From a virus (lineage: Duplodnaviria > Heunggongvirae > Uroviricota > Caudoviricetes), in IMG/VR virus record IMGVR_UViG_3300032167_000073: a stretch of 64,000 bases of DNA. One strand, 5' to 3'. The translations under genes and the position numbers were made by a program. Below the pieces are notes generated by a model, which saw only the letters and a list, made by a program, of their open reading frames with translations, did no database searches and had not been told where the DNA came from. This document shows, in pieces, positions 1-64,000 of the stretch. How positions within the stretch are numbered: the stretch's first letter is position 1; each line of letters opens with the position of its first letter.

Positions 1-1
1 C

Positions 2-205
2 ATGACGCAAATGGAAAAGATCAGGCATACAGTGGTTGCCAGCGGAATTATTGGGCAATACAGGCACGAATGGGAAGTGCATGAACTCTGCGACGTGAAG
101 AGCGAAAGTGTATGCTACGTTCTTTATATCAATAAAGAGAATGTAGGCCATGCCTTTTCCATTTCAAAAGCGCTTGCCATGCTGGTGGAGCAGTTTGACG
201 AATAA
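2..205 (+). CDS. hypothetical protein (5' partial at window edge)
   Basis: ORF running from window start on the common coding strand. Confidence 0.3.
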   Translation: MTQMEKIRHTVVASGIIGQYRHEWEVHELCDVKSESVCYVLYINKENVGHAFSISKALAMLVEQFDE

Positions 206-227
206 CCACATAAAAGGAGTATGAACG

Positions 228-467
228 ATGAAGATACCCGATATCCTGTGGGATTATCTTGATTCCACCGAGCAAGACCCGGACGCGATGAGCAAGGCCG
301 AATTGCTTGAAGAAGCGAAGCACGTTGCATCGCCCGACGGGAACTGGATTCGTATGATCGACGAGCGAGGCGTTGTAATTGAGGACTATGAGTATACGCC
401 GCAGCAGATCGGCGCTTTGACGAGGTTCATTAACCGTCTGAGCAGAGAAGTGGCAAGCGGAGGATAA
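228..467 (+). CDS. hypothetical small protein (79 aa)
   Basis: ORF preceded by AAGGAG RBS; acidic protein. Confidence 0.5.
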   Translation: MKIPDILWDYLDSTEQDPDAMSKAELLEEAKHVASPDGNWIRMIDERGVVIEDYEYTPQQIGALTRFINRLSREVASGG

Positions 468-472
468 ACGCT

Positions 473-880
473 GTGGATATGTGGAAAAGCCAGTATCTTG
501 GCAAGTGGATTTGTCATGATCAGGAGTATGCTGCAAAGAAGTATCTCGATCTGTACGGTATGCCCGTCAAGAGAAACCCGATTGATTACCCGTATTCCTA
601 TGATGAGTACGTGCTGTATAAGGCCAAAGGCTTTAACGAGCTTAGAGTGCATGGTATGTATTCTGACAGGATGCTCAGTTGGAACCGGGACGGCTTTGAT
701 GAGGCTTGTCAAAAGGTTTGGGGCAATCATGCACAGTCCTTTGCAAATCGCAAACCGGAGGATGTTGAACGCTTCCTGTGCCTTTATTTGGGCAAGCCCG
801 TCAAGCTGATGGCGATCTTGCAGGGCTGCAATGCATCCAATGGTTTCCCGTATTGGGCGTTCTTGTTTGAGGGAGGTTAA
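473..880 (+). CDS. hypothetical protein (135 aa)
   Basis: ORF on + strand tightly packed with neighbours. Confidence 0.5.
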   Translation: MDMWKSQYLGKWICHDQEYAAKKYLDLYGMPVKRNPIDYPYSYDEYVLYKAKGFNELRVHGMYSDRMLSWNRDGFDEACQKVWGNHAQSFANRKPEDVERFLCLYLGKPVKLMAILQGCNASNGFPYWAFLFEGG

Positions 881-885
881 GCAGC

Positions 886-1149
886 ATGGCAAGGTGGGGC
901 TATCTGAGGCGTGCATACGCGATCAAGGAGTACGCTTATTACAGGTCGATTCAGGATTATACGCAGGAGGGTGGCAAGTACGCTTCTCAGCAGGAGATGG
1001 ACGCAGAGCTTGATAAACTGCCCTGTGTCGTCGCAGATGTCAAGGACATACTGGAAATGGCAACAGAGCAGCTTGACGATTCTACGGAGCATGCCGCCGC
1101 CTACCGCACGGTCAGGCAGTGCAAGAAGTTCCTTGCCGATTTTGAATAA
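886..1149 (+). CDS. hypothetical protein (87 aa)
   Basis: ORF on + strand, followed by hairpin terminator. Confidence 0.5.
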   Translation: MARWGYLRRAYAIKEYAYYRSIQDYTQEGGKYASQQEMDAELDKLPCVVADVKDILEMATEQLDDSTEHAAAYRTVRQCKKFLADFE

Positions 1150-1157
1150 GCCATTAT

Positions 1158-1185
1158 GCCCGCATCATCGCGGGCTTTAAAAATC
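1158..1185 (+). terminator. rho-independent terminator (GCCCGC-loop-GCGGGC + T-run)
   Basis: inverted repeat gcccgcatcatcgcgggc followed by tttaaaaatcctttt. Confidence 0.5.
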
Positions 1186-1196
1186 CTTTTAAAAAT

Positions 1197-1240
1197 AAAT
1201 CAGAAAAAGTATTGACAAATAAAGCGTCTGGAGTTATACT
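1197..1240 (+). promoter_or_regulatory. conserved phage promoter module, class 1 (AAATCAGAAAAAGTATTGACA-N17-TATACT)
   Basis: TTGACA at 1212-1217, TATACT at 1235-1240, followed by conserved CTAACCaTAGTCAA element. Confidence 0.7.
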
Positions 1241-1284
1241 CTAACCATAGTCAACGAGTTACAAGGCTGTGAGGAGGAAACACC

Positions 1285-2424
1285 ATGAAGAGCACGTACA
1301 TCATCCCGGAATGCGAGCGCGAGACGATCAGCCGCGAGTTTGCCCGCTATCAGCGCAAGGCAGATGCCTACGGCCAGAAGGTCAGCATTTCCCTTGGCGA
1401 TCCCTACGCAAAGCGCATCAGCGTCTACGTGGCGGATGAGATCAACCACTGCAAGCGCAAGGTTGATGATCGCCTGATGGAAGTGTTCGACGTTCAGTTG
1501 GATGCCGAAGTGATCCGAAAGAACGGCTATACTGTCGTCGCCAAGATCGAGCATTCGCCGGATGGCAATGTGGTGTACGCGCTCACAGACGAGCAAAGTC
1601 CGGCATGGCGCACGATGGTTGCCCGCTGCGAGCATTGCGGCGGCAATCACAACCAGCTCACAACCTTCATCGTCCGCGATGAGCAGGGGAACGATAAGCA
1701 GGTTGGCCGTACTTGCCTGAAGGATTATACGGGCATCGACCCCAGCGCGATCCTGAGCCTCAAGCAGCTTTGTGATATCCTTCTCAGAAGCGACGTGTAC
1801 AGCCGGGATTTTTCTAAAGCTCCGGCAAGCCGCCTGTATGAGACCGTCCGCGTGCTGGCTCTGGCGATCAGGGTGCAGAAAGCCTATGGCTATAAGGCCG
1901 CTTCAAAGGTGGGCAGCAACAAGGAAAAGCTGGAAGACTTGATCATCAAGGGCGAAGAGCCAACGGTCAGCGAAATGAACGAGGCCGATCAGATTGCCGA
2001 AGAGATCAAGGCGATGACGCTGGAAACCGCTGCAAAGCATCTTCTTGACAGCGTGCAGACGCTTTTAAAGCGCGGTTACTGCAAGACCTCTCATCTTGGC
2101 TTTATGGCGTATGCACCGCTTGCCTACATGCGCTATAACGAGGCAAGGCTGAAGGCAGAGGCTGAGGCGAGCACGTCCGAGCATGTCGGCGAAATCGGTC
2201 AGCGCCTCACCATTGAACTGTCCGATATGAAGCTCCTGACTTTTTGGCTCAGTGACTACGGCCACACCTACATGTATAAGTTCACGGACAAGGCCGGATG
2301 CGTGTATATCTGGTATGGTTCCAAGCTCATGGAGCAGACAGACAAAATCAAAGCCACCGTCAAGGGGCACAACGAGCGAGACGGTGTCAAACAGACGATC
2401 ATCACCCGCTGCAAAGCAGCTTGA
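1285..2424 (+). CDS. hypothetical protein (379 aa), Cys-His cluster
   Basis: long ORF with GAGGAGG RBS; CEHCGGNH motif; no family recognised. Confidence 0.6.
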   Translation: MKSTYIIPECERETISREFARYQRKADAYGQKVSISLGDPYAKRISVYVADEINHCKRKVDDRLMEVFDVQLDAEVIRKNGYTVVAKIEHSPDGNVVYALTDEQSPAWRTMVARCEHCGGNHNQLTTFIVRDEQGNDKQVGRTCLKDYTGIDPSAILSLKQLCDILLRSDVYSRDFSKAPASRLYETVRVLALAIRVQKAYGYKAASKVGSNKEKLEDLIIKGEEPTVSEMNEADQIAEEIKAMTLETAAKHLLDSVQTLLKRGYCKTSHLGFMAYAPLAYMRYNEARLKAEAEASTSEHVGEIGQRLTIELSDMKLLTFWLSDYGHTYMYKFTDKAGCVYIWYGSKLMEQTDKIKATVKGHNERDGVKQTIITRCKAA

Positions 2425-2438
2425 AAGGAGAAATACCA

Positions 2439-4435
2439 TGGAAAACAGACATCATGACAAGTACATTATGGCCGAGCTGATTTGCACGCGCACGGGCGAT
2501 AAGGGCGGCTTGATCAAGCATTATTTGTGCAGTCTCTCCGGCGAGGATGTCGGAGAGATCATGTGGCGGGAGATCCGCCCATACGCTTGGCAAAAGCCAT
2601 ATACCGTCTATGTGAATTATGTGGATGAAAGGACGTTCGGCCATAGCAAGTTCCAGAGAAGGTCTGAAATCGGCAATTATGATACACTCATTGAGTGCAA
2701 GCGTGCGCTACTTGATCCTGCCAAGGCATATCTTGAAGCAAAGCGGGAGGCAGAGGCGAAGAAGAACAGACAGAACACCTTCACGCCCGCTGCCTATCTG
2801 CCCGCAGGCGAAACGCAGTTCTATCCTACGCCGTCCGATGTGGCAGGCAAGCTCCTGTCCGGCGTGGATTGGCGCAAGGTGCGCACAATCTTGGAACCCA
2901 GCGCAGGCCGTGGCGACCTTCTTGAATTCGCCATGAAGCGCAATGAGAACGGCTTCCGTGGGTATAGCTATCACGATCTGGATGATATCGACTGTATCGA
3001 AATCGATCCCAATTTGCAGGCTATGCTCATCGGCAAGGGGTTCCGTGTCGTGCATGACGATTTCCTCAGTTACTATACCCGCAAGCGTTATGACCTTATT
3101 CTCATGAACCCGCCCTTTGCAGACGGCGATGCACATTTGCTCAAGGCGCTTGAACTGTGCGAAAATGGCGGTCAGATTGCCTGTATCCTCAATGCGGAAA
3201 CCATTCGTAACCCGTATACCAATAGCCGCAAAGCGCTCATCAAGGAGCTGCGCCGCCGTGGTGCGTCTATCCGCTATTTGTCAAACGCCTTTGCCCATGC
3301 TGCGCGTCGTGCGCGTGTGGATGTCGCCCTCATCAATATCAATATCCCGAAGTCCTTACAGGATGATACCCTGTGGGAAGGGCTGAAAAAGGCGAGGGAA
3401 GAGCGCTTTGAATACTTTGGCATGCAGGAAGTTGCTCCGGCCAATCAGGTGGAGCGCCTGATCCGCGAGTATGATATCCTCTGTGAAGCCGGAATCGACC
3501 TCATGAAAAAGTATAACGGCGTAAAGCCGCATATCCATAACGGCAAAGGGGAGTATTCTGCGCCCATTATCAAGCTGAAGATTGGAGATCATGATTTCAG
3601 CGGCAGTAGCGAGGATGTCAATCGTTTCCTGCGCATTGCGCGTGGCCGTTATTGGCGCGAGCTGTTCGATTTGCCGGAACTGCGAGAGCGCATGACTTCG
3701 CAGATGCGCAAGGATTACAGCTCTATCATTGAAGACATGCGGGATTATGAATTCTCCATGTTCAATGTGCAGCAGGTGCTTGAGAAGATCCGCGCCCAGC
3801 TTTGCAGCGGCGTGGAGGAGGCTATCGTCAAGTGCTTTGACAAGCTCTCCAATGAGCATGCCTATCATAAGGATATCGCAAACGATAATATCCATTACTA
3901 TAACGGCTGGAAGACCAACAAGGCGCATTGCGTCAATCAGAAGTGTATCATTCCGACGTGGGGCTGCTTTGCAAAGAGCTTCAAGCCCGACAAGCACGGT
4001 CATTACCGCGATGTGCTGGAGGATATTGATGCGCGTGGCTGCTTCTCTGTGCTGGATGATCTGGAAAAGGCACTCAACTATCTGGACAAGGGCGAAACGG
4101 GCAGCGTCGATCTGTTTTCCAGTCTGCAAAGCGCTGCGACGTGCGGCAGATCCAGCAACATCGTCTGCAAGTATTTCTCTGTTACCTTCTATAAGAAGGG
4201 AACCTGTCATATCAAGTTCCATGATCAGAAGATCGTAGACAGGCTCAATATCTACGTGGGCAGGCAGCGTTCTTGGCTTCCGCCGTCCTATGGTTCCGTC
4301 AGCTATCAGGAGATGGACGAGGAAAGCAGGCGCGTCGTCGATGAATTCCAAGGCCGTGAGAAGTACGAGGAAATCATGCATTGCCCGAATGACTATATGA
4401 TTGAAACCAATGCGATGCCGCTTCTGACGGCTTAA
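2439..4435 (+). CDS. N6-adenine DNA methyltransferase, gamma-class, with large C-terminal domain (665 aa)
   Basis: AdoMet motif I LEPSAGRGDLL followed by catalytic motif IV LILMNPPFADGD; start chosen at ATG after AGGAG RBS (ORF-track start at 2252 overlaps upstream gene). Confidence 0.7.
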
Positions 4436-4450
4436 AGGGAGGGAAACAAC

Positions 4451-4774
4451 ATGGCACGCCGTAGGTCTGAAATCTATATGAATTGCGATGATTGGGACAA
4501 CCTGTGCAAGACCTTTGCAAAGAATCACATTCAGGATATCTTGAAGGAGCGCCGCAGGATGGATATGTATTTCCGCAGGCAGCGCTTCTATGGCGGCGTA
4601 GCCTTTGTTGTGGGCGCGATCCTCATCATTGTCGGGTATTGCCTGAATATGCCCATGCTGCGCGGGCTTGGCCTTGCTGCTGGTCTGGTTGGCCTGTATC
4701 TGTTCATCACGAAAGCCATGGTCATTACGGACGAGTATTATTTTGAGTGCCAATCGCGTTTAATGATTCTTTGA
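4451..4774 (+). CDS. small membrane protein (107 aa)
   Basis: two hydrophobic helices VAFVVGAILIIVGY / GLAAGLVGLYLFI. Confidence 0.5.
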   Translation: MARRRSEIYMNCDDWDNLCKTFAKNHIQDILKERRRMDMYFRRQRFYGGVAFVVGAILIIVGYCLNMPMLRGLGLAAGLVGLYLFITKAMVITDEYYFECQSRLMIL

Positions 4775-4775
4775 A

Positions 4776-4823
4776 AAATAAAGCAGAAAAAGTATTGACA
4801 AAGCATGGAGCTGGAGTTACAAT
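4776..4823 (+). promoter_or_regulatory. conserved phage promoter module, class 1
   Basis: AAAGCAGAAAAAGTATTGACA (TTGACA 4795-4800), N17, TACAAT; downstream ACCTTAGTCAAAG element. Confidence 0.7.
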
Positions 4824-4877
4824 TACCTTAGTCAAAGGAAACAACACCTAAAACGAGATTAACAGGAGATAAAAGAG

Positions 4878-5330
4878 ATGTTTTATTTCAGCACAGAAAG
4901 ACCGATCACACCCGGCTCTCTGCCCAACCATTTAAAGCCGCTTTCCGTCGAGAACTTCCCGGAAAAGACATACTGCCCGGAGATCGACGGCGAGGCGTGG
5001 GGTAAGGTGGAGTTTGAGAATCCGCTTTCCGGCTATGAAGCCATGCTTTCCGAGCTTGTCCCGCAGGGCAGCAGGCATTACTTCGGCGTGCGCTATGTAC
5101 GCCATGGCAGGCAGTACGTTTCCCCTTGCCCTCTGGATGTTGGCCGGGATGGACTTCCTAAGATGCGCAAGATGAGCGCATACGGCATTGAAAAGCCGTC
5201 TAACAAAATCGAGATCCGTACAAAGCCAGAAGAAAAGAATTTCTATGACGTATGGTTCAATACAGAAGCCGAGCGCGATCAGTTTATGGACAAATTGAAG
5301 GAGGAAGCAGCACATGAAGATCAGCATTGA
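4878..5330 (+). CDS. hypothetical protein (150 aa)
   Basis: ORF downstream of promoter module. Confidence 0.5.
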   Translation: MFYFSTERPITPGSLPNHLKPLSVENFPEKTYCPEIDGEAWGKVEFENPLSGYEAMLSELVPQGSRHYFGVRYVRHGRQYVSPCPLDVGRDGLPKMRKMSAYGIEKPSNKIEIRTKPEEKNFYDVWFNTEAERDQFMDKLKEEAAHEDQH

Positions 5331-6537
5331 TGGCAAGCAGTTTAAGGAGGCTGTAGATAGGGCAATGACGCTCATCAAAGGTCGTCCGGTGATTTATCTT
5401 ATGGAGTGCATCAAGCTTATCGCTGATGATTCCGGTGCGTATCTTTTCGCCACCAATGGCCTTTATGCGCTGAAAATCAAGCTGGATGCGCATGTTGTCG
5501 AGCAGGGTGAAGCGTATGTTAATGCCGACGACATGAAGAAGGTATACGCAATGCCCGGTTTCCTCTCCATCGAGGCGGGAAAGGCGTTTGTCGTGCGCAA
5601 TGGCAAGAAGCGCAGCGAGGTTGTCACCCGTGCAGCAGATATGGATCTGGAATGCATGTTCGTCGGTAATGTGAAGGATGCCAAGGATGGTGGGCAGCTC
5701 TTTGCCGTAGGCGCTGATGTGCTTATGTCCATGCTTCGCGCTACGGATTGCGCCAGAAGTCAGGCTGAGGAAAGCGGTGGTCGTGAAGTGCTTAACGGCT
5801 TCAATTTCAATGGCGGTCTGATGAAGCTGGTTGCGCTGGATGGTTATCGCCTGCATGCGGTTAAGCTGGCGGTTGATGAGGTTGATTCTGTCAAGATGAA
5901 CGGCTTTAATAAGGCCGTGCATGGCGATATGTATGCTCATCTGAAGAAGATCGTCAAGGGCAAGAGTGCCAAGGGCGTGCTGCATGTGCATGACTTTGGT
6001 AAGTATATGAAGGTCATCGGCGGCGATTTTGAATACAGCATTTGCTATATTCCCGGCGATCCGCTCAAGGTTGAAAAGATCATCCCTGCGCAGTTTGATT
6101 TTTCCTATCGTCTGAGCGTCAAGGAGCTGTCTGAGATCGTCAAGGGATATAAAGCGAATTGCATTTGCACCGATGAAGTCGGCGCAAAATCGATGCATAT
6201 GCACATTGTAAACGGCCAGCTTCGCACGGGTATGATGCATTCTGAGATTCATACCATGGATGAGCTTGAAGGTTATAGCCCGGATTATGGCATGAACGAC
6301 AAATACTTCCATAGCTTTAATGTCCGCTATGTATATGACGCGCTCACCGCGATCAAGGAGTATGACGATGACGACGTTGTTATCGCTTCCGGCACCAATA
6401 GCTATAATATGATGACAAGTATCAATGTGCATCCGCTGCTTTTGACGCATGGCGATATGCTTTGTCTGGTTCTCCCTGTACGAATTGCAGAAGAGTATAT
6501 TCCGGCCATCAAGAGCTTCATGCAGTCCGCTATGTAA
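5314..6537 (+). CDS. DNA polymerase sliding clamp (DnaN/beta-clamp-like), 407 aa
   Basis: LFATNGLYALKI and VALDGYRLHAV resemble the conserved ATDGHRLA segments of beta clamps; size fits three-domain clamp. Confidence 0.5.
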   Translation: MKISIDGKQFKEAVDRAMTLIKGRPVIYLMECIKLIADDSGAYLFATNGLYALKIKLDAHVVEQGEAYVNADDMKKVYAMPGFLSIEAGKAFVVRNGKKRSEVVTRAADMDLECMFVGNVKDAKDGGQLFAVGADVLMSMLRATDCARSQAEESGGREVLNGFNFNGGLMKLVALDGYRLHAVKLAVDEVDSVKMNGFNKAVHGDMYAHLKKIVKGKSAKGVLHVHDFGKYMKVIGGDFEYSICYIPGDPLKVEKIIPAQFDFSYRLSVKELSEIVKGYKANCICTDEVGAKSMHMHIVNGQLRTGMMHSEIHTMDELEGYSPDYGMNDKYFHSFNVRYVYDALTAIKEYDDDDVVIASGTNSYNMMTSINVHPLLLTHGDMLCLVLPVRIAEEYIPAIKSFMQSAM

Positions 6538-6568
6538 ATATGTGTACATAAAGAAAGGAAAGTAAACT

Positions 6569-7933
6569 ATGAGCAATGTTTCAATGCAGAGAAAAATTGA
6601 ACTTCTCGAACAGGTTAAGCCAATTCGTACTTTACCGAAACTGGATGTTCTGACAACGGATATGGCGGATATGTACTTCGGCATGAGCAAGGGGCGATGT
6701 TCAAATGCAATCTGTACCGGAAAGGCGTTCCGGGGGGGGGTTGATGGATCTCCTTGCCTAATCCATATCACCAAAGATATGCTGATTCAGAGTGGATACC
6801 GTGCAACAGTGGTTTGTAATGGCGTAAAGGAATATGCGCTAGATGATACGCGAATTCTCTATGGAAATTTGACGCGCATTGGTCTGACAAAAGAAGCAAT
6901 GGTTTATCTTGCTGAAATGTTTAAAAAAGCGCCCGTAGCTATTGAATATCGCAAACTGCTGCAAAAGGAAATGGAATGTAGTGAATCTGGCAATAAGCTT
7001 GAAAGCGAAACGCCCATTGCACCTGAAGCCATTGCTGTGCAGAAATCCGAATCTGCTATTGTTGTCGAACCAATCATTGCAGAAGATTCTGAATCTGTCC
7101 TGACCGTCTCCGAAATGAACCGCATGGAATCCGAAAAGCAAATCTCCCATGCCATTCGTTCCTTTGTCAGCGATCAGTTCGGCGAAATCCGAACGGTCAT
7201 GAAAGATGGTGAACCGTGGTTTGTCGCGGCGGACGTGTGCAGGGCGTTGAAGATTAATAACAGTCGTGATGTGATTAAGAGGCTTGACGACGATGAAAAG
7301 AATACCGTCGCTTTAACCGACGGAAATCGCGGCAACCCAAATAAGACTATTATCAACGAACCCGGTCTGTACGCGCTCGTCCTCGGAAGCCGCAAGCCGG
7401 AGGCGAAAGCCTTTAAGCGCTGGATTACCCATGAAGTCATTCCGACGATCCGCAAACACGGCGCGTATATGACCCCGGAGAAGCTGGAGGAAGCGCTGCT
7501 CAATCCGGATGTGATGATCAGGCTGATGAAGGACTTGAAGCAGGAAAGAAAGCTGCGCCAGCAGGCAGAATGGCGCGAGCGTCTTGCAGTTGCAAAAAGT
7601 AAGATTCTGATGGTTGAAGCTCAGGAGTGGGATTACATTGAAATCATCAATGCGCTTATGCGCAAATGTGCGGCTTCGCATTTTGCTGGTCAGTTTCAGC
7701 TTGCTTATGATGAGTTGCATCGTCAAATCCGGTATAAGCATGGTATTGCGTTGAAGAATCGAAAGAAAGCGAAAAACGCGAGTTGGCTATCTACCGCAAA
7801 GCCGGAAGAACTGCCTAAGATTGCGCAAGTTGCTGCAACAATTTGTGAAAGTCGTGGCACGGATATTTCCGATGTAATCAATGATGTTAATGCGAAAATT
7901 ATGTCGCGTGCAAATCGTCGCGGCGTTGCTTGA
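6569..7933 (+). CDS. BRO-N domain protein (phage antirepressor/KilAC-type), 454 aa
   Basis: central region FGEIRTVMKDGEPWFVAADVCRALKI...EPGLYALVLGSRKPEAKAFKRWITHEVIPTIRKHGAY matches Bro-N consensus. Confidence 0.7.
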   Translation: MSNVSMQRKIELLEQVKPIRTLPKLDVLTTDMADMYFGMSKGRCSNAICTGKAFRGGVDGSPCLIHITKDMLIQSGYRATVVCNGVKEYALDDTRILYGNLTRIGLTKEAMVYLAEMFKKAPVAIEYRKLLQKEMECSESGNKLESETPIAPEAIAVQKSESAIVVEPIIAEDSESVLTVSEMNRMESEKQISHAIRSFVSDQFGEIRTVMKDGEPWFVAADVCRALKINNSRDVIKRLDDDEKNTVALTDGNRGNPNKTIINEPGLYALVLGSRKPEAKAFKRWITHEVIPTIRKHGAYMTPEKLEEALLNPDVMIRLMKDLKQERKLRQQAEWRERLAVAKSKILMVEAQEWDYIEIINALMRKCAASHFAGQFQLAYDELHRQIRYKHGIALKNRKKAKNASWLSTAKPEELPKIAQVAATICESRGTDISDVINDVNAKIMSRANRRGVA

Positions 7934-7994
7934 AATACAGCAGCGCTTATGATACAATAATTTGTAATAGGAAACGTTGGAGGAAGAAAGCTAT

Positions 7995-8375
7995 ATGGCA
8001 ATGACAGCAAGAGAATGTCTTGAATTGCATGCGCTTTATGAAAGTACGCCCAAGGAAGTCGTTGCGTCCAATATCAACCGTATTTTCGGTTATTATGATA
8101 TTGAGCGCACGACTAGCCGCTTTAATCCCGGCAACAAGAGAACCAGAGTGCTCTGCAAGATCACCGATACATGCCGATACACCGTCCTTGGCTGGATGAA
8201 TCTGTCGCGTCAAGACGTGAGAATCCCGCTTTTAAAGCTGTGCGTGATTGCGGAAACCTTTGGCGTAAATATTACCGATCTTCTGAGCAGCGATCCAAGC
8301 TGGTATCTGGATAATGAGCAGCTTAGAAAGCGCCTAGATATTCTTGTTGAACATATGACGGAGGAAATAAAGTGA
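7995..8375 (+). CDS. hypothetical protein
   Basis: ORF on + strand; start uncertain (7977 or 7995). Confidence 0.4.
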   Translation: MAMTARECLELHALYESTPKEVVASNINRIFGYYDIERTTSRFNPGNKRTRVLCKITDTCRYTVLGWMNLSRQDVRIPLLKLCVIAETFGVNITDLLSSDPSWYLDNEQLRKRLDILVEHMTEEIK

Positions 8376-8581
8376 AAAAGTTTGGTATTGAGATCACCAA
8401 GGGCAACGACGAACATCTTGTCAAGACCTTTGACGGCAAGGATGAGGCGATGTCTTTTGGCGCGGATTATTTTAAAACCATGAAGCGCGAGGATGGCGTG
8501 CTCACCTGTTTTGAAGGTGAGTTTGACGAGCTTGGAAATCGCGTGGGCGATGAAGAGCGCGTTTGCCATGTGTGGTATTGA
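8372..8581 (+). CDS. hypothetical small protein (69 aa)
   Basis: overlapping start ATGA with upstream gene. Confidence 0.4.
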   Translation: MKKFGIEITKGNDEHLVKTFDGKDEAMSFGADYFKTMKREDGVLTCFEGEFDELGNRVGDEERVCHVWY

Positions 8582-8610
8582 CACATGGCTTTAAAAATTC
8601 TTTTAAAGAA

Positions 8611-8653
8611 AATGCAGAAAAAGTATTGACTTTTGAATCGTCTGGAGTTAAAC
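8611..8653 (+). promoter_or_regulatory. conserved phage promoter module, class 1
   Basis: AATGCAGAAAAAGTATTGACT-N16-TAAACT then CTAACCTTAGTCAAG. Confidence 0.65.
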
Positions 8654-8704
8654 TAACCTTAGTCAAGAAACAACACAACTTAGCAATAGATGGAGGTTAG
8701 CGAT

Positions 8705-10603
8705 ATGTGTAAGGTCACGATGAACGAGGAAAAGAACGGTATTGAGATCCGCTTTGATGAGAAGCCGGACAAGGCTGTGCTGGAAATGCTCAAGGATGGC
8801 GGTTTCCGTTGGAGCCAGAAGCAGAAGATGTGGTACGCCAAGAAGAACGATGAGCGTATGTCGCTGGTCGCTAATCTGGATTCTGTTTCCGTTGAAACCA
8901 AAGCAGAAAAAGTAAATACGCAAGATAATGCGTATGATCTCTTTGAGATGACCAGAACCGATACCATCGGTAACAACGTGGATAAGAGCCTCTCCGCCAA
9001 GGAGATTGCCGCGATCATCCGCAAGCATATGCGCAGCCGTTTCCCGTTCTGCAAGTTCTCCGTGACCACGGATGGAAGCGCCTATAACGCTTCGATCAAT
9101 CTGGATATCCTCAGAACGCCGTTTGAAAAGGGCAGCGAAGAGTTTGAGGCCATCCGCGAGTATTTCAATAAGTACACCGCAAGCTTCAATTATACGGAAG
9201 ACCGTGATCCGTACAGCGATTATCCCGGCACCACCAATTTTTACGGTGGGCATTGCAGCGGCTGCTATCGCTACGTGCAGGGTGAATTCACCGAGGAGAT
9301 GAAGCAGATGTCCGAGCGCTTTATGGCATCCAAGCTGGCGCATAAAATCAGCGAAGACGAGCGCTCGAAGCGCGAATACGAAATGCTTATGGCGCAGGAG
9401 GAAGAGAAGCGCCGCGAGAGCGAGCGCCGCGAAGAGATCCGCCGCGCCAATCATGATCTTGTTGAATCCGGCGCTGTGGTCAAGAATCTGGATACGCCGT
9501 ACTTCCTTGAGAATGTCATCGAGCTTAAACATGGCAAGAATGACGATATTGCCGAATATGAGAGCGAGCATGCCGATAATCCCGGCTCCCGTGTCGCTTG
9601 TCAGGTGACGCGCGAAGTGCATCTGTGCGCCGACCTGTATAAGCTCTTTGCCTCTCAGCTTCTGGATGATTGGAGCTTCATTTCTGGCACGGGTGGTAGC
9701 CGCACAGAGGATATGCGTATCAGCTCTTTCCTTGATTACGAGATGATGACCAAGGACGTGCAGGATACCGTGCATTGGTTCTCCCGCAATTGCGTCGCCA
9801 TCTTCTGTGAGGGCAAGATGATGTGCGTTGTCGATGCGCAGGGTTATACGTATTGCCGCTATGTCTTCTTGGTCGATGGCGCGACTTATATGGCGGATAG
9901 CCACGAAACCAAGCAGGCCATCACCAAGGAAGAGTATGAAGCGTATGCGCAGCAGGCCGACCGCCTTGAGGATGCAAGCGCCGAAATCATCCTTGTTAAT
10001 CATTGGGAAGAGGCGGGCAACAAGTGGAATGTTGAGCGTTTTGAGGAGTATAAGCAAGCGATGATCGCTTGGATGGAGCATAACAAGTTCCCCATGAGTG
10101 TCCATGTCGTCCGCGCAATCCCCTCTTCAGTTGGCGATGAATTCAAGACGGCCATGTATCGCATCTTGCAGTTTACGCAGGGTATCCGTTATCAGATGGC
10201 AAAGGCGGATATTCATCCCGGCCAGAAAATCACCATCGTCAAGATGGATGAATGGCTTGGCGGCGTGCGCCCGATTCGTTGCACGTTTGAGGAGTATGTG
10301 GAATGCCGCTATGCGCAGCATGAAGACAATGTGCGCGTTACCTTCAAGCAGGAGCGTAAGCACAATCTGTCCGCTATGCATATCCATGGCGATGTGCTCA
10401 TCTATGACGGCTATATCCCGGATATCCCGGAAGAACTGATGTGGGATGTGAAGGTGAGGCCGAATGGCGTAGTCACCAAGCTTTCCCGCTTTATGTCCTT
10501 TGACCATAAGCAGTATGACGTGATCATGGAGCATTATAAGAAGCTTGGCTGTAATCTCTTGGTCAATACGATCAATAACGAATTTGCCGACAAGGAGGAG
10601 TAA
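8705..10603 (+). CDS. large hypothetical protein (~633 aa)
   Basis: long ORF after GGAGG RBS; N-terminal GIEIRFDEKP...GFRWSQKQKMWY module, central charged/coiled region; no family assigned. Confidence 0.6.
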   Translation: MCKVTMNEEKNGIEIRFDEKPDKAVLEMLKDGGFRWSQKQKMWYAKKNDERMSLVANLDSVSVETKAEKVNTQDNAYDLFEMTRTDTIGNNVDKSLSAKEIAAIIRKHMRSRFPFCKFSVTTDGSAYNASINLDILRTPFEKGSEEFEAIREYFNKYTASFNYTEDRDPYSDYPGTTNFYGGHCSGCYRYVQGEFTEEMKQMSERFMASKLAHKISEDERSKREYEMLMAQEEEKRRESERREEIRRANHDLVESGAVVKNLDTPYFLENVIELKHGKNDDIAEYESEHADNPGSRVACQVTREVHLCADLYKLFASQLLDDWSFISGTGGSRTEDMRISSFLDYEMMTKDVQDTVHWFSRNCVAIFCEGKMMCVVDAQGYTYCRYVFLVDGATYMADSHETKQAITKEEYEAYAQQADRLEDASAEIILVNHWEEAGNKWNVERFEEYKQAMIAWMEHNKFPMSVHVVRAIPSSVGDEFKTAMYRILQFTQGIRYQMAKADIHPGQKITIVKMDEWLGGVRPIRCTFEEYVECRYAQHEDNVRVTFKQERKHNLSAMHIHGDVLIYDGYIPDIPEELMWDVKVRPNGVVTKLSRFMSFDHKQYDVIMEHYKKLGCNLLVNTINNEFADKEE

Positions 10604-10753
10604 GCACGATGCTGAAGCTGATTCCGAATTGGTTTGATCTGAATTTGACGTGCGCTACTTGTCATATGACAAAGAGCGTCAAATATAAGGTTCGATGCCC
10701 GAAGACCGAAAAGGTCATGACCGTATGCAATCGGTGCGCGGCCATGATGATAG

Positions 10754-10975
10754 GTGATAGCGATGATGCATGAATATCTGATGGAAGTCAGGCACTTCTT
10801 TCTTGGCTATGAGCGCTTTACCGTCAAGGCGCGTAATAAGCCGGAAGCGCTTGCGGCGGCACGGCTTTATGTCTTGCAGGAACCGCGCTTTTCGTGGGGC
10901 GGGAATTATGATACAAACGACGTGCGGCTTGTCATGAAGCTGAAGCCGAAAAAAGGAAAACGAGCACAAAAGTGA
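10754..10975 (+). CDS. hypothetical small protein
   Basis: ORF on + strand. Confidence 0.35.
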   Translation: MIAMMHEYLMEVRHFFLGYERFTVKARNKPEALAAARLYVLQEPRFSWGGNYDTNDVRLVMKLKPKKGKRAQK

Positions 10976-11343
10976 GGAATGAAGCTATGTCCTATGCACT
11001 AAAGTCCCCGTATTATACGCAGGAACAGGTGGAGGCCATCTTGGGCGAATACGCCAAGTCCTGCGTTGCCCATATCGTTGTAAGTCCAAAGAATGTTCAG
11101 GTCGTTCTGCCCAAGGTCAACCGGATTCCCGTTCAGCGTCGTTTTGCGTCCCTGTTTGATCTCATGGAGATTGAGTACGAATGCGACAAAGCGCCGGATG
11201 GAACACAGCGCATGGTGATTGAGGGCGCATCTCCGATGATGGCCGAATTTTTAAAACGGTTTATCCAGCATGGCTATGTGCTCAGGATGGATCTAATGGA
11301 GGAAAGGAGAGGCAAAAATGGATTCTCAGGAAATGAATCTTAA
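10972..11343 (+). CDS. hypothetical protein (123 aa)
   Basis: ORF on + strand. Confidence 0.45.
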   Translation: MRNEAMSYALKSPYYTQEQVEAILGEYAKSCVAHIVVSPKNVQVVLPKVNRIPVQRRFASLFDLMEIEYECDKAPDGTQRMVIEGASPMMAEFLKRFIQHGYVLRMDLMEERRGKNGFSGNES

Positions 11344-12073
11344 TCCGCAGGAATATTTCGATGAGGTCAAGGAGCGTCGTCATAAGGTGGATGACGCGCA
11401 GCTCAAGGCCGTTTATGACAATTGCTTGGAGCTTTTGGCAAAGTATAAGGTTACAGGTCAGAAGTCCGGCATGCGCAAGCTGATGTTCCATCTCAAGTGT
11501 ATCGAGAAGGAGCGCGAGATCGTCGCCATGGGCATTGATACCTTTGTTTATCGTGACGATATTGAGTTCTATATTGACAAGGTGGCGCAAGATGTCGTCA
11601 AGATCATCGACATCGAAAGCTATGAGCGTGAGATCCCGGATGAAATCGTGGATATCATCGCCCGTGTGAAGGATAAGTTTGATCAGCTCTATATCGTCTT
11701 CACTGATTATACAGGTAAGGTTGAGCGTCAGGTCGAAAAGGAACGCCAGAAGAAAGATCCGATTCTCTTTGGCGCATTCCTCTCTGAGCGCGAGGGTGTT
11801 GTCGATGACAGGTTCTATTACCTTGGCGATTGGGAAGACGAGTATTGCGATCTCACGCTGGATAAGATGGTCAATGAAACCAAGAATGTTGGCAATCGCA
11901 ATATTGCTCATCGCATTTCTACGCCCAAGGATATCGAAGAGCTGAAGGAGCAGCTTGGCAGTCTGTCCGCATTGGAAAATTCAAGCAGATTCATGATTAC
12001 GACGAATGCCCAGCCGGAGAAGAAGGGCTTCTTTGCCAAAGTGAAAACCTTCCTCATGGGGTCTAAGTCGTGA
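11318..12073 (+). CDS. hypothetical protein (251 aa)
   Basis: ORF on + strand, acidic, coiled-coil-like. Confidence 0.5.
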   Translation: MDSQEMNLNPQEYFDEVKERRHKVDDAQLKAVYDNCLELLAKYKVTGQKSGMRKLMFHLKCIEKEREIVAMGIDTFVYRDDIEFYIDKVAQDVVKIIDIESYEREIPDEIVDIIARVKDKFDQLYIVFTDYTGKVERQVEKERQKKDPILFGAFLSEREGVVDDRFYYLGDWEDEYCDLTLDKMVNETKNVGNRNIAHRISTPKDIEELKEQLGSLSALENSSRFMITTNAQPEKKGFFAKVKTFLMGSKS

Positions 12074-12456
12074 AGCCCAATGTCGATCTGACGGCTAACC
12101 GGACGTTTTCATCCATGCGCGTTCGTCCGTGGAGCGTGCTTTCGCATGTTCGCACACATATGCATACGAGGATTTTTGTGTCGTCGGATGAGGAACTTAG
12201 TAGGGAGCAACATCTTGTTTTAACAGGAGACAAGAAGGAACGGAGTATGAAGCGGCTCACCAATGATGAATTGTCCCGCTTTTACTGTGATCGATGCGGC
12301 GCATATCTGAAACGAATTCCTTGGAACCGGAGTATTGGCTTGTGTGCCGCATGCTATAAAGAATTGAATGCGGAGCTTGGGCATCATGATATCGCGTTTA
12401 AGCGTATTGACCAGCGCATGAAGCCGAATGAAAGGAAAAACCCATTCAGAATTTAA
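12070..12456 (+). CDS. hypothetical protein with C-terminal zinc ribbon
   Basis: CDRCGAYL...CAACYKEL motif; true start may be 12247. Confidence 0.4.
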   Translation: MKPNVDLTANRTFSSMRVRPWSVLSHVRTHMHTRIFVSSDEELSREQHLVLTGDKKERSMKRLTNDELSRFYCDRCGAYLKRIPWNRSIGLCAACYKELNAELGHHDIAFKRIDQRMKPNERKNPFRI

Positions 12457-12505
12457 AAAATAATCCCGAAAAAGTATTGACAAATGATTTTGCTGGAGTT
12501 ATACT
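12455..12505 (+). promoter_or_regulatory. conserved phage promoter module, class 1
   Basis: CCCGAAAAAGTATTGACA (12477-12482), N17, TATACT, then AACCTTAGTCAAGAG. Confidence 0.7.
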
Positions 12506-12546
12506 AACCTTAGTCAAGAGAAACAATAACTTTGGAGGGGAAACAG

Positions 12547-13506
12547 ATGGCAGAACCGATGAAGCTTCATCCGTCTCAGGATGTTCCGGTCAGGGATAAC
12601 GTGCTGTATCTCCTGCCCAAGCAGGAAGAAAAGCCTGACAAGCTCCGCAAGGATGGAATGCCCAAAAAGATCTGCCAGAATAAGCAGAAGGGCAGGAAGT
12701 CCGAGGTTTACGCCTTTGAAGCGGAGGATATGAGGCACATGCTTCGTTTCTTCGCAGAGAAAGAGCAATGGATTCATTACTTACTCATGGTGCTGGGCTG
12801 CAATATGGCGCGTCGCGTTGGCGATACGCTCTCCCTGTCTTGGCTTCACTTCTTCAATCCGAAAACGGGCGAGTTGAGAAGCGACCTTCTGGAAATCGAA
12901 GAGGATAAGACGGATAAGCTTGCCAATCCAAGAATCAATTCTGCCTGCCGTGCAGCGATTGAATTGTATCTTGAAAAAACAGGCTGTGATCCCTCTGAGG
13001 ATGGGTATAAAAAGCCCGTCTTCCTGCAGCTCTCCGGCACGCATAAGGGAACCATCCTGACCGACGACGGCCACCGCAAGGCGATTAAAAAGGCTGCGCA
13101 GGCGCTTGGCATCACCTATAACGTAGGCACGCACAGCGCACGCAAAACATTCGGCATGACATCCAGAATGCTCCATCCCGGCGATTATGATTCCATGGAG
13201 CTTCTGCAAACGATCTATAATCACTCAGATACCAAAACGACTAAGCATTACATCGGCCTCACCAAGCAGAAGGTGAACGCATACTATGATGATATGGGCA
13301 GTTTCTTTGATGAGTATATCGTCGGAGATGGGCAGTACCAGATTGGCACGCAGTCGCCCATTGTCAGCCTCAATTCCTGCGATTTGAGGGATATCCTCAA
13401 AGCCGCTTATGAGGCGGGAAGACAGAACGCAGGTGAAGCGGATGCGATGGTGCATGTGGATGCAATCAATACGCTCCTTGATATGGTGGAGCAGTTATCA
13501 AAGTGA
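12547..13506 (+). CDS. tyrosine recombinase / phage integrase family protein
   Basis: box I ARRVGDTLSLSW, HSARKTFG (H-x-x-R) and C-terminal TKHYIG tyrosine motif; start after GGAGGGG RBS. Confidence 0.65.
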   Translation: MAEPMKLHPSQDVPVRDNVLYLLPKQEEKPDKLRKDGMPKKICQNKQKGRKSEVYAFEAEDMRHMLRFFAEKEQWIHYLLMVLGCNMARRVGDTLSLSWLHFFNPKTGELRSDLLEIEEDKTDKLANPRINSACRAAIELYLEKTGCDPSEDGYKKPVFLQLSGTHKGTILTDDGHRKAIKKAAQALGITYNVGTHSARKTFGMTSRMLHPGDYDSMELLQTIYNHSDTKTTKHYIGLTKQKVNAYYDDMGSFFDEYIVGDGQYQIGTQSPIVSLNSCDLRDILKAAYEAGRQNAGEADAMVHVDAINTLLDMVEQLSK

Positions 13507-13727
13507 TCAAGCAAAAGAATGGAGTGTGTACAATGGCAAAATTCAGAACGGAACCATGTGTAAACTATGTGTGCGAGGGCGAGTGCAAGCAGGGTAAAAA
13601 GGCCGTGTTTGGTGGTCTTTGCCAGAAGTGCAGCCTGTATCAGCCACGAGCTGTGGTGAAGCGGCCAAATCGAAAGCGCGAGAAGATGGATAAACTTGAC
13701 CGCGATATCGATTCCCAGCAGGATTAA
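13503..13727 (+). CDS. small Cys-rich protein (74 aa)
   Basis: CVNYVCEGEC...CQKCS metal-binding pattern. Confidence 0.4.
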   Translation: MIKQKNGVCTMAKFRTEPCVNYVCEGECKQGKKAVFGGLCQKCSLYQPRAVVKRPNRKREKMDKLDRDIDSQQD

Positions 13728-13730
13728 GGG

Positions 13731-14036
13731 GTGATACCAATGATATCGTGGAAGGATTACCATATTGGAATCAGACATCAGCATTCAACGCTCTTTATCG
13801 GGAAGAAAAGGATTGACCCTAAGACCGGAAAAGAAGAGTGGAGCAGCATGTCAGGCAATCGGACGGATGAGATCATCGGCGCTGTGATCGACAAGTTCAG
13901 CCGGGATCTCAAGAAGAAAAACGATCCGAACAAGCCGTATGTTGGCCGCTACATCCCCGGCATCGGAAAACTCGTCTTTATCAGAGAGGGGTTCGATTTC
14001 AGCGTGAAGCCATCTCCAAGAAAGAAAGCGCAGTAG
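13731..14036 (+). CDS. hypothetical protein (101 aa)
   Basis: ORF on + strand. Confidence 0.4.
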   Translation: MIPMISWKDYHIGIRHQHSTLFIGKKRIDPKTGKEEWSSMSGNRTDEIIGAVIDKFSRDLKKKNDPNKPYVGRYIPGIGKLVFIREGFDFSVKPSPRKKAQ

Positions 14037-14084
14037 AGTAACCCGTCTTGATAACCCCGATAAGATGCTGGTTTTTAAAAATAA

Positions 14085-14126
14085 TACAGTAAAATACTTG
14101 ACTAGGGTTTTATCGGGTGTTATAAT
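14085..14126 (+). promoter_or_regulatory. sigma70-like promoter (degenerate class-1 module)
   Basis: ACAGTAAAATACTTGACT (14098-14103), N17, TATAAT (14121-14126). Confidence 0.6.
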
Positions 14127-14153
14127 GTGTAAAGAAATGGAGGGTGAAACACT

Positions 14154-15152
14154 GTGGCAAAAATCAGTACGAAGGAGCTGTTCGACCAGTATTATAAGGA
14201 CTGGGAGCCTGTTAAGGCGAAAAAGGTCAGGCCGCAGATCGATAGACCGGAAGTGTATGCTTTTGAGCAGAAGATCGGCAAGCAGCTTGTCGAAATGAAC
14301 GTGGATGAGCTGTTTGAGATGGTGTTGTCGTTCAATAACAACAACCACCCAGAAGATCCGAACTACGTAATCAACTACAATTCTTTCAACCAGATCGCCA
14401 GCGGTTATCGTGACCTGTTTAACTTCTATATTTCTCATTACGAAGTTATCGTCAATCCTTGGTACGATAAGCGTATGCGCGGTGCGCAGGCCACGCAGCG
14501 TCTTGCACAGGATAAGCCAGCCTTTACCTATAAGAACGTAGAAGAAGCCATTCAGCGGGTACAGGGTCATTATGAGCCTGAGCGTGCAAAGTATATCGAG
14601 TGCATCCTTCTCCTGTTCTATTGCGGTTTTGCCAAGTCTGAGGAAATTGTAAACCTTGAAGGGTCGATGATCGATGCGGAGACCAAGACCATCAATCTTC
14701 GCGGAAGGACGATTCGCTTAACAGATCGCTGCTTTGAACTCTTGCAGTATGTGCATAACATGGATTCTCTGCCGGGATGGAGAGGCGATTACACCATGGC
14801 CTCTTGGCGCGGGAAGTATTTCAAATACAATATCCGGCCAAAGCAGGTAGATACGTTTGATGATCGGACGGAAACTGAGGTTGCTGCGCTGATCAATCGC
14901 ACAATCATCGTCTGCGTCAAAAATGAGTTTGGCATGGAAATCAATTATCGCCTGCTGTATCTGTGCGGCTTCTATGATTCTCTTGTCAGAGAGTATGGCG
15001 AAGAACGTGCGCAGGAATTGATTCTCTCTGTCAGGAATCCTGTAGATACGGAAGACCTGATGATCCATGCGGAGTATTACGGTATTGAAGTCAGCAATGT
15101 TTCGCAATTTAAGCGCTCTTTAAGGCCGCTGATCAATATCAAACATGAGTAA
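14154..15152 (+). CDS. hypothetical protein (332 aa), possible degenerate integrase-like DNA-binding protein
   Basis: LLLFYCGFAKSEEIVNLEG resembles recombinase box I but catalytic HxxR/Y not evident. Confidence 0.45.
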   Translation: MAKISTKELFDQYYKDWEPVKAKKVRPQIDRPEVYAFEQKIGKQLVEMNVDELFEMVLSFNNNNHPEDPNYVINYNSFNQIASGYRDLFNFYISHYEVIVNPWYDKRMRGAQATQRLAQDKPAFTYKNVEEAIQRVQGHYEPERAKYIECILLLFYCGFAKSEEIVNLEGSMIDAETKTINLRGRTIRLTDRCFELLQYVHNMDSLPGWRGDYTMASWRGKYFKYNIRPKQVDTFDDRTETEVAALINRTIIVCVKNEFGMEINYRLLYLCGFYDSLVREYGEERAQELILSVRNPVDTEDLMIHAEYYGIEVSNVSQFKRSLRPLINIKHE

Positions 15153-15159
15153 TTGCATA

Positions 15160-15188
15160 CCGAATTCCCTGAAAAGGGAATTTCGGAT
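15160..15188 (+). terminator. rho-independent terminator
   Basis: ccgaattccctgaaaagggaatttcgg hairpin after stop. Confidence 0.5.
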
Positions 15189-15196
15189 TGACTTAA

Positions 15197-15279
15197 AACC
15201 AATGCAGAAAAAGTAATACTTGGTAATCTATGGCAATGTTGGTTAATTGCTTGACGATTTGGATATTTAAGGGTATAAT
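15197..15279 (+). promoter_or_regulatory. class-2 upstream module (AAAACCAATGCAGAAAAAGTAATA) plus TTGACG-N17-TATAAT promoter
   Basis: TTGACG 15251-15256, TATAAT 15274-15279. Confidence 0.55.
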
Positions 15280-15339
15280 GATTACAGATAGGAACGAGCG
15301 TTCGCATTTGTTCGTAAGATAGTGAAAGAGGGGATACAT

Positions 15340-15570
15340 ATGTTTAACATGATGATGAGCAAGGTTAGGCACTTAAAGGGTCACACGCAGGAATGCTACA
15401 CCGCAACGGCTACCTGTGGCGAAAAGTCTGTACACGTCGTTTTTAACTGTATCACAAGGAAGCTGATGATTCATAAGTGGTATAAGCTTACAAGCGACGA
15501 GTGTGATGCAGTCGAAAAATACGCCACGGATTATTTTCTCGCTATGATGCCGGGCGAGGCAATCGCTTGA
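15340..15570 (+). CDS. hypothetical small protein
   Basis: ATG after AGAGGGG RBS. Confidence 0.45.
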   Translation: MFNMMMSKVRHLKGHTQECYTATATCGEKSVHVVFNCITRKLMIHKWYKLTSDECDAVEKYATDYFLAMMPGEAIA

Positions 15571-15592
15571 TCTTACGAACGATAAAGGATTT

Positions 15593-15612
15593 GCGCCGAC
15601 GGCGCATTTTCA
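15593..15612 (+). terminator. rho-independent terminator
   Basis: gcgccgacggcgc hairpin + atttt. Confidence 0.45.
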
Positions 15613-15620
15613 AAAGTTGT

Positions 15621-15660
15621 AAAACCAAAGCAGAAAAAGTATAGAAAGTGAGTAATGGTG
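15621..15660 (+). promoter_or_regulatory. conserved promoter module, class 2 (AAAACCAAAGCAGAAAAAGTATAG)
   Basis: variant lacking TTGACA; gene start 20 bp downstream. Confidence 0.5.
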
Positions 15661-15664
15661 TACA

Positions 15665-16297
15665 ATGAGCGGATATATGATCACGGACGGAAACGGATGC
15701 TATATCCGTCATGATGCACACTCCAAGCGCTATGTTCCCGTCAGAGGCGAAAAGTACGGCGATGTGTGGGAGAAGAGAGAAAAGGCAAGCAACATTTGCG
15801 GCTCTCTTCCAAGAAGACTCAGGCAATTCTATTTTGTCATGCAGGTTGAGCGTGAAGCGGCTGCTGAAAGCGTAAAAACCGAAGCGCCGTCCGTTGTGCA
15901 TACCGATCCCGTATTGGAGCAGGACGATGTGCTCAAGGTGTGGCAAAGCCGAATCAACGCAGCAATCCATTTTGCGGAAGATATCGTGAGGCGAAGTGAA
16001 GAGCTGAACAATTTGCTCTCCGCTTTGGATAGCGAGCTGACCGATCTGGATCATTATCTGGAATTCAACTTTAAGCACCTCAATGCTTATCAGGGATTCA
16101 TGATGACGAAGATGCGTTATAACGTTCTGGAAAAGCGACGTAAAATCAAGGATGAGATGAGCGTCATCAAGGATGTAAGAGGGTGCCTGCCCACGGGAGA
16201 AGGGCTTGATCAGGCGCTCAAGACCATTGACGGCATGGATGCCCGCAGCTATAAGCCGAGGGTTTTGAAATCACTATTTGAGGAGGGCATCTCGTGA
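15665..16297 (+). CDS. hypothetical protein (210 aa)
   Basis: ORF on + strand. Confidence 0.5.
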   Translation: MSGYMITDGNGCYIRHDAHSKRYVPVRGEKYGDVWEKREKASNICGSLPRRLRQFYFVMQVEREAAAESVKTEAPSVVHTDPVLEQDDVLKVWQSRINAAIHFAEDIVRRSEELNNLLSALDSELTDLDHYLEFNFKHLNAYQGFMMTKMRYNVLEKRRKIKDEMSVIKDVRGCLPTGEGLDQALKTIDGMDARSYKPRVLKSLFEEGIS

Positions 16298-16773
16298 AAC
16301 TGAGCAGCATTATGATTCCACAGCACTTTATTGCGCATCCGCCTGCGCAGTGGAAGAAGGAAAAGTGTCTTGCCTATTACGACAAGCATAAAAAGCTTGA
16401 TAGAGAGCTTGTGATTGATCATTCCGGCGTATTGCAGGATGGATACGTGGGCTATATCGTCCTGATGGAAAACGGCATCGCCGAGTATGATGTCCGCATT
16501 GTCAACCATTACACAAAGCCCAAACGACGATTTGAACCGTATAAAAACAGGCCGACAACCTATATCGTAGGTTGCCACGGCAACAATCCAAACGAATACG
16601 TATGGCGGATTACAAATCATACGAAGCAAAAGGAATCCATTATCCCCGGTTCGCACGTGCTTGTCCAGACAAGGAACGGCAATAAGGTTGTCACAGTCGT
16701 CAACGTACTCACGCAGGATCATCCCCCTGTTCCCGGTGTCGTAAAGAAGGTGCTCAGATGTTTGATCAGCTAA
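16294..16773 (+). CDS. hypothetical protein (159 aa)
   Basis: start overlaps upstream stop (GTGA). Confidence 0.5.
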   Translation: MKLSSIMIPQHFIAHPPAQWKKEKCLAYYDKHKKLDRELVIDHSGVLQDGYVGYIVLMENGIAEYDVRIVNHYTKPKRRFEPYKNRPTTYIVGCHGNNPNEYVWRITNHTKQKESIIPGSHVLVQTRNGNKVVTVVNVLTQDHPPVPGVVKKVLRCLIS

Positions 16774-16876
16774 AGAAGAAGATTCGCATCTTTACCAGCT
16801 ATGTGGTTCCGCGCGTGTATAATCTGCGCGATATCTACATGATCATGTGGCTGGGTCAGGAATTCTATATTGAGAA

Positions 16877-17131
16877 GTGGAGAGGAAATACATGGAGAAG
16901 TTGAAGCTTGCAGTATTCTCTGTATTGGAAAGTCTTACGTATATGACTGTTGCGCTTCTGACCGCCTTTGCAGCTAACTTTATGTGGCAGGAAGTGGAAT
17001 GGTGGATGGCTGCTGCATTTTGCATCCTGATTGCGATCATGATGGCCTATATGCTCTATGCCAATAAGACACAGGGCTTTGGCTTTATGGATGATGAGGA
17101 AGACGGAGAAGAAGAGGAAGACGATCAATGA
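16877..17131 (+). CDS. small membrane protein with poly-acidic C-terminal tail
   Basis: two TM helices then DDEEDGEEEEDDQ. Confidence 0.45.
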   Translation: MERKYMEKLKLAVFSVLESLTYMTVALLTAFAANFMWQEVEWWMAAAFCILIAIMMAYMLYANKTQGFGFMDDEEDGEEEEDDQ

Positions 17132-17346
17132 GCAGGCGATCAATCAAGCTGTATCTGAAAAATCAGGAGACTGGGGAGCTTGAAGTCAGGTTTGTCTGTC
17201 ATCGATGCGGCATGGAGATGGAAGAGCGTCCTCCCAATTGGCTGTGCAGAACGGCGAAAAACAGCGCCGTCATGGACTTGTTTACGTTTAGATGCTGGTG
17301 CTCAAAGACGTGCAAGCAGCTAGATCCTGATAAGTACAAATGGTAA
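17128..17346 (+). CDS. small zinc-ribbon protein (72 aa)
   Basis: CHRCG...CWCSKTC. Confidence 0.4.
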   Translation: MSRRSIKLYLKNQETGELEVRFVCHRCGMEMEERPPNWLCRTAKNSAVMDLFTFRCWCSKTCKQLDPDKYKW

Positions 17347-17357
17347 GGAGAAACAGT

Positions 17358-17705
17358 ATGAACATGATGATGATCGTAGACCACGTATTTGGAACGGAAA
17401 GGCCGTACTTCTATGCGCTCATTGCAATCGGCGCAATCTCGTTGACTGTGCTTTTGCTGTATGCTTTCATGTGGAAACGCTGTGCATATAAGTCCGTTCG
17501 TGCTGCGCTCGTCGCGTGTTCTGCCGTCGTCGTTCTCCTCAATGGCATGCTTTGGTCGTGCTTCAAGCCGTCTCCTGTGAGCGCTGATATGACAAGAAGA
17601 GAGCTTGTTGAGCATATCGGTTCCATGACGTGCAGTGAGTTTAGTGCAAAGTATGATGTGGTCACTTACGATGGCGAATACTACCATCTTGTCGAAAGGA
17701 AGTAA
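17358..17705 (+). CDS. small membrane protein
   Basis: hydrophobic segments IAIGAISLTVLLLYAF / VACSAVVVLLNGML. Confidence 0.4.
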   Translation: MNMMMIVDHVFGTERPYFYALIAIGAISLTVLLLYAFMWKRCAYKSVRAALVACSAVVVLLNGMLWSCFKPSPVSADMTRRELVEHIGSMTCSEFSAKYDVVTYDGEYYHLVERK

Positions 17706-17709
17706 GCGT

Positions 17710-18024
17710 ATGGGCATGAAGATTTGGATAGATGATGTTCGTCCGGCTCCCGGCGATTGCTTTCATGAATGGCTCTGGTGCAGAAGCGTAGATACCGCTA
17801 AATGCGCTATCGAGGCAGCAGAAAAGAATGGAAAGGAAATCGATCTCATCGATCTTGACCACGACGCAGGCGATTACGCAGATCGCGGCGGCGATTACAT
17901 CAAACTCTTGGATTGGATGGTAGAAACCGAGCGCTTCTATCCGGTCAAGCTTCATACGATGAACCCTGTTGGCCGGGAGAGTATGCAGCGGATGATTGAC
18001 AGGTATTGGGGAGGCAAGAAATGA
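17710..18024 (+). CDS. receiver-fold (REC-like) small protein
   Basis: MKIWIDDVRP...IDLIDLDHDAG...HTMNPVG pattern typical of CheY-like/cyclic-phosphate-processing receiver domains. Confidence 0.4.
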   Translation: MGMKIWIDDVRPAPGDCFHEWLWCRSVDTAKCAIEAAEKNGKEIDLIDLDHDAGDYADRGGDYIKLLDWMVETERFYPVKLHTMNPVGRESMQRMIDRYWGGKK

Positions 18025-18452
18025 GTTCTGCTTTTAGCTTTGGAAAGCTTGCTGCAAAAATCCTGTCTCTTCCAGATGTGAAGCCATATTCAGGCTTTGA
18101 TGCATCCAGCGCACGCGCTATGGTAGACGAAGCCAAGCAAAGGCGAGACGAAAAAGAACTGAAAGATTTCCGTGCTGTAAAGGAAGATATCTATCAGCAG
18201 GTGTATCAGGCGATTTATCTTGCCGCACAAGCGGAGAGAACATATATCCGTATCTCCTCAAATTACGCATTCTATTATCATAAGCATGAAAGCAGTGATT
18301 TGGTATGGGATATAACGACCATGAGGATTTTCGTCAAGGAATGCCAAAAACATTTTGAGGATCAGGGATATAGCTTTACGTATAATCTGATTAACACCTC
18401 TGAAGATTGCGCACATATTTACATCGAATGGACATATCCAAGGGAAGGATGA
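18021..18452 (+). CDS. hypothetical protein
   Basis: ORF on + strand. Confidence 0.45.
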   Translation: MSSAFSFGKLAAKILSLPDVKPYSGFDASSARAMVDEAKQRRDEKELKDFRAVKEDIYQQVYQAIYLAAQAERTYIRISSNYAFYYHKHESSDLVWDITTMRIFVKECQKHFEDQGYSFTYNLINTSEDCAHIYIEWTYPREG

Positions 18453-18456
18453 AACA

Positions 18457-19341
18457 ATGGAAATCATGGATTGTAAGGCTGTAAGAGCCGAAATACTGGA
18501 AGAGGTAAAGAGCGCTGTTGCTTCTTCCTCTGGCAAAATGTCGCTGGTTATCGTTCAGGTGGTTGGCGATGATGCGAGCGAAGTGTATGTAAAGAACAAG
18601 GAGAAGACGTGTAAGGATGTCGGCATTCAGCCCATCATTGTCCGTCTTCCGCAGGCTGTTTCCTATGATGATCTTGCAAGCGTCATCCGCTTGTATAACG
18701 GGATGGATAGCGTTACTGGCCTCATGCTGCAGCTCCCTCTGCCGGATCATTTGAAGCCTCATCAGCGCGAACTGCTGGATCTGATCGATTACAAGAAGGA
18801 TGTGGACGGCCTATGTTCTGCAAGTATTGGCAGGCTTTGGGCGGGTCTTGATTGCATCACGCCTGCAACGCCCACGGGTATCATGTATATGCTGCCGGAT
18901 AGTCTGGCCGGAAAGAATGTCACCATCATTGGCCGCAGCGATCTTGTGGGAAAGCCGCTTGCAAAGCTCATGATGGATAGGCATGCAACTGTTACTCTGT
19001 GTCATAGCAGGACGGTGCGCCTTGAAGAACATTTGAAGAATGCGGATATTGTGGTGTCTGCCGTTGGCAAGCCGATGTTCCTGTGCAATGAAGATCACGA
19101 TATCGCGTCTTCCTGTGCGCAGATGTGGTTTGACGTGGGCATGAATCGTGATGAAGCCGGAAAGCTTTGCGGCGATATCAAGGCGGACGATCTGAAGGAT
19201 ACGGAGGCGCTTGTTTCGTCCGTTCCGGGCGGAGTTGGCTTGCTGACGACGGCGCAGCTCATGCGCAATGTCGTTAAGGCGTATCAGCTTCAAAGCGGCG
19301 AAGGTCAGCATGTCCGCCGTTATCGGAGGGTACGCCCATGA
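18457..19341 (+). CDS. folD: bifunctional methylenetetrahydrofolate dehydrogenase/cyclohydrolase FolD
   Basis: full-length collinear match to FolD hallmarks: YVKNKEK, LQLPLPDHL, DVDGL, PCTPTGIMYML, TIIGRSDLVGKPLAKLMM...ATVTLCHSRT, ADIVVSAVGKP. Confidence 0.85.
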   Translation: MEIMDCKAVRAEILEEVKSAVASSSGKMSLVIVQVVGDDASEVYVKNKEKTCKDVGIQPIIVRLPQAVSYDDLASVIRLYNGMDSVTGLMLQLPLPDHLKPHQRELLDLIDYKKDVDGLCSASIGRLWAGLDCITPATPTGIMYMLPDSLAGKNVTIIGRSDLVGKPLAKLMMDRHATVTLCHSRTVRLEEHLKNADIVVSAVGKPMFLCNEDHDIASSCAQMWFDVGMNRDEAGKLCGDIKADDLKDTEALVSSVPGGVGLLTTAQLMRNVVKAYQLQSGEGQHVRRYRRVRP

Positions 19342-19443
19342 TGATGAATGCCTTGCATCTTCTCTGGATTCTTCCGGTGACGATTGTTCTGTCTGTTCTC
19401 TTTACGGCGCTGTTTGTGTCCGGTAAAGGAAACTGATAATCGT

Positions 19444-19470
19444 AAACCCTACTGAGTAGGGTTTCAAAAT
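19444..19470 (+). terminator. rho-independent terminator
   Basis: aaaccctactgagtagggttt perfect 9-bp stem followed by caaaat. Confidence 0.6.
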
Positions 19471-19597
19471 CGCAGAAATGCGTTCGGCCTACTTGAGAGG
19501 CCGCAACGTGAGGGACGCGACTGAATCACAAAGCATTCGACGGCGATCCACTCACGAAAAACTGTGTTACAACGGTTGCTGGGTAACTGGATTTGAG

Positions 19598-19880
19598 GTT
19601 TGACTAGTCTATTAGGTAACACAGTTACCAAGCAAGAGGAAGTCTTTGATTGCCACTCTCAGCGTTTGACTAGTCTATTAGGTAACACAGTTACCAAGCT
19701 TACTATGGCAGTTCTGGCCGTGCTTTGCGTTTGACTAGTCTATAAGGTAACACAGTTACCAAGCTGCTGATCAGTGATAATACCCTTGTTTCTTGTTTGA
19801 CTAGTCTACAAGGTTACACAGTTACCAAGCACTTTTGTGGATAGACTTTTGTGTCGAGGCGTTTGACTGGTCTATGAAAG
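19598..19880 (+). CRISPR. CRISPR array: 4 full 36-bp repeats + degenerate terminal repeat, 4 unique spacers (30, 29, 30, 30 bp)
   Basis: repeat GTTTGACTAGTCTATTAGGTAACACAGTTACCAAGC at 19598, 19664, 19729, 19795 (R4 variant); truncated GTTTGACTGGTCTATGAAAG at 19861; repeat carries hairpin GGTAAC-ACA-GTTACC near its 3' end. Confidence 0.85.
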
Positions 19881-19896
19881 ATAAATAAAGGAATAT

Positions 19897-21339
19897 ATGA
19901 AAAAGAACGAATTTGAAAATCAGAGTATTATTGTAAAGAAATTGACACTTTATCCGAAGGATGAAGTGGACAGGACATTTAAATATATCGATGATGCAAT
20001 GTGGTCGCAGAATCGCGCATATAATTACGCTGCATCTGTCGTCTATTCGGCTATTCAAAGTCGAAAAACAAAAGAAGAAATTAAGAGAATTTATGACCGT
20101 ATACAAAGAACTCCAAAGGAAGATGATCCTGAGTATAGTATCTTCCCGTATGATGAATTTAAATTTCCGGTTGGATTGGTTGTTCCAAGTACGGTTTGCC
20201 AAAGGCTTAAAAAGGATATGGCCGCAGCCATCAAAGCAGGTCTTCTAAAAGGCGAGCGTTCTTTGCAGAATCGCAAGCGCAATGCGCCGCTCTTGGTGGA
20301 AAGTCGATTCATGCAGTTTTCCCATAACTTTTCTTCTCATGAGGAGTTTAAGCAAAATCTTTTCACCAGCAAGTGCAAGATCGAAATGAAGTTTGTCAAT
20401 GGCATCGTATTTAATTGCGATATCGGTACGCCGGGAGCGAATTCCAGCGATCTGCGCATGACGTTTGAGCGTATTTTCGATGGAACTTATAAGGTGGTGC
20501 AGTCCTCTATCGGGTTCAGGGAAACCAAGCAGGCGCGTGATCCATCCGGCAAGGATAAGGATGCAAAGAAGAAGCGAGAAATCGTGCTCAATCTCACCTT
20601 GAAGATTCCAAAGCGCTCCTATGAGCTGGATGAGGAAACTGTTGTCGGCGTGGATCTTGGCGAGGCTGTACCCGCTGCTGTTGCGCTGAATAATAGCATA
20701 TACATGGGTAAAAAGAATCTGATTGGTGAAGACGATGACTTCCTCGATAAGCGCAAAGAGATTAAGGATAGGCACAAGCGTCTGCAAAAGCGCATGACGC
20801 TTGCCAAGGGCGGTCATGGCCGAAAGCGCAAGCTGGAGGGTTTGGATAGGCTGAAGGAGTACGAAAAACACTTTGCTGAAACGTATAATCACCATGTCAG
20901 CCGCGAGGTTATCCGCTTTGCGCTTGCCAATCGCGCCAAGTATATCCATATGGAGGATTTGTCAAGCTTCTCTGATGAGGATAAGAAGCGCCATATCCTG
21001 AAGGGCTGGTCGATCTACCAGTTGCAGCAGTTCATTTCCTATAAAGCGGAACAGGTCGGCATCACTGTCAGGTATGTCAATCCGGCCTATACTTCTCAAA
21101 ATTGCTCCTTCTGTGGTAGCGATAAACCCGGCCAGCGTATTTCTCAGGCGGAATTTGTTTGCAAGAATCCTCTGTGTCCGTCTCATGATTTTAAGCATGG
21201 CGTGAATGCAGACTTTAATGCCGCAAGAAATATTGCTCTGTCCGATAAGTTTATTGATCAAGAAGAGAAAAAGGCGAAGAAGCGCAAGAAGGGCAAGTCT
21301 CCTGAAAAGGTGGAAGAGGCAAATGATATGCCTTTCTAA
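19897..21339 (+). CDS. compact TnpB/Cas12-like RNA-guided nuclease (480 aa) adjacent to CRISPR array
   Basis: RuvC-I VVGVDLGEAVPAAVAL, RuvC-II IHMEDLSSF, zinc finger CSFCGS...CKNPLCPSHD, RuvC-III HGVNADFNAARNIA; lysine-rich C-terminus. Confidence 0.75.
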   Translation: MKKNEFENQSIIVKKLTLYPKDEVDRTFKYIDDAMWSQNRAYNYAASVVYSAIQSRKTKEEIKRIYDRIQRTPKEDDPEYSIFPYDEFKFPVGLVVPSTVCQRLKKDMAAAIKAGLLKGERSLQNRKRNAPLLVESRFMQFSHNFSSHEEFKQNLFTSKCKIEMKFVNGIVFNCDIGTPGANSSDLRMTFERIFDGTYKVVQSSIGFRETKQARDPSGKDKDAKKKREIVLNLTLKIPKRSYELDEETVVGVDLGEAVPAAVALNNSIYMGKKNLIGEDDDFLDKRKEIKDRHKRLQKRMTLAKGGHGRKRKLEGLDRLKEYEKHFAETYNHHVSREVIRFALANRAKYIHMEDLSSFSDEDKKRHILKGWSIYQLQQFISYKAEQVGITVRYVNPAYTSQNCSFCGSDKPGQRISQAEFVCKNPLCPSHDFKHGVNADFNAARNIALSDKFIDQEEKKAKKRKKGKSPEKVEEANDMPF

Positions 21340-21344
21340 ATATT

Positions 21345-21396
21345 TTAAAAATAAAGCAGAAAAAGTATTGACAAGAATGGCAAAATGCTATATACT
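21345..21396 (+). promoter_or_regulatory. conserved phage promoter module, class 1
   Basis: AAATAAAGCAGAAAAAGTATTGACA (21368-21373), N17, TATACT (21391-21396). Confidence 0.7.
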
Positions 21397-21442
21397 GTTC
21401 TTACAACAACAAAGCACCCACAACACAAGAAAGGATAAAGAG

Positions 21443-22063
21443 ATGAACGAAATCAATGTGATCAACAACGTCCCCGGCATCAGCGTAACCGTCAATAAGA
21501 ACGAGGACGGCAGCTTCGCCATCATGCTTGTCGAAAAGCAGAAGGGCAAGCAGCTTGGCTCCTTTGCGCGTGGCAGCGTCGTGAAGATTGGCAACCGCGA
21601 GTATATCATTCTCGATCATTCTCTTGAGACGACTGCCGTGATCGCCAAGGACTTCGTGAAGCAGATGGAATTCGGTTCTGACGGTAATTGGATTACCAGC
21701 AAGGTTCGCGCATATCTAGACACCACCTTCTATGATGAGCTTTGCAAGGCCGTTGGCAAGGAAAACATCATCACGCATACCGTGAAGCTGGAGGCGGACG
21801 ATGGTACGGGTAAGAGTGTAAAGTCTCAGGACAAGGTATCTCTGCTGACTACGGAGCAGTATCGCCGCTATCGTGAGTATCTTCCGGCCTATGGCAAGTG
21901 GTGGTGGCTGGCTACCCGTGTGAGCTATGATGTGAAGGATTATGCCCGCAGCGTCTGCTGCGTGGGCTCCTTCGGTGTTCTGGGCTGGGACGGCTGCGAC
22001 GGTGTGAGTGGCGGCGTGCGCCCGTTTTGCATCCTGAATTCTTCCGTCTTGGTATCTGAGTAA
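21443..22063 (+). CDS. DGR target protein (206 aa) with C-terminal variable region
   Basis: C-terminus ...WWWLATRVSYDV...CCVGSFGVLGWDGCDGVSGGVRPFCIL encoded by VR; start after AAAGGATAAAGAG RBS (ORF-track start 21206 reads through promoter). Confidence 0.65.
   Translation: MNEINVINNVPGISVTVNKNEDGSFAIMLVEKQKGKQLGSFARGSVVKIGNREYIILDHSLETTAVIAKDFVKQMEFGSDGNWITSKVRAYLDTTFYDELCKAVGKENIITHTVKLEADDGTGKSVKSQDKVSLLTTEQYRRYREYLPAYGKWWWLATRVSYDVKDYARSVCCVGSFGVLGWDGCDGVSGGVRPFCILNSSVLVSE
21946..22031 (+). repeat. DGR variable repeat (VR)
   Basis: aligns with TR at 22462-22549; ~15 mismatches at TR adenines, 1 elsewhere; identical GC-rich 3' end GGCGGCGTGCGCCCGTT (IMH-like). Confidence 0.75.
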
Positions 22064-22067
22064 AATC

Positions 22068-22433
22068 ATGGATGACGAACTCCGGTTTCATCTTGGAGAT
22101 AAGGCAGAAAAACTATACTTCTCTGTATTTGATGAAACCAACAACAGGAATCATTTCCCTGTAAAATTCAGGCGCTTGGCCGACCGTATGCAGGAATACG
22201 CACTTGATATTCATAGCGATCTTTTAGATGCAAATGCGTATCGAACCGATATTTCGTATCAGAAGGTCAAGCGTAACGAATTGCTCACCAGCGCAATAAC
22301 CAAGTGCAATAAGTTGATGAGCCTTGTAAAATACTGCGTCTATGCGCAACGGATTAGCTTTGCCCGCAGCGAAGAGTGGACAAAGCTGGTCAATGAAATC
22401 AAGTATATGTCCCTGTCTCTTCGCAGCAAATGA
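22068..22433 (+). CDS. avd: DGR accessory variability determinant (Avd-like, 121 aa)
   Basis: size, position between target and TR, helical bundle-like sequence with Avd/23S-IVS family pattern. Confidence 0.6.
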   Translation: MDDELRFHLGDKAEKLYFSVFDETNNRNHFPVKFRRLADRMQEYALDIHSDLLDANAYRTDISYQKVKRNELLTSAITKCNKLMSLVKYCVYAQRISFARSEEWTKLVNEIKYMSLSLRSK

Positions 22434-22461
22434 GAATTATTCCTTGGGCTATGCGCTGATG

Positions 22462-22549
22462 CGCCCGCAACGTCTGCAACGTGAACTCCAACGGTGTTCT
22501 GAACTGGAACTACTGCGACAATGAGAATGGCGGCGTGCGCCCGTTCTGG
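22462..22549 (+). repeat. DGR template repeat (TR)
   Basis: non-coding copy of VR located between avd and RT. Confidence 0.75.
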
Positions 22550-22653
22550 TGGATAAGCGAGGTCTGTAAATTGCTTGTGCAATTACGAGGAGTGCTCCAC
22601 ATCAAAAGAGCGCATAACCCTTCTCACGGCAACGTGGGATAAATACAAATGTT

Positions 22654-23748
22654 TTGATGACTGACTTTGAAAAGCTGACGGATTTTGAAAACCTGTATCG
22701 CGCCTATCGCTCGTCCATGAAGGGTAAGGGTAAGCGGAATAGCGCGGTAAAGTTCAGTGTCATGGCGCTGGAATACCTCTATGTCATGAAGCGCCAATTG
22801 ATTGCTCATACATATAAGGTCTCGCCTTATCAGGAGTTTATCATCTCTGAGCCGAAACGCAGAGTTGTCAAGTCCGGCGCTTTCAAAGATAAGGTTTTGC
22901 AGCATTGTCTTTGCGATCAAGTCCTGCTGCCTAAGATGAAGAATGTCTTCATCCTAGACAATTATGCGGGGCAGATTGGCAAAGGCACGCTGTTCGGCCT
23001 AGATCGGTTGTCGCAGAACATGCTTTCCTTTTATGGTGAGCATGGAACCAAAGGATATATTCTCAAATGTGATATCACGAAGTTCTTTTATAGCATCAAC
23101 CATGATGTGATGAAGCGCTGCGTCCGGCAGTATTTCGACGATCCGGGCATCCAGTGGATATGTGATTTGTTCATAGACAGCGTGGAGGGCGACGGCTTGC
23201 CGCTTGGCAATCAATCCAGTCAGGTCTTTGCGCTTATGTATCTGGATGGGATGGATCATTTCATCACCGAAGGGCTTGGCTGTAAATACTATGGAAGGTA
23301 TATGGATGATTTCTACCTGATATCGGATGATAGGGAGTATCTGAAAGAGTGCCTGAAAAGGATAAAGGTATATCTGGACGGTTTAAAGCTTTCTCTCAAT
23401 AATAAGACAGAAATCGTTCCAATGTCCAAAGGTATTCGCTTTCTTGGTTTCCATACGTATGTGACAACCGATGGCAAGGTGATCAGAAAACTCACAGGGG
23501 AAAATAAGCGTCAGATCAAAAAGCGCCTGAAAAAGTATGCCAAACTTGTCATCGATGGCCGGATGACCATGGAGAAGTTTGAAGAAACCTATCAGAGCTG
23601 GAAAAACCATGCTTCGCATGGAAACTGCTATCGTCTTCTGTGCAGCATGGATGAGTATGTGTCATCACTGTTTTCAGAAGTAAAAAAAGAATTTAAAAAT
23701 AAAGCGGAAAAAGTATTGACAGATCATTCTAAAGGTGGTAAAATATAG
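22654..23748 (+). CDS. DGR reverse transcriptase (364 aa)
   Basis: RT motifs incl. LGNQSSQVFALMYLDGMDH (DGR-specific SQ motif) and YGRYMDDFYLISDD (YxDD catalytic box). Confidence 0.85.
   Translation: MMTDFEKLTDFENLYRAYRSSMKGKGKRNSAVKFSVMALEYLYVMKRQLIAHTYKVSPYQEFIISEPKRRVVKSGAFKDKVLQHCLCDQVLLPKMKNVFILDNYAGQIGKGTLFGLDRLSQNMLSFYGEHGTKGYILKCDITKFFYSINHDVMKRCVRQYFDDPGIQWICDLFIDSVEGDGLPLGNQSSQVFALMYLDGMDHFITEGLGCKYYGRYMDDFYLISDDREYLKECLKRIKVYLDGLKLSLNNKTEIVPMSKGIRFLGFHTYVTTDGKVIRKLTGENKRQIKKRLKKYAKLVIDGRMTMEKFEETYQSWKNHASHGNCYRLLCSMDEYVSSLFSEVKKEFKNKAEKVLTDHSKGGKI
23696..23744 (+). promoter_or_regulatory. conserved phage promoter module, class 1 (embedded in 3' end of RT gene)
   Basis: AAAGCGGAAAAAGTATTGACA (23716-23721), N17, TAAAAT. 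Confidence 0.6.
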
Positions 23749-23794
23749 GAAAGTTGAGCGCAGCGTAGTTTGGGCTGGCGCTTCATAAAAACCT

Positions 23795-23835
23795 ATAAAA
23801 CCAAAGCAGATAAAGTATTGAGTAGTGAGTATAGA
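23795..23835 (+). promoter_or_regulatory. conserved promoter module, class 2 variant
   Basis: AAAACCAAAGCAGATAAAGTATTGAG. Confidence 0.45.
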
Positions 23836-24137
23836 GCCACAGACGTTGAGCCGCGATTGTACAAGCCGGAGCATTGTAGCCCGTACAGCACATGCTCAGG
23901 TGCGGCAGGATGCCGGGGTTGGCGTATGCAAGGTGTAGCGCGGCGTTAAGCAGGAAGTGGTGGTGCAAATCCCCCTACCTCTTAGGCACCTTAAAATCAA
24001 CGGACGTGAAAAAGCGATGAACAAACATAGAAATTAGCAATTAAGCAACTGCGGGTGCGAGAGTGCGCATATCGCATCGGCCATCGCTCGGACGGGTGAA
24101 AGTCCCGCCCCTCAATATCATCTGTACGGAGGAAATC

Positions 24138-24347
24138 ATGACAAGCAATCAGATCATCCGCATTATGGAACATCTTGGGTATAGGCATGAGACCCATCCT
24201 AGATATAAGGTTTTTCATGGAGAATTTGATATCAAGGCATTTACTTCGTGGTCAGATTGCGAAGCATGGATGAAAAATCACCGCGATTATAAGAATGCCA
24301 GATATCGCGCTATGAGAGCGGCTAAAGAAATGAGAAAGAAAAAGTAA
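24138..24347 (+). CDS. hypothetical small basic protein
   Basis: ORF ending just before tRNA-Gln. Confidence 0.4.
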   Translation: MTSNQIIRIMEHLGYRHETHPRYKVFHGEFDIKAFTSWSDCEAWMKNHRDYKNARYRAMRAAKEMRKKK

Positions 24348-24354
24348 TTTACAC

Positions 24355-24429
24355 TGAGGGTTCGCCAAGCGGTAAGGCACGGGACTTTGACTCCCGTATC
24401 GTTAGGTTCGATTCCTACACCCTCAGCCA
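24355..24429 (+). tRNA. tRNA-Gln(TTG)
   Basis: cloverleaf: acceptor tgagggt/accctca, anticodon loop cTTTGac, T-loop ttcgatt, encoded CCA. Confidence 0.75.
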
Positions 24430-24721
24430 TTTGAAGCAAAGGACAATCGGGGAATGGCGTGATGTGGAGCACTCATGCATGCAGGTGTTCAGTCGATAAA
24501 GCATCTATCCGAATCTTGATATACGTTTGCTTCGATTTTCTGGCGATGGAGTATGCTGGTTCGATTCCAGCCTGACGGACTCAGGAGCTGCGGCAAGGAT
24601 GCAGCAACATCGCCGTTTTTTATACTGCGTTGGACAAAAGGTTAAGTCGCCGCTTATTTCTAGGCGGAGCTGCGGGTTCGATCCCCGTGCGCGGTTCAAT
24701 GTCAAATGAAACGAGGAACGT

Positions 24722-25102
24722 ATGAGGCATTTAGAAGCAGAGGATGTTGTCTGGTTTGTCAATCACAAGTGTGGCGAAATCGCCTACATGATCGACGAGG
24801 GAGATATCATCAGGATCTTCACCAAGGACAGCAAATGGATGATCTATAAGGATATCAATAGATGTTCGCAGGAGTACACGCTGTATCATAGCAGCTCGTC
24901 GAGCAATCACAAGCACTATCATGTGCAGATGACATCATTGCGTATGGATTATCTGATCTGGCGTGCATGCATCCATGATTACCCGGAAGCGCAGAAGAAG
25001 TTCGCTTCTTGGCCTCAGTTCCTTGCTTCGTTTGAGCTTTATCTTCTAGGCCGCGAGATCGCGGAGCGTGCATCGCTTTGGGATTTCGTTGTGGCGGATT
25101 GA
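24722..25102 (+). CDS. hypothetical protein (126 aa)
   Basis: ORF between tRNA genes. Confidence 0.45.
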   Translation: MRHLEAEDVVWFVNHKCGEIAYMIDEGDIIRIFTKDSKWMIYKDINRCSQEYTLYHSSSSSNHKHYHVQMTSLRMDYLIWRACIHDYPEAQKKFASWPQFLASFELYLLGREIAERASLWDFVVAD

Positions 25103-25106
25103 GCTT

Positions 25107-25183
25107 GCGCCATTAGCTCAGTCGGTACGAGCACGTGACTTTTAATCACGGAGTCCGGGGTTCGATCCCCCGATGGCGCACCA
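25107..25183 (+). tRNA. tRNA-Lys(TTT)
   Basis: acceptor gcgccat/atggcgc, anticodon loop cTTTTaa, T-arm cgggg-ttcgatc-ccccg, CCA. Confidence 0.8.
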
Positions 25184-25317
25184 AAGGCAGGTTACTGGTA
25201 AGATAGCCCTGTTCTCAACAAAAAGCCATCTTACAGGACGACAACCTTGCAGCGGCATCCACGATGGTGAGTAGTGGGTATTTGAAAGCTGAAACGATAT
25301 GCCGCAAAATAGTCTCT

Positions 25318-25392
25318 GCATCGATTAGCATAATGGCAGTGCCGATCCCTCCAAAGGATACGATTCTGGTTCGACTCCAGAGTGGATGCAGA
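25318..25392 (+). tRNA. tRNA-like element, possible tRNA-Trp(CCA), non-canonical
   Basis: T-loop ttcgact, anticodon-like loop ctCCAaa, imperfect acceptor/D arms; no encoded CCA. Confidence 0.3.
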
Positions 25393-25399
25393 TTTTCAT

Positions 25400-25476
25400 G
25401 GGGCTGTAGCTCAGATGGCTAGAGCGCCTGCCTTGCAAGCAGGAGGTCGAGGGTTCGATTCCCTTCAGCTCCACCA
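25400..25476 (+). tRNA. tRNA-Ala(TGC)
   Basis: acceptor ggggctg/cagctcc with G3:U70 Ala identity pair, anticodon loop cTTGCaa, CCA. Confidence 0.85.
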
Positions 25477-25587
25477 TCTATGCATTTATGCGTATAATAT
25501 ACGATCCATAATGCGCAAATATAGGCATGTATGGATAATATATGCGCTATTTATACACAATAAAACGAGCATTTTATGGGGTGATCA

Positions 25588-25828
25588 AGTGTCGAAAATC
25601 AAATCTTTTCTTCAAAGCATTCCGCCGGATATCCTTGGCAGTGCGATTGCCTTAATCATTCTGTTCTTTCTGACGTTTGGCATCAACATGGTCAACGAAG
25701 GAAAGTGGAACGAGGGTGTTTGCCCGGATTGCTATACAGGCTATATGCTGCGTGGCGTGAGGAAGGGTTACAGCCATTACGTTTGCAGCGAGTGTGGCGA
25801 TGAGATTATCCGCTACATGGAGTGGTGA
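25588..25828 (+). CDS. small membrane/zinc-ribbon protein
   Basis: TM segment then CPDCY...CSECGD; GTG start chosen because ORF-track ATG (25382) lies inside tRNA-Ala. Confidence 0.4.
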
Positions 25829-25830
25829 TC

Positions 25831-26106
25831 ATGGCGCACAGATGGAACAGTGAAAACTTGAAGCGCCAGTACGAATGGGTAAAAGAGACGGCCATCAAGC
25901 AGGGGTTTAATGCGGAGGATCTTGATCCGCCTTATCTGGATAAGCTCAGTCACAAAACCAAGTCAAAGCGTATTTTCAGCTTCATCAAGCTTGCTTACTT
26001 CCTTGGCTGGCTCCGTGGCATTGCCTATGTGGATGGTGGGCTTACGCCTGTGACGCTGGATAAATGGGAGAAATGTGTATGGGAGAAAAGAAGTTCAGCA
26101 AATTGA
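25831..26106 (+). CDS. hypothetical protein
   Basis: ORF on + strand. Confidence 0.4.
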   Translation: MAHRWNSENLKRQYEWVKETAIKQGFNAEDLDPPYLDKLSHKTKSKRIFSFIKLAYFLGWLRGIAYVDGGLTPVTLDKWEKCVWEKRSSAN

Positions 26107-26354
26107 TCGTGAAGATTCACACCAAAGTATTTGATGCGGATTCGATCATGAAGACGGCACAGCCAGTCATTGATTTTGCCAATCAGCATGATATCGCTCT
26201 AAGGCTTGAGCGGGATGCAGCAGGTCAAGTCCTTGCCACCAGTATGGCGGAAGGATATACGAGCGCTTATTGCAAGGGTGCCGTTCAGGAGATCAAGGAA
26301 ATGCTCAAGCGTGCGTTTTCTTGCAAGGTCGAGGTACTTTTGTACGCATATTGA
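26079..26354 (+). CDS. hypothetical protein
   Basis: ORF on + strand. Confidence 0.4.
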   Translation: MGEKKFSKLIVKIHTKVFDADSIMKTAQPVIDFANQHDIALRLERDAAGQVLATSMAEGYTSAYCKGAVQEIKEMLKRAFSCKVEVLLYAY

Positions 26355-26375
26355 TGAAAAAAGGAGAAAAAGAAA

Positions 26376-26663
26376 ATGGGTATGATGAATAAGAAGAAGA
26401 CAACCGAGCAAGTCATTTCTGCGGCCACTACCAAGATTTCAGATGACGTCGCTCATCTGAACCTGATGCGCGAGAATGCCGTCAGGACGTTTAGACAGAC
26501 TGCGCAGAGCTTGCAGGCCAATAACGAGGAGCTTCAGGCTTCCGTTGAGCGCTTTACCATTCTGGAAAACTTCGCAAAGGGTAAGCGAGAAGAGTGTGTC
26601 CGCGCAATCGAGGACAATAACAAGGTTCGTGAAAAGATTCTGGAGATTATCGGCGAGGAGTAA
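26376..26663 (+). CDS. hypothetical coiled-coil protein (95 aa)
   Basis: AAAGGAG RBS; heptad-like charged sequence. Confidence 0.5.
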   Translation: MGMMNKKKTTEQVISAATTKISDDVAHLNLMRENAVRTFRQTAQSLQANNEELQASVERFTILENFAKGKREECVRAIEDNNKVREKILEIIGEE

Positions 26664-26700
26664 AATCCTGCCTATACAAATAGGAAGGAACAGGTGAAGT

Positions 26701-27006
26701 ATGGAAAACACCGTTAAGGGAACTCGACTGAAAACGGAGCTGTGCGCCCATCTTCTGTCTGTGCGCAGCGTTGCAAACGATGAGCAAAAGCATGCTCTTG
26801 ATGTTGCAGTTCGCGTAATCGACGAGATTGATAAGTACGCTTCTAAGCACGATCTTGCGTTGAGCTGCGGCGGAGAGTGGATGTATCAAAGCGACATGGG
26901 TCAGGTTGATGCGCTTGCGCTGGTATCCAAGATTCTTGATCGCCTGTCTGAGTACGCCGAAGATGATGAAGACGATGAAGAGTGGAGTGAAGACGATGAT
27001 GAGTAA
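26701..27006 (+). CDS. small protein with poly-acidic C-terminus (DNA-mimic candidate)
   Basis: C-terminus EYAEDDEDDEEWSEDDDE. Confidence 0.5.
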   Translation: MENTVKGTRLKTELCAHLLSVRSVANDEQKHALDVAVRVIDEIDKYASKHDLALSCGGEWMYQSDMGQVDALALVSKILDRLSEYAEDDEDDEEWSEDDDE

Positions 27007-29263
27007 TCCGGCCATTGTGATTAACGAAATTGTTCTGCGCCGAAGAAATAAGCTCACCATTCCTGAGCGCCACGCTGGGTTCTACAATCCAGACCGTGCC
27101 AATCTAGTGCTTGCCATGGCGAAGAATGTGGAGTCGTTAGGTTTTGCATTCTCCATGGATACGGCGACTCGTCTGCTGTATTACAACGACAAAGAGCTGG
27201 AAGACTTCTATAAGCAGCTCATTCCAATGCTCAAGAAGTTGGTCGGCGCGGATGTGGAGTATCATCCGATGTATCCGAACTTCCCACAGCAGGTTATCGA
27301 TGCGCCTCTGATCGAGCTGTTCTTCAATGCGCTCATGCATTACGTGACGGATGGCGAGTATCTGCCGGAATACGTTAAGGAAGAGCGTCTTCCTATGCTT
27401 GATACGTGCAAGGCGAAAATTCTGACGCTTGCCGATGAAAACGGTGCAGACCTGATGGATATCTTCTCCAATCTTCTTAGAAGCAAGACTTCTCTGTCTG
27501 AGCAGGATAAAGCAGATGTGGAATGGATTGTTTTAAACAATGTCAGCCATGTCAAGCATATGCCGGAAGAGATTCCGCTCAAGGAGAATGTGGCGTTCAT
27601 TTCAAAGCTCATTATCGAAAAGTCGCCGCTAAAGTCGTCCAAGTGCATCGAGCGGTATTTCTCCACGGCGACGGATGTTCTTCGACTCATCGTTTCCATG
27701 TCTGATGGCGATATCAGCTTGGCTGATAAAACGAAGTTCAGGTCGCTCAAGAGATCGGAGCGCCGGATGATTCTGGATCTCCTTGCGCATTGCGGGGATA
27801 TTTACGAAGACCTCTTCCGCTATCGTGATGAGTGGATTCGCGTTGCAGAAATCCTGCATGTCGGAGAATATGTCGGTAAACCGAAATATCGCGGCGTATG
27901 CGATTATTTCAGGTCGCTTAGAAACGATAAAAAGCCGCTTCTCTATCCGGGCTATGTGGAAACCATGATCGCCAAGGGCGATATGGTCGGGGCAGCTAAT
28001 CTCCTGATGGAGCGTCCCGGCGAGTTTGCACGCAGGCTCGATAAGCTCATCCGCGATACGGATTGGCAAAAGGATATTGTGGACATGTTTGAAAAGGTTG
28101 CAGATCGTGTGGCCGTCCCGGTTCTTTTGCAGGTTCGTCAGCATTTCCTTGCTCGTCATAAGAACGATGCGCCCATTCGTGTCTTCTTCCCGAAGGGCAG
28201 CGTAGCGCATGCCATCGTTGAGCCAAATGAACTCAAACCCATCGACTACGAAATTTGCAGGCGCGTTGTCATGATCTGCAATAATGCAATCATCGCGCAG
28301 TTTAAAAAGGATAAGCCGGAGATGGGCAGGGTTTATGTCGATCCTGAGCTGGAAAACTTCATGGTTCCGTTCAGCCAGCGCAGCGCGTCCAGCGGCAGCA
28401 AGATCATGGTTCGTGGTAGCTCAATCCCGATCAGCAAGGATGCAAAGTTTGTCCGTGCGTTCATCTGGTGGACAAATACGGATAAGCAGATCAAGGATGA
28501 AGATTTGAATTATTGGCGCGGTGATGAAAACCGCGTAGATATCGATCTTTCTGCCTGTATTCTCGATGAGGATTTCAAGTATGTATCCCATGTATCCTAT
28601 ACCAATCTGCGTTCCGGCTGTATGGCCGTTCATTCCGGCGATATTGTCGATGGCGGAAGCGTAAAGGGTAAGGGCGTAGCAGAATTTCTCGACATCAATA
28701 TTGATGAGGCTGCAAAGCATGGCCGTTATGTCTGCTTCCAAGTGTATAGCTTCACGCAGCAGCCGTTCTCGTCTATGCCAAATAGCCGATTCGGTTGGAT
28801 GGAGAGGGAGAGCCAGAATTCCGGCGAAATCTTTGAGCCGCGCACGGTAGAGATGTGTATGAATGTGTCCTCTGACAGCAAGGTTTCCATTCCAGTCATC
28901 TTTGACTGCAAGGAGAAGCGATTTGTCTGGTTGGATATGTGCCTGTCTATCGACAGCTTTGCTTCCAGCAGAGGCAATAACATTGAAAACAACTTCTCTC
29001 AGGTTCAGGCCATCTGTTATGCCATGATGCATCTCAACAAGCCCAATCTGTATGATCTGATTGCGCTCAATGCAAAAGCAAGAGGAACAATCACGGACAA
29101 CCGCAACGAAGCGGATATCATTTTCAGCAATGACACGACCAAGCCCATCGAATGTGTGATGGTGGAAGGTTCTGAGCATCAGCTTGAAATGGTGAACCGT
29201 GAAAAGGACACACCAATCATTACGGCCTTTGACATGGATTACATCATGGGTAATCTGCTGTAA
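26996..29263 (+). CDS. large protein (755 aa) with C-terminal TerD-like domain
   Basis: VDIDLSACILDEDFKYVSHVSYTNLRSGCMAVHSGDIVDGGSVKGKGVAEFLDINIDE...YVCFQVYSF matches TerD/TelA calcium-binding beta-sandwich consensus (DLDLSA..fD......v.f.nl.....hsGDn.tG.g.gdDE.I..dL). Confidence 0.55.
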   Translation: MMSNPAIVINEIVLRRRNKLTIPERHAGFYNPDRANLVLAMAKNVESLGFAFSMDTATRLLYYNDKELEDFYKQLIPMLKKLVGADVEYHPMYPNFPQQVIDAPLIELFFNALMHYVTDGEYLPEYVKEERLPMLDTCKAKILTLADENGADLMDIFSNLLRSKTSLSEQDKADVEWIVLNNVSHVKHMPEEIPLKENVAFISKLIIEKSPLKSSKCIERYFSTATDVLRLIVSMSDGDISLADKTKFRSLKRSERRMILDLLAHCGDIYEDLFRYRDEWIRVAEILHVGEYVGKPKYRGVCDYFRSLRNDKKPLLYPGYVETMIAKGDMVGAANLLMERPGEFARRLDKLIRDTDWQKDIVDMFEKVADRVAVPVLLQVRQHFLARHKNDAPIRVFFPKGSVAHAIVEPNELKPIDYEICRRVVMICNNAIIAQFKKDKPEMGRVYVDPELENFMVPFSQRSASSGSKIMVRGSSIPISKDAKFVRAFIWWTNTDKQIKDEDLNYWRGDENRVDIDLSACILDEDFKYVSHVSYTNLRSGCMAVHSGDIVDGGSVKGKGVAEFLDINIDEAAKHGRYVCFQVYSFTQQPFSSMPNSRFGWMERESQNSGEIFEPRTVEMCMNVSSDSKVSIPVIFDCKEKRFVWLDMCLSIDSFASSRGNNIENNFSQVQAICYAMMHLNKPNLYDLIALNAKARGTITDNRNEADIIFSNDTTKPIECVMVEGSEHQLEMVNREKDTPIITAFDMDYIMGNLL

Positions 29264-29432
29264 GGTTGTGTGTCAGCCTCCGGGCGTTCGCCCTTCATAT
29301 AGACGGGGATTTCCCCAAATTTCGGCTGTGTCGTCCATCCTTCTTTCTAATTCTATACAGTGAGTGCTTTGCAGCTAAAAGCTGCGAAGTGTTCATAACA
29401 ACAAGACCGGGTGACAGATTTCCGAAATTTCT

Positions 29433-29482
29433 AAAAATAAATCAGAAAAAGTATTGACAGATACAATCTGATGATGTATAAT
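29433..29482 (+). promoter_or_regulatory. conserved phage promoter module, class 1, driving the tRNA cluster
   Basis: AAATAAATCAGAAAAAGTATTGACA (29454-29459), N17, TATAAT (29477-29482). Confidence 0.7.
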
Positions 29483-29544
29483 GTAAGAGCAGTGAGGCCA
29501 AAGGAATAAAGCCGGAGGATAATCTGCAATGTTGGCTGGATGCT

Positions 29545-29660
29545 TCATCCTTCTTCGCTTTGGGAGCTGCGTGTCGCAGGTTCGAGTCCTGCACCGCTGG
29601 CGTGTGCTGGCGGTTAGCTCAGTCGGTAGAGCAACAGATAGAAACGAGGCAGCGATTTCC
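29545..29660 (+). pseudogene. tRNA fragments (isolated T-arm/acceptor half and 5' half with D-arm)
   Basis: gcaggttcgagtcctgcaccgctggcg and gctggcggttagctcagtcggtagagcaac lack partner halves. Confidence 0.3.
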
Positions 29661-29780
29661 AACATTTACATATAAGATTCGCATGATTCGGCTGAAAGGT
29701 TCATCCTTCTAACTAGGTATATTTTGAAGATTTCTAAGCAGAGCCTTTGATTTCCGATGATTGCGAATCTACTTCCCTAA

Positions 29781-29810
29781 AAAACCAAAGCAGAAAAAGT
29801 ATAAACACAT
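29781..29810 (+). promoter_or_regulatory. conserved promoter module, class 2, immediately upstream of tRNA-Leu
   Basis: AAAAACCAAAGCAGAAAAAGTATAAACAC. Confidence 0.5.
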
Positions 29811-29813
29811 CTT

Positions 29814-29896
29814 GCGGGTGTGGCGGAATGGCAGACGCGGCAGATTTAGGATCTGTTGCCAAAAGCGTATGGGTTCAAATCCCTTCACCCGCACCA
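29814..29896 (+). tRNA. tRNA-Leu(TAG)
   Basis: acceptor gcgggtg/cacccgc, anticodon loop tTTAGga, long variable arm, CCA. Confidence 0.75.
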
Positions 29897-29899
29897 AAC

Positions 29900-29987
29900 G
29901 GCGAGTTGTCCGAGTGGTTTATGGTGATGGTTTGCTAAACCATTGGCGGGAAACCGCCCACAGGTTCAAATCCTGTACTCGCCGCCA
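29900..29987 (+). tRNA. tRNA-Ser(GCT)
   Basis: acceptor ggcgagt/actcgcc, anticodon loop tGCTaaa, long variable arm, CCA. Confidence 0.8.
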
Positions 29988-29996
29988 TTTTCCCAA

Positions 29997-30073
29997 TGAT
30001 CTTTAGCTCAGTTGGTCAGAGCAAGTGACTCATAATCACTAAGTCTAGGGTTCAAGCCCCTAAAGATCAACCA
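29997..30073 (+). tRNA. tRNA-Met(CAT)
   Basis: acceptor tgatctt/aagatca, anticodon loop ctCATaa, T-loop ttcaagc, CCA. Confidence 0.75.
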
Positions 30074-30077
30074 TCTC

Positions 30078-30162
30078 GCCGACGTGACGGAATTGGCAAA
30101 CGGAGCGGACTTAAAATCCGCTGCTATCAAGCTTGTGGGTTCAAGTCCCATCGTCGGCACCA
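30078..30162 (+). tRNA. tRNA-Leu(TAA)
   Basis: acceptor gccgacg/cgtcggc, anticodon loop cTTAAaa, long variable arm, CCA. Confidence 0.8.
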
Positions 30163-30169
30163 TTTATAT

Positions 30170-30246
30170 TGCGGAGTAGAGAAGTGGTCATCTCGTCAGC
30201 CTCATGAGCTGAAGATCGCTGGTTCGAATCCAGCCTCTCGCAACCA
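30170..30246 (+). tRNA. tRNA with CAT anticodon (second Met, fMet or Ile2-lysidine type)
   Basis: anticodon arm tcagc-ctCATga-gctga, T-loop ttcgaat, CCA; acceptor with one mismatch. Confidence 0.6.
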
Positions 30247-30251
30247 TCTAT

Positions 30252-30328
30252 CTGGGTGTAGCTCAGTTTGGTAGAGCGCGTGCTTTGGGAGCATGAAGTC
30301 GGGGGTTCGAATCCCTTCACTCAGACCA
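30252..30328 (+). tRNA. tRNA-Pro(TGG)
   Basis: acceptor ctgggtg/cactcag, anticodon loop tTTGGga, CCA. Confidence 0.75.
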
Positions 30329-30331
30329 TTT

Positions 30332-30405
30332 GCAGCAGTAGTTTACTGGTAAAATAGGAGACTTCCACTCTTCGGAAACGGGTTCGATTCCCGCCTGCTG
30401 CACCA
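30332..30405 (+). tRNA. tRNA-Gly(TCC)
   Basis: acceptor gcagcag/ctgctgc, anticodon loop cTTCCac, CCA. Confidence 0.75.
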
Positions 30406-30987
30406 ACGCGCCCTGTCTGCCGCTCAGTGGCGCATGAATAAGTAAGATCAAGCGGCGGTGTCCAGACATCACAATAATCCGAAAGAGATGCCGGGCTCAG
30501 GGAACCGGAGTGGCGGGATGGAGCCGATAAACCCATTCCAGTGCTGGGACGTATGACCTCAGATAGTTGGCGGACAACGAAAAAATCTGGAATTTGCTCG
30601 ATCTGGCTGCGAGTAAGATCAGCGTCTGATTGGCGATTTATGCCGACGGACAGCAGATTGAGGCTTGCAGAGAATTGCGGATGCTGCTGCATGTGTGTCT
30701 GCGAGGGCGAAAGCTTCAATATATGATGCGATACAGGACTAACCAGATCATGACACCGTATCGAATCCACCACAGGATCTTAATGGATGAATCGGATACG
30801 ACGCATGCAGGGCGTTGTGGTGAAAAGTTCCGAGGGTAAACATGGATTGCCTCTTGTCGTGTGGCAGAGGAGGGCAAAGAACGAGGCGTGGGCGAAGTCG
30901 ATCTCTGATCATCATGTCGAAGCTTCGCGTGTATGCGGCAGGCCAAGTTGCAATCCTTGTTTACTTGTAAATCAGTTTTGTTTATTT

Positions 30988-31063
30988 GCTGGCGTAGCTC
31001 AATTGGCAGAGCAGCGGATTTGTAATCCGCAGGTTGTGGGTTCGACTCCCTTCGCCAGCTCCA
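30988..31063 (+). tRNA. tRNA-Thr(TGT)
   Basis: acceptor gctggcg/cgccagc, anticodon loop tTTGTaa, CCA. Confidence 0.8.
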
Positions 31064-31356
31064 GAAATAAATAACATCGGAGGTACACATTATGGCATTC
31101 ATCGAATCAGTCAAGGCGCGAATCAATCTGCTTGAGCAGCGCGATCCCGTTGTCAATGCGCGAATCATTGGCAAGCTGAAGCGAAAGCTGAGGAAGCTTG
31201 AAGCTCTGGAAGCGGTGACGTGCGAATGAACGATTTTGCAATCGCATGCGCAATGGTTACCGGAGTGGTTGCCCTTGCGTGCATGGTCAATCGATTCTTT
31301 CCATCTGATTATCACAAGCAGATCGAAGAAAAGTACAAAGGAGAGTAAGTAGTCAT

Positions 31357-31542
31357 ATGCCTGTGTTCTGGTTTCTGGCATTTCTTGGGCTGATTGTCCT
31401 ATGGTTCCTTCTCGCATTTGCGTATAAGGCAATCGGCAGATTCTTTAAGCGGATATTCAAGGATTCCTACGATGCTATGACGTCGGAAGATCCAAAGGAT
31501 ATATCAATCACAAACGAAAATGACGGAGGTAAAGAAGAATGA
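31357..31542 (+). CDS. small membrane protein (61 aa)
   Basis: hydrophobic N-terminus MPVFWFLAFLGLIVLWFLLAF. Confidence 0.45.
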   Translation: MPVFWFLAFLGLIVLWFLLAFAYKAIGRFFKRIFKDSYDAMTSEDPKDISITNENDGGKEE

Positions 31543-32471
31543 ATAGTGGAAAAATTGGCGGCATCCTGCTTGCTGTGATTCTTGTGATCATTGCTGGCGT
31601 GCTTATCGGCTGTGCAGTACGCATTCCTGCTGGATACGTCGGTATTGTCTATGACATGAACGGCGGCGTTGGCGATGAAGTTCTCACGCAGGGCTGGAAG
31701 CTGGTCGCTCCGACGAAGAAGGTAACGACGTACACCATCGGCCTTGAGCAGTCTGGTCTCACGGCGGAGTCTACACAGGATTCCTCTGGCGATGAGTCGT
31801 TTAACATTCCGACCAGCGATGGTAAGACGGTGAATGTCAGCCTTGAGTTCTCGTACTATTTTGATAGCGAGCGGATTGCCGACACATTTAAGCTCTTCAA
31901 GGGACAGTCTGGCGAGTCGATCAAGACCACGTTTATTAAGCCGAAGATCAAGGCATGGACACAGGAAGTTTCTGCCAATCATCCGGTTGCCGATATCTTC
32001 GGCGATCAGCGAACGGTGATTAACAATGAGCTGGATATTCACCTGAAGGAGAAGTTTGACCAGTACGGCATCATTATCGATACGGTGAACTTCACAGATA
32101 TCCGCGTGGATGAAGAGACTGCAAAGGCTATTCAGCAGAAGGTCAACGCACAGCAGGAACAGGAACTTGCGCGTATTCAGTCTGAGACTGCAAGGATTCA
32201 GGCAGAGAAGGATAAGCAGGTTGCTCTAATTGCGGCGGAAAAGGAAAAAGATGTGGCCTCTGTGAATGCAGAGCGTCAGATCATCGCTGCGCAGGCCGAG
32301 GCAGATGCGCTGATGATTCAGGCAGGAGCCGAAGCGGATGCGAACAAGCTGATTGCCGCATCTCTCACGCCGGAGCTGATCGAGAAGATTAAGTACGAGC
32401 GATGGGATGGCGCAATGCCGAAGGTGTCTGGCGGCATGCCGATTATCGATATCGGCGACGTGGGAGAGTAA
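31539..32471 (+). CDS. SPFH/band-7 (prohibitin/HflK-like) membrane protein
   Basis: N-terminal TM helix, SPFH core GYVGIVYDMNGG...QGWKLVAPTKKVTTY, long Ala/Gln/Glu coiled coil. Confidence 0.7.
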   Translation: MNSGKIGGILLAVILVIIAGVLIGCAVRIPAGYVGIVYDMNGGVGDEVLTQGWKLVAPTKKVTTYTIGLEQSGLTAESTQDSSGDESFNIPTSDGKTVNVSLEFSYYFDSERIADTFKLFKGQSGESIKTTFIKPKIKAWTQEVSANHPVADIFGDQRTVINNELDIHLKEKFDQYGIIIDTVNFTDIRVDEETAKAIQQKVNAQQEQELARIQSETARIQAEKDKQVALIAAEKEKDVASVNAERQIIAAQAEADALMIQAGAEADANKLIAASLTPELIEKIKYERWDGAMPKVSGGMPIIDIGDVGE

Positions 32472-32490
32472 TCTTCCACATAGACACTTG

Positions 32491-32512
32491 CCCGCTTCCC
32501 CTGCGGGCATTT
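32491..32512 (+). terminator. rho-independent terminator
   Basis: gcccgcttcccctgcgggc hairpin + atttc. Confidence 0.4.
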
Positions 32513-32516
32513 CACG

Positions 32517-32606
32517 GGGAGTTACCCAAGCGGCTGAAGGGGGCGGTCTTGAAAACCGCTAGGCGGCAACCCCGCGCAAGGGTTCAAATCCCTTACTCCC
32601 CGCCAT
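32517..32606 (+). tRNA. tRNA-Ser(TGA)
   Basis: acceptor ggggagt/actcccc, anticodon loop cTTGAaa, long variable arm, CCA. Confidence 0.8.
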
Positions 32607-32613
32607 TTTCTTG

Positions 32614-32698
32614 CCGGACTGGTCGGAACTGGCAGACGCGGCGGATTCAAAATCCGTTGTCTTATGACGTGTGGGTTCAAGTCCCACGTCCGGCACCA
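32614..32698 (+). tRNA. tRNA-Leu(CAA)
   Basis: acceptor gccggac/gtccggc, anticodon loop ttCAAaa, long variable arm, CCA. Confidence 0.75.
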
Positions 32699-32818
32699 TA
32701 TATAGAGAAGCTACGAAAACATTGGATGGATAAGCGCATGAAAGACTTGGCGGCTCAGACAGACCAGCCTCGCATAGTGTCTGTCGATTCCGATGATTGC
32801 GCAGCTTCTCTTTTGTTT

Positions 32819-32892
32819 GCAGACATGGTGTAGTGGAAACATATCTGATTCCCATTCAGAGGATGCGGGTTCGATTCCCGTTGTTTGCACCA
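32819..32892 (+). tRNA. tRNA-Gly(CCC)
   Basis: acceptor gcagaca/tgtttgc (with G-U pair), anticodon loop ttCCCat, T-arm gcggg-ttcgatt-cccgt, CCA. Confidence 0.6.
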
Positions 32893-32934
32893 TTGTGCGT
32901 GGCACAAAAAAGATAAGAAAAGAGGAAATAAACT

Positions 32935-33642
32935 ATGTATATGGATAAGAAAAGGCTCCCGTTTAATGAATCCGCTATCTCTTGTACAAATGCGGAATCT
33001 GTCTCCAATGCGGTTGCTATTTCAAGGTCTGATTCCGCGATGAGTTGCGCATCAGAAAGCTCCTATTCAAATCTTCTTGAACGTCATAATCGTGAAGTGG
33101 AAAGCGCGGCAACGAAGCATTACGAAAATGGCATGCAGTCGGATACCAAGTGCAAGATCGTCTATGAGGATGGCAAGATTAGCGTGCTCAAGCACCTTAG
33201 CACTCATATTACAAGGCATATTTGCATCATGTCTGACATCAAATCGATCAAGGTGTATAACGACAAGCACGGCAATCAGAAGTCGATGACTATGGCCTTT
33301 AACAATGGCGTAAGTGTTACTGCCTCCGTGGATGATATGGATGTATTCTCCATGGATCAGGGCATCACCATTTGCTTGCTGAAGTATATGCTGAACAGAG
33401 CTTCGGAAGGCTGCGAAACCTCTATCTATAATAAGCTTGTGAAGCACGCCAATCGCGTCTATGAAAATGGCGTGCGTGAAGAGGAAGCGGCGAAGGAAGA
33501 AGCCAAGCGCCTTGAGGCAAAGCATAAGAAGCTTGCCGCAAAGAAACAGCGCCGTAAGGCCAAGAAGCGCGAATACGAGATTGAACTTCGTAAGGAAGCA
33601 TATATTCGCGCAATGAACGAAATGCAGAACAAGCCGCTATGA
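32935..33642 (+). CDS. hypothetical protein (235 aa) with basic coiled-coil C-terminus
   Basis: C-terminus EEAAKEEAKRLEAKHKKLAAKKQRRKAKKRE. Confidence 0.5.
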   Translation: MYMDKKRLPFNESAISCTNAESVSNAVAISRSDSAMSCASESSYSNLLERHNREVESAATKHYENGMQSDTKCKIVYEDGKISVLKHLSTHITRHICIMSDIKSIKVYNDKHGNQKSMTMAFNNGVSVTASVDDMDVFSMDQGITICLLKYMLNRASEGCETSIYNKLVKHANRVYENGVREEEAAKEEAKRLEAKHKKLAAKKQRRKAKKREYEIELRKEAYIRAMNEMQNKPL

Positions 33643-34400
33643 TCTATGTAACGGGCGATTGCCACGGCGATTTTACAAGGTTCAATACCAGATTCTTCCC
33701 AGACCAAAAAGAAATGACCAAGGATGATTTTGTGATCGTCCTTGGCGACTTTGGTTTGTGGCATCCATGCAAGAGCGAATCTTATTGGCTGAAGTGGCTT
33801 AGTAACAAGCCGTTTACCACACTGTTTGTCGATGGCAACCATGAGAATTTCGATAGGCTATATAGCGATGAGTTCCCGATTGTTGATTTTCATGGCGGTA
33901 AAGCGCATAAGATCGCGGATAGCGTATATCACCTGATGCGTGGTTATGTGTTTACCTTGCAGGGCAAGACATTTTTTGCCTTTGGCGGAGCCAGCAGCCA
34001 TGATATTGACGATGGTATTCTGGATGAAAAGGATTTCCCAAGTAGACGAGCCTTTATCAAGACGTGCGCAAAGATGAACGATCTGAACAAGAAATTCAGA
34101 GTCAATCATATGGATTGGTGGGAGCAGGAGCTTCCAAGTGCTAAGGAAATAAATCGTAGTCTAATTTCCTTAAAGCAACATGATAACCGCGTTGATTTTG
34201 TCATTACGCATTGTCTTCCGCAGGATATTGCATCACTTATTTCAGGTGGGCAGTATAAGTCGGATCGTCTAACGTCATATTTTCTTTCCATTTCGCGTAA
34301 ATTGCAGTTTGATCAGTGGTATTGCGGACATTATCATAAGGATTTGCGCATTTTCTGTACATATAATGTTTTGTATCGCCGGATTATGCGTATCGTATAG
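33639..34400 (+). CDS. calcineurin-like metallophosphoesterase
   Basis: motifs GDCHGD, VLGDFG, DGNHE in canonical order. Confidence 0.7.
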   Translation: MIYVTGDCHGDFTRFNTRFFPDQKEMTKDDFVIVLGDFGLWHPCKSESYWLKWLSNKPFTTLFVDGNHENFDRLYSDEFPIVDFHGGKAHKIADSVYHLMRGYVFTLQGKTFFAFGGASSHDIDDGILDEKDFPSRRAFIKTCAKMNDLNKKFRVNHMDWWEQELPSAKEINRSLISLKQHDNRVDFVITHCLPQDIASLISGGQYKSDRLTSYFLSISRKLQFDQWYCGHYHKDLRIFCTYNVLYRRIMRIV

Positions 34401-34411
34401 GAGTAATTTCT

Positions 34412-34912
34412 ATGGATGAAAAACGTGTTCCATGTTGCCCATTTTGCGGCGGCAAGTTCAGAATTGTTGTCTGCGATTATATAGGGAATATCAAAGAAGA
34501 CCCAGATAAATACCTGAAAAATCCTTGGTCTGGACTGTCATTCGCAATTCAGCACGAAGAGCAGGATGTGCCGGATGATGTGAAATGCCCTATCGCATCG
34601 CATGAAGGTGACAACTCTACACAGGGGATTTGGCTATATGATACGCAGGATGACGCGATTGATGCACTGATGGTGCGCCCGCCGCAAAAACCTCTGACGC
34701 TTGAACAGGCGCTTGCATCCGATCATGTCTATCTGCAAAATTTGGACAAGCCTTTTATGGATGAGGAATATCCTGTTCTCCTTGAGGATCAGCCAGAAAC
34801 TGAATTCGTCGCATATTGGCGGTATGGAATTGGCGTGCTCAATCGGTTCGTGCGGCGTAGCGAATATGGAAGAAAATGGATCTGCTGGGCAAATAAACCA
34901 GAGAAGAATTGA
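34412..34912 (+). CDS. hypothetical protein (166 aa)
   Basis: CCPFCGG zinc-ribbon start. Confidence 0.45.
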   Translation: MDEKRVPCCPFCGGKFRIVVCDYIGNIKEDPDKYLKNPWSGLSFAIQHEEQDVPDDVKCPIASHEGDNSTQGIWLYDTQDDAIDALMVRPPQKPLTLEQALASDHVYLQNLDKPFMDEEYPVLLEDQPETEFVAYWRYGIGVLNRFVRRSEYGRKWICWANKPEKN

Positions 34913-34930
34913 CGATGAGGGAGGCAGCTT

Positions 34931-35311
34931 ATGGGTACGTTCAGAGTGATCATTGCAGGAACACGGACGTTCAACGACTATGAATTGCTGAAAGCGTATT
35001 GCGATAAGAAGCTTTCAAGAATGTGTATCGACCATAAGATTGTCATTGTCAGTGGTCATGCGAGGGGCGCTGATATGCTGGGCGAGCGATATGCGCAGGA
35101 AAGCGGTTATGAGGCAAGATTATATCCCGCTTATTGGGATATCTATGGTAAATCCGCTGGTATCCGCCGCAATGTCAAGATGGCCGAGAATGCAGATGCA
35201 CTCATTGCTTTCTGGGATGAAAAGTCTACTGGCACAAAGCACATGATTGCTGAGGCAAAGCGGCGCGGCCTGATGGTTGCCGTCAAGCTTTATGGAAAGG
35301 GTTCAGAGTAA
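34931..35311 (+). CDS. SLOG-family (DprA/LOG-like, DUF2493-type) nucleotide-binding protein
   Basis: IIAGTR...VSGHARGADMLGERYA...AGIRRNVKMAENADALIAFWDEKSTGTKHMI pattern. Confidence 0.5.
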   Translation: MGTFRVIIAGTRTFNDYELLKAYCDKKLSRMCIDHKIVIVSGHARGADMLGERYAQESGYEARLYPAYWDIYGKSAGIRRNVKMAENADALIAFWDEKSTGTKHMIAEAKRRGLMVAVKLYGKGSE

Positions 35312-35459
35312 TGGAAGAAATCTATTGGATTGAAGATAAAGTACCGTTTTGCAATGTATGCCCAAGGTGCAAAGCGGTTGTGGATAGAGGCAGCGTCAGG
35401 AGAAGGGGAACGCTGAATTTCTGCCCGAATTGCGGCATTCCGCTGAAAAGGAGCGATGA

Positions 35460-35651
35460 ATGATGAGAAAAATTGTTGTGGAGATCCCGGATAATGTGGG
35501 ATGCATCTTTGTTAATTCTGTTTACTTGGATGAAGAAGGGTTTAAGATGCGTAGTGATGGCTATGGCACAACGGATATTGAGAGGATGACGGATGAGTAT
35601 GTACAATTGTCCAAGGTGCGGGACGCTTCTGACTATGCATCTGAGCTATAA
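35460..35651 (+). CDS. hypothetical small protein
   Basis: ORF; flanked by two unlisted ~50-aa zinc-ribbon ORFs (35312-35464, 35598-35765). Confidence 0.35.
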   Translation: MMRKIVVEIPDNVGCIFVNSVYLDEEGFKMRSDGYGTTDIERMTDEYVQLSKVRDASDYASEL

Positions 35652-35777
35652 CATTCCCGTGTGGAAGTGCAGCCATTGCGGATATGTACCTGAAATCGTG
35701 TATACGTCAAATACAAGGGTAAACTATTACCCGTCTTACAATCAGGGAAGTACAAGCGCTATGTAGGAGATACGATC

Positions 35778-36557
35778 ATGATTAAACCCATTTTGTTCAA
35801 TACGCAGATGGTCGCCGCCATTGTAGATGGTAAGAAAACGGTGACGCGAAGAATCGCAAAAGAGCTGTGTGATGATGAGATCGTCAAGGTCATCCCGCCG
35901 GATGGCACACCGGGCAAACATGGTATCAATGTGTATCGTGGTATTCTGCCGGATAGGGGAGACGGTAATACTTATTGTGTCGAAGCGCCGCCTCCGTTTG
36001 CCGTGGGCGATATTCTCTATGTGCGCGAAACGTTTGCCCGTGGCCGTATCGAAATGACTGATGAGCCGGATGGTTATCCCGGTCAGTATTACATTTCTCA
36101 GTGCCTTGGCGAGAATGATATCATCTTTAAAGAAGCGGCAATCCGGCATGATTTCGGCATGGATGATGTTGTCTGGACTCCATCCATTCATATGCCCAAG
36201 TGGGCGGCTCGCCTTTTCCTTCGCGTGAAAAGCGTCAAATTGTATCATTTAAATGATATGACCGAAGAAGATGCAATCGCGGAAGGGTTTGAAGATCGTA
36301 AAGCAGGAGAAGATTCTCCGCTTGAGCGCTTCTCCGAGCTTTGGGATACGACGATTAAACCCGTCGAAATCGACAGGTTTGGCTGGTATGCAAATCCGTG
36401 GGTGTGGGCTGTGGAGTTTGAGCGCACGGAAGAACCCGATGGTTGGTGCGATTTGGCTCCGACGAATGGCAAGCCGTCAGATGTAATCGTAACACCGGAC
36501 TGGCTTTTGAATCCCGAAGAGGAGGTGTTGATCAGTGGAAACGTCCAATCGGAATGA
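35778..36557 (+). CDS. ASCH (PUA-like) domain protein
   Basis: N-terminus MIKPILFNTQMVAAIVDGKKTVTRR is the typical ASCH start. Confidence 0.55.
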   Translation: MIKPILFNTQMVAAIVDGKKTVTRRIAKELCDDEIVKVIPPDGTPGKHGINVYRGILPDRGDGNTYCVEAPPPFAVGDILYVRETFARGRIEMTDEPDGYPGQYYISQCLGENDIIFKEAAIRHDFGMDDVVWTPSIHMPKWAARLFLRVKSVKLYHLNDMTEEDAIAEGFEDRKAGEDSPLERFSELWDTTIKPVEIDRFGWYANPWVWAVEFERTEEPDGWCDLAPTNGKPSDVIVTPDWLLNPEEEVLISGNVQSE

Positions 36558-36990
36558 TGTACAAGAGCAACTTGACCGGGTTGGCATGTCTGTAAAGGAT
36601 CTTCCAACAGGAATGCAAATCCTGTGCAATACGGAATCCTTTAATGCACTGTGTAAGCGGATTACAGATATGATGGAAGCAAGCGATATGGGCAATATCT
36701 TTGTGTTTGCCTGTCATCAGACGCAGGCCATCGATCTTCTGACACAGGCGCTCAAGTATGCATGCGATCAGAGAGATGCTTTGGTAAGCATGATGTCTAA
36801 GAGCCGTGGTCGATGTGAATTCTGCGCTTGGAATGAGGGCGTTCAGACATGGGATGTATGCCCGTATGAATATTCTCATGCATGCCATATTGGTATTGCT
36901 GATTATTGGGAAATGAACAAAGCGCTTAGAAAGATTATGCTCAGAAAGGATATGCAGCCATGCTCTACACAACCTATTTTGCAAATGTGA
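36535..36990 (+). CDS. hypothetical Cys-rich protein (151 aa)
   Basis: ORF on + strand. Confidence 0.45.
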   Translation: METSNRNDVQEQLDRVGMSVKDLPTGMQILCNTESFNALCKRITDMMEASDMGNIFVFACHQTQAIDLLTQALKYACDQRDALVSMMSKSRGRCEFCAWNEGVQTWDVCPYEYSHACHIGIADYWEMNKALRKIMLRKDMQPCSTQPILQM

Positions 36991-37325
36991 AAAAGCTCCC
37001 GCCGGATATTATCCCCATCAGTATTTGCGGGAAAGCGCCGGGTGGATACAAGGGTTTGCAGTATAAGACGCTCGCGCCTATGTATGCGTTCTTCCAGAAA
37101 TGGAAGGAAACCAGAGACAACCATTACTACGTGCAATGCTATAACGAGCAGGTGCTGCTGATGCTTGATGCAAACCGCGTTCTTGAAGAACTGAAAGCTT
37201 TGTCTGGCGGCGCTGAGAATATCGCGCTTGTCTGCTACGAGAAGCCGGAGGATTTCTGTCATCGTCATTTGGTCGCTAACTGGTTTAGAGAGAATGGCAT
37301 TCAGATTAAAGAGTGGGGTACGTAA
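36960..37325 (+). CDS. hypothetical protein (121 aa)
   Basis: MLYTTYFANVKKLP... ; ORF on + strand. Confidence 0.45.
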   Translation: MLYTTYFANVKKLPPDIIPISICGKAPGGYKGLQYKTLAPMYAFFQKWKETRDNHYYVQCYNEQVLLMLDANRVLEELKALSGGAENIALVCYEKPEDFCHRHLVANWFRENGIQIKEWGT

Positions 37326-37338
37326 GAAGGAGGATTAT

Positions 37339-37506
37339 ATGCTTGCAGTTCTTGAATTCATTTTTCAGGATTTCTGGCATTGGGCGGGTGCGCTGGTGCT
37401 GGTGTCCGTAATCGTATCGCCGCTTGGCGGTGCGCTGATTAGCTGCAATATCAATAGCAGCAAGAACACACAGAAGGAAGAAATAAGCAATGATTGTAAG
37501 AGCTAA
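37339..37506 (+). CDS. small membrane protein
   Basis: hydrophobic helix AGALVLVSVIVSPLGGALI. Confidence 0.4.
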   Translation: MLAVLEFIFQDFWHWAGALVLVSVIVSPLGGALISCNINSSKNTQKEEISNDCKS

Positions 37507-37903
37507 ATTGCTGCCCATGCCGAACAATGGGCGAATATCTCAGTGCTCCTGCTGTGGTGGCGGAGTGGACACATCAACGCAGCCAATCAGTTGCCCATGG
37601 TGTAATGCTTGGCTGAGTAAGGTTAGTAAGGAGGATAAGATGTCTATGGATATTGGCGGCGCAGTAAAGGCGCTGAAGGATGGTAAGCGTGTAACTCGTT
37701 CGGCTTGGCATGCTGGCATGTTTGTGTATTATGTGCCTGCCTCGCGGTATGATGCGTATACCGATGCTGGAAAATCGATTGCCGGAGATGATGGAAAGGT
37801 CGCTTATAATGCTTATCTTGCAGCAAAATCTAACCATAGCGCTGTGAATGTGTGGTTCCCGGCCTTGGCGGATATTCTTGCCGACGATTGGCATATTGTG
37901 TAA
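37490..37903 (+). CDS. DUF2829-family protein (Tad2-like fold), N-terminal zinc ribbon
   Basis: GGAVKALKDGKRVTRSAWHAGMFVYY...NHSAVNVWFPALADILADDWHIV matches DUF2829 W/DW signature; alternative start 37640. Confidence 0.55.
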   Translation: MIVRAKLLPMPNNGRISQCSCCGGGVDTSTQPISCPWCNAWLSKVSKEDKMSMDIGGAVKALKDGKRVTRSAWHAGMFVYYVPASRYDAYTDAGKSIAGDDGKVAYNAYLAAKSNHSAVNVWFPALADILADDWHIV

Positions 37904-37930
37904 GGGGAAATGCATAATTTCCCCTTTTAA
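37904..37930 (+). terminator. rho-independent terminator
   Basis: ggggaaatgcataatttcccc + ttttaaaataa. Confidence 0.6.
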
Positions 37931-37979
37931 AATAATGCAGAAAAAGTATTGACAGAATATAATGTCTGGAGTTATACTT
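37931..37979 (+). promoter_or_regulatory. conserved phage promoter module, class 1
   Basis: AATGCAGAAAAAGTATTGACA (37949-37954), N18 incl. GTCTGGAGT, TATACT. Confidence 0.7.
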
Positions 37980-38061
37980 TTATCAGTTGAAAGCCCCAAA
38001 GTTTGGGACGTACAAACTGAAATATCGTAGATAAAAACACTGTTTTATCGTCAAAAGAAGG

Positions 38062-38289
38062 GTGGAGCCTATGGAATGGACTGAAAAGCGTTTTGTGCCG
38101 GATCTAAATCATACGAAGGTGGCAGACGGTTATGAAAACGTGTGCGAATCCTGTGCCGATTGGGGAAGGGCGTGTGAAACATGCGGCGCTTGTGTTCCTC
38201 TGATCAATGGACGATATAAAACAGAAGAACAGAAGTTTGTCCAGCATACACTTTGCGGCATTCCGGTTGGCGTGCCGTGTGCAATCTGA
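38062..38289 (+). CDS. small Cys-rich protein
   Basis: CESCADWGRACETCGACVP. Confidence 0.4.
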   Translation: MEPMEWTEKRFVPDLNHTKVADGYENVCESCADWGRACETCGACVPLINGRYKTEEQKFVQHTLCGIPVGVPCAI

Positions 38290-38309
38290 TAAAGGAGAGA
38301 AAAGCGTTT

Positions 38310-38492
38310 ATGAATCATGTAATGGCATATGTTCTTATGGCATGTGGATGTTGGAATATTTTTTTCGGCTTGTCTTGTAATACAGCCGATATGAAAACAG
38401 CGGTATATGGTAAAGTGATTCCATTTTTTACAGGTTGCGCCGTTTGCCTGTGTGCGATGAATATTCTTGGATGGGTGAATATCTTCGCCTGA
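38310..38492 (+). CDS. small membrane protein
   Basis: two hydrophobic helices. Confidence 0.4.
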   Translation: MNHVMAYVLMACGCWNIFFGLSCNTADMKTAVYGKVIPFFTGCAVCLCAMNILGWVNIFA

Positions 38493-38511
38493 TGAAAGGA
38501 GAAACAACATA

Positions 38512-38961
38512 ATGACGCTTGAAGTTTTGCAAAAAGAAATGATCGCCGCCATGAAGTCCGGCGAAAAGTTCCGTAAGTCCGTACTTTCCGATATCATTGC
38601 GTCCGTCAAGAAGGTTGCGCTTGATAAGGGATGCCGTGATGACGTTTCAGAATCTCTTGTCGATGAAGTGCTCATCAAATACAAGAAGACTGTTCAGGAG
38701 ATGATCGACACCTGCCCCGGTGAGCGTGTTGAAACCATGGCGGAGTATGTTCGTCAGTTCGATATTGTCGATGAGTTTGCGCCCAAGCTGATTGACGACG
38801 AAGAGAAGATCCGTCAGCTTATCGTTGGCATTGCCTTGCAGCTCAATATCCAGCTTGAGAAGAAGAATCGTGGGCTGCTGATGAAATCGCTGTCCGCCGA
38901 GCTGAAGGGGAAAGCGGATATGGCTGTTGTCAGCAAGGTTGCCTCTCAGCTTTTGCAGTGA
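38512..38961 (+). CDS. GatB/YqeY domain protein
   Basis: MTLEVLQKEMIAAMKSGEKFRKSVLSDIIASVKK... collinear with YqeY family. Confidence 0.6.
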   Translation: MTLEVLQKEMIAAMKSGEKFRKSVLSDIIASVKKVALDKGCRDDVSESLVDEVLIKYKKTVQEMIDTCPGERVETMAEYVRQFDIVDEFAPKLIDDEEKIRQLIVGIALQLNIQLEKKNRGLLMKSLSAELKGKADMAVVSKVASQLLQ

Positions 38962-38970
38962 GGTGGCCTG

Positions 38971-39273
38971 ATGGGTATCGTGTACATCAATGCTCCGCAG
39001 TTTCTTGTAGATGGAAATGCGAAGTTTAGAAAGCTCATGTTCATCAAGAAGGGCGGGAGAGCCGTCCATCAAGGAACCGGGATGGATATTTCGCGCGACT
39101 ATTTTGATGCCGAGCTCATCTGCATATCCAATGAGGATGAGGAAAACTGGATTGGTAATTATGCAGAAGGTCTAGGCTTTTTCAACATCCGTTTCGCAAA
39201 GGCAGACTGCCGCGAGGCTACGGATGAAGAAGTGCGCATGTGGCGAAAAGATCATGAGTCAATCAAGTTTTAA
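38971..39273 (+). CDS. hypothetical protein (100 aa)
   Basis: ORF on + strand. Confidence 0.45.
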   Translation: MGIVYINAPQFLVDGNAKFRKLMFIKKGGRAVHQGTGMDISRDYFDAELICISNEDEENWIGNYAEGLGFFNIRFAKADCREATDEEVRMWRKDHESIKF

Positions 39274-39487
39274 TGAGTTAATAAATATGGGTAAAATCAT
39301 TGGAATAAAGGCGATTGATATTCTGGTTGAGGATGGAGAAAGGATAAGAACGGTTCGCCTTTCCGATTTTGCAGATCAGGATTTTACGATATCTGGCGAG
39401 CAAGACCTGTCGGATAAAAAACGACCATTGAAATGCAGGCTTACAGTAAACATCGATTGTGATGGTTTCATTGCTCGCATTTTATAA
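39224..39487 (+). CDS. hypothetical protein (87 aa)
   Basis: ORF on + strand. Confidence 0.4.
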   Translation: MKKCACGEKIMSQSSFNELINMGKIIGIKAIDILVEDGERIRTVRLSDFADQDFTISGEQDLSDKKRPLKCRLTVNIDCDGFIARIL

Positions 39488-39497
39488 TTCGCCAAAT

Positions 39498-39540
39498 AAT
39501 AAAGCAGAAAAAATATATTGGGTGATTATAATGACGATAC
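39498..39540 (+). promoter_or_regulatory. conserved promoter module (degenerate: AATAAAGCAGAAAAAATATATTGGGT...TATAAT)
   Basis: upstream element intact, -35 degenerate, TATAAT at 39534-39539. Confidence 0.4.
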
Positions 39541-39773
39541 ATGAATTTCAACATTGCGACGGCATGATGGGCGATGTTAAAACCCTCAATATGTACTTGG
39601 TAAGCTTCGAGGTAGATACCGGGGTTTTGTAAGCATGAATTTGAGATGATCGACGATAAAGTGCTAACGAATAAATCTGGCAATCCGTGTGATCATCTCA
39701 GGGTTTATCGCTGTAAGAAATGCGGGTATGTGCAGCGTGTGTATTCTAGGTCAATTTTTGAGGGATAAGAAAA

Positions 39774-40093
39774 TGACAAGAGAGCAATTAGAAAAGGCAA
39801 ACCTGATCAAAAAAGAGCTTGACGAGATGAAGCAGACGTTAGCTTCTATCGAAAGCTCCGTGTGGCATCGTAAGCGTGATTTGGATAGAAACAAGTCCGG
39901 TCATCGCCATGAGTGGCTAAATAGCTTGTATGCATCGTTTAAGTTCAGATCAAAGAATAGGGCAGCGTTGACCGTTCATTATGAATTCTCATCCCCTATC
40001 GAGTTTGATGTTGATGAGGAATTTGTGGACATGGTTCATGCGTACTTCAAAAGGAAGATTGCAGAGAAGGAAGAGGAGTTAAAAGCAATATAA
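39774..40093 (+). CDS. hypothetical coiled-coil protein
   Basis: ORF; start ambiguous (39689/39774). Confidence 0.4.
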
Positions 40094-40341
40094 TGATGGA
40101 CGAAAAATATATCCTCATCATGGTAACGGATAGGTTTGCGCTAATTCATCCGCCTGAAATCCATGATACATTTGAAGGTGCATATGCGAGCCTTACAGCT
40201 CACGCCAAGGATGTCACAGCGTTGGAAAAGCACGAATACGATTTAAAGCGGTTCAATTACGCTATGTATCGCGTGGATAAGGATTTGAATGTCAAAAGAA
40301 TCATGAACATACCCTATGTGAACATGAAAGCCGGAGGATGA
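40093..40341 (+). CDS. hypothetical protein
   Basis: ATGATGG overlap with upstream stop. Confidence 0.4.
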   Translation: MMDEKYILIMVTDRFALIHPPEIHDTFEGAYASLTAHAKDVTALEKHEYDLKRFNYAMYRVDKDLNVKRIMNIPYVNMKAGG

Positions 40342-40529
40342 AAATGGAACTTTGCATACCTGTCAATCTGCTGATGCAGAAGCTTGATAAGGAGATTGAG
40401 TTATCTTATCAGGAGAGAGAAATTGCGCATAAGGATGTAGAGCGTGCGCATAACAATGGCGAGATTCAAGAGGCAAACAGAATTAAGAGTTTCATCATGT
40501 CGTATGTTGCGTCAGAGCAGAAGAAATGA
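40338..40529 (+). CDS. hypothetical small protein
   Basis: ATGA overlap coupling. Confidence 0.35.
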   Translation: MKMELCIPVNLLMQKLDKEIELSYQEREIAHKDVERAHNNGEIQEANRIKSFIMSYVASEQKK

Positions 40530-40535
40530 GGGTGT

Positions 40536-40916
40536 GTGCGGATGATGAAAAGAACAGCCGATATTGTCCGGTGCTGTAAGAAACACCTGTATCCCGAAGT
40601 CCAAGAAGCGCCGGATAGGATTAGGATGTATATGTCGAAAGAGTGCGCCTGCCCCGTTGAGTATTACACGGATGCCATTCTCAGTCGGATTCTGCTTGAT
40701 GCAATGTGCGACTATCTTGATTCTTGTGATCGCCCTAGCGCGTTTATCAGGCAGATGGCCGACGTAGTTGCCGTTCCGCAGGATCGTGAGCTTACATTTA
40801 TGGACAGGGTTTGCACAAGTTTTCTGCTTGTCCGAGTGATGAAAGATGGAGAATACATTAACGGATTCAAACCGGAATTCTTTGATGATGCGGAGGTAAG
40901 CAATGAGAAAGTTTAG
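40536..40916 (+). CDS. hypothetical protein (126 aa)
   Basis: ORF on + strand. Confidence 0.45.
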   Translation: MRMMKRTADIVRCCKKHLYPEVQEAPDRIRMYMSKECACPVEYYTDAILSRILLDAMCDYLDSCDRPSAFIRQMADVVAVPQDRELTFMDRVCTSFLLVRVMKDGEYINGFKPEFFDDAEVSNEKV

Positions 40917-41544
40917 TATTCACAGAAACTATTATGGCGAATGCGATATCTATGAGCGCGATGAAATTGAGATCAAGCCCGGTGTTACGGTGCTTGTCGG
41001 CTGCAATGGAGCCGGGAAGACGACGCTTATCACGCAAATGATGGAATCGCTAAAAGAGCGCAAAATCATGGCTATCATGTATGATAACCTCCAAGATGGC
41101 GGCGATAGAGCGCTTAGTGCTGCAGGATATAATGAAAACTTTAAGCTCATGGCGAAGCTGATGCAGTCCAGCGAGGGCGAAAACATCGTCAATAACATCG
41201 GCGAATTTGCAGGGCGTTTGGGCAAAATGATTCGTCAGCAGCCGAATGATTCTGAAATCTGGATTTTCTTTGATGCTGTAGATTCTGGCATGAGCATTGA
41301 CAATATTGTCGATGTAAAGAATTTCTTCAATCTGGTTTTGAAGGAAAAAGGGAAGACGGTCTATATCGTCGCTTCTGCCAATGAATACGAGCTTGCCCGT
41401 GGTGAGCAGTGCTTCGATGTTCATAGCGGAAAGTACGTAACCTTTTCAGACTATGAAGATTTCCGTTCGTTCATCCTGAAGTCAAGAGAGATCAAGAAGG
41501 AAAGAAAGTATATTCCTATTGGAAGAAGGAAGAGAAATGAATAG
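40903..41544 (+). CDS. P-loop ATPase (AAA/ABC-like, 213 aa)
   Basis: Walker A VGCNGAGKTTL, Walker B-like IWIFFDAVDSGMS. Confidence 0.6.
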   Translation: MRKFSIHRNYYGECDIYERDEIEIKPGVTVLVGCNGAGKTTLITQMMESLKERKIMAIMYDNLQDGGDRALSAAGYNENFKLMAKLMQSSEGENIVNNIGEFAGRLGKMIRQQPNDSEIWIFFDAVDSGMSIDNIVDVKNFFNLVLKEKGKTVYIVASANEYELARGEQCFDVHSGKYVTFSDYEDFRSFILKSREIKKERKYIPIGRRKRNE

Positions 41545-41758
41545 AGAGTATATGCAGGCTGGCATGGAGCGTATGCTGACCTATCATAACCAGATCCACA
41601 AGGACGAAAGATTGAAGCAGGCGTGCGGACATTGTGATCATTTCTTGGGTAAGGAACATGACTATCATGAATGCAAGCGATGCGCTGTATTCCAGATGTA
41701 TTGCGAATTGCAGCAGTATCATTTTGTTGATACATTCCGCTATGGAGGTTACTACTGA
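41519..41758 (+). CDS. small Cys/His-rich protein
   Basis: CGHCDHF...CKRCAVFQMYC. Confidence 0.4.
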   Translation: MEEGREMNREYMQAGMERMLTYHNQIHKDERLKQACGHCDHFLGKEHDYHECKRCAVFQMYCELQQYHFVDTFRYGGYY

Positions 41759-41763
41759 TATTA

Positions 41764-41846
41764 TAAAAACAAATCAGTAAAAGTATTGACAAACTGAATG
41801 TCTGGAGATATATTATAACCAAGACAGAAAAAGTATATTGCTTTCG
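41764..41846 (+). promoter_or_regulatory. tandem conserved promoter modules (class 1 then class 2-like)
   Basis: AAATCAGTAAAAGTATTGACA-N17-TATATT, then AAGACAGAAAAAGTATATTG. Confidence 0.55.
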
Positions 41847-42167
41847 AGAAAAAATATGAGTATGAATGCACATCACTGCAACGCAGTGCTTACAGAAGAC
41901 AGAGAAAAGGCTGAATGGGCGTTTTCTGCAATTGAAGAAGTGTTTACAGAGGTGTGGGGCAAGGTTGTAAACAGGCGAATGACAAAGAACGATATGCGTC
42001 TCACGTTTGAAAGCGGAGAGCTATTGGTTTGGCTAAAGCCCAGCCAAGAATTGCGCGGGTATCGTTTTCACAGGCTGTTTGCCGATCATGAGCTGACCGT
42101 AGAATATATTCGCGCTTATGTCTTGCCATATATCCGCTGTTCTGTGGACGATATTGTTTGGATCTAA
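41838..42167 (+). CDS. hypothetical protein
   Basis: ORF on + strand. Confidence 0.4.
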   Translation: MLSRKNMSMNAHHCNAVLTEDREKAEWAFSAIEEVFTEVWGKVVNRRMTKNDMRLTFESGELLVWLKPSQELRGYRFHRLFADHELTVEYIRAYVLPYIRCSVDDIVWI

Positions 42168-42466
42168 AAGGAGATGAATGTGATATGGGCAGTTTATACA
42201 ACATGGTTTTCGGCAAGAACCCTGATACAAAGGATATTCTTGCGTTGATTGGTCTTACAGAGGGTGACGTTGAGCGTTTCCGGGATTGCTTTATCGAAGA
42301 TGGCGAGATTGTCATCCTGACGCGCACAGGCGGTCTGAATCGTGAAGACTTTAAGAATAAGGCGCTGATCAGCAATCCGCATTATCTGTATGACAGGGAC
42401 GATGATTTTGATAACACCTATGCGTATTATCATTTCAGCATCCCGGCGGAGCATAAAGAAGGATAA
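42158..42466 (+). CDS. hypothetical protein
   Basis: ORF on + strand. Confidence 0.4.
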   Translation: MDLKGDECDMGSLYNMVFGKNPDTKDILALIGLTEGDVERFRDCFIEDGEIVILTRTGGLNREDFKNKALISNPHYLYDRDDDFDNTYAYYHFSIPAEHKEG

Positions 42467-42584
42467 AATATTTCTTTTATCCTGATGCCCAAAGTATCGG
42501 GGTTTTCAGGACTTGAAAGAAACCGTCAGCGCATCTTATTTGTGATGCGCTTTCAGAAATACAGCAAACTTAGGTGATTATTCG

Positions 42585-43292
42585 ATGAGTGATAAAAGAA
42601 ATACTTTAGCTCCTGCGCAGCCGCTCAATATCTTGGTGGCCTGCGAGGAGTCTCAGGTAGTTACGATAGAACTACGCAGGCGCGGTCATCGCGCATTCTC
42701 CTGTGACATTCTGGATTGTTCAGGCGATCATCCGCAGTGGCATATCAAGCAGGATGTAATTCCTTTGCTTGGCGGTAATTGTGAATTTACAACGTGTGAT
42801 GGGAAGCGGCATGCTGTGCATGGCCGTTGGGATATGATCATTGCTTTTCCGCCGTGTACGTATTTGACCAATGCTGGTGCGCGTCATCTTTGGAAAGGGC
42901 ATGTGCTCAATCAGGAGCGCTATCAGAAAGGGCTTGAAGCCAAGGCATTCTTTATGCAGTTCTATCATGCGCCATGCGATAGGATTGTAATTGAGAATCC
43001 AACGCCGAGCCGTATCTATGATCTGCCAAAGCCATCTCAGACAATTCAGCCTTGGCAGTTTGGGCATCCATTCACGAAGCGAACAAATCTGTGGGAGATA
43101 GGCGTTCCGCCTCTTACTCCTACGGACATTGTTGAACCAACAAGAACATGGTGTCCTTCTGGCTCATATTCAAAGCGTCACGGAGAGCAGCATCGCGGTA
43201 TGTTTACAACAGATAGAGCCAGAAATAGGAGCAAAACATTCCCCGGTATTGCAGCGGCCATGGCCGAGCAATGGACAGAAAGAGTGATTTGA
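42585..43292 (+). CDS. hypothetical protein with C5-cytosine-MTase-like PPC and ENP motifs (possible divergent DNA-modification enzyme)
   Basis: AFPPCTYLTNAGARH resembles MTase motif IV (PCQ), VIENPTPS resembles motif VI (ENV); motif I not clear, protein short (235 aa). Confidence 0.3.
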   Translation: MSDKRNTLAPAQPLNILVACEESQVVTIELRRRGHRAFSCDILDCSGDHPQWHIKQDVIPLLGGNCEFTTCDGKRHAVHGRWDMIIAFPPCTYLTNAGARHLWKGHVLNQERYQKGLEAKAFFMQFYHAPCDRIVIENPTPSRIYDLPKPSQTIQPWQFGHPFTKRTNLWEIGVPPLTPTDIVEPTRTWCPSGSYSKRHGEQHRGMFTTDRARNRSKTFPGIAAAMAEQWTERVI

Positions 43293-43481
43293 ATGGATTT
43301 AACAGTGCAGTTTAATGAGCTGAATAGGTTTATGGAAATCTTCGGAAGCCATAGATTTGCGCTCGTTTTTGAAACGTTTTCAGAGAGATTGATTGCAATT
43401 GCAAGGGAATCCAACATTACTCCCGGTGAATTGTTTGACTTGTGGATGAAAGATAGGGAGCAGACACATGAGAATGACTGA
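43293..43481 (+). CDS. hypothetical small protein
   Basis: ATG overlapping upstream stop (TGAATGG). Confidence 0.35.
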   Translation: MDLTVQFNELNRFMEIFGSHRFALVFETFSERLIAIARESNITPGELFDLWMKDREQTHEND

Positions 43482-44031
43482 GGCAGAACTGAAACAAGCC
43501 ATTCCATTTATGTACCGATCTGATAAAGATATGGTTGCCGTTGAGTATGGCGATATCCCGTCCTATACATATACATATGAGAATTACCAGTATTGGCAGG
43601 GACATAAGGGTACGATTTCAAATGTTTCGGCTGTAGAAGCTTATATGTATGCCGTCAACGGAGGCTATCATGTGTATAGCACACTGATTGGCACCGTTCA
43701 GATATCCGTAAAGGGTGATGTTCTTTGCGGCAGCATAAACGTAAAGTATCGTGGAATGACATATTCCATTTGGCTGAATCTCATGTATGGTCTGAAATCT
43801 CTGTCCATCATGCATATTAGCGCAAGCTCAGTGACTGGATTTACCAATTCAGATGGGCAGAGCAGCCCAACAAGGAAAGCAAATACCAAGGAGATTGACA
43901 AAGACGTTCTTGAGAAGATCCTGAACGATCCTCTTGAAGATTACGGCGTGGGTATCCAGCTCTTTATGGAAGCTGTGCGCAAGACATATGAGCTTGGCAA
44001 GACAAACTGTATTATGGAGAAACACTTATAA
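43468..44031 (+). CDS. hypothetical protein (187 aa)
   Basis: ORF on + strand. Confidence 0.5.
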   Translation: MRMTEAELKQAIPFMYRSDKDMVAVEYGDIPSYTYTYENYQYWQGHKGTISNVSAVEAYMYAVNGGYHVYSTLIGTVQISVKGDVLCGSINVKYRGMTYSIWLNLMYGLKSLSIMHISASSVTGFTNSDGQSSPTRKANTKEIDKDVLEKILNDPLEDYGVGIQLFMEAVRKTYELGKTNCIMEKHL

Positions 44032-44052
44032 ATGGAATAGAGGTAAAAGGAT

Positions 44053-44469
44053 ATGGACAATAGCAGGTATATGTACAACATGACCATTGGCGATTGGTCT
44101 GACGATGGTCATAGCGAGTCTGTGAACTTTGTCTTTTTCAGCAACAAGCCGATTGAAGACGTTCGTGAAGCGCATTATCGGATTAAGGAAGTGACCGGAA
44201 TTGATATCGAAAGTATCTGTTCCGATTACGATGAGGACTGGATTGATGACGATATCTTTGAGCAGATCGTCGCTCTGGGTTTTGAGTTTGACGACGATTC
44301 CATGATGCCGTCCGAACACGAGCTTGCAAAGCTTTGGGCATTTCTTCTCAATCAGGTCGATCCCGATTTGAGTATTCGCGTCTTGACGGATCTGGAAAGA
44401 ATTCATTTCCATGGTCTTGATGAAAAGCGCAGGCATATTGGTTCTGTTGGATATGGCCTTTTCTGTTGA
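44053..44469 (+). CDS. hypothetical acidic protein
   Basis: ORF on + strand. Confidence 0.45.
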   Translation: MDNSRYMYNMTIGDWSDDGHSESVNFVFFSNKPIEDVREAHYRIKEVTGIDIESICSDYDEDWIDDDIFEQIVALGFEFDDDSMMPSEHELAKLWAFLLNQVDPDLSIRVLTDLERIHFHGLDEKRRHIGSVGYGLFC

Positions 44470-44478
44470 GGTATATAA

Positions 44479-44775
44479 ATGAGTTACAATTGGGCGGTCA
44501 TATCTGACAATGCAGAAAAGATAGAAAAGGTATTTTCTATTGTCAAAGACGAGCTTGGCAAGGAAAACATTATCTATGATAAGGCGCAGCCTTATGGAAG
44601 AAGGGTTCTCTTTGCAGATGGGCATACATTTTCTTCAATCAAGCCATCTCCCTATATGCGAGGCGTGAGAATTGAGCGCGTGTGGATTGATGAAGATTTG
44701 AAGCAAAATGAAGATGTTCGATGTCTGGTATATCCGACGCTACTCTGCAAACTGAGCGACATCGTTTGGATTTAA
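44479..44775 (+). CDS. hypothetical protein
   Basis: ORF on + strand. Confidence 0.4.
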   Translation: MSYNWAVISDNAEKIEKVFSIVKDELGKENIIYDKAQPYGRRVLFADGHTFSSIKPSPYMRGVRIERVWIDEDLKQNEDVRCLVYPTLLCKLSDIVWI

Positions 44776-44942
44776 TGAACAGATCAAATTGACTTTTTAT
44801 CGTCGATTTGCATTGCTGTAACCTCCATAGTTTGAGCTTTTGTATTCTGCTGTCATTTTCAAGAATTGTTAATGGTGGCAGAATAGCTCAATGTTTGAGC
44901 TTTATAAGTTCATTGTGATATAAAAAGTCAAGTTCATACGAT

Positions 44943-45878
44943 GTGACATATACATCGGAGGACTTGAAAATCATGCAGGCATGGCCGCTTGAACGCAAGA
45001 TTCAGGTAACACAAACCAGAATTATGGAGTGGTACAATCACTATAACGGTAAGGTTTATGTAAGCTTTAGCGGTGGCAAGGATTCAACCGTTCTTCTTGA
45101 CCTTGTGCGAAGGATATATCCAGATGTCCCGGCAGTGTTTATTGATACGGGACTGGAATTTCCAGAACTCAGGGAATTTGTAAAATCCATCCCAAACGTA
45201 GTATGGTTAAAGCCAGCAATGAATTTCCGCAAAGTAATAGAAGAGTTCGGATACCCAATGATCAGCAAAAGGGTTGCTGGATATGTTGCAACAGCGAGGC
45301 GTAATCCTGATTCAATGCGTGCGAAATACTTACGTGGCGAAATGGATAGCAAATTGTTTGGCTTCTCAAATGGTAAATATGCATATCTTGTCGATGCGCC
45401 ATTTCGTATTTCAGATTATTGCTGCGAGGTTATGAAAAAGCGACCAAACAAGAAATTTGCAAAAGAGACGGGAAGAGTGCCAATGTTTGCAACGATGGCA
45501 TGTGAATCTGTACACCGCAGGAATGATTGGCTGGTTAATGGCTGCAATGCATTCTCTGACAGAGAGCCCAGATCGAAACCTATGTCTTTTTGGACAGAGA
45601 ATGATATTCTGGATTATTTACATAGGTTTCAGATTCCTTACGCATCCGTATATGGCGATATTATTACGGACAAAAAAGGAAAGTTTAAGACAACCAAATG
45701 TAAGAGGACAGGATGTGTATTTTGTGGCTTTGGGTGTCATTTGGATGGAGAGCCGAATCGATTTCAACAACTAAAGGACACGCATCCAAATCTATGGGAT
45801 TACTGCATGCGCCCATGGGAAAATGGGGGTCTGGGGATGAAAGACGTTCTTGAGTATATTCATGTTCCAATTGAGTAA
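44943..45878 (+). CDS. PAPS reductase-family PP-loop protein (DndC/phage PAPS-reductase-like)
   Basis: PP-loop VSFSGGKDSTVLLDL; C-terminal Cys cluster CKRTGCVFCGFGCH. Confidence 0.65.
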   Translation: MTYTSEDLKIMQAWPLERKIQVTQTRIMEWYNHYNGKVYVSFSGGKDSTVLLDLVRRIYPDVPAVFIDTGLEFPELREFVKSIPNVVWLKPAMNFRKVIEEFGYPMISKRVAGYVATARRNPDSMRAKYLRGEMDSKLFGFSNGKYAYLVDAPFRISDYCCEVMKKRPNKKFAKETGRVPMFATMACESVHRRNDWLVNGCNAFSDREPRSKPMSFWTENDILDYLHRFQIPYASVYGDIITDKKGKFKTTKCKRTGCVFCGFGCHLDGEPNRFQQLKDTHPNLWDYCMRPWENGGLGMKDVLEYIHVPIE

Positions 45879-45938
45879 TTGAAATAGGCGCAGCATTACA
45901 CTATAATGAATACATAGATGAAATGGCAGGAGATACCA

Positions 45939-46529
45939 ATGTCTTACTTTAAGAAAATGGCCGATATCCTCAAACCGATTAAGGTTGGCAGCGTTGAGGT
46001 TGATATCATGGATTATACCCAAAGGGAGATTGGGTTTCGTGAAGCGATTTCCGGTTTGCAGAATGAGCGCTATGCAAGGCTTCGTATCGACGGTGAAACC
46101 ATGATGTCTGAAACGCCTATGGAGCATAGGACGAATCTTGTTTTTGTTCGTGATGCGCATGGCGATGTGCTCATTGGCGGTCTTGGCCTTGGCATGATCA
46201 TCATGGCGATTCAGGATGTAGAAGACGTTCGCTCTGTAACCGTCATTGAAAAGTCTCAAGATGTCATTGATGCCATCCAGCATCAGCTTCCTTTGAATGA
46301 TAAGGTGAAGATCATTTGCGCCGATGTATTTGATTGGAAGCCGGATAAGAAGTATGATTGTATCTACATGGACATCTGGTATTATCCTAGCCATGAAATC
46401 TACGACGAGATGAAGAAGCTAAAACGAAAGTTTGGGCATTATCTGAAATCAAAAGAAGAAAGCCCGTATCGCTTTAATATGTGCTGGTGCGAATGGTACG
46501 CAAAAACAGGACACCGACTTTTGTGGTAA
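45939..46529 (+). CDS. SAM-dependent methyltransferase-like protein (Rossmann fold)
   Basis: motif I VLIGGLGLGMI, acidic beta2 end VIEKS, motif IV-like IICADVFDW. Confidence 0.5.
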   Translation: MSYFKKMADILKPIKVGSVEVDIMDYTQREIGFREAISGLQNERYARLRIDGETMMSETPMEHRTNLVFVRDAHGDVLIGGLGLGMIIMAIQDVEDVRSVTVIEKSQDVIDAIQHQLPLNDKVKIICADVFDWKPDKKYDCIYMDIWYYPSHEIYDEMKKLKRKFGHYLKSKEESPYRFNMCWCEWYAKTGHRLLW

Positions 46530-46550
46530 AAGCTTTGATGAGGTGAAATT

Positions 46551-46862
46551 ATGATCGATTATACGGGTCTTGACAGGGAGATTTCTTGTACGTTTATTGA
46601 TCAGACTAATCATGGCCGTGCCTATTCGGAGAAAATTGCGATGACTCCAATGGGCGTAGGATTCGTTATTCTGTTCCGGTGTCTTGATGATCAGGAGAGT
46701 AGATGGGGTATGTATGGCGTTGGCGATCTGAGGCTTACGTTTGATTCGTTCGAAAAAGCGGAGGCAATGTGGTATCGGACGCTGCTGCGCAGGCTGGGTT
46801 CAAACCGTATTTCTGATTTGAAGTGGGATTATAAGGTGAACGGGAACGATGGATTGTTCTGA
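46551..46862 (+). CDS. hypothetical protein
   Basis: ORF on + strand. Confidence 0.4.
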   Translation: MIDYTGLDREISCTFIDQTNHGRAYSEKIAMTPMGVGFVILFRCLDDQESRWGMYGVGDLRLTFDSFEKAEAMWYRTLLRRLGSNRISDLKWDYKVNGNDGLF

Positions 46863-47040
46863 TAATACGACAAATTGTTCTGATAAGCGGTATTATTCGG
46901 AACAATACGATGTTTTCTCCAACAATATTCGGAATAAAAGGCAGTGCAATTGTTGATTTGCAGCGTCGTATTGTTGGAATACAGCTTCTATTGTTGGGAG
47001 ACGAAGGTATATTGTTGGGAAAGCGGAAGTGATCTAGATC
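46862..47040. repeat. cluster of direct/inverted TATTGTTGG(G/A)A motifs in an intergenic region
   Basis: tattgttggaat, tattgttgggag, tattgttgggaa direct copies plus ccaacaatattc and ggaacaatacg inverted copies. Confidence 0.5.
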
Positions 47041-47041
47041 C

Positions 47042-47275
47042 ATGAATTTTGAGTTGACTAAGTTGGAATTAAATCGGATTAAATTCTGGAAAGAAAACCC
47101 GGATATTTTTCTTGAGGAATATTTTTGCATTAAATTGCTTCCATATCAAAAACGGATGCTTCGTCTGCTTCGGCATACGCCTATATATTTGCGTATGCCG
47201 TATAAATTAGGACTTTTAAAAAAGAATCTTGAAATGAAGGTTTACGAAGACGCTTATTGCGAGAATTCCAATTGA
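47042..47275 (+). CDS. hypothetical protein
   Basis: ORF on + strand. Confidence 0.35.
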   Translation: MNFELTKLELNRIKFWKENPDIFLEEYFCIKLLPYQKRMLRLLRHTPIYLRMPYKLGLLKKNLEMKVYEDAYCENSN

Positions 47276-47281
47276 TAAAGG

Positions 47282-47482
47282 ATGAGAAATATGGAAAACG
47301 AAGAGCGCTCTGTAGTTCTGCTGCGAGCTTGTCTTGATCTGCTGAATAAGCAGAAAGAATCATATTGCGTGCTGAATTTGCTTGAGCAAACCGTGTACTA
47401 CGATGGAACAGATTGCGATGGGTATTGCTTGTCTGAAGATATCGAGCTGTATCTTGATAGCATCAAGCAATCTAACATCTGA
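47282..47482 (+). CDS. hypothetical small protein
   Basis: ORF on + strand. Confidence 0.35.
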   Translation: MRNMENEERSVVLLRACLDLLNKQKESYCVLNLLEQTVYYDGTDCDGYCLSEDIELYLDSIKQSNI

Positions 47483-47513
47483 TTTGTTACATGAAAATCG
47501 GAGTGTTACATTC

Positions 47514-48095
47514 ATGTGGAAATTTGTACATAATGGGCAGGCTTGGTGGCTGCGCATTGAAAGCGGCGATCAGCTCCTTGATTATCTGCGAGCAACTGAC
47601 GAGGAGAGATACGGGAGAAGCACTCTTCGTGTGGCGAAGCGGGTAAGAGACGGCTTAGATGATCGGGATAAGCATGGTTGCTATCCGATGGCCGATGCGA
47701 TTGAAATTCTTTGGAAGAATTCTGACATGAATCTGTTTGAAATGGCCGGACAACTCATGATGATGGGGTATAACACGTATTTTAAACTGCTGGATCAGCA
47801 TGGGTTTATCAATATCAATCATGTTGGTGGCTGCAATTCTTTTTCTTGGGAACCAGTTGCTACGGAATTCAGAGAAAAGCTTGTTTTCCCGCATTACACC
47901 ATGGACGACATCAGGGTAAAAACATGGGAGCTGGAGGAGAAAAAGCGCGGGATTAAGCGCCCATATGATTATCGGTATCACTGGTATGCGTATCTTGGAG
48001 ATGTTCAACTCAAAAATGGCGATGTAGAAAAATGGGATACGAGGAATGAGGCATATGAGTTCGCGCGAAGCCTTGTAGAAAGGAAGATATCATGA
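47514..48095 (+). CDS. hypothetical protein
   Basis: ATG after upstream stop; ORF-track start 47382 overlaps preceding gene. Confidence 0.45.
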   Translation: MWKFVHNGQAWWLRIESGDQLLDYLRATDEERYGRSTLRVAKRVRDGLDDRDKHGCYPMADAIEILWKNSDMNLFEMAGQLMMMGYNTYFKLLDQHGFININHVGGCNSFSWEPVATEFREKLVFPHYTMDDIRVKTWELEEKKRGIKRPYDYRYHWYAYLGDVQLKNGDVEKWDTRNEAYEFARSLVERKIS

Positions 48096-48301
48096 CAATC
48101 AAGCAGTACAATCGAGAATTTTTTCCGAAGTATCTCAGCGCCCATTGTCTGATTCGTCAGCTTGATACCATACTCGATTATCTTGGTGATGACGCGAGAT
48201 CGCAGTTTATTCCGTTTGGATGGAATGAAGAGATGAAACAGTTTCTGCTTGATGCGCTGGAAAGCCATAGAGAGCATGCCCATGTTGACATCAATCCGTG
48301 A
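48092..48301 (+). CDS. hypothetical small protein
   Basis: ATGA overlap. Confidence 0.35.
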   Translation: MTIKQYNREFFPKYLSAHCLIRQLDTILDYLGDDARSQFIPFGWNEEMKQFLLDALESHREHAHVDINP

Positions 48302-48320
48302 TTTGTCAAAAACATTAAGA

Positions 48321-48367
48321 AATAAAGCAGATAAAGTATTGACAACAAGCGAGAGAAAGAATATAAT
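48321..48367 (+). promoter_or_regulatory. conserved phage promoter module, class 1
   Basis: AAATAAAGCAGATAAAGTATTGACA (48339-48344), N17, TATAAT (48362-48367). Confidence 0.7.
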
Positions 48368-48371
48368 TGAA

Positions 48372-48731
48372 TCAGTTGATATGAAAGCGGTGGTGCAAGA
48401 AGTGTTGTACGCATGTAAAAAGTGCAATTCTGAAAACATCGAAGTGAGGCAGGCCAATAAAAGGACGGGGCTGTATTGCCGTGATTGTGGAGCGTGGATT
48501 CAATGGCTTACGTATCGTGAAACACTTCGTATGTATGATCATATGAATAAAAAGGGGCTGCTTCCATCCGATCGGGCATTTAAAAGGGTTGGCCGATTTG
48601 GAATTCATACCATTGTAAAATGCTCTAATTGTAAATGTCAGCTTTACAATTCGGGTGCGCCAAACCCAATTGGTCAGTTCAATCTGATTGATGCTTTGTT
48701 TTGCCCGAAATGCGGATTGAAATTTATATAA
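48372..48731 (+). CDS. multi-zinc-ribbon protein (~119 aa)
   Basis: CKKCNS...CRDCGAW, CSNCKCQ...CPKCG; start placed just after promoter. Confidence 0.5.
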   Translation, partial: SVDMKAVVQEVLYACKKCNSENIEVRQANKRTGLYCRDCGAWIQWLTYRETLRMYDHMNKKGLLPSDRAFKRVGRFGIHTIVKCSNCKCQLYNSGAPNPIGQFNLIDALFCPKCGLKFI

Positions 48732-48740
48732 ATCATCAAC

Positions 48741-48765
48741 AACCAAAGCAGAAAAAGTATGGAGG
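48741..48765 (+). promoter_or_regulatory. conserved promoter module, class 2
   Basis: CAACCAAAGCAGAAAAAGTATGGAGG. Confidence 0.45.
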
Positions 48766-48773
48766 ATATTACG

Positions 48774-48965
48774 ATGAAAGTAAAACTGAAACCCGGCGAT
48801 CTCGTAACGATGAACGATAACTACCGTGTTTTGCCCGCTAACAAGGGGAAGGTGTGGAAGGTTGTCAGCGATCCATGGATGGTCTGCGGCTCATGGGTTG
48901 TAAAACTGGAAGGAAGAACCAGCGGCTACGCTGTAGATGGTTTGGATTTGGTTGGCAGTGAATAA
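48774..48965 (+). CDS. hypothetical small protein
   Basis: ORF after class-2 module (alt start 48759). Confidence 0.4.
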   Translation: MKVKLKPGDLVTMNDNYRVLPANKGKVWKVVSDPWMVCGSWVVKLEGRTSGYAVDGLDLVGSE

Positions 48966-49260
48966 GTCTGTTCGCAAAATCGCCGCCATGCATGAATTGT
49001 ATGGCGAGCTGCCGGATAAGAAATGCGCCGATTGCCAGCATTTGTGCGGGTACAGACAGAGCCGGATTTGGTATAAGTGTTTGGCATATGGCAATAGCAG
49101 TTCGGAAGCAACGGATTGGGCAAAGAGCTGGACGGCCTGCGGTCTGTATAATCGGCCGATTCCGCAAAACCAAAGGCCGATCATTGACATCCTGAAGTCC
49201 AGCTCAAAGAAGAGAGAGCAAACGAAGATTTATGGGCAGGTGAGTTTATTTGGAGAATGA
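48937..49260 (+). CDS. hypothetical protein
   Basis: ORF; start ambiguous (48937/48988). Confidence 0.35.
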   Translation: MVWIWLAVNKSVRKIAAMHELYGELPDKKCADCQHLCGYRQSRIWYKCLAYGNSSSEATDWAKSWTACGLYNRPIPQNQRPIIDILKSSSKKREQTKIYGQVSLFGE

Positions 49261-49690
49261 AAAGAAACCAACTCCAACGTGCCGATATTGCGGCGCAGAA
49301 ATGGAAGATGATTCCTACTGTTGGCGCTGTCCGGAATGCTACAGCAGTTCGCCTATTGTGATATGGGATGAAAGCTGTGACACCATGACCGAAGCAGATA
49401 AAAGGCAATATGCTTATGAAGCAGCCATGAAATATCCTCCACTTAAACCGATGTCGCTTGATGAAGTTAAGAAACACATCGGGGAGGAAGATCCATCTCC
49501 ATTATGGATTGAAGACTGCGCGTATCCTGAAAACAGCGGATGGGATGACAATGGCTCCGTAAAGTATTGGCTTGAAGATGATGAAAACACAGAAAAATAT
49601 GGTATCGAATGGCGATGCTGGTTGTCAAAGCCAACTGAAGAAAGAATGCGGCGGTTTGAATTTGAAAAGAAAAGAGTAAGGAGATATTAA
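49250..49690 (+). CDS. hypothetical protein with N-terminal zinc ribbon
   Basis: CRYCGAEM...CWRCPEC. Confidence 0.45.
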   Translation: MENEKKPTPTCRYCGAEMEDDSYCWRCPECYSSSPIVIWDESCDTMTEADKRQYAYEAAMKYPPLKPMSLDEVKKHIGEEDPSPLWIEDCAYPENSGWDDNGSVKYWLEDDENTEKYGIEWRCWLSKPTEERMRRFEFEKKRVRRY

Positions 49691-49691
49691 G

Positions 49692-50207
49692 ATGAACAAG
49701 GTTCTTATTGTTGTCGATTATCAGAACGATTTTGTGTTTGGTGCGCTTGGCAGTGCTAATGCGCAGTCGATCTATAACGGCGTAAAAGCGAAGATTGAGC
49801 AGGCGCAGAATGAAGGTACGCATGTGATTTTCACGCTTGATACGCACGATGCGGATTACATGATGACGCAGGAGGGCAAGAAGCTTCCGGTGCAGCATTG
49901 TATTGCCGGGGCACATGGATGGATGGTTGTCCAGAATCTGAATAACCTGAATGGAAATGCACATCAGTGCATCACAAAGCCAACTTTCGGCTATCTTGGC
50001 TGGGATCTTGGCGACTTTGATCAGATTGAAATGATTGGCGTATGCACGGACATCTGCGTTGTGTCCAATGCATTGATTCTCAAGGCGATGTACCCGGAAG
50101 TTGAGATTACTGTTGATGCTTCCTGTTGTGCTGGAACCTCTGTTGAAGCACATAATGCTGCGCTCACCGTCATGAAGTCCTGTCAGATCAATGTGATTGG
50201 AGAGTAA
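49692..50207 (+). CDS. isochorismatase-family hydrolase (nicotinamidase PncA-like)
   Basis: VLIVVDYQNDF start, catalytic-Cys segment IGVCTDICV. Confidence 0.7.
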   Translation: MNKVLIVVDYQNDFVFGALGSANAQSIYNGVKAKIEQAQNEGTHVIFTLDTHDADYMMTQEGKKLPVQHCIAGAHGWMVVQNLNNLNGNAHQCITKPTFGYLGWDLGDFDQIEMIGVCTDICVVSNALILKAMYPEVEITVDASCCAGTSVEAHNAALTVMKSCQINVIGE

Positions 50208-50218
50208 GGAGATTTGCC

Positions 50219-51007
50219 ATGATTAAGTATAATGGCGAAATCGTTAAGCCCGGATATTTCCCGGATGGTACGATTCATTTTAACGCCTCATGTTCAGGCA
50301 AGTCTCATCACACAATCAAGTGGCTGTTTGAGAGCAATGAAGAGTTGTTTACGCTGATTTGCTTAACCAAGCATATCAAGGAGCGTAGTAATAAGGATAT
50401 TCATTTGATTATGCCCTACGTGCCAAATGCACGTATGGATCGCATCAAGAATAGCGACGAGGTGTTCACGCTCAAATACTTTGCCGAAGTGATCAACGAT
50501 CTTGGATTCAATGAAGTTGTTGTCCTTGATCCGCATTCTCATGTTTCCGAAGCGCTCATTGATCGCGCAGTTATTGTATCGGCGAGCGATCTTATTGCTC
50601 ACGTAGCAAGCAGAATCGGCGCACCGCTATTCTTCTATCCCGATGAGGGAGCAATGAAGCGATATTCGGAAGAGGTAAAGGCCAAGTATGTTTTCGGTAT
50701 CAAAAAGCGCGATTGGAAAACCGGAAAGATCCTTGGGCTGGATGTCGTTGGAGATGCCGATGAGATTAGGGGAAAAGATATTCTGATTGTCGATGATATC
50801 TGTTCCCGTGGAGGAACGTTCTATCATAGCGCAAAGAAGCTCAAAGAGCTTGGCGCAGGCAAGATTTATCTGTGCGTTACCCATTGTGAGAATACCATTC
50901 TCGATGGTGAACTTCTTGAATCTGGCCTGATTGAAAAGGTATTTACCACAGGCTCCATCTTCACCGCTTCACATCCAAAGATCGAGGTAATTCAGTATGA
51001 GATGTAA
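50219..51007 (+). CDS. ribose-phosphate pyrophosphokinase (Prs)-family protein; candidate ADPR-pyrophosphate synthetase (Adps-like)
   Basis: LIMPYVPNARMDR (cf. Prs YFGYARQDR), VVLDPHS (cf. DLHA), PRPP-type loop DILIVDDICSRGGT, CVTH; shorter (262 aa) than housekeeping Prs. Confidence 0.65.
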   Translation: MIKYNGEIVKPGYFPDGTIHFNASCSGKSHHTIKWLFESNEELFTLICLTKHIKERSNKDIHLIMPYVPNARMDRIKNSDEVFTLKYFAEVINDLGFNEVVVLDPHSHVSEALIDRAVIVSASDLIAHVASRIGAPLFFYPDEGAMKRYSEEVKAKYVFGIKKRDWKTGKILGLDVVGDADEIRGKDILIVDDICSRGGTFYHSAKKLKELGAGKIYLCVTHCENTILDGELLESGLIEKVFTTGSIFTASHPKIEVIQYEM

Positions 51008-52514
51008 TACGAATCCAATGCTCCTTATCGATTTTTATAAGGCTGTCCATGCGGAAATGCTTCCCAAGGGCATTACCAAATCCGTTTCCTATTTCACGCC
51101 ACGTATGAGCCGTGTGAAGATGTGGGATAGCGTTGTCATGTTTGGCTTGCAGGCGTTTATCAAGACGTATCTGATTGACTATTTCAATCAGGAATTCTTT
51201 AATAAGCCGTATGAAGAGGCTGTCGGCGAGTATAAGCGCGTTATGGACGCTGCACTTGGCAAGGGCGTTTACGGCATTGAGAAGATCGAAAAGCTTCATG
51301 CTCTTGGATATCTGCCTATCAAGATCATTGCACTGCCGGAAGGAACCAAGGTTCCTATGCATGTGCCGATGTTCGGTATTACCAATACGCATGATGATTT
51401 TGCTTGGCTCCCGCAGGCGCTGGAAAGCCTTATTTCCGCTGAAATGTGGCATCCGATGATTGCAGCAACGGTTGGTCACACCTATCGTCAGATTGTCAAT
51501 AAGTATTACGACGAGACGTGTGACGACAATATTTCTCGTTCAAAGGCGCTTGGCGCGTTTGATTTCCGTGGAGAAGAGTGCTTACAGTCTGCTGTCAAGG
51601 CTGGCGCTGGCTGGTGCCTGTCCTTCCTCAATACTGCAACCGTGCCGACAATCCCATATCTTGAGCAGATGTATGATTGTGATTGCACAAAGGAAGCTGT
51701 TGCCTTTGGCAGTGCAAGCACGGAGCATTCTGTTATGTGTTCAAACTTTGCCGTCGATGGCGATGAAGTGACGCTGCTAAAGCGCTTGCTCACGGAGATT
51801 TATCCAAATACAAGCTTCTCCTGCGTGCTGGATAGTTACGATTACTGGAATGTCATCGACAATATCCTTCCGCAGATTAAGGAGGAGATTCTTGCACACA
51901 ACGGCTGTATGCTCATGCGCGGCGATTCTGGCGATTGCGTCGAAGTTGTAACTGAGACTGTCTTTAAGCTTTGGGACATGTTTGGCGGCAAGATCAACTC
52001 CAAGGGTTATAAGGTGCTCGATCCGCATGTCAAGGCGATTTATGGGGATTCCATTACCATTCAGCGTTGCGAGAAGATTTATGAGATTCTTAAAGAGAAT
52101 GGTTTTGCGGCCTGTAATGTGGCGCTCGGCGTTGGCTCGTTCTCTATGCAGTGCATCGAAGAGTATGAGTTCATCGAGGATAGGATTGAGGGTGGCGGTA
52201 TGTATGCCAATGTGCTCAAGCCGTTTACGCGCGACACCTTCTCTTCCTGTATCAAGGCGACATATTGCGAGATCGACGGTAAGCCCGTCCCGATCTTCAA
52301 GAATCCCAAGGACGGCGGCTTTAAGAAGTCTCAGAAGGGATGCTGTATCGTCAGGCGCGATGAAAGCGGAAAGCTCGTCTATACAGATGGTCATACGTGG
52401 AATGAATCTTGTACGAGCACCAATCTTCTTCGTCCGGTCTTCTGTAATGGCGGCATGCTCAGAACACAGAAGCTCAGTGAAGTGCGAGATATCCTGAATG
52501 GAGGAAATTTCTAA
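50997..52514 (+). CDS. nicotinamide phosphoribosyltransferase (Nampt/NadV)-family protein; candidate nicotinamide-ADPR transferase (Namat-like)
   Basis: ~500 aa; N-terminal NPMLLIDFYKAVH (cf. NadV DSYKxxH); overall type II PRTase length/layout. Confidence 0.65.
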   Translation: MRCNTNPMLLIDFYKAVHAEMLPKGITKSVSYFTPRMSRVKMWDSVVMFGLQAFIKTYLIDYFNQEFFNKPYEEAVGEYKRVMDAALGKGVYGIEKIEKLHALGYLPIKIIALPEGTKVPMHVPMFGITNTHDDFAWLPQALESLISAEMWHPMIAATVGHTYRQIVNKYYDETCDDNISRSKALGAFDFRGEECLQSAVKAGAGWCLSFLNTATVPTIPYLEQMYDCDCTKEAVAFGSASTEHSVMCSNFAVDGDEVTLLKRLLTEIYPNTSFSCVLDSYDYWNVIDNILPQIKEEILAHNGCMLMRGDSGDCVEVVTETVFKLWDMFGGKINSKGYKVLDPHVKAIYGDSITIQRCEKIYEILKENGFAACNVALGVGSFSMQCIEEYEFIEDRIEGGGMYANVLKPFTRDTFSSCIKATYCEIDGKPVPIFKNPKDGGFKKSQKGCCIVRRDESGKLVYTDGHTWNESCTSTNLLRPVFCNGGMLRTQKLSEVRDILNGGNF

Positions 52515-52978
52515 TGATCCAGCATGTAAAGTGCAACATTTTTGACTCTGGTGCAGACGTTGTTCTACATCAGGTCAATTGTCAGGGCGCTATGGGCAGC
52601 GGTGTTGCCCTGCAAGTTCGCAAGCGTTTCCCGCGAGTCTACTATGCCTATAAAAAGGCATGCGATGCAAAGGCTGGCGCTCGACGTGATCTGCTTGGCA
52701 TCGCCCAGATCGTCATGGCTGATTCCAATATGTTTATTGCAAACCTGTTTGCTCAGGAGAACTTTGGCTATGACGGCGCATGTTATACCGACTATGACGC
52801 TCTTCGCAAGTGTCTTGAAACTGTAAAAACCAATTGTGTTGGCAAGCGTATTGCCATTCCGTATCTGATGGGTTGTCATCGTGGAGGCGGCGATTGGTCT
52901 ATCGTGTATCAGATGATCGAGGAAGTCTTCTGCGACGATTCAGATGATGTCATTGTCTGCGAATATAACGGAGGCTGA
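52514..52978 (+). CDS. macro domain (ADP-ribose-binding/processing) protein
   Basis: NIFDSGADVVLHQVNCQGAMGSGVA and IAIPYLMGCHRGGGDW match macrodomain glycine-rich loops. Confidence 0.7.
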   Translation: MIQHVKCNIFDSGADVVLHQVNCQGAMGSGVALQVRKRFPRVYYAYKKACDAKAGARRDLLGIAQIVMADSNMFIANLFAQENFGYDGACYTDYDALRKCLETVKTNCVGKRIAIPYLMGCHRGGGDWSIVYQMIEEVFCDDSDDVIVCEYNGG

Positions 52979-52981
52979 TAA

Positions 52982-53780
52982 GATGGACGCTATGAAACTT
53001 AAAGACCAGTGCGTAGAATGGATTCGCAATTGGTTTGAAGAAAACGGCAGCGGATGCAAAGCTGTAATTGGTATTTCAGGCGGCAAGGATTCCACCGTCG
53101 TTGCGGCGCTTTGTGTAGAAGCTCTTGGCCGTGATCGTGTGTTTGGTGTGCTGATGCCCAATGGTGAACAGCCGGATATCGATGATGCGGCAGATGTTGT
53201 GAACCATCTTGGTATTGATTTTGTTCAGATCAACATTGAAGATGCATGTAACGATATTGCAACCGAAATCTGTATGCCATATAGCTTATATCGTTGCCAA
53301 GCAGACTATTCTTATACGTCTGGAGCGATCAGTATGACTGAGCAGGCGATGATCAATCTTCCTCCGCGTATTCGCATGGCAACCTTGTATGCAATCAGCC
53401 AGAGCATCGGTGGTCGCGTAGCCAATACATGCAATCTTTCCGAGGATTGGATTGGTTATTCTACCCGATATGGAGATGGCGCAGGCGATTTTGCTCCGCT
53501 TGGTGGACTGACTTGCAGCGAAGTGGTACAGATTGGGCTTGCGCTTGGTTTGCCGGAAGAGATGGTCAGGAAGGTTCCCAGCGATGGTCTGTGTGGCAAG
53601 ACGGACGAAGACAGCTTTGGCTTCTCTTATGCGGTTCTTGATCATTACATCAGGACGGGAGAGTGCAAAGATATTGCAATCAAGGCAAAGATTGACTATC
53701 TCCACAAAAAGAACGAGTTTAAGCTGAAGCCCATTCCGGTATTTCGCATTCCAATTGAATTCACTTTACGAAGAGGGTGA
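52982..53780 (+). CDS. nadE: NH3-dependent NAD+ synthetase NadE
   Basis: PP-loop VIGISGGKDSTVVAAL, ~266 aa, NadE-like layout. Confidence 0.75.
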
Positions 53781-53784
53781 TTAA

Positions 53785-54621
53785 ATGCCGGAAGAGCTAA
53801 GAAAAGACATGATCATTGAGTCAAGGCTGAGAGAGCACTTGAATCATTACCTGAAAACATATCCAAACGATTGGATTGGCATTTTCCTTCAGGGATCTCA
53901 GAACTACGGTCTGGATTATGAAACCAGCGATATCGACACAAAGATCATTGTTCTTCCATCTCTTGAGGATATTGCGCTTAATAAGCAGCCAATATCGACT
54001 ACGCTTGTCATGCCCAACGATGAACATGTGGATGTCAAGGATATCCGATTGATGTTTGATTGCTTTAAGAAGCAAAACATCAACTTCCTTGAGATCCTGT
54101 TTACAAAATGGAACATCGTCAATCCAAAGTATGACGAGCAGATGAGCGATGTGTTCATTAGACGTGAAGAGATTGCGCATTACAGCAATTATGCAGCTCT
54201 CCATTGCATGCTTGGTATGGTTAATCAGAAACGCAGCATGCTCATGAAGCCGCATCCGTCCGCAGCGGAGGTTGTGAAGAAATATGGTTATGATGGCAAA
54301 CAGCTTCATCATATGGAGCGCATCTTGGAATTCTTCTATCGGTATACAAACGGCGTTCCGTATGAAGAGTGTTTGATCAGTCAGAACCGTGATTATCTGA
54401 TTTCTCTGAAAAAGCAAGAACTTCCACTTCACGATGCGGTGCGTAGAGCAGATGAGATCGTCGATGTGATGACGGACGCTGTAGAGGCGTATAAGGTCGT
54501 CCATGATAGATACGTCAATCATGCTGTAGAAGAATTGCTGAACAAAACGCTTGTTGAAGTTATGAAGTGTGCAATTGAATCCGAGGTAAAAGATGGACTG
54601 GATGAAAGATATGAGCCCTGA
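53785..54621 (+). CDS. minimal nucleotidyltransferase (Pol-beta-like NTase fold)
   Basis: GIFLQGSQNYGLDYETSDIDTKIIV = GS-x9-13-DxD NTase signature. Confidence 0.6.
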   Translation: MPEELRKDMIIESRLREHLNHYLKTYPNDWIGIFLQGSQNYGLDYETSDIDTKIIVLPSLEDIALNKQPISTTLVMPNDEHVDVKDIRLMFDCFKKQNINFLEILFTKWNIVNPKYDEQMSDVFIRREEIAHYSNYAALHCMLGMVNQKRSMLMKPHPSAAEVVKKYGYDGKQLHHMERILEFFYRYTNGVPYEECLISQNRDYLISLKKQELPLHDAVRRADEIVDVMTDAVEAYKVVHDRYVNHAVEELLNKTLVEVMKCAIESEVKDGLDERYEP

Positions 54622-54796
54622 TGAATACAGGCAGAAACATAGGAGATGTTCTACGTGTAAGCATTGCTCACCATTGATCATCAATCATTACTGCAATGTA
54701 AAGGGTAAACCCATTACTTTGTATTCTCTCACAGGCATGTTTTGCAGGTGTTACGACCCGAAGCCCTACGTTTTAATGCACAACGAAATGAGGTAA
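54593..54796 (+). CDS. small zinc-ribbon protein
   Basis: CSTCKHC...CNVKG. Confidence 0.35.
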   Translation: MDWMKDMSPDEYRQKHRRCSTCKHCSPLIINHYCNVKGKPITLYSLTGMFCRCYDPKPYVLMHNEMR

Positions 54797-54800
54797 ATCT

Positions 54801-55067
54801 ATGGAACAGACTCAAAAGAAGTACGGCAAAGAGATGACCGGATACGGAGAAAACAAGCACGATTATATCAGTCAGGATGAAATCACGGTGACGATTACGC
54901 TGGCCGAGTATCGTGAGCTTGTTGAAAAGAACGCAACAAGGCATCAGGAGATCGAGAAGATCAATGCCAAGATGAACGAAAAGGATAGAGAGATCCAGCG
55001 TCTCAAAGATAAGATCGAGCGCATGCTTGTGCTTGATGTGAAGACAGATGAGGAGGAACCCTTCTAA
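54801..55067 (+). CDS. hypothetical coiled-coil protein
   Basis: ORF on + strand. Confidence 0.45.
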   Translation: MEQTQKKYGKEMTGYGENKHDYISQDEITVTITLAEYRELVEKNATRHQEIEKINAKMNEKDREIQRLKDKIERMLVLDVKTDEEEPF

Positions 55068-55612
55068 TGGCTAATGTGAATGTTGATAATAACAAGATGT
55101 GGTTTATCGAGCCGGGTTGCGCCGTGATTTCCCATGGCAGATATGGCGATAAGGACAACAACTATTACGCGATTTCCATTCATGCGTCTCCCAAGTGCAG
55201 GAATGTTGGCGCGATTGAAGAGATGACCGAGGAAGAGGCCAAAGAGTGCGTGCATGTAACTGGACTCGTGTTTAAGAATGCCGAACATATGCGCGGCTAT
55301 CTGGAGTCTATGCAGAAGCTCTATGATCTCATCTTGGAAGATGAGAAGACGAAGGATATGCGTCATCCGCTTTCAATCGACTTTATCCTGAATGAAGTGG
55401 ATGACCTTGGAAGTCCTGTCTGGGTCGAGTTCTTCAGCGGCGCTCTTGTCCCAATGGTGATTACAAATTGTAACCACCAGTATGGCGAGCAGATTCTGGA
55501 TGGCAATGTGTACAAGCTCGCAGACTATGGCCGCACTTGGCGCGTATGGAAGGACAAGCCGACCAAGGAAGAGCGCGATGCGCACGCTTGGAGACAGAAA
55601 GCAGAATCTTGA
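55067..55612 (+). CDS. hypothetical protein (181 aa)
   Basis: ATGG overlap with upstream stop. Confidence 0.5.
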   Translation: MANVNVDNNKMWFIEPGCAVISHGRYGDKDNNYYAISIHASPKCRNVGAIEEMTEEEAKECVHVTGLVFKNAEHMRGYLESMQKLYDLILEDEKTKDMRHPLSIDFILNEVDDLGSPVWVEFFSGALVPMVITNCNHQYGEQILDGNVYKLADYGRTWRVWKDKPTKEERDAHAWRQKAES

Positions 55613-55700
55613 TCTGTGGAGAGCAATTTCTGCAAATCACACGAAAATACTATCATAGTGGGGTATATATCCCATAATTATATAGAAAAGAGGGATAAAT

Positions 55701-55952
55701 ATGGATCTTAAAGACACGATTGATATGATGACCAGCGTTGACCATCAGCAGCGTTTTAAGGCAGAATACGATCAAACCAAGATCAGGCGCGATAGGCTTT
55801 ATAGGATGGTTGAATCCTATGCAAGCGACGCACTTGGTTTCACGCCAAAGTGTCCGATGGAGCTGCTTATGGATCAGATCAAGGCGATGGACAAGTATCT
55901 GTTCATTTTGCTTGAACGAGCGAAGATCGAGGGAATCGATCTGACAACCTGA
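55701..55952 (+). CDS. hypothetical protein
   Basis: ORF on + strand. Confidence 0.4.
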   Translation: MDLKDTIDMMTSVDHQQRFKAEYDQTKIRRDRLYRMVESYASDALGFTPKCPMELLMDQIKAMDKYLFILLERAKIEGIDLTT

Positions 55953-55953
55953 C

Positions 55954-56703
55954 ATGACGGATAGGGTTACATTGCATCAAGGAGACTGCCTTGAGCTGAT
56001 GAAGGAGATCCCAAGTCACAGCATCGATATGGTTTTGTGCGATCTTCCATATGGCGGAGTAACCAAGAACAAATGGGACTCCGCGCTTCCTCTGGATGAG
56101 CTGTGGAGGCAATACAAGCGAATCATCAAGCCTAATGCTGCGATTGTGCTGTTTTCAGACGGCATGTTTGAAGCAAATCTGATGCTCTCCAATCCGAAAA
56201 TGTGGCGGTACAATCTCGTTTGGGATAAGGTGCTTGTCACTGGATTTCTGAATGCAAACCGTATGCCACTCAGATCCCATGAAGAAATCTGCGTCTTCTA
56301 TGATAAACAGCCAGTATATCATCCGCAGAAGACGATAGGGGAGAAGAATCATAGCAGCGGTGCAAAGAAGGATAGAGCAAACCATAATTATGGCTCATTC
56401 GATTTTGTTGATAATTCAGAATCGCTTGGCTGTATGAAGCATCCAAGAAGTATCGTTCGTTTTCAAAAGCCGCACGCTTCTAAGACGGTTCATCCAACTC
56501 AAAAACCTGTTGAGCTGTGTGAATACCTGATCAAAACCTATACTGATGAAAACCATATCGTGCTGGATAACTGTATGGGTTCTGGCACAACGGGCATTGC
56601 CTGCGTCAATACAGGCAGGCGTTTTATCGGTATAGAAAAGGATGAAGGGTATTTCAGTATAGCAGAACGTCGAATTCGTGATGCAATTCATGACAACAAA
56701 TAA
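55954..56703 (+). CDS. DNA methyltransferase, beta-class N6-adenine/N4-cytosine (DPPY family)
   Basis: motif IV CDLPYGG precedes AdoMet motif I DNCMGSGTTGIA; HPTQKPVEL. Confidence 0.8.
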   Translation: MTDRVTLHQGDCLELMKEIPSHSIDMVLCDLPYGGVTKNKWDSALPLDELWRQYKRIIKPNAAIVLFSDGMFEANLMLSNPKMWRYNLVWDKVLVTGFLNANRMPLRSHEEICVFYDKQPVYHPQKTIGEKNHSSGAKKDRANHNYGSFDFVDNSESLGCMKHPRSIVRFQKPHASKTVHPTQKPVELCEYLIKTYTDENHIVLDNCMGSGTTGIACVNTGRRFIGIEKDEGYFSIAERRIRDAIHDNK

Positions 56704-56744
56704 TCCAGAAAAAGTATTGACTGAAACGTGGATTAGATGTATAA
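56701..56744 (+). promoter_or_regulatory. conserved phage promoter module, class 1
   Basis: AATCCAGAAAAAGTATTGACT (56715-56720), N18, TATAAT (56739-56744). Confidence 0.65.
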
Positions 56745-56768
56745 TAATGTCAATCAATACTTATAGGA

Positions 56769-56900
56769 GTGATCGGTATGTTATGTAAGAAATGTTTTAA
56801 GCCGATGAAAGTGGTTGTCCAGTTTACCAAGGAAAAGGCGGTGACATTCAATCGCTGCCCGATCTGCTGGTTTGAAACGAGAAAGACACCTTTTCAATTC
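56769..56900 (+). CDS. small zinc-ribbon protein
   Basis: CKKCFKPM...CPICWF; C-terminal extent uncertain (ORF reads through next promoter module). Confidence 0.35.
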
Positions 56901-56935
56901 CCTAGTTTAAAACCAAAGCAGACAAAGTATAAACA
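56901..56935 (+). promoter_or_regulatory. conserved promoter module, class 2
   Basis: AAAACCAAAGCAGACAAAGTATAAACAG. Confidence 0.45.
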
Positions 56936-56979
56936 GAACAATGCGATTGCTCCACCGGAAAAGAAAAAGGAGCAAGGAA

Positions 56980-58293
56980 ATGTACAACGCATACATTACA
57001 ACAATCCGGGATCTAAGAAAGCACAGCAACGCAGATCGTCTGCAGTGCGCAACAATCTTCGGAAATAACGTCATTGTCGATCTGAGCTATCAGGTCGGTC
57101 AGCGCGTAATCTATTTCCCGGTCGATGGTCAGCTCAGTGAAGAGTTTGCCAAGGCTAATAACCTTGTCCGAATCAAGGATGAAAACGGAAACAACACAGG
57201 CGGATATCTTGACCCGGATAAGCGGAATATCACAGCACTCAAGTTGCGCGGCGAAAAGTCTGATGGTCTGGTTCTTCCGATTAAGGTACTTGAGCCGTAT
57301 GTGGACATCAATACCCTTGTCGATGGCCAGCAGATCAGCGAGCTCAACGGGCATCTGATTTGCCGTAAGTATATTCCACGCAGACAGGCGGCGAAGACGA
57401 CTGGCGGTAACGGAAAGTATAAGGATAAGCGCAAGCCGGAGGATAAGGTTAATTATCCATTCTTCAAGGAGCATATCGACACGGCGCAGCTCGCCTATAA
57501 TCAGGGCGCGTTCAGGCCGGGTGATACATGCTACATCACCTTGAAGATGCATGGAACTTCCGCAAGAACGGCCAACACCATTGAGGTTCGCCGCAAGCCG
57601 ACTCGTTTCTATCATCATCTTTTCCGCACAAAGCCCAAGGAAACCCGTCATTATTCCTGCGTAAGCGGTACGCGCCGTACCACGCTCAGGAATTACGACG
57701 GCGGATACTATGGCAGCAATGCGTTCAGAGAGCAGTATCATGCGATGCTGCGAGATCGTCTGCCCAAGGGTATGTGCGTGTTCTACGAGATCGTTGGCTG
57801 GATTGATGAGAGCAAGACCATTATGGGACGTTGCTCCAATAAGCTGGTTAAGGATAAGGAGTTCACAAAGCAGTATGGTGATGAGACTGTCTTCTCCTAT
57901 GGCTGCGATATCGGCAAGAGCGATATCTATGTCTATCGCATGACTATGAGCAATGAGGATGGTTACGAAGTTGAAATCCCGTGGGAGCAGGTCAAGATCG
58001 AATGTGAAAAGATGGGTGTGAAGTGTGTTCCTGAATTTGAAAAGTTCATTTTCACCACTTGGGAAGACCTCATGGAGCGCGTTGAAAAGTATTACGACGG
58101 CGCAGATCCCATCGGTAAGACGCATGTACGAGAGGGCGTAGTTGTGCGAATTGATAACCGCGAGCACTTTACAGCCTATAAGCACAAGAATTTCAGCTTT
58201 AAGGTGCTTGAAGGAATCATCAAGGATACAGCGGATGCCCCGGATATTGAAGAAGCTGAGGAGCAGATGACAAATGATGTTCAAGACGAATGA
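56980..58293 (+). CDS. ATP-dependent RNA ligase (Rnl2-like nucleotidyltransferase) with N-terminal extension
   Basis: motif I KMHGTS (cf. T4 Rnl2 KIHGTN), motif IV/V REGVVVRIDN...K; start after AAGGAG RBS. Confidence 0.6.
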   Translation: MYNAYITTIRDLRKHSNADRLQCATIFGNNVIVDLSYQVGQRVIYFPVDGQLSEEFAKANNLVRIKDENGNNTGGYLDPDKRNITALKLRGEKSDGLVLPIKVLEPYVDINTLVDGQQISELNGHLICRKYIPRRQAAKTTGGNGKYKDKRKPEDKVNYPFFKEHIDTAQLAYNQGAFRPGDTCYITLKMHGTSARTANTIEVRRKPTRFYHHLFRTKPKETRHYSCVSGTRRTTLRNYDGGYYGSNAFREQYHAMLRDRLPKGMCVFYEIVGWIDESKTIMGRCSNKLVKDKEFTKQYGDETVFSYGCDIGKSDIYVYRMTMSNEDGYEVEIPWEQVKIECEKMGVKCVPEFEKFIFTTWEDLMERVEKYYDGADPIGKTHVREGVVVRIDNREHFTAYKHKNFSFKVLEGIIKDTADAPDIEEAEEQMTNDVQDE

Positions 58294-59302
58294 ACACTCT
58301 CTTGAAACTCCGCAAACTTTGGGCGTTTCAGAATGCAATTCTGACGATAAAACACCCGTTTTATTCATGATGATCGGTCTTCCGGGCAGCGGCAAGTCTA
58401 CTTACGCCAAGGAGATTGCTGCTGACCCTGAAGGTCTCCATCCGGTCATTCTCTCCTCCGATGAGCTCCGCAAGGAGCTCTTTGGAGACGATGAAGATCA
58501 GAGCCATAATGCGCAGGTTTTCGATGAGCTTCACAAGCGCATCAAGGAGAATCTGCAAAATGGCGTGAGCGTCATCTATGATGCGACCAACATCGATAAG
58601 AAGCGCCGCGTCGATTTCTTGCAGTCCATCAAGAAGATTGATTGCATTAAGACCGCTATTGCTGTGATGACTCCGTATGACGTTTGCCTTGAGCGCTGTA
58701 AGAAGCGTGACCGCAAGGTGCCGGAATACGTCATTCGCAGAATGCTCATGAACTACGCGCCGCCTCATATCCATGAGGGATTCGATTATGTCCACTTCGA
58801 CTTTGAGCATGCCGATTTGGACTGCGACGCTCCTATGAAGTATTCTCTGTGCAATCTCTCTCAGCATCCGGGCGGTTTCTTCGATCTGGATCATGAGAAT
58901 AAGCATCATCGTGATACGGTTGGCGTGCATTGCTTCAATGCTATGATGTATCTGTATTTTGCAAAGCCGAACCATAAGCTTTTGCAGCTTGCAGCCCTTC
59001 TTCATGACATTGGTAAGCCGTTTACGAAAACCAAGATGAATAAGCGCAGAGAGTTTGACGGCGACTATCATTATTATCAGCATCACTGTGTTGGCGCATA
59101 TGAATCTCTTTTCTATCTGATTTATCTTGCACTAACCAATAATGAACGCGCATATATCGCCAATCTGATCTATTACCACATGCATCCTTATATGAGCTGG
59201 AAGCAGTCTGAAAAGGCGAAGCTCAGGGATATGCGCCTGATTGGTGAGGACATGTTTGCCGATGTTATGACGCTTCATGAAGCCGACATTGCTGCACATT
59301 GA
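58274..59302 (+). CDS. polynucleotide kinase / HD phosphohydrolase (Pnkp-like end-healing enzyme)
   Basis: Walker A MMIGLPGSGKSTYAKEI, DATNIDKKRR kinase lid; C-terminal HD domain LLHDIGKP ... HH. Confidence 0.65.
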   Translation: MMFKTNEHSLETPQTLGVSECNSDDKTPVLFMMIGLPGSGKSTYAKEIAADPEGLHPVILSSDELRKELFGDDEDQSHNAQVFDELHKRIKENLQNGVSVIYDATNIDKKRRVDFLQSIKKIDCIKTAIAVMTPYDVCLERCKKRDRKVPEYVIRRMLMNYAPPHIHEGFDYVHFDFEHADLDCDAPMKYSLCNLSQHPGGFFDLDHENKHHRDTVGVHCFNAMMYLYFAKPNHKLLQLAALLHDIGKPFTKTKMNKRREFDGDYHYYQHHCVGAYESLFYLIYLALTNNERAYIANLIYYHMHPYMSWKQSEKAKLRDMRLIGEDMFADVMTLHEADIAAH

Positions 59303-59313
59303 GGTGAAATAGA

Positions 59314-59547
59314 ATGAAGAGCAAGAAGAACATGAAAGCTGCGCATGAGATCATGGATAAGATGCAGAAGACGGCAACCGCCTCCGGCATTCTGATGACC
59401 ATCAGAATCATCAAGTCTATTTACAGCGACGAGACAAAGAGCGACAAGGAGAAGCTTGATGCCATTATCGCTTTTGTCGATAGTTCCTATGAAAAGTTTG
59501 AATCCGGGCGCAAGCAGGCAGCAGAAAAGGCGGCGGCTTCTAAGTGA
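59314..59547 (+). CDS. hypothetical small protein
   Basis: ORF on + strand. Confidence 0.4.
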   Translation: MKSKKNMKAAHEIMDKMQKTATASGILMTIRIIKSIYSDETKSDKEKLDAIIAFVDSSYEKFESGRKQAAEKAAASK

Positions 59548-60005
59548 CATATAATAAGGAAGAAATTGCCTCCGTTGCTGATAGCCTGAAATGCGCAGCA
59601 CAGGCTTCTTATATCCCGTTTAACTGCGGCGCAAAATGCCCAGCTTACAATTGGTGCAAAAGCGGTACTGACGGGTTTGACAAGGATAAAGATTGCATCT
59701 TTGATCAAGCCGCTGTGATGCTTGAAGATTACATGAAGATCCTGCCAGAGCCTCTAAAGCCTCTCACAGTGGATGAGATGATTGCCTATGTGCAGGATAA
59801 GAACAGCGTCCCCGTTCTGTATTGGCTTTCACGCGATCCAAAGCGTAAATCTGGATGGGAGCATGTCGTTTCAATCACTTATGGCATTAATTTCAACGAT
59901 CAGAATCAAATGGATTTTGTGCGTGAAGGATACGGAAAAAGATATGTTGTCTTTACGAAAAAGCCATCTGATGATGAAATCGCTGCTGTCCAGTGGAGGG
60001 ATTAG
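59544..60005 (+). CDS. hypothetical protein (153 aa)
   Basis: ORF on + strand. Confidence 0.45.
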   Translation: MTYNKEEIASVADSLKCAAQASYIPFNCGAKCPAYNWCKSGTDGFDKDKDCIFDQAAVMLEDYMKILPEPLKPLTVDEMIAYVQDKNSVPVLYWLSRDPKRKSGWEHVVSITYGINFNDQNQMDFVREGYGKRYVVFTKKPSDDEIAAVQWRD

Positions 60006-60008
60006 CCG

Positions 60009-60255
60009 TATGCAATCAGGCGAAACAAGATCAAACGGGTGCTTTGTTGCACAGCTTGCAGATTATCTTCCGCATATGGTGTCAAAGGTAATCTGCCTCA
60101 AATGCTATAAGCGATGGATAGCAGTCCGTCCAACACATACATTGCTTGAATCGCTGGAATGTCCAAACTGCGGTGCCGGATACGTTATTGAAACGGGACA
60201 GGTATTGAAAAACAGCGATTCTTACAACGAAGAGGAAGTAACACATTATGAATAG
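60009..60255 (+). CDS. small zinc-ribbon protein
   Basis: CLKCYKRW...CPNCGAGY. Confidence 0.4.
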
Positions 60256-61162
60256 AGACGCACTTGGCGACCGAATGAAAGCATATCAAAATGTGCATCG
60301 CATTTATCTGACTAGGCGCATGCCTCTGATTATCCGTATTGATGGCAAGGCGTTCCGTAGTTATACCCGCAATTTTACGCAGCCATATGACAACGTTCTC
60401 ATTTCTTCGATGCAGCAGACAGCGAAGTATCTGTGCGAAAACATCGAGGGGTGCAAGCTTGCTTATACGCAGTCGGACGAGATTTCACTTCTTCTGACGG
60501 ATTATAAGACGTTCAATACGCAGCCATGGTTTAGCAAGAATTTGCAGAAGATGGTGTCCGTCGCAGCAAGTATGGCGACTATGGCGTTCAACCAAGCATT
60601 TACCGATGCAACTTTTGATGCAGCAAATTATGCTTACAACGATGAATTGCATAACACTACGGAAGATCGTCAAAAGGCATATGCCGAAGTAATGAACAGG
60701 TATAAAGCAAAATGTGGCATGGCAATGTTCGATGCCCGTGCATTCCTTCTCCCCAAAGAAGAGGTGTGCAATTACTTCATCTGGCGGCAGCAGGACGCAT
60801 CTAGGAATTCCATCAATATGCTTGGCAGAGCATATTTCTCTCATAAAGAGATGAACGACAAGAATACCAGCCAGATTCAGGACATGCTCATTGAAAAGTA
60901 TGGTATCAACTGGAACGACATTGAAACGCATAAGAAGCGCGGTTCCTGTGTGATCAAGGAGACCTACGAAACGAAGGTTCCAATGACAAAGGTTCGTCCA
61001 AAGAAGGATTCTCCTGAAAACTGGCAGGACATTGAATTCATTCCTATCGCACCAGAACTCGATGTTCCAACCATTCAGCGATCCAGATGGATTGTTGATA
61101 TGGAGATCCCAATTTTTACAAAAGACCGTGAGTATATCGATAAGTATGTACGAGGAGGCTGA
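60248..61162 (+). CDS. Thg1-like protein (tRNA-His guanylyltransferase family 3'-5' polymerase)
   Basis: YLTRRMPLIIRIDGKAFRSYTRNFTQPYD and AYTQSDEISLLL match Thg1/TLP catalytic core. Confidence 0.7.
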   Translation: MNRDALGDRMKAYQNVHRIYLTRRMPLIIRIDGKAFRSYTRNFTQPYDNVLISSMQQTAKYLCENIEGCKLAYTQSDEISLLLTDYKTFNTQPWFSKNLQKMVSVAASMATMAFNQAFTDATFDAANYAYNDELHNTTEDRQKAYAEVMNRYKAKCGMAMFDARAFLLPKEEVCNYFIWRQQDASRNSINMLGRAYFSHKEMNDKNTSQIQDMLIEKYGINWNDIETHKKRGSCVIKETYETKVPMTKVRPKKDSPENWQDIEFIPIAPELDVPTIQRSRWIVDMEIPIFTKDREYIDKYVRGG

Positions 61163-61167
61163 TTCCC

Positions 61168-61413
61168 TTGGAGAAGATCAATACGATTTGCGAAGCCATT
61201 CTTTGCATTACCGATGAAGACTTTGCAGAAATGGAAGAAATCATTGAGCAGCAGCTCAACTACATCAATCCCCTGAGAATGGCTACAACCGGATACAAGA
61301 ACCAGCTTGGCAGGCATAACCGCGATGTCGTGAATAAGCTGCGTGAGCTGAAAGAGATTCTTGAGGTCGGAGCAAATATTATGCCGCCGAATTCGGCAGG
61401 AAAGGAAGACTAA
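61168..61413 (+). CDS. hypothetical small protein
   Basis: ORF on + strand. Confidence 0.4.
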   Translation: MEKINTICEAILCITDEDFAEMEEIIEQQLNYINPLRMATTGYKNQLGRHNRDVVNKLRELKEILEVGANIMPPNSAGKED

Positions 61414-61416
61414 GAT

Positions 61417-62055
61417 ATGACGGAAGAAAAAAAGAGCACGTTTGCCGTGCTCAGTAACGTTGATGTCAGCGAAAAGATTAAAGAAAAGAATAACCTGAGA
61501 TACATTTCTTGGGCATCTGCATGGGCAGAGGTGAAGAAGCGCTACCCTGATGCAAAGTTTCATGTGTATAAGCAGATCATGGATGATGGTGGCAATACCC
61601 GCCCGTGGCATACGGATGATAAGTCTGGTTGGGTTGAGGTCGGCGTAACCATCGATGGCGAAGAGATCATTGAAACGCTTGCCATCATGAATCATGCGAA
61701 CAAGGCGATTCCGGCAGCGGATATTACGTCCGTCGATGCAAATAAATCCATTAAGCGTTGCCTTGTCAAGTGTATCGCCCTCCATGGTCTTGGCCTGTAT
61801 ATCTATGAATCTGAGGATCTGCCGGAAGAGCTTACCAAGATCATTGAGCTGCAGGAAAAGATCGCAGAACTGGTCAAGAAGAAGTGCGCATTGTCTGATG
61901 CTGCAAAGGCAAAGGTTAAGGAATACTGCGTAGCCGCAGAAAAATCCGCCAATCCGCAGATGGAAGACGATGAGATTACTGGCAACTATAAGAACATTGA
62001 CGACATGGGTGTTCTTGAAAAACTGGAACGTCAGCTTCTGGCTGTAAGAAAGTGA
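61417..62055 (+). CDS. Rad52/Sak-type single-strand annealing protein
   Basis: NKSIKRCLVKCIALHGLGLYIY resembles the Rad52-family ...ALKRAL..FGLG..LY signature; sits next to SSB. Confidence 0.55.
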   Translation: MTEEKKSTFAVLSNVDVSEKIKEKNNLRYISWASAWAEVKKRYPDAKFHVYKQIMDDGGNTRPWHTDDKSGWVEVGVTIDGEEIIETLAIMNHANKAIPAADITSVDANKSIKRCLVKCIALHGLGLYIYESEDLPEELTKIIELQEKIAELVKKKCALSDAAKAKVKEYCVAAEKSANPQMEDDEITGNYKNIDDMGVLEKLERQLLAVRK

Positions 62056-62065
62056 GGAATAAACT

Positions 62066-62482
62066 ATGGGTTTTAGACAGGATGCATTTGCGCGAGTATG
62101 GAGCGTAACCGCGCACGAAAACTATTCCACTGCAAATATTACGGTAAGCCGTAAGTCTAGGGAAGATGAATCAAAGTACGAGGTTGTCTTCAAGGATGGA
62201 TACACTCGATTTGTTGGCGAAGCGCACAAGAAGATTTCTGGCGTTACCGTTGGCGACGGCGGTATTTCCATCAAGATTCTCTCCTGCGATGTAGAGAACC
62301 GATACGATGCGGATAAGAAGAAGCTGTATACCAATTACATGGTGTTTGATTTCGAATTCCCGGATTCAAACGGTGGCGGCAAGACTGGTGGAAAGTCCAG
62401 CAGTGCAGCAAAGTCTTCTCCAAAGGCTTCAAAGCCAGCTCCTGCAGCAACCGAAGCTGACGAAGAAGAGCTTCCGTTCTAA
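62066..62482 (+). CDS. ssb: single-stranded DNA-binding protein
   Basis: OB-fold-sized N-domain, Gly/Ser-rich linker, acidic tail ending DEEELPF. Confidence 0.7.
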   Translation: MGFRQDAFARVWSVTAHENYSTANITVSRKSREDESKYEVVFKDGYTRFVGEAHKKISGVTVGDGGISIKILSCDVENRYDADKKKLYTNYMVFDFEFPDSNGGGKTGGKSSSAAKSSPKASKPAPAATEADEEELPF

Positions 62483-62486
62483 CAAA

Positions 62487-62515
62487 TAACCAAAGCAGAA
62501 AAAGTATATCGAGGT
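62487..62515 (+). promoter_or_regulatory. conserved promoter module, class 2
   Basis: AACCAAAGCAGAAAAAGTATATCGAGG. Confidence 0.45.
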
Positions 62516-62521
62516 AATAAT

Positions 62522-63139
62522 ATGGATAACCAGATGAACATTGATCGCTTTGAAAATCTGCTTTCCAACGTCAAGCGTGAAGGAATGCCTGCGCTGATGG
62601 CTTTTATTAAGAAGTCCGATTTTTATACGGCTCCTGCAAGCACGCGCTATCATTCCTGTCACGAGGGCGGACTGCTTGAGCACAGCCTCAACGTTTACGA
62701 TTGCCTAATGGCAAAGCTTGAAAACCCCACTTGGGCAGAAGCGCTTTCTCAAGTTGAGCCGGAGAGCATCGTTATTGCCGCTCTGCTTCATGATCTCTGC
62801 AAGTGTTATTACTATGCGGTAGAAATGAAGAACAAGAAGGTGTACAGCGAAACGGGCAGCAAGGTCGATAATGGTGGTCGCTATGATTGGCAGCTCGTTC
62901 CCGGCTATACGACGGATGACAAAATTCCGTATGGTCATGGCGAAAAGTCCGTCATGATGATCGAAGAGTATATCAGGCTCAAGCCCGTTGAGCGTTACGC
63001 GATCCGTTGGCATATGGGATTCACTGAGCCAAAGGAAAGCTGGAATACGCTCGGTCTTGCCATGAAAAAGCATCCATTGATTCTTGCCATTCATGAGGCG
63101 GACGTTGAAGCAACCTATCTGCTTGAAAAAGAGGAATAA
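62522..63139 (+). CDS. HD-domain phosphohydrolase
   Basis: H...HEGGLLEHSL and AALLHDLCK (HD motif). Confidence 0.65.
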   Translation: MDNQMNIDRFENLLSNVKREGMPALMAFIKKSDFYTAPASTRYHSCHEGGLLEHSLNVYDCLMAKLENPTWAEALSQVEPESIVIAALLHDLCKCYYYAVEMKNKKVYSETGSKVDNGGRYDWQLVPGYTTDDKIPYGHGEKSVMMIEEYIRLKPVERYAIRWHMGFTEPKESWNTLGLAMKKHPLILAIHEADVEATYLLEKEE

Positions 63140-63142
63140 ACA

Positions 63143-63628
63143 ATGAGCGCTAAATCAGGTGAGAAGACAAGGGTTTGTAAGAATAAGCGCTGCAAACATG
63201 GCGGCAAGATTCTGATTGATTCAGAGCCGTTCGTCAAAGAAAAGAATGGCTATTATCATGAGTCCTGTTTTCAGGAGAAAAAGGATATGATGCTCATTCG
63301 TGACCTATGGATGAAGCATGTCAGCGCAACCGTTGTCATTTCTCAGCTTAATAAGGTGCTGTCTGAACTACTGGATATTCCCGGAGTAACATCCGGGTAT
63401 CTGGTGTTCGTTATGCAGTACGTCATCGATAATCACTGCAAACTCAGATATCCAATGGGTTTTAAATACTACGTTGATAACCAGAACATTCGGGATGCTT
63501 ACACAAAGAAAACAAAACCAGTGGTCAAGCAGGCTCAGTTCGTTGTCAAGCAGGACATCGATAATGTTCCGGTGTTTTCAGCACCTAAGAAACCTTCTGG
63601 ATTTGCCAGTATTCTAGGAGGTAAATGA
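63143..63628 (+). CDS. hypothetical protein (possible helicase-loading partner)
   Basis: N-terminal CKNKRCKHGG zinc motif; immediately upstream of, and overlapping, the dnaB-like gene. Confidence 0.4.
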   Translation: MSAKSGEKTRVCKNKRCKHGGKILIDSEPFVKEKNGYYHESCFQEKKDMMLIRDLWMKHVSATVVISQLNKVLSELLDIPGVTSGYLVFVMQYVIDNHCKLRYPMGFKYYVDNQNIRDAYTKKTKPVVKQAQFVVKQDIDNVPVFSAPKKPSGFASILGGK

Positions 63629-64000
63629 GCATGAGAGAGATTTCTGAACTATCCGATATCCAGTCAGAAAGCGGAATCATCGGAACGTTGATCTATCATC
63701 CAGATTTCATTCTGCATACAGAGTATCTCCAGCCCGGTTATTTTTACAGCGTTGAAAACGGCTGCATCTATTGGGCGATTCAGGCACTGTATAACGATGG
63801 AATTACGAACATTGACGCTTATAACATCTCCAATAAGTTGCAAAGTCATAGCGGCGTACAAAAAACAATCGACAAATACAATCTGCCGTCCGTACAGGAA
63901 TTTGTCGATCTGTATAAGGAGACTGCGAGACATACGATTGAAGAGTATAAAATGCTCGCTAACAATGTCGTTACGCTCGCATTTAAGCGGGATCTCAATA
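63625..64000 (+). CDS. dnaB: replicative DNA helicase DnaB-like (N-terminal fragment, continues beyond window)
   Basis: ESGIIGTLIYHPDFI...FYSVENGCIYWAIQALYNDGITNIDAYNISNKL matches DnaB N-terminal domain. Confidence 0.6.
   Translation, partial: MSMREISELSDIQSESGIIGTLIYHPDFILHTEYLQPGYFYSVENGCIYWAIQALYNDGITNIDAYNISNKLQSHSGVQKTIDKYNLPSVQEFVDLYKETARHTIEEYKMLANNVVTLAFKRDLN

Follow-up and report, generated by a model that had tools for sequence, protein, structure and literature searches.

A five-gene variant of the NARP1 locus in a phage genome, seemingly operating via deamidated intermediates

The stretch of DNA analysed here, referred to as the window, comprises 64,000 nucleotides of a virus of the Caudoviricetes (IMG/VR record IMGVR_UViG_3300032167_000073). 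Six consecutive ORFs, all on the + strand, occupy exactly positions 49692-54621, and their domain families were confirmed; the genes overlap or are close-set, with Shine-Dalgarno-like sequences in front. The first gene (49692-50207, +; 171 aa) encodes a PncA-like nicotinamidase of the isochorismatase fold (PF00857, E 3.6e-23), the second (50219-51007, +; 262 aa) a Prs-like ADP-ribose pyrophosphate synthetase, Adps (TIGR01251, 116.6 bits; phrog_619, 5e-69), and the third (50997-52514, +; 505 aa) a variant of Namat, here called Ala/Ser-type, with NAMPT_N and NAPRTase domains (PRK09198, 428 bits; phrog_448, 5e-157). They are followed by an Adpp-type macro-domain protein (52514-52978, +; 154 aa; Macro PF01661, 22.9 bits; phrog_335 'phosphatase', 4e-41), the NH3-dependent NAD+ synthetase NadE (52983-53780, +; PF02540, 1.7e-49, 168.6 bits) and a Pol-beta-type nucleotidyltransferase (53785-54621, +; 278 aa; phrog_388 nucleotidyltransferase, 4e-13). 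The NadE ORF is open from 52944 (278 aa); the most likely start is the ATG at 52983, which has GGAGG before it and lies directly past the macro stop.

The sequence-only reading had assigned all six genes to NAD and ADP-ribose chemistry. This holds for the first five, which form a conserved module whose grouping is far beyond chance. Among 192 phage loci flanked by 4 kb or more on each side (135 with Ala/Ser-type and 57 with Asp/Glu-type Namats), Adps adjoins Namat in every one (192/192). The nicotinamidase is present in all 135 Ala/Ser-type loci, NadE in 133 and both in 133, which makes these two genes true members of the module, as had been supposed. A further 47 loci from bacterial bins carry the nicotinamidase in 47 and NadE in 40 cases. 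The macro gene is optional (68 of the 135 Ala/Ser-type loci) and mostly lies between Namat and NadE. The sixth gene does not belong to this set: a homologue of the nucleotidyltransferase was found by tblastn in 5 of 323 loci, where it adjoins RNA ligase or PNK-HD genes. Its match to RlaP (PF10127) is weak, 22.8 bits, just under the cutoff of 23. Judging from these neighbours, it is part of the adjacent downstream RNA-repair cassette (RNA ligase, kinase-HD, Thg1-like) and not of the NAD+ pathway. Relatives of the module share bins with gut Clostridia. Of the phage records in INPHARED, 2040 have a Namat/Nampt homologue, and the nicotinamidase family of the window occurs in only 7.

The Prs-like and Nampt-like pair had been read as NARP1 families rather than as housekeeping Prs and NadV, and both proteins bear this out. 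Adps is 42% identical to the validated Adps of SPbetaL1 (tblastn 5e-47), and the best true Prs in the PDB reaches only 74.6 bits. The loop DILIVDDICSRGGT is found in it; the PP loop VDDICSRGGTF (50789-50821, +) and the hairpin GIKKRDWKTG (50696-50725, +), which holds the catalytic hairpin Lys, fit the Adps pattern, and the protein is short, without the C-terminal module of Prs. The Namat variant matches the crystal sequence of SPbetaL1 Namat (9W5X/9W5W) at 398 bits, compared with at most 160 bits for true Nampts. It retains D12, Y14, R39 (the clamp Arg, R40 in SPbetaL1), F188, R191, the R and D of the catalytic core, F382 (F392 in SPbetaL1) and the TRD motif.

The variant departs from the published Namat signature in the clamp. 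Its clamp-helix (SCH) segment F382-F410, between GS and TRD (52140-52226, +), has 29 aa instead of 6 and includes a nested 14-aa insertion, YEFIEDRIEGGGMY (52164-52205, +), which is found in the window only. This segment measures 6-7 aa in Asp/Glu-type and 15-20 aa in most Ala/Ser-type Namats; six Ala/Ser-type representatives still have 6 aa, the canonical length, and some members have the full canonical clamp motif. In most Ala/Ser-type members, including that of the window, Y396, the second aromatic of the clamp, is missing and an insertion of 9-24 aa breaks the signature, so that the enzyme need not prefer ADPR-PP to PRPP.

One would argue from such an altered adenine clamp that the locus encodes classical Preiss-Handler salvage without ADPR-PP, in which the Prs-like protein makes PRPP, the Nampt-like protein makes NaMN from the nicotinate released by the nicotinamidase, host NadD converts it to NaAD and the phage NadE completes the route. 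NadD is a universal host enzyme, validated Namat still turns PRPP into NMN in vitro, and pncB-nadD-nadE clusters are annotated in gut jumbo phages. However, the SPbetaL1 enzyme to which our Adps is related does not make PRPP, and the PP loop, hairpin and C-terminal truncation of window-type Adps are indistinguishable from those of Adps linked to Asp-type Namats. Double mutation of R40 and F392 abolishes the use of ADPR-PP by Namat and spares that of PRPP, and both residues are conserved in the Ala/Ser-type Namats. Moreover, no NadD/NMNAT or PncB family was found to recur in or beside the module, and half of the loci carry the macro Adpp, which is known in the pathway solely as a supplier of ADPR. 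We therefore regard the Preiss-Handler explanation as unlikely, and ADPR-PP as the more likely donor of the variant.

The nicotinamide pocket of the variant is changed as well. In the codons for N212-T-A214-T-V (51630-51644, +) an Ala stands at the specificity position, which is Asp in SPbetaL1 Namat (D215) and in human Nampt (D219); the direct alignment to 9W5X reads 'lnTATvp' in the window and 'tgTDTip' in the crystal sequence. In the codons for G-S-A-S241-T-E-H (51708-51728, +) a Ser replaces the pocket residue A242, beside the catalytic His. Two further changes are N212 for G213 and G186 for H187. Of 243 loci, 161 have Ala or Ser at position 215, as do 51 of the top 150 family representatives. 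The residue pairs at 215 and 242 in the 243 loci are (A,S) in 98, (S,S) in 63, (D,A) in 74 and (E,A) in 8. In an unbiased ranking of columns by how well they tell the two Namat types apart (the groups themselves being defined by 215), columns 187, 242, 240, 239, 185 and 213 come first, all of them within the three segments that bear the nicotinamide contacts. In 9W5X, D215 hydrogen-bonds the amide of nicotinamide, and the D215A mutant of SPbetaL1 Namat makes NAD+ 8-fold less. With an Ala in place of the amide-binding Asp and a remodelled pocket around it, the earlier proposal that the Namat of this island adds nicotinamide is probably wrong; the enzyme seems to have been re-tuned to nicotinic acid. 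A Lys or Asn at column 213 as a contact for the carboxylate is only suggestive. Against such a change of substrate stands the fact that Ala is commoner than Ser at position 215: for human Nampt, D219A is listed as a loss of activity and only D219S as a switch of specificity.

The residues of the pocket follow the gene content of the locus in an all-or-none manner. Nicotinamidase and NadE occur together in 133 of 135 Ala/Ser-type loci, as given above, and each in 0 of 57 Asp/Glu-type loci (Fisher p = 5e-47, a value that is not corrected for phylogeny). The Ala/Ser-type Namats make up a large subfamily, which is monophyletic and accounts for about a third of the top 150 family representatives; since this is a single clade, the co-variation reflects one ancient event with long retention, not repeated independent events. 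The constant presence of the two genes is likely a consequence of the loss of the amide-binding Asp and the remodelling of the pocket, since a nicotinate-specific transferase fed by the products of an NADase needs a nicotinamidase upstream and an amidase of NaAD downstream, and these are exactly the two genes that were added.

An opposing view would be that the module is an ordinary nicotinamide-using NARP1-AP, with the pocket changes as tolerated drift and with nicotinamidase and NadE as independent helpers of the host's Preiss-Handler salvage. The residues of the Namat catalytic core are all intact, the D215A mutant mentioned above keeps some activity, and stray NAD-salvage genes do occur in phages. 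Nevertheless, drift hardly accounts for the strict link between pocket and gene content or for coordinated changes clustered in the nicotinamide pocket. If Namat depended on nicotinamide, the phage nicotinamidase, whose gene lies two genes from it, would also use up its substrate, and parallel host salvage requires PncB and NadD as well, neither of which is supplied. We thus give this view little credence.

The flanking enzymes fit the preferred reading, a route through nicotinate. The closest solved structures to the nicotinamidase are nearly all nicotinamidases or pyrazinamidases (5zn8, 3s2s, 3o90, 1im5, 3pl1, 2h0r), and its catalytic triad D9/K96/C122 and metal ligands D50/H52/H69 are unchanged in 116/116 module homologues. 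NadE scores 166.7 bits against TIGR00552 (cutoff 63.65), is a single domain without a glutaminase and has its SGGxDS P-loop unchanged in 112/112 homologues. Its top PDB matches are 2e18 (2e-36) and then the Francisella enzyme 3fiu (2e-25), which amidates NaMN. A specificity for NaAD is not legible in the sequence of NadE, and the likeness to 3fiu counts against the proposed route.

The macro protein had also been counted to the island, and it does belong with NARP1 chemistry, in a form already published in January 2026 as NARP1-AP/Adpp. Its PDB matches include the ADPR-1''-P phosphatase Poa1p and macros of the DarG/TARG1 clade. Compared with proteins of Table S1 of the NARP1-AP paper it is 29-41% identical (40.6% to Vibrio phage 1.063.O, 36.5% to RYC, 29% to the validated Gary Adpp), and H19 and N22 are unchanged in 58 module macros. 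According to the NARP1-AP preprint, macros of the Adpp type are so far known solely for countering aRES. This bears on the possibility that the module serves the phage not as a counter-defence but as a general auxiliary metabolic cassette, which raises NAD+ for replication in NAD-limited gut anaerobes; descriptions of this kind exist for large gut phages that have many NAD-consuming and NAD-producing genes. Its chemistry would be compatible with the route proposed here and would differ only in purpose. But Adps needs free ADPR, which according to the NARP1 work accumulates only once an NADase defence fires. We hold this to be quite improbable, even more so than the two alternatives above, and an anti-defence role is the one suggested.

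In the preferred reading a host NADase would split NAD+ into ADP-ribose and nicotinamide, and the phage module would rebuild it. The macro protein would, if needed, convert ADPR-1''-phosphate from an aRES-type enzyme to ADPR; Adps would then form ADPR-PP and AMP from ADPR and ATP, the nicotinamidase would hydrolyse nicotinamide to nicotinic acid and NH3, the Namat variant would join ADPR-PP and nicotinic acid to NaAD with release of PPi, and NadE would amidate NaAD to NAD+ with ATP and NH3. That the island is a conserved NARP1-derived NAD+ module is highly probable, and that it works via nicotinate and NadE is likely; the specific step from ADPR-PP and nicotinate to NaAD is somewhat favoured. 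For the reading as a whole, a five-gene NARP1 variant acting via deamidated intermediates, we estimate a probability of roughly 0.55. We also count against it that the nicotinate detour spends an extra ATP for an unexplained advantage. The five-gene form of NARP1 carried by this gut phage is widespread, and it brings the two extra enzymes that a nicotinate route would require. Adps with Namat and the macro extension are already known; a prior description of the Ala/Ser-type Namat subfamily with its linked nicotinamidase and NadE was not found in the literature.

Among known systems, NARP1 (Adps and Namat; phages Bas63, SPbetaL1 and Fado; Osterman et al., 2024) has the same adjacent pair, the same core and the same R40/F392. 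In contrast, the Namat of the window has Ala for Asp215 and Ser for A242, an insertion splits its clamp signature GSxPhixPhixPhiTRD, the window-type module has the nicotinamidase and NadE that canonical NARP1 never has, and its proposed transferase product is NaAD instead of NAD+. NARP1-AP (Adps, the macro phosphatase Adpp and Namat; Vibrio phage Gary; Osterman et al., 2026, preprint) shares a macro of the same family in the operon, with the conserved His and Asn. However, the macro lies between Adps and Namat there and after Namat in the window, and in the Ala/Ser subfamily it is optional, alongside the nicotinamidase/NadE form.

The bacterial Preiss-Handler pathway (PncA, PncB, NadD, NadE) begins with the same PncA-type deamidation and ends with the same NadE amidation of a deamido dinucleotide, whereas the module is without PncB and NadD, and Adps, together with a Nampt-family transferase that uses ADPR-PP, would stand in for the two middle steps on our best reading. 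NARP2 (Nampt and Nmnat, phage KVP40) and NARP3 (PnuC and a NadR-like protein, phage Bas30) are likewise phage-encoded means of restoring NAD+ against NADase defences; unlike them, the module is without a HIGH-motif adenylyltransferase, NadR and PnuC, and the neighbouring nucleotidyltransferase is Pol-beta-type and RlaP-like. The closest precedent for the pocket is human Nampt D219S (Khan et al., 2006, as cited in PMC4919578 and PMC7096376), where replacement of Asp at the same position in the same family alters the accepted pyridine base. It is an engineered, PRPP-using point mutant, whereas the window type, which is coupled to Adps, represents an ancient subfamily of natural origin whose pocket carries several coordinated changes.

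Our profile searches show that the NAD island of this phage is composed as the sequence-only reading had it: the six consecutive plus-strand ORFs lie exactly at the coordinates read from the DNA, and their family assignments were upheld. The first ORF (49692-50207, 171 aa) has the isochorismatase fold (PF00857, 3.6e-23, 83 bits) and is nicotinamidase-like; the second, Adps (50219-51007, 262 aa), is Prs-like (TIGR01251, 116.6 bits; phrog_619, 5e-69); the third, Namat (50997-52514, 505 aa), is Nampt-like (PRK09198, 428 bits; phrog_448, 5e-157). They are followed by a macro protein (52514-52978, 154 aa; phrog_335 'phosphatase', 4e-41), NadE (52944-53780, 278 aa; PF02540, 1.7e-49) and a Pol-beta-type nucleotidyltransferase, NTase (53785-54621, 278 aa; RlaP just below its cutoff, phrog_388 4e-13). 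Neighbouring genes adjoin directly or overlap, with Shine-Dalgarno-like sequences; NadE most likely starts at 52983 rather than where the ORF opens, at 52944. A scan of 48.5-56 kb for promoters and terminators gave nothing above shuffled expectation, so operon boundaries cannot be called there. The island had no nucleotide-level match among 50,697 phage records.

The Prs-like and Nampt-like proteins had been proposed to be the NARP1 pair, Adps plus Namat, and not housekeeping Prs and NadV, and this was supported by the similarity scores, the Adps-type PP loop, the hairpin and the short C-terminus. The Prs-like protein is 42% identical to the Adps of SPbetaL1 and reaches only 74.6 bits against the best solved Prs. 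The Adps structure paper defines the family by a remodelled PP loop, the K-x-R...T-G hairpin and the loss of the Prs C-terminal module: the window protein has the loop VDDICSRGGTF (DDLSSFGGTF in SPbetaL1) and the catalytic hairpin with its Lys, and at 262 aa it has lost the alpha11-alpha12 module. The same pattern is found in SPbetaL1 and in the Adps proteins linked to Asp-type Namats, i.e. those with Asp at position 215 of the SPbetaL1 protein. In NARP1, ADPR and ATP give ADPR-PP, which is then joined with nicotinamide to NAD+; the first of these conversions is predicted for the window Prs-like protein. Against the SPbetaL1 Namat crystal sequences 9W5X/9W5W the window Namat reaches 398 bits, compared with 160 bits for Xanthomonas (Xcc) Nampt and about 138 bits for human Nampt. 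The two genes are adjacent and overlap by 11 nt.

The pyridine-base pocket of the window Namat, however, is not that of NARP1, which has Asp215 and Ala242. In alignment to 9W5X, the Asp that hydrogen-bonds the nicotinamide amide (D215) becomes A214 and the neighbouring pocket residue A242 becomes S241, and the whole subfamily carries Ala or Ser at 215 and Ser at 242. The earlier statement that Namat adds nicotinamide is thus probably wrong for this variant, in which the catalytic-core residues are retained and the amide-binding Asp and A242 are both replaced. According to the Namat structure paper, D215 and A242 are both nicotinamide contacts and D215A causes an 8-fold loss of activity. For the equivalent Asp219 of human Nampt, a fundamental role in substrate specificity has been described; D219S is listed as a switch of substrate affinity, and D219A was reported to be inactive, not switched. 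When all alignment columns were ranked, those best separating the two Namat types, after 215, were 187, 242, 240, 239, 185 and 213, all within three short segments with the nicotinamide contacts F189/R192, D215 and A242. Namat positions 187, 213, 215 and 242 correspond to H191, G217, D219 and A244 of human Nampt, and three of these human residues, H191, G217 and A244, appear in a list of inhibitor-resistance sites. The two phage-type structures solved, 9W5X and 9KE8, are of the Asp type and neither represents the variant.

The window protein also departs from NARP1 in its clamp. The clamp-helix signature GSxPhixPhixPhiTRD, with aromatics at positions 3 and 7, is interrupted and reads GS-F-S-M-Q-(23 extra aa)-TRD, with 29 residues between GS and TRD versus 6; the aromatic at position 3 is kept (F382), and position 7 aligns to Cys. 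The stacking residue of the clamp loop (the R40 position, where Arg, Lys or Tyr is allowed) is R39 in the window and Arg in 80/80 clade members. Within the already expanded loop the window protein carries a nested 14-aa insertion, YEFIEDRIEGGGMY (52164-52205), which among 80 close relatives occurs in the window only. Two other relatives are interrupted at the same point by different, longer insertions, and the loop therefore seems to be an insertion hotspot. One could argue from such a changed clamp that the pair follows a PRPP/NaMN route, completed by host NadD. Set against the conserved stacking Arg and the Adps-type features of the Prs-like protein, we regard this route as unlikely.

The pocket change marks a subfamily. 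A search of 1.84 billion cluster representatives gave 3327 Namat relatives, and in the best 150 of them column 215 holds 95 Asp, 33 Ala and 18 Ser, while column 242 holds 94 Ala and 52 Ser; the sequences without Asp at 215 and those with Ser at 242 overlap nearly exactly. Neighbour joining places the 44 Ala/Ser(/Val) tips in a single clade, separate from the 94 Asp/Glu tips. Many family representatives (P0002, P0024, P0030, P0065 and others) are 550-1100 aa long and match Namat in 2-4 stretches; the inserted segments mostly have no Pfam match, with a weak LAGLIDADG match in P0065, and may represent inteins, insertions of homing endonucleases or read-through in gene calling.

The evidence that ties this pocket to a putative pathway comes from the gene neighbourhoods. 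We collected 243 IMG/VR phage loci in three scans, one for window relatives, one for diverse Ala/Ser-type and one for diverse Asp-type loci, typed the Namat of each and ran iterated profiles of the island's six proteins against its six-frame ORFs; co-occurrence was counted only in the 192 loci with at least 4 kb on both flanks. Nicotinamidase was found with all 84 Namats that have Ala at 215 and NadE with 82 of them (Adps 84, macro 25), and both were found with all 51 that have Ser (Adps 51, macro 43). None of the 51 loci with Asp (Adps 51, macro 8) or of the 6 with Glu (Adps 6, macro 0) had either enzyme. Nicotinamidase and NadE thus occur together in 133/135 Ala/Ser-type versus 0/57 Asp/Glu-type loci (Fisher p = 5e-47, uncorrected for shared ancestry), and Adps is present in 192/192. 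Loci L058 and L146 are the only two adequately flanked Ala/Ser-type loci without a NadE match. The Ala/Ser loci fall into 10 clusters at 70% Namat identity, and the gene order is usually nicotinamidase-Adps-Namat-(macro)-NadE, with few rearrangements. A second rival would see here an ordinary nicotinamide-using NARP1-AP (NARP1 with the macro protein Adpp) accompanied by unrelated helper genes. The intact catalytic core of Namat and the activity left in SPbetaL1 D215A would leave room for such a reading, and the nearly complete tracking of the two extra enzymes with the pocket speaks against it, so that we consider it improbable.

The Ala/Ser-type module is widespread in phages of gut Clostridia: it is carried by 47 contigs that were binned with genomes of Lachnospiraceae, Ruminococcus, Oscillospiraceae, Acutalibacteraceae and Filifactor, by a Mexican faecal phage contig and by the code-15 (TAG-recoded) gut phage Phass-1 (L083, OQ749652.1, 96860-101298), where the order is nicotinamidase-Prs-Nampt-small ORF-NadE. 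The Phass-1 genes carry generic annotation only, with NadE and the small ORF labelled 'hypothetical'. In INPHARED a Namat/Nampt homologue is present in 2040 records, NadE in only 48 and the nicotinamidase family of the module in 7 records only, all from the human gut. The subfamily is not rare: about a third of the best 150 family representatives belong to it, and large phages of gut Clostridia carry it in abundance. It is therefore relevant to the dynamics of phages and hosts in the gut of humans and animals. No NadD/NMNAT, PncB or transporter gene recurs in or beside the module as an additional conserved member. The recurrent extras are lineage-specific only (examples in or beside Ala/Ser-type modules are L097:9910-10326, L015:15058-15546 and L051:11437-11871): a NADAR-domain protein (PF08719, 2.7e-27), encoded in 24 loci between macro and NadE, a YAcAr protein of the SLOG family in 16 loci, and an unannotated protein of about 150 aa, with no Pfam match and a DxD-like N-terminal motif, in the Namat-NadE slot of 24 loci without a macro match there. 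The last might be an alternative phosphatase.

The two extra enzymes appear well suited to their predicted roles. The nearest solved relatives of the isochorismatase-like protein are nicotinamidases, and the triad D9/K96/C122 and the metal ligands D50/H52/H69 are invariant in 116/116 homologues. NadE (TIGR00552, 166.7 bits, cutoff 63.65; PF02540, 168.6 bits) has the ATP-pyrophosphatase loop SGGKDS at residues 45-50, with SGGxDS invariant, and is of the NH3-dependent type, a single domain of 265-278 aa without a glutaminase domain. Its best solved relatives include a standard NadE (2e18) and the Francisella enzyme 3fiu, and NaAD rather than NaMN is its predicted substrate. The macro protein, encoded between Namat and NadE, shares 40.6%, 36.5% and 29% identity, respectively, with the NARP1-associated macros that Vibrio phages 1.063.O, RYC and Gary encode (the last a validated Adpp); BLASTP gave 9e-13 to the Gary Adpp and 1e-33 to the 1.063.O protein (published Table S1), and the Poa1p structures 6lfq and 6lft were matched at 3e-6 to 7e-6. 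The catalytic residues of the Poa1p type are His23, Asn26, Ser30 and Gly33 (PMC12846349); for the His and Asn of this set, the window residues H19 and N22 do not vary among 58 module macros and the 6 published Adpps compared. ADPR-1''-phosphate phosphatase activity is predicted for the window protein from sequence.

The simplest scheme that uses every conserved gene without a host enzyme, as we infer it, has four steps: nicotinamidase would convert nicotinamide to nicotinate, Adps would convert ADPR to ADPR-PP, with ADPR-1''P entering via the macro protein, the variant Namat would join ADPR-PP and nicotinate to NaAD, and NadE would convert NaAD to NAD+. A nicotinate-specific transferase fed by the products of NADases needs a nicotinamidase before it and NadE after it, and both track the pocket change. 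We give a probability of about 0.5 to the proposal that a large, ancient clade of gut-phage Namats catalyses the reaction of nicotinic acid with ADPR-PP to NaAD, in a four-enzyme 'deamido-NARP1' working without host PncB and NadD. Such a pathway may owe its origin to hosts, e.g. gut Clostridia, in which free nicotinamide is quickly deamidated or lost. We can only speculate about the reasons for the nicotinate detour: fast deamidation of nicotinamide by the Clostridia hosts, retention of the membrane-permeant base in its charged acid form, or irreversibility of the last step. The main weaknesses of the nicotinate scheme are that the subfamily has a single origin, that the adenine clamp of Namat is altered, that human Nampt D219A is inactive rather than switched and that an extra ATP is spent without a clear reason.

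The sixth protein, the NTase, had been placed in the NAD pathway as well, and this placement had to be abandoned: homologues occur in only 5/323 loci (tblastn), with RNA-repair neighbours. Family searches gave RlaP ('RNA repair pathway' Pol-beta NTase), a generic phage NTase PHROG and nothing else, and no solved relative was found. A role as the missing adenylyltransferase step was rejected, as the protein is Pol-beta/RlaP-like, has no HIGH motif and is found in so few loci. The homologues lie beside RNA ligase or PNK-HD homologues in 4/5 loci and abut them directly in two lineages. In the window the NTase is the first gene of an apparent RNA-repair cassette (53785-61162) directly downstream of the NAD module, and it is followed by an N6/N4 DNA methylase (55954-56703), an RNA ligase with a PHA02142 OB domain (56941-58293), a polynucleotide kinase/phosphatase-like protein with an AAA_33 kinase and an HD phosphohydrolase (58274-59302) and a Thg1-like 3'-5' polymerase (60248-61162). 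We assign the NTase to this cassette and not to the NAD module. In several related phages, homologues of the RNA ligase, the PNK-HD protein and the NTase likewise lie close to the NAD module, no more than a few kb away.

The window looks like a piece of a large phage. All its genes lie on one strand with a steady GC skew, and they include clamp-like, primase-like, anti-repressor, transposase-like and reverse-transcriptase-like genes. There are 16 tRNA genes in two plus-strand clusters (24355-32892); one ARAGORN call (24624-24697) has an abnormal 2-nt anticodon, and no suppressor tRNA was called in the window, in contrast to the code-15 setting of Phass-1. Just upstream of the tRNA cluster are the transposase-like ORF (19897-21339; phrog_506, 9e-33) and the reverse-transcriptase-like ORF (22654-23748; phrog_1423, 8e-111), which could be a group II intron, retron or DGR-type element, or an IS element. 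A PAPS-reductase-like ORF (44943-45878; phrog_424, 4e-48), a 727-aa protein with a DNA-methyltransferase-like region (2252-4435) and the methylase of the RNA-repair cassette suggest several DNA-modification functions in this phage.

Depletion of NAD+ ranks among the most common anti-phage strategies of bacteria, and phages answer it most commonly with NARP1. Current pipelines label both Namat types 'nicotinamide/nicotinate phosphoribosyltransferase'. If the nicotinate scheme is true, transfer of nicotinate onto ADPR-PP would be a new reaction of NAD biochemistry, the two pathway types could be told apart in annotation by Namat residues 215 and 242 combined with neighbouring nicotinamidase and NadE genes, and nicotinamide availability would be a possible further battleground of phage and host.

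The claim that the island holds more steps than the systems so far described fared differently for its parts. For the macro gene it is already outdated, because January 2026 brought the publication of NARP1-AP, in which the NARP1 operon also encodes Adpp, a macro ADPR-1''-phosphate phosphatase; it counters aRES defence and is found in 15% of NARP1 phages. The form with nicotinamidase and NadE was not found in the literature searched: full-text searches gave no relevant description of NadE, nicotinamidase, nicotinate or NaAD with NARP1 or Namat, the viral NAD/ADPr survey of the Aravind lab leaves the extra genes unmentioned, and a survey of gut jumbo phages goes no further than KEGG annotation of pncB-nadD-nadE clusters and of NAMPT/pncA. 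Identity with NARP3, which consists of PnuC and a NadR-like enzyme, was rejected; these partners, as well as the NMN adenylyltransferase of NARP2, are absent from the recurrent neighbours within 2.5 kb in the 135 loci. Therefore, the module represents a new form of the known NARP1, derived from it, with its base pocket remodelled and two obligatory enzymes added. If the scheme holds, this counter-defence pathway has been diversified at its pyridine-base end, besides the ADPR end, where Adpp acts and where RyDEP, another NARP1 accessory gene, channels cyclic ADPR signals into NARP1.

Follow-up and report, generated by a model that had tools for sequence, protein, structure and literature searches.

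What does a phage do with an RNA ligase, an enzyme that heals broken polynucleotide ends and a Thg1-like 3'-5' nucleotidyltransferase, all encoded within a few kilobases? The question is raised by positions 56980–61162 (plus strand) of the window, the whole 64,000-nucleotide stretch of caudoviricete DNA analyzed here (IMGVR_UViG_3300032167_000073). Its source is a large gut phage, not a jumbo phage, and related contigs measure about 150 to 170 kb. A preliminary description had placed a ligase, a kinase-HD fusion and a Thg1-like protein in this region; all three genes were confirmed. Their HMM or structural matches are strong, the predicted catalytic residues are intact, and HMM searches bore out the domain identities (RNA ligase, PNK-clade P-loop kinase plus HD, bacterial-type Thg1-like). 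They lie in a tightly packed, same-strand block (56717–61162) whose ORFs overlap or abut:

56717..56745, plus strand: sigma-70-like promoter (TTGACT-17-TATAAT, 11/12 consensus matches), the top-scoring site within 53–64 kb
56778..57068, plus strand: small Zn-ribbon ORF of ~96 aa (CxxC...CPxC), its 3' end overlapping the ligase start in another frame
56980..58293, plus strand: ATP-dependent RNA ligase, Rnl5-like, 437 aa, with Pfam, PHROG, PDB and Foldseek matches
58274..59302, plus strand: Pnk-HD, a bifunctional end-healing enzyme of 342 aa (N-terminal kinase, C-terminal HD phosphoesterase)
59314..59547, plus strand: 77-aa ORF, no family match (Pfam, PHROG)
59544..60005, plus strand: 153-aa ORF with a Cys-rich N-terminal part (CGAKCPAYNWC...)
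60010..60255, plus strand: 81-aa Zn-ribbon ORF (CLKC...CPNC), its last 8 nt lying within the TLP ORF
60248..61162, plus strand: bacterial-type Thg1-like protein (TLP), a 3'-5' nucleotidyltransferase of 304 aa

The putative promoter lies directly 3' of the stop codon of an upstream DNA methylase gene and, judging by its consensus match only, is likely the operon start. With functions inferred from homology, we consider it probable, though well short of certain, that the operon repairs RNA breaks, with tRNA cleaved by ribonucleases of the host or of rival elements as the most plausible substrate.

The ligase, whose ATG at 56980 is preceded by an AGGAG ribosome-binding site, is an RNA ligase and not a DNA ligase, and the KMHGTS motif noted earlier is present (motif I, K189–S194, nt 57544–57561, with K189 the predicted lysine nucleophile); its family, however, is Rnl5-like, not Rnl2. 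It matches Pfam RNA_ligase (PF09414, 3.9e-8), the PHA02142 OB domain (PF21189, 6.7e-6) and phrog_968 "RNA ligase" (1.3e-76); 11 homologues, some as distant as 30% identity, all keep motifs Ia, III, IIIa, IV and V unchanged, and an identical 437-aa protein (P0001) with the same start is present in public contigs. The Rnl2-type label was rejected on the basis of the N-terminal OB domain (about residues 1–130), the absence of any C-terminal domain beyond motif V (K401, K403) of the nucleotidyltransferase, and the similarity to Naegleria NgrRnl, which is the best PDB profile match (6e-5) and supplies all 13 top Foldseek matches (down to 4.5e-12), the predicted structure being of low confidence (pLDDT 64). 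Although the phage enzyme shares with NgrRnl and Deinococcus DraRnl all nucleotidyltransferase motifs, the order of OB and adenylyltransferase domains and the lack of a further C-terminal domain, it is ~100 aa longer (437 versus ~340 aa), with insertions, and falls into a distinct phage subfamily (Pfam PHA02142 OB domain, phrog_968). Its match to NCBIfam TIGR02306 (DRB0094) is partial (1.2e-12; 47 bits versus an equivalog cut-off of 151).

The physiology of the Rnl5 family has been called "uncharted"; its members need RNA only on the 3'-OH side, tolerating DNA in the 5'-PO4 and template strands, and the family is tied to DNA repair because DraRnl deletion sensitizes Deinococcus to ionizing radiation (PMC5397189). 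Ligase and Pnk-HD could, then, serve phage DNA metabolism as the first part of a replication/recombination module, acting on nicks with a ribonucleotide-ended 3'-OH strand (RNA-primed Okazaki fragments, ribonucleotide-containing breaks or nuclease-damaged replicating DNA). We regard this alternative as unlikely, but it has the neighborhood on its side: directly after the operon, and counting against the RNA-repair reading, come contiguous genes for Sak (SSAP), an SSB-like protein, an HD protein, DnaB, DnaG and a PD-(D/E)XK protein, with PolIII-alpha further along the same replication region in relatives such as L040. Since the Rnl5 family is linked to DNA repair and the operon abuts these genes, tRNA repair is the best reading rather than a demonstrated one.

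The Pnk-HD ORF overlaps the end of the ligase ORF by 20 nt, in line with the earlier claim that a kinase-HD fusion follows the ligase directly, and the overlap is compatible with coupled translation. The protein matches AAA_33 (3e-27), HD (1.5e-6) and the kinase domain of Clostridium thermocellum Pnkp (PDB, 2e-18); the kinase carries a P-loop (G35–S42) and SSD63, the HD domain retains H212, H219, H244-D245, H266, H270, H302 and D338 in a 51-sequence alignment, and the structural model has a pLDDT of 89.6. That the kinase clusters with the RNA-repair kinases CthPnkp, Pnkp1 and the Trl1 kinase (also with PSTK) argues against a role in DNA metabolism. A parallel exists in Runella slithyformis (Munir and Shuman 2017; PMC6097658), where an HD 2',3'-phosphoesterase and a 5'-OH polynucleotide kinase likewise share one polypeptide, encoded immediately 3' of an ATP-dependent ligase gene with overlapping ORFs. 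In the phage, by contrast, the domain order is reversed, with the kinase N-terminal and the HD domain C-terminal (against phrog_6931, the HD domain matches profile positions 27–124 and the kinase 179–338), the operon has no Tpt1 or MTase-HIT genes, and the genes belong to a phage, not to a bacterium. The Runella data also favor the DNA-metabolism alternative in that HD-Pnk is described as healing DNA/RNA ends, and they count against RNA repair in that the Runella ligase, a putative relative of the phage ligase, sealed none of the tested 3'-OH/5'-PO4 substrates (PMC6097658).

Between Pnk-HD and the TLP, which had been described as lying two genes later, there are three small ORFs (77, 153 and 81 aa) instead of one. 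The TLP matches Pfam Thg1 (5.2e-28), phrog_4717 (1.4e-92) and Bacillus thuringiensis TLP (BtTLP, 4KGK; 1.5e-70), and shares with BtTLP and the phage "tRNA-His guanylyltransferases" of phrog_4717 the catalytic carboxylates (D32, D77-E78) and a TLP-type motif (ASRNSINML, not the HINNLYN of Thg1). It differs from them in its operon link to end-healing and sealing enzymes, in two insertions (about 121–151 and 243–277, its 304 aa being the greatest length among its 120 nearest homologues) and in having Q45 at a site that is Lys or Arg in 116/118 relatives. BtTLP uses this residue (K43) for ATP activation; because Gln replaces it, the phage enzyme probably relies on GTP rather than ATP for 5'-end activation. 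Homologues occur in 159/50,697 phage records, so the protein is uncommon in phages, but it had already been annotated in them and was included in 2021 among the RNA-repair parts that occur sporadically in jumbo phages (Iyer et al. 2021, PMC7824862).

Comparison with related loci (L numbers) separates a conserved core from a variable cassette. Gut Clostridia phages and Tsamsa-like Bacillus phages share the core (small Zn-ribbon ORF, ligase, Pnk-HD, with overlapping ORFs). The ligase is directly upstream at every Pnk-HD locus examined (L004, L005, L024–L031, L033–L041 and L051, and further L032, with a divergent ligase, and L048, a Stenotrophomonas phage with a kinase-only match), and the Zn-ribbon ORF, with same-position homologues at 48 to 52% identity in L033, L035, L040 and L051, is by sequence comparison a conserved upstream partner. 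Tsamsa-like siphophages of Bacillus (vB_BcoS-136, PBC2, Kirov, Thrax1 and Thrax3; 160 to 170 kb, also with NAD salvage genes) carry an orthologous pair, adjacent and in the same order (ligase 55 to 57% and Pnk-HD 31 to 33% identical), known from annotation alone as "RNA ligase" and "polynucleotide kinase." These phages have no TLP near the pair but possess a separate DNA ligase three genes downstream; the pair therefore does not serve as their replicative ligase, which speaks against the DNA-metabolism alternative. A search of the window and of the loci fetched from relatives found no homologue of this Tsamsa-type ATP-dependent DNA ligase, a point in favor of that alternative. Against it, ligase neighborhoods in relatives hold tRNA-specific or RNA-repair-associated genes (CCA-adding enzyme, RlaP, TLP): in L042–L044, the place of Pnk-HD around the ligase is taken by RlaP, a DHH phosphoesterase and a CCA-adding enzyme that carries an HD domain, and in L040 RlaP lies two genes upstream of the ligase.

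Between Pnk-HD and Sak, the window, L033 and L051 have the TLP cassette; in L035 this slot is filled by an unrelated ORF of 252 aa, and in L024, L025, L040 and L041 it is empty. The other components of the cassette appear to travel with the TLP: the 153-aa ORF (no Pfam, PHROG or NCBIfam match) is homologous in its Cys-rich part to the first half, and the 81-aa ORF 63% identical to the second half, of a 129-aa protein preceding the TLP in L033 and L051. The full trio also occurs in L033, L034 and L051, but among sampled core-bearing lineages the TLP is present in two and absent from the others. The module proposed earlier is a single packed block but not a conserved unit.

The TLP might even be independent of ligase and Pnk-HD, a mobile accessory in a permissive slot that matures or quality-controls phage tRNAs (for example, by adding G-1 to a tRNA-His that the phage encodes beyond the window) rather than mending nuclease damage. 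We think this improbable, although slot content varies, TLP identity between lineages is just 56% where ligase identity is 81%, most TLP-bearing phages have no ligase or Pnk within 8 kb of the TLP, and a TLP was suggested as a tRNA modifier in tRNA-rich Bacillus phages (PMC3601020). The absence of the TLP from most close relatives and its solitary state in most phages that bear it also count against RNA repair. Yet at least four distinct lineages, differing in their partner genes, have TLP and ligase near each other. In L049, an Rnl5-type ligase is followed by a 136-aa ORF and then the TLP, which adjoins a metallophosphoesterase; in L006–L009, a ligase lies 4 to 7 kb upstream of the TLP. L022 and L023 encode a Pnk+HD protein 6 kb upstream of the TLP. 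The TLP-type motif, as opposed to the tRNA-His-specific Thg1 motif, likewise argues against independence, as do the tRNAs of the window, whose genes lie upstream together with another candidate repair gene:

24355..32892, plus strand: tRNA gene arrays (15 canonical tRNAs and one odd tRNA-like gene)
53785..54621, plus strand: divergent RlaP-like Pol-beta nucleotidyltransferase (GSx..SDIDxK motif), 2.4 kb upstream of the operon

The tRNAs number 16 by ARAGORN and 15 by Rfam, in keeping with the "at least 15" first reported, and CCA is encoded in most; none is a tRNA-His, and none shows mismatches on the 5' side of the acceptor stem that would call for editing. The RlaP-like protein falls just below the Pfam RlaP cut-off (8.5e-5; 22.8 bits versus 23) and matches phrog_388 (3.9e-13); its catalytic core is ~35% identical to bona fide RlaP genes near the ligase in L040 and L042, and the gene is syntenic in relatives (kept in L033, L035 and L051). 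It is possibly an auxiliary 3'-end nucleotide-adding enzyme.

The tRNAs are also the sole structured RNAs found in the window (no intron or ribozyme was detected), and this bears on whether the module acts on other RNA, resealing phage mRNA or rRNA cut by MazF-like, RnlA-like or Cas13 nucleases, or processing phage RNA by exon ligation or circularization. Neither nick-sealing ligases nor Pnk enzymes are restricted to tRNA, general RNA quality control has been suggested for the TLP family (PMC3701042), and a reverse transcriptase gene (22654–23748) shows that the phage has other RNA-based processes. But the CCA-adding enzyme and TLP partners in relatives are tRNA-centered, and the duplex-nick requirement of Rnl5 suits tRNA stems better than single-stranded mRNA, so we give this proposal very little credence.

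Under the tRNA-repair reading, the block would be an early or middle operon of the phage. Metal-independent ribotoxins would leave 2',3'-cyclic-phosphate and 5'-OH ends; the P-loop kinase domain of Pnk-HD would phosphorylate the 5'-OH, and its HD domain, of the CCA-adding-enzyme type, would strip the 2',3'-cyclic, 3'- or 2'-phosphate to give a 3'-OH. The ligase, adenylylated at K189, would then transfer AMP to the 5'-phosphate and seal the nick, acting within duplex or stem structures through its N-terminal OB domain. Nicks made by metal-dependent nucleases, already bearing a 3'-OH (and presumably a 5'-phosphate), could be sealed without healing; the nick left by PARIS AriB in the anticodon stem has a 3'-OH (PMC12409363). 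As an optional add-on arriving with the Cys-rich/Zn-ribbon protein, the TLP would rebuild missing 5' nucleotides of the acceptor stem with the 3' strand as template, an activity that BtTLP displays on 5'-truncated tRNAs in vitro (PMC3701042); the 5'-phosphate it needs could come from the Pnk-HD kinase. The RlaP-like enzyme may restore 3'-terminal nucleotides, and a block for NAD+ salvage would, with the tRNAs of the phage, complete a counter-defense region. The targets named in the preliminary description (PrrC, RloC, retron, PARIS and VapC) are conjecture, as no sequence feature points to a particular nuclease. Counting against RNA repair, we know of no defense nuclease documented in this analysis as truncating tRNA 5' ends.

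In the classic case, phage T4 counters the PrrC anticodon nuclease by means of Pnkp with Rnl1 or Rnl2. The operon described here shares this heal-and-seal logic of kinase, 3'-phosphoesterase and ATP-dependent RNA ligase, and its kinase domain is homologous to that of T4 Pnk (1LTQ; E 0.007 by sequence, 2.7e-5 by profile), but its phosphoesterase is an HD domain rather than HAD/DxD, its ligase is Rnl5-like rather than Rnl1 or Rnl2, and its genes are adjacent, with overlapping ORFs. The portions available of the jumbo-phage survey (Iyer et al. 2021, PMC7824862) list the same parts, namely ATP-dependent RNA ligases, Pnk, phosphoesterases (HD in few), RlaP (defined by Burroughs and Aravind 2016, as cited there), CCA-adding enzyme, sporadic Thg1, many tRNAs and NAD+ salvage; the present phage is not jumbo and has its parts in one operon, and those portions contain no mention of Rnl5-type ligases or of the Pnk-HD fusion order. 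The parts are of known kinds; what is new is their arrangement in one operon, which hints at the natural role of two poorly understood enzyme families.

Between 56.7 and 61.2 kb, the window carries a series of same-strand ORFs that abut or overlap one another, and the gene calls in four identical public contigs (L036 to L039) agree with those of the window:

56717–56745, plus strand: promoter match TTGACT-17-TATAAT, near-consensus and sigma-70-like, just past the stop codon of a DNA methylase gene
56778–57068, plus strand: small Zn-ribbon ORF, kept in relatives, whose 3′ end overlaps the ligase start
56980–58293, plus strand: ligase, Rnl5-like, from Pfam, PHROG, PDB profile, NCBIfam, and Foldseek searches
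58274–59302, plus strand: kinase–HD phosphoesterase fusion (Pnk-HD), overlapping the ligase ORF by 20 nt
59314–59547, plus strand: 77-aa ORF without a Pfam, PHROG, or NCBIfam match
59544–60005, plus strand: 153-aa ORF, Cys-rich, likewise without a match in these three databases
60010–60255, plus strand: 81-aa Zn-ribbon ORF directly before the Thg1-like gene
60248–61162, plus strand: Thg1-like protein (TLP), 1.5e-70 to the Bacillus thuringiensis TLP (BtTLP, PDB 4KGK)
Directly 3′ of the TLP gene, plus strand: 81-aa ORF, by gene order in the window

The preliminary description had placed the ligase, Pnk-HD, and TLP genes exactly, and it had counted a single gene between the last two, where ORF calling gives three (77, 153, and 81 aa). 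A nucleotide search with the operon region returned no match among 50,697 phage records, and in a PADLOC scan, the three enzymes were unlike known defense proteins, generic HD similarity aside. Beyond the TLP and the 81-aa ORF, the window encodes a Sak recombinase, an SSB-like protein, and an HD protein, and genes for DnaB, DnaG, and a PD-(D/E)XK protein were read further downstream in the identical contig L037. That replication genes adjoin the operon favors the main rival to an RNA-repair function, namely, that the ligase and Pnk-HD act in the repair of DNA or replication nicks. The window has a second HD protein besides Pnk-HD, a stand-alone HD/HDIG phosphohydrolase (205 aa; 62522–63139, plus strand; phrog_28876, 1e-38), which keeps strict synteny with the Sak and SSB-like genes in all relatives, with or without the ligase, Pnk-HD, and TLP, and probably belongs to the recombination/replication block. 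On the other side of the operon, an 83-aa ORF (55701–55952, plus strand) has a precomputed Pfam “Sequestin” match (PF21825), taken from the identical contig L036.

The ligase fits an Rnl5-like assignment by its predicted architecture, as a longer, divergent phage subfamily. Rnl5 enzymes are defined as having just two domains, an OB domain at the N terminus and an adenylyltransferase domain at the C terminus (PMC5397189). Pfam recovers the PHA02142 OB domain at the N terminus followed by an RNA_ligase match (PF21189, then PF09414), and the protein matches phrog_968 at 1.3e-76. It had previously been called Rnl2-type, a designation that does not hold: an OB domain of 130 residues precedes the nucleotidyltransferase domain, where Rnl2 enzymes have no N-terminal OB domain, and motif V is followed by only ~34 acidic residues (pLDDT <35), such that the all-helical C-terminal domain that is the Rnl2 signature is absent. 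Although phmmer found nothing significant for the ligase in the PDB, relatives emerged with a profile: the Naegleria Rnl5 ligase NgrRnl came first, via the OB domain (6e-5), and T4 Rnl2 matched at 2e-3 through the nucleotidyltransferase core only. NCBIfam TIGR02306 (RNA_lig_DRB0094, the Deinococcus enzyme DraRnl) aligns from the OB domain through motif I at 1.2e-12, but with 47.4 bits against an equivalog cutoff of 151, the ligase fails as a DraRnl equivalog. In Foldseek, the best 13 matches are all NgrRnl (E values down to 4.5e-12, ~380 to 420 aligned columns), followed by T4 Rnl2 at 4.6e-5, with the first DNA ligase at an E value of 0.16. The AlphaFold model behind this search is mediocre (pLDDT 64, pTM 0.48) and built on a shallow alignment with all rows >70% identical; as such, the ranking is informative, and the TM-scores (0.22 to 0.32) are not.

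Across an alignment of 11 ligase sequences down to 30% identity, covering motifs I, Ia, III, IIIa, IV, and V, K189xHGTS (motif I), G230-R232-R233, E270, Y317-Y319-R320, E385-G386..R390, and K401xK403 are invariant; these nucleotidyltransferase motifs are common to all ATP-dependent RNA ligases and, thus, do not discriminate between families. Characterized Rnl5 enzymes perform Mn2+-dependent sealing of 3′-OH/5′-PO4 duplex nicks with RNA on the 3′-OH side, and their “physiological functions” are described as “uncharted” (PMC5397189). Their substrate tolerance and the ionizing-radiation phenotype of DraRnl (PMC5397189) both speak for the DNA-repair alternative. No homologue of the ATP-dependent DNA ligase found in Tsamsa-like Bacillus phages was detected in the window, which is part of the genome, or in the loci of relatives.

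Pnk-HD joins two predicted end-processing domains in one polypeptide with intact catalytic residues, which bears out the kinase-HD fusion first proposed for this gene. Its N-terminal half is a P-loop domain of the polynucleotide kinase clade, whose best PDB match is the kinase domain of Clostridium thermocellum Pnkp (2e-18 by sequence; TM-score 0.75 to 0.79 and rmsd 2.6 to 3.3 Å by structure), with further matches to PSTK, Pnkp1, fungal Trl1 kinases, mammalian PNKP, and T4 Pnk. An HD domain forms the C-terminal half; for it, a sequence profile found a sole PDB relative, an A-adding enzyme (class II tRNA nucleotidyltransferase) matched in its HD region (9e-7). NCBIfam TIGR02692 (CCA enzyme) hits Pnk-HD at 1.9e-7, and the Pnk-HD profile also picks up a phage CCA-adding enzyme, through its HD domain, at the related locus L042. 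The predicted model is confident (pLDDT 89.6), and kinase matches fill the Foldseek list, such that structure does not pick out the fold neighbors of the HD half. Among 51 homologues of 47 to 87% identity, kinase residues G35, G40, K41, S61, and D103 are invariant, and S62 and D63 occur in at least 90% of sequences; overall, there is little or no variation in the P-loop, the SSD general-base motif, or residues D103, R112, and R145. The HD residues H212, H219, H244, D245, H266, H270, H302, and D338 are invariant.

A close known system is Runella HD-Pnk, which likewise combines an HD phosphoesterase and a P-loop 5′-OH polynucleotide kinase in one polypeptide, and sequence would predict the same activities here. 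As in the Runella cluster (PMC6097658), the Pnk-HD ORF lies directly 3′ of an ATP-dependent ligase ORF and overlaps it (by 11 to 26 nt at the related loci L033 and L035). The domain order differs: HD is N-terminal and Pnk is C-terminal in the Runella protein, whereas Pnk precedes HD in the window. Matches to phrog_6931 (343 positions) fall at 179 to 338 for the kinase and 27 to 124 for HD; thus, the order is reversed relative to that family as well. T4-type Pnkp, in contrast, pairs the kinase with a HAD/DxD 3′-phosphatase, and the window protein has an HD domain and no HAD match. C. thermocellum Pnkp comprises kinase, calcineurin-like phosphoesterase, and ligase modules and works with Hen1, but only its kinase domain is matched here (TIGR04075, positions 10 to 183 of 851, 75 bits versus a cutoff of 750), and the window ORFs that were scanned gave no Hen1 match. 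With 1,980 database matches at E values of ≤1e-5, Pnk-HD is an abundant, uncharacterized domain-order variant of Runella HD-Pnk and a target for biochemistry.

The Thg1-like identity of the third enzyme stands, given its similarity to BtTLP and the presence of the catalytic carboxylates: D32, D77, and E78 are the three metal-binding residues and align to the RIDG and SDEIS motifs of BtTLP, with the SDE motif found in 119 of 120 TLP homologues. The protein lacks the HINNLYN motif by which eukaryotic Thg1 recognizes the tRNA-His anticodon, and ASRNSINML aligns where Candida albicans Thg1 has CHINNLYN. It has two insertions, is the longest among its 120 nearest homologues, and is 58% identical to its next relative; an identical TLP is encoded on a 137-kb contig. 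At the position of BtTLP K43, a conserved basic residue that serves ATP-dependent activation of the 5′ end, it has Q45; the 120 nearest homologues show R in 79, K in 37, H in 1, and Q in 1 (the window TLP itself), such that Lys or Arg occupies the site in 116 of 118. In BtTLP, K43A lowers adenylylation ~10-fold and leaves guanylylation unchanged (PMC3701042), from which we infer that the window TLP may prefer GTP for 5′-end activation. Template-dependent 3′-5′ repair of 5′-truncated tRNAs is the activity expected of bacterial and archaeal TLPs; bacterial TLPs repair such tRNAs in vitro, and their cellular role is conjectural (PMC3701042).

A Cys-rich/Zn-ribbon companion comes with the TLP in both TLP-bearing lineages, as a single 129-aa gene in L033 and split into the 153- and 81-aa ORFs in the window. 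A universal Zn-ribbon partner of TLPs was considered and rejected: a CxxC...CxxC ORF lies directly upstream in just 4 of 19 loci, and the partnership is specific to the window's lineage.

Comparison of related loci divides the proposed three-gene module into a conserved core of ligase and Pnk-HD, which is retained, and a variable TLP, which is missing from several relatives. The ligase is directly upstream of Pnk-HD at every Pnk-HD locus examined; the two are neighbors in this order in Tsamsa-like Bacillus phages, and they are adjacent in eight IMG/VR loci and in gut metagenome relatives, and in a Stenotrophomonas phage, a polynucleotide kinase directly follows the ligase. The TLP is present in the window's lineage and at L033, L034, and L051 (ligase 81% identical, TLP 56%) and is absent from L024, L025, L040, and L041. 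It is also absent from L035, where the ligase is 82% identical and an unrelated 252-aa ORF fills the TLP slot. Elsewhere, the ligase lies 4 to 7 kb upstream of the TLP (L006 to L009), or a Pnk+HD protein is encoded 6 kb upstream of it (L022 and L023), and one contig (L049) has the order canonical Rnl5-type ligase, 136-aa ORF, TLP, metallophosphoesterase. No ligase was found near most other TLPs in the loci examined and in cultured TLP phages.

Two of these loci have further peculiarities. In L049, a widespread TLP-bearing contig, the Rnl5-type ligase (5284–6430) is split, with OB and motif I on the plus strand and the nucleotidyltransferase C-terminal half on the minus strand, which is either a misassembly or a true inversion. 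In the IMG/VR phage locus L007, the ligase-to-TLP interval (1604–7978) encodes RNase T-like exonuclease, AAA_28 P-loop, NADAR, SIR2, and YqeY-like proteins, mixing NAD/ADP-ribose-processing genes with RNA-repair genes.

The RNA-repair neighborhood is centered on the ligase, and its accessory enzymes are interchangeable. At L042 to L044, RlaP (an RNA-ligase-associated Pol-beta nucleotidyltransferase), a CCA-adding enzyme, and a DHH phosphoesterase instead precede the same ligase, and L040 has a strong RlaP match two genes upstream. At 2.4 kb upstream of its ligase, the window itself encodes a divergent, RlaP-like nucleotidyltransferase, syntenic in relatives, which scores 22.8 bits against PF10127 (gathering cutoff, 23) and whose GS...SDxD catalytic core is 35% identical to that of true RlaP. 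Directly upstream of the RlaP-like gene is an NAD+ salvage block (~49692–53780, plus strand; in the L036 gene calls, isochorismatase/nicotinamidase, ribose-phosphate pyrophosphokinase, NAMPT, a 154-aa ORF, and NAD synthase), which probably counters NAD-depleting defenses.

The window has 15 to 16 tRNAs, in agreement with an earlier count of at least 15. Substrates for tRNA 5′ editing, mismatched at acceptor positions 1 to 3 as in protist mitochondria, would account for the TLP and were sought and rejected: 16 of 16 tRNAs have paired 5′ ends, and the set shows no sign of needing such editing. CCA is encoded in 14 of the 16. Maturation of tRNA-His was considered as another task for the TLP, and no tRNA-His occurs in the 64-kb window.

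Further features were noted in and around the tRNA arrays. Between tRNA-Gln and tRNA-Lys, ARAGORN reports a Lys/Glu-like tRNA-like gene (24624–24697, plus strand) with a 6-nt anticodon loop (8 nt if the closing pair opens) and no encoded CCA; Rfam makes no call there at its gathering cutoff. Possible explanations are a pseudo-tRNA, a decoy, or a variant that evades nucleases. A second CAU-anticodon tRNA (30170–30246, plus strand) has an irregular acceptor stem, which ARAGORN models over 8 positions, with mismatches (A-C and U-C) and one spacer nucleotide; in Rfam, the tRNA begins one base later. Just upstream of the tRNA array is a 364-aa reverse transcriptase (22654–23748, plus strand; Pfam RVT_1, 1.6e-15; generic PADLOC RT matches), preceded by a DUF6273 protein (21206–22063, plus strand), and this locus may be a diversity-generating retroelement. 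The region also encodes a TnpB-like protein (19897–21339, plus strand; Cas12f1-like TNB domain, 2.9e-17), and a calcineurin-like metallophosphoesterase (33639–34400, plus strand) adjoins the tRNA arrays.

In our best reading, whose every step is inferred, the operon would heal and seal tRNAs cut by nucleases, with rebuilding of the 5′ end as an optional step. Healing might sometimes be dispensable: the PARIS effector AriB nicks the tRNA anticodon stem and leaves a 3′-OH (PMC12409363), and, given a 5′-phosphate opposite, a nick of this type could be reversed by a nick-sealing ligase alone. A bolder version, which we consider unlikely, would unite the TLP, the Cys-rich/Zn-ribbon protein, Pnk-HD, and the Rnl5-like ligase in one tRNA-restoring “heal, rebuild, seal” pathway. 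Its targets would be tRNAs stripped of nucleotides by a defense nuclease, through either 5′ acceptor-stem truncation or excision, as in wobble-base removal of the RloC type; the 5′-phosphate required by the TLP would come from the kinase, and the Gln45 variant would activate with GTP.

The 2021 survey by Iyer et al. (PMC7824862) lists RNA ligases, Pnk, and phosphatases (occasionally HD), as well as RlaP, CCA enzyme, and sporadic Thg1, among phage RNA-repair components, and a phage TLP had been noted by 2013 (PMC3601020). Because such kits, sporadic Thg1 included, were already described, our finding is incremental. The full-text literature searched yielded no study of how a phage TLP functions, and neither the Pnk-HD domain order nor an operon that combines a TLP with enzymes for end healing and sealing turned up there. 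Acetatifactor muris and Lachnospiraceae assemblies contain annotated relatives of the ligase, and related contigs measure ~150 to 170 kb; together, these observations point to a large phage that infects gut Clostridia.

In this operon, TLP and Rnl5 ligase, two families without a known job, share a transcriptional neighborhood with an end-healing enzyme. The phage has 15 to 16 tRNAs and an NAD+ salvage block as well, and related phages exchange RNA-repair parts (RlaP, CCA-adding enzyme, and DHH or metallo-phosphoesterases) around the ligase. If the full pathway of healing, rebuilding, and sealing were true, it would give bacterial-type TLPs and Rnl5 ligases their first physiological role and would imply an undescribed class of defenses attacking tRNA 5′ ends in gut Clostridia. 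Three small proteins and a natural TLP presence/absence series among close relatives make this a tractable system for the testable hypothesis that the Rnl5 and TLP families may act in counter-defense RNA repair.
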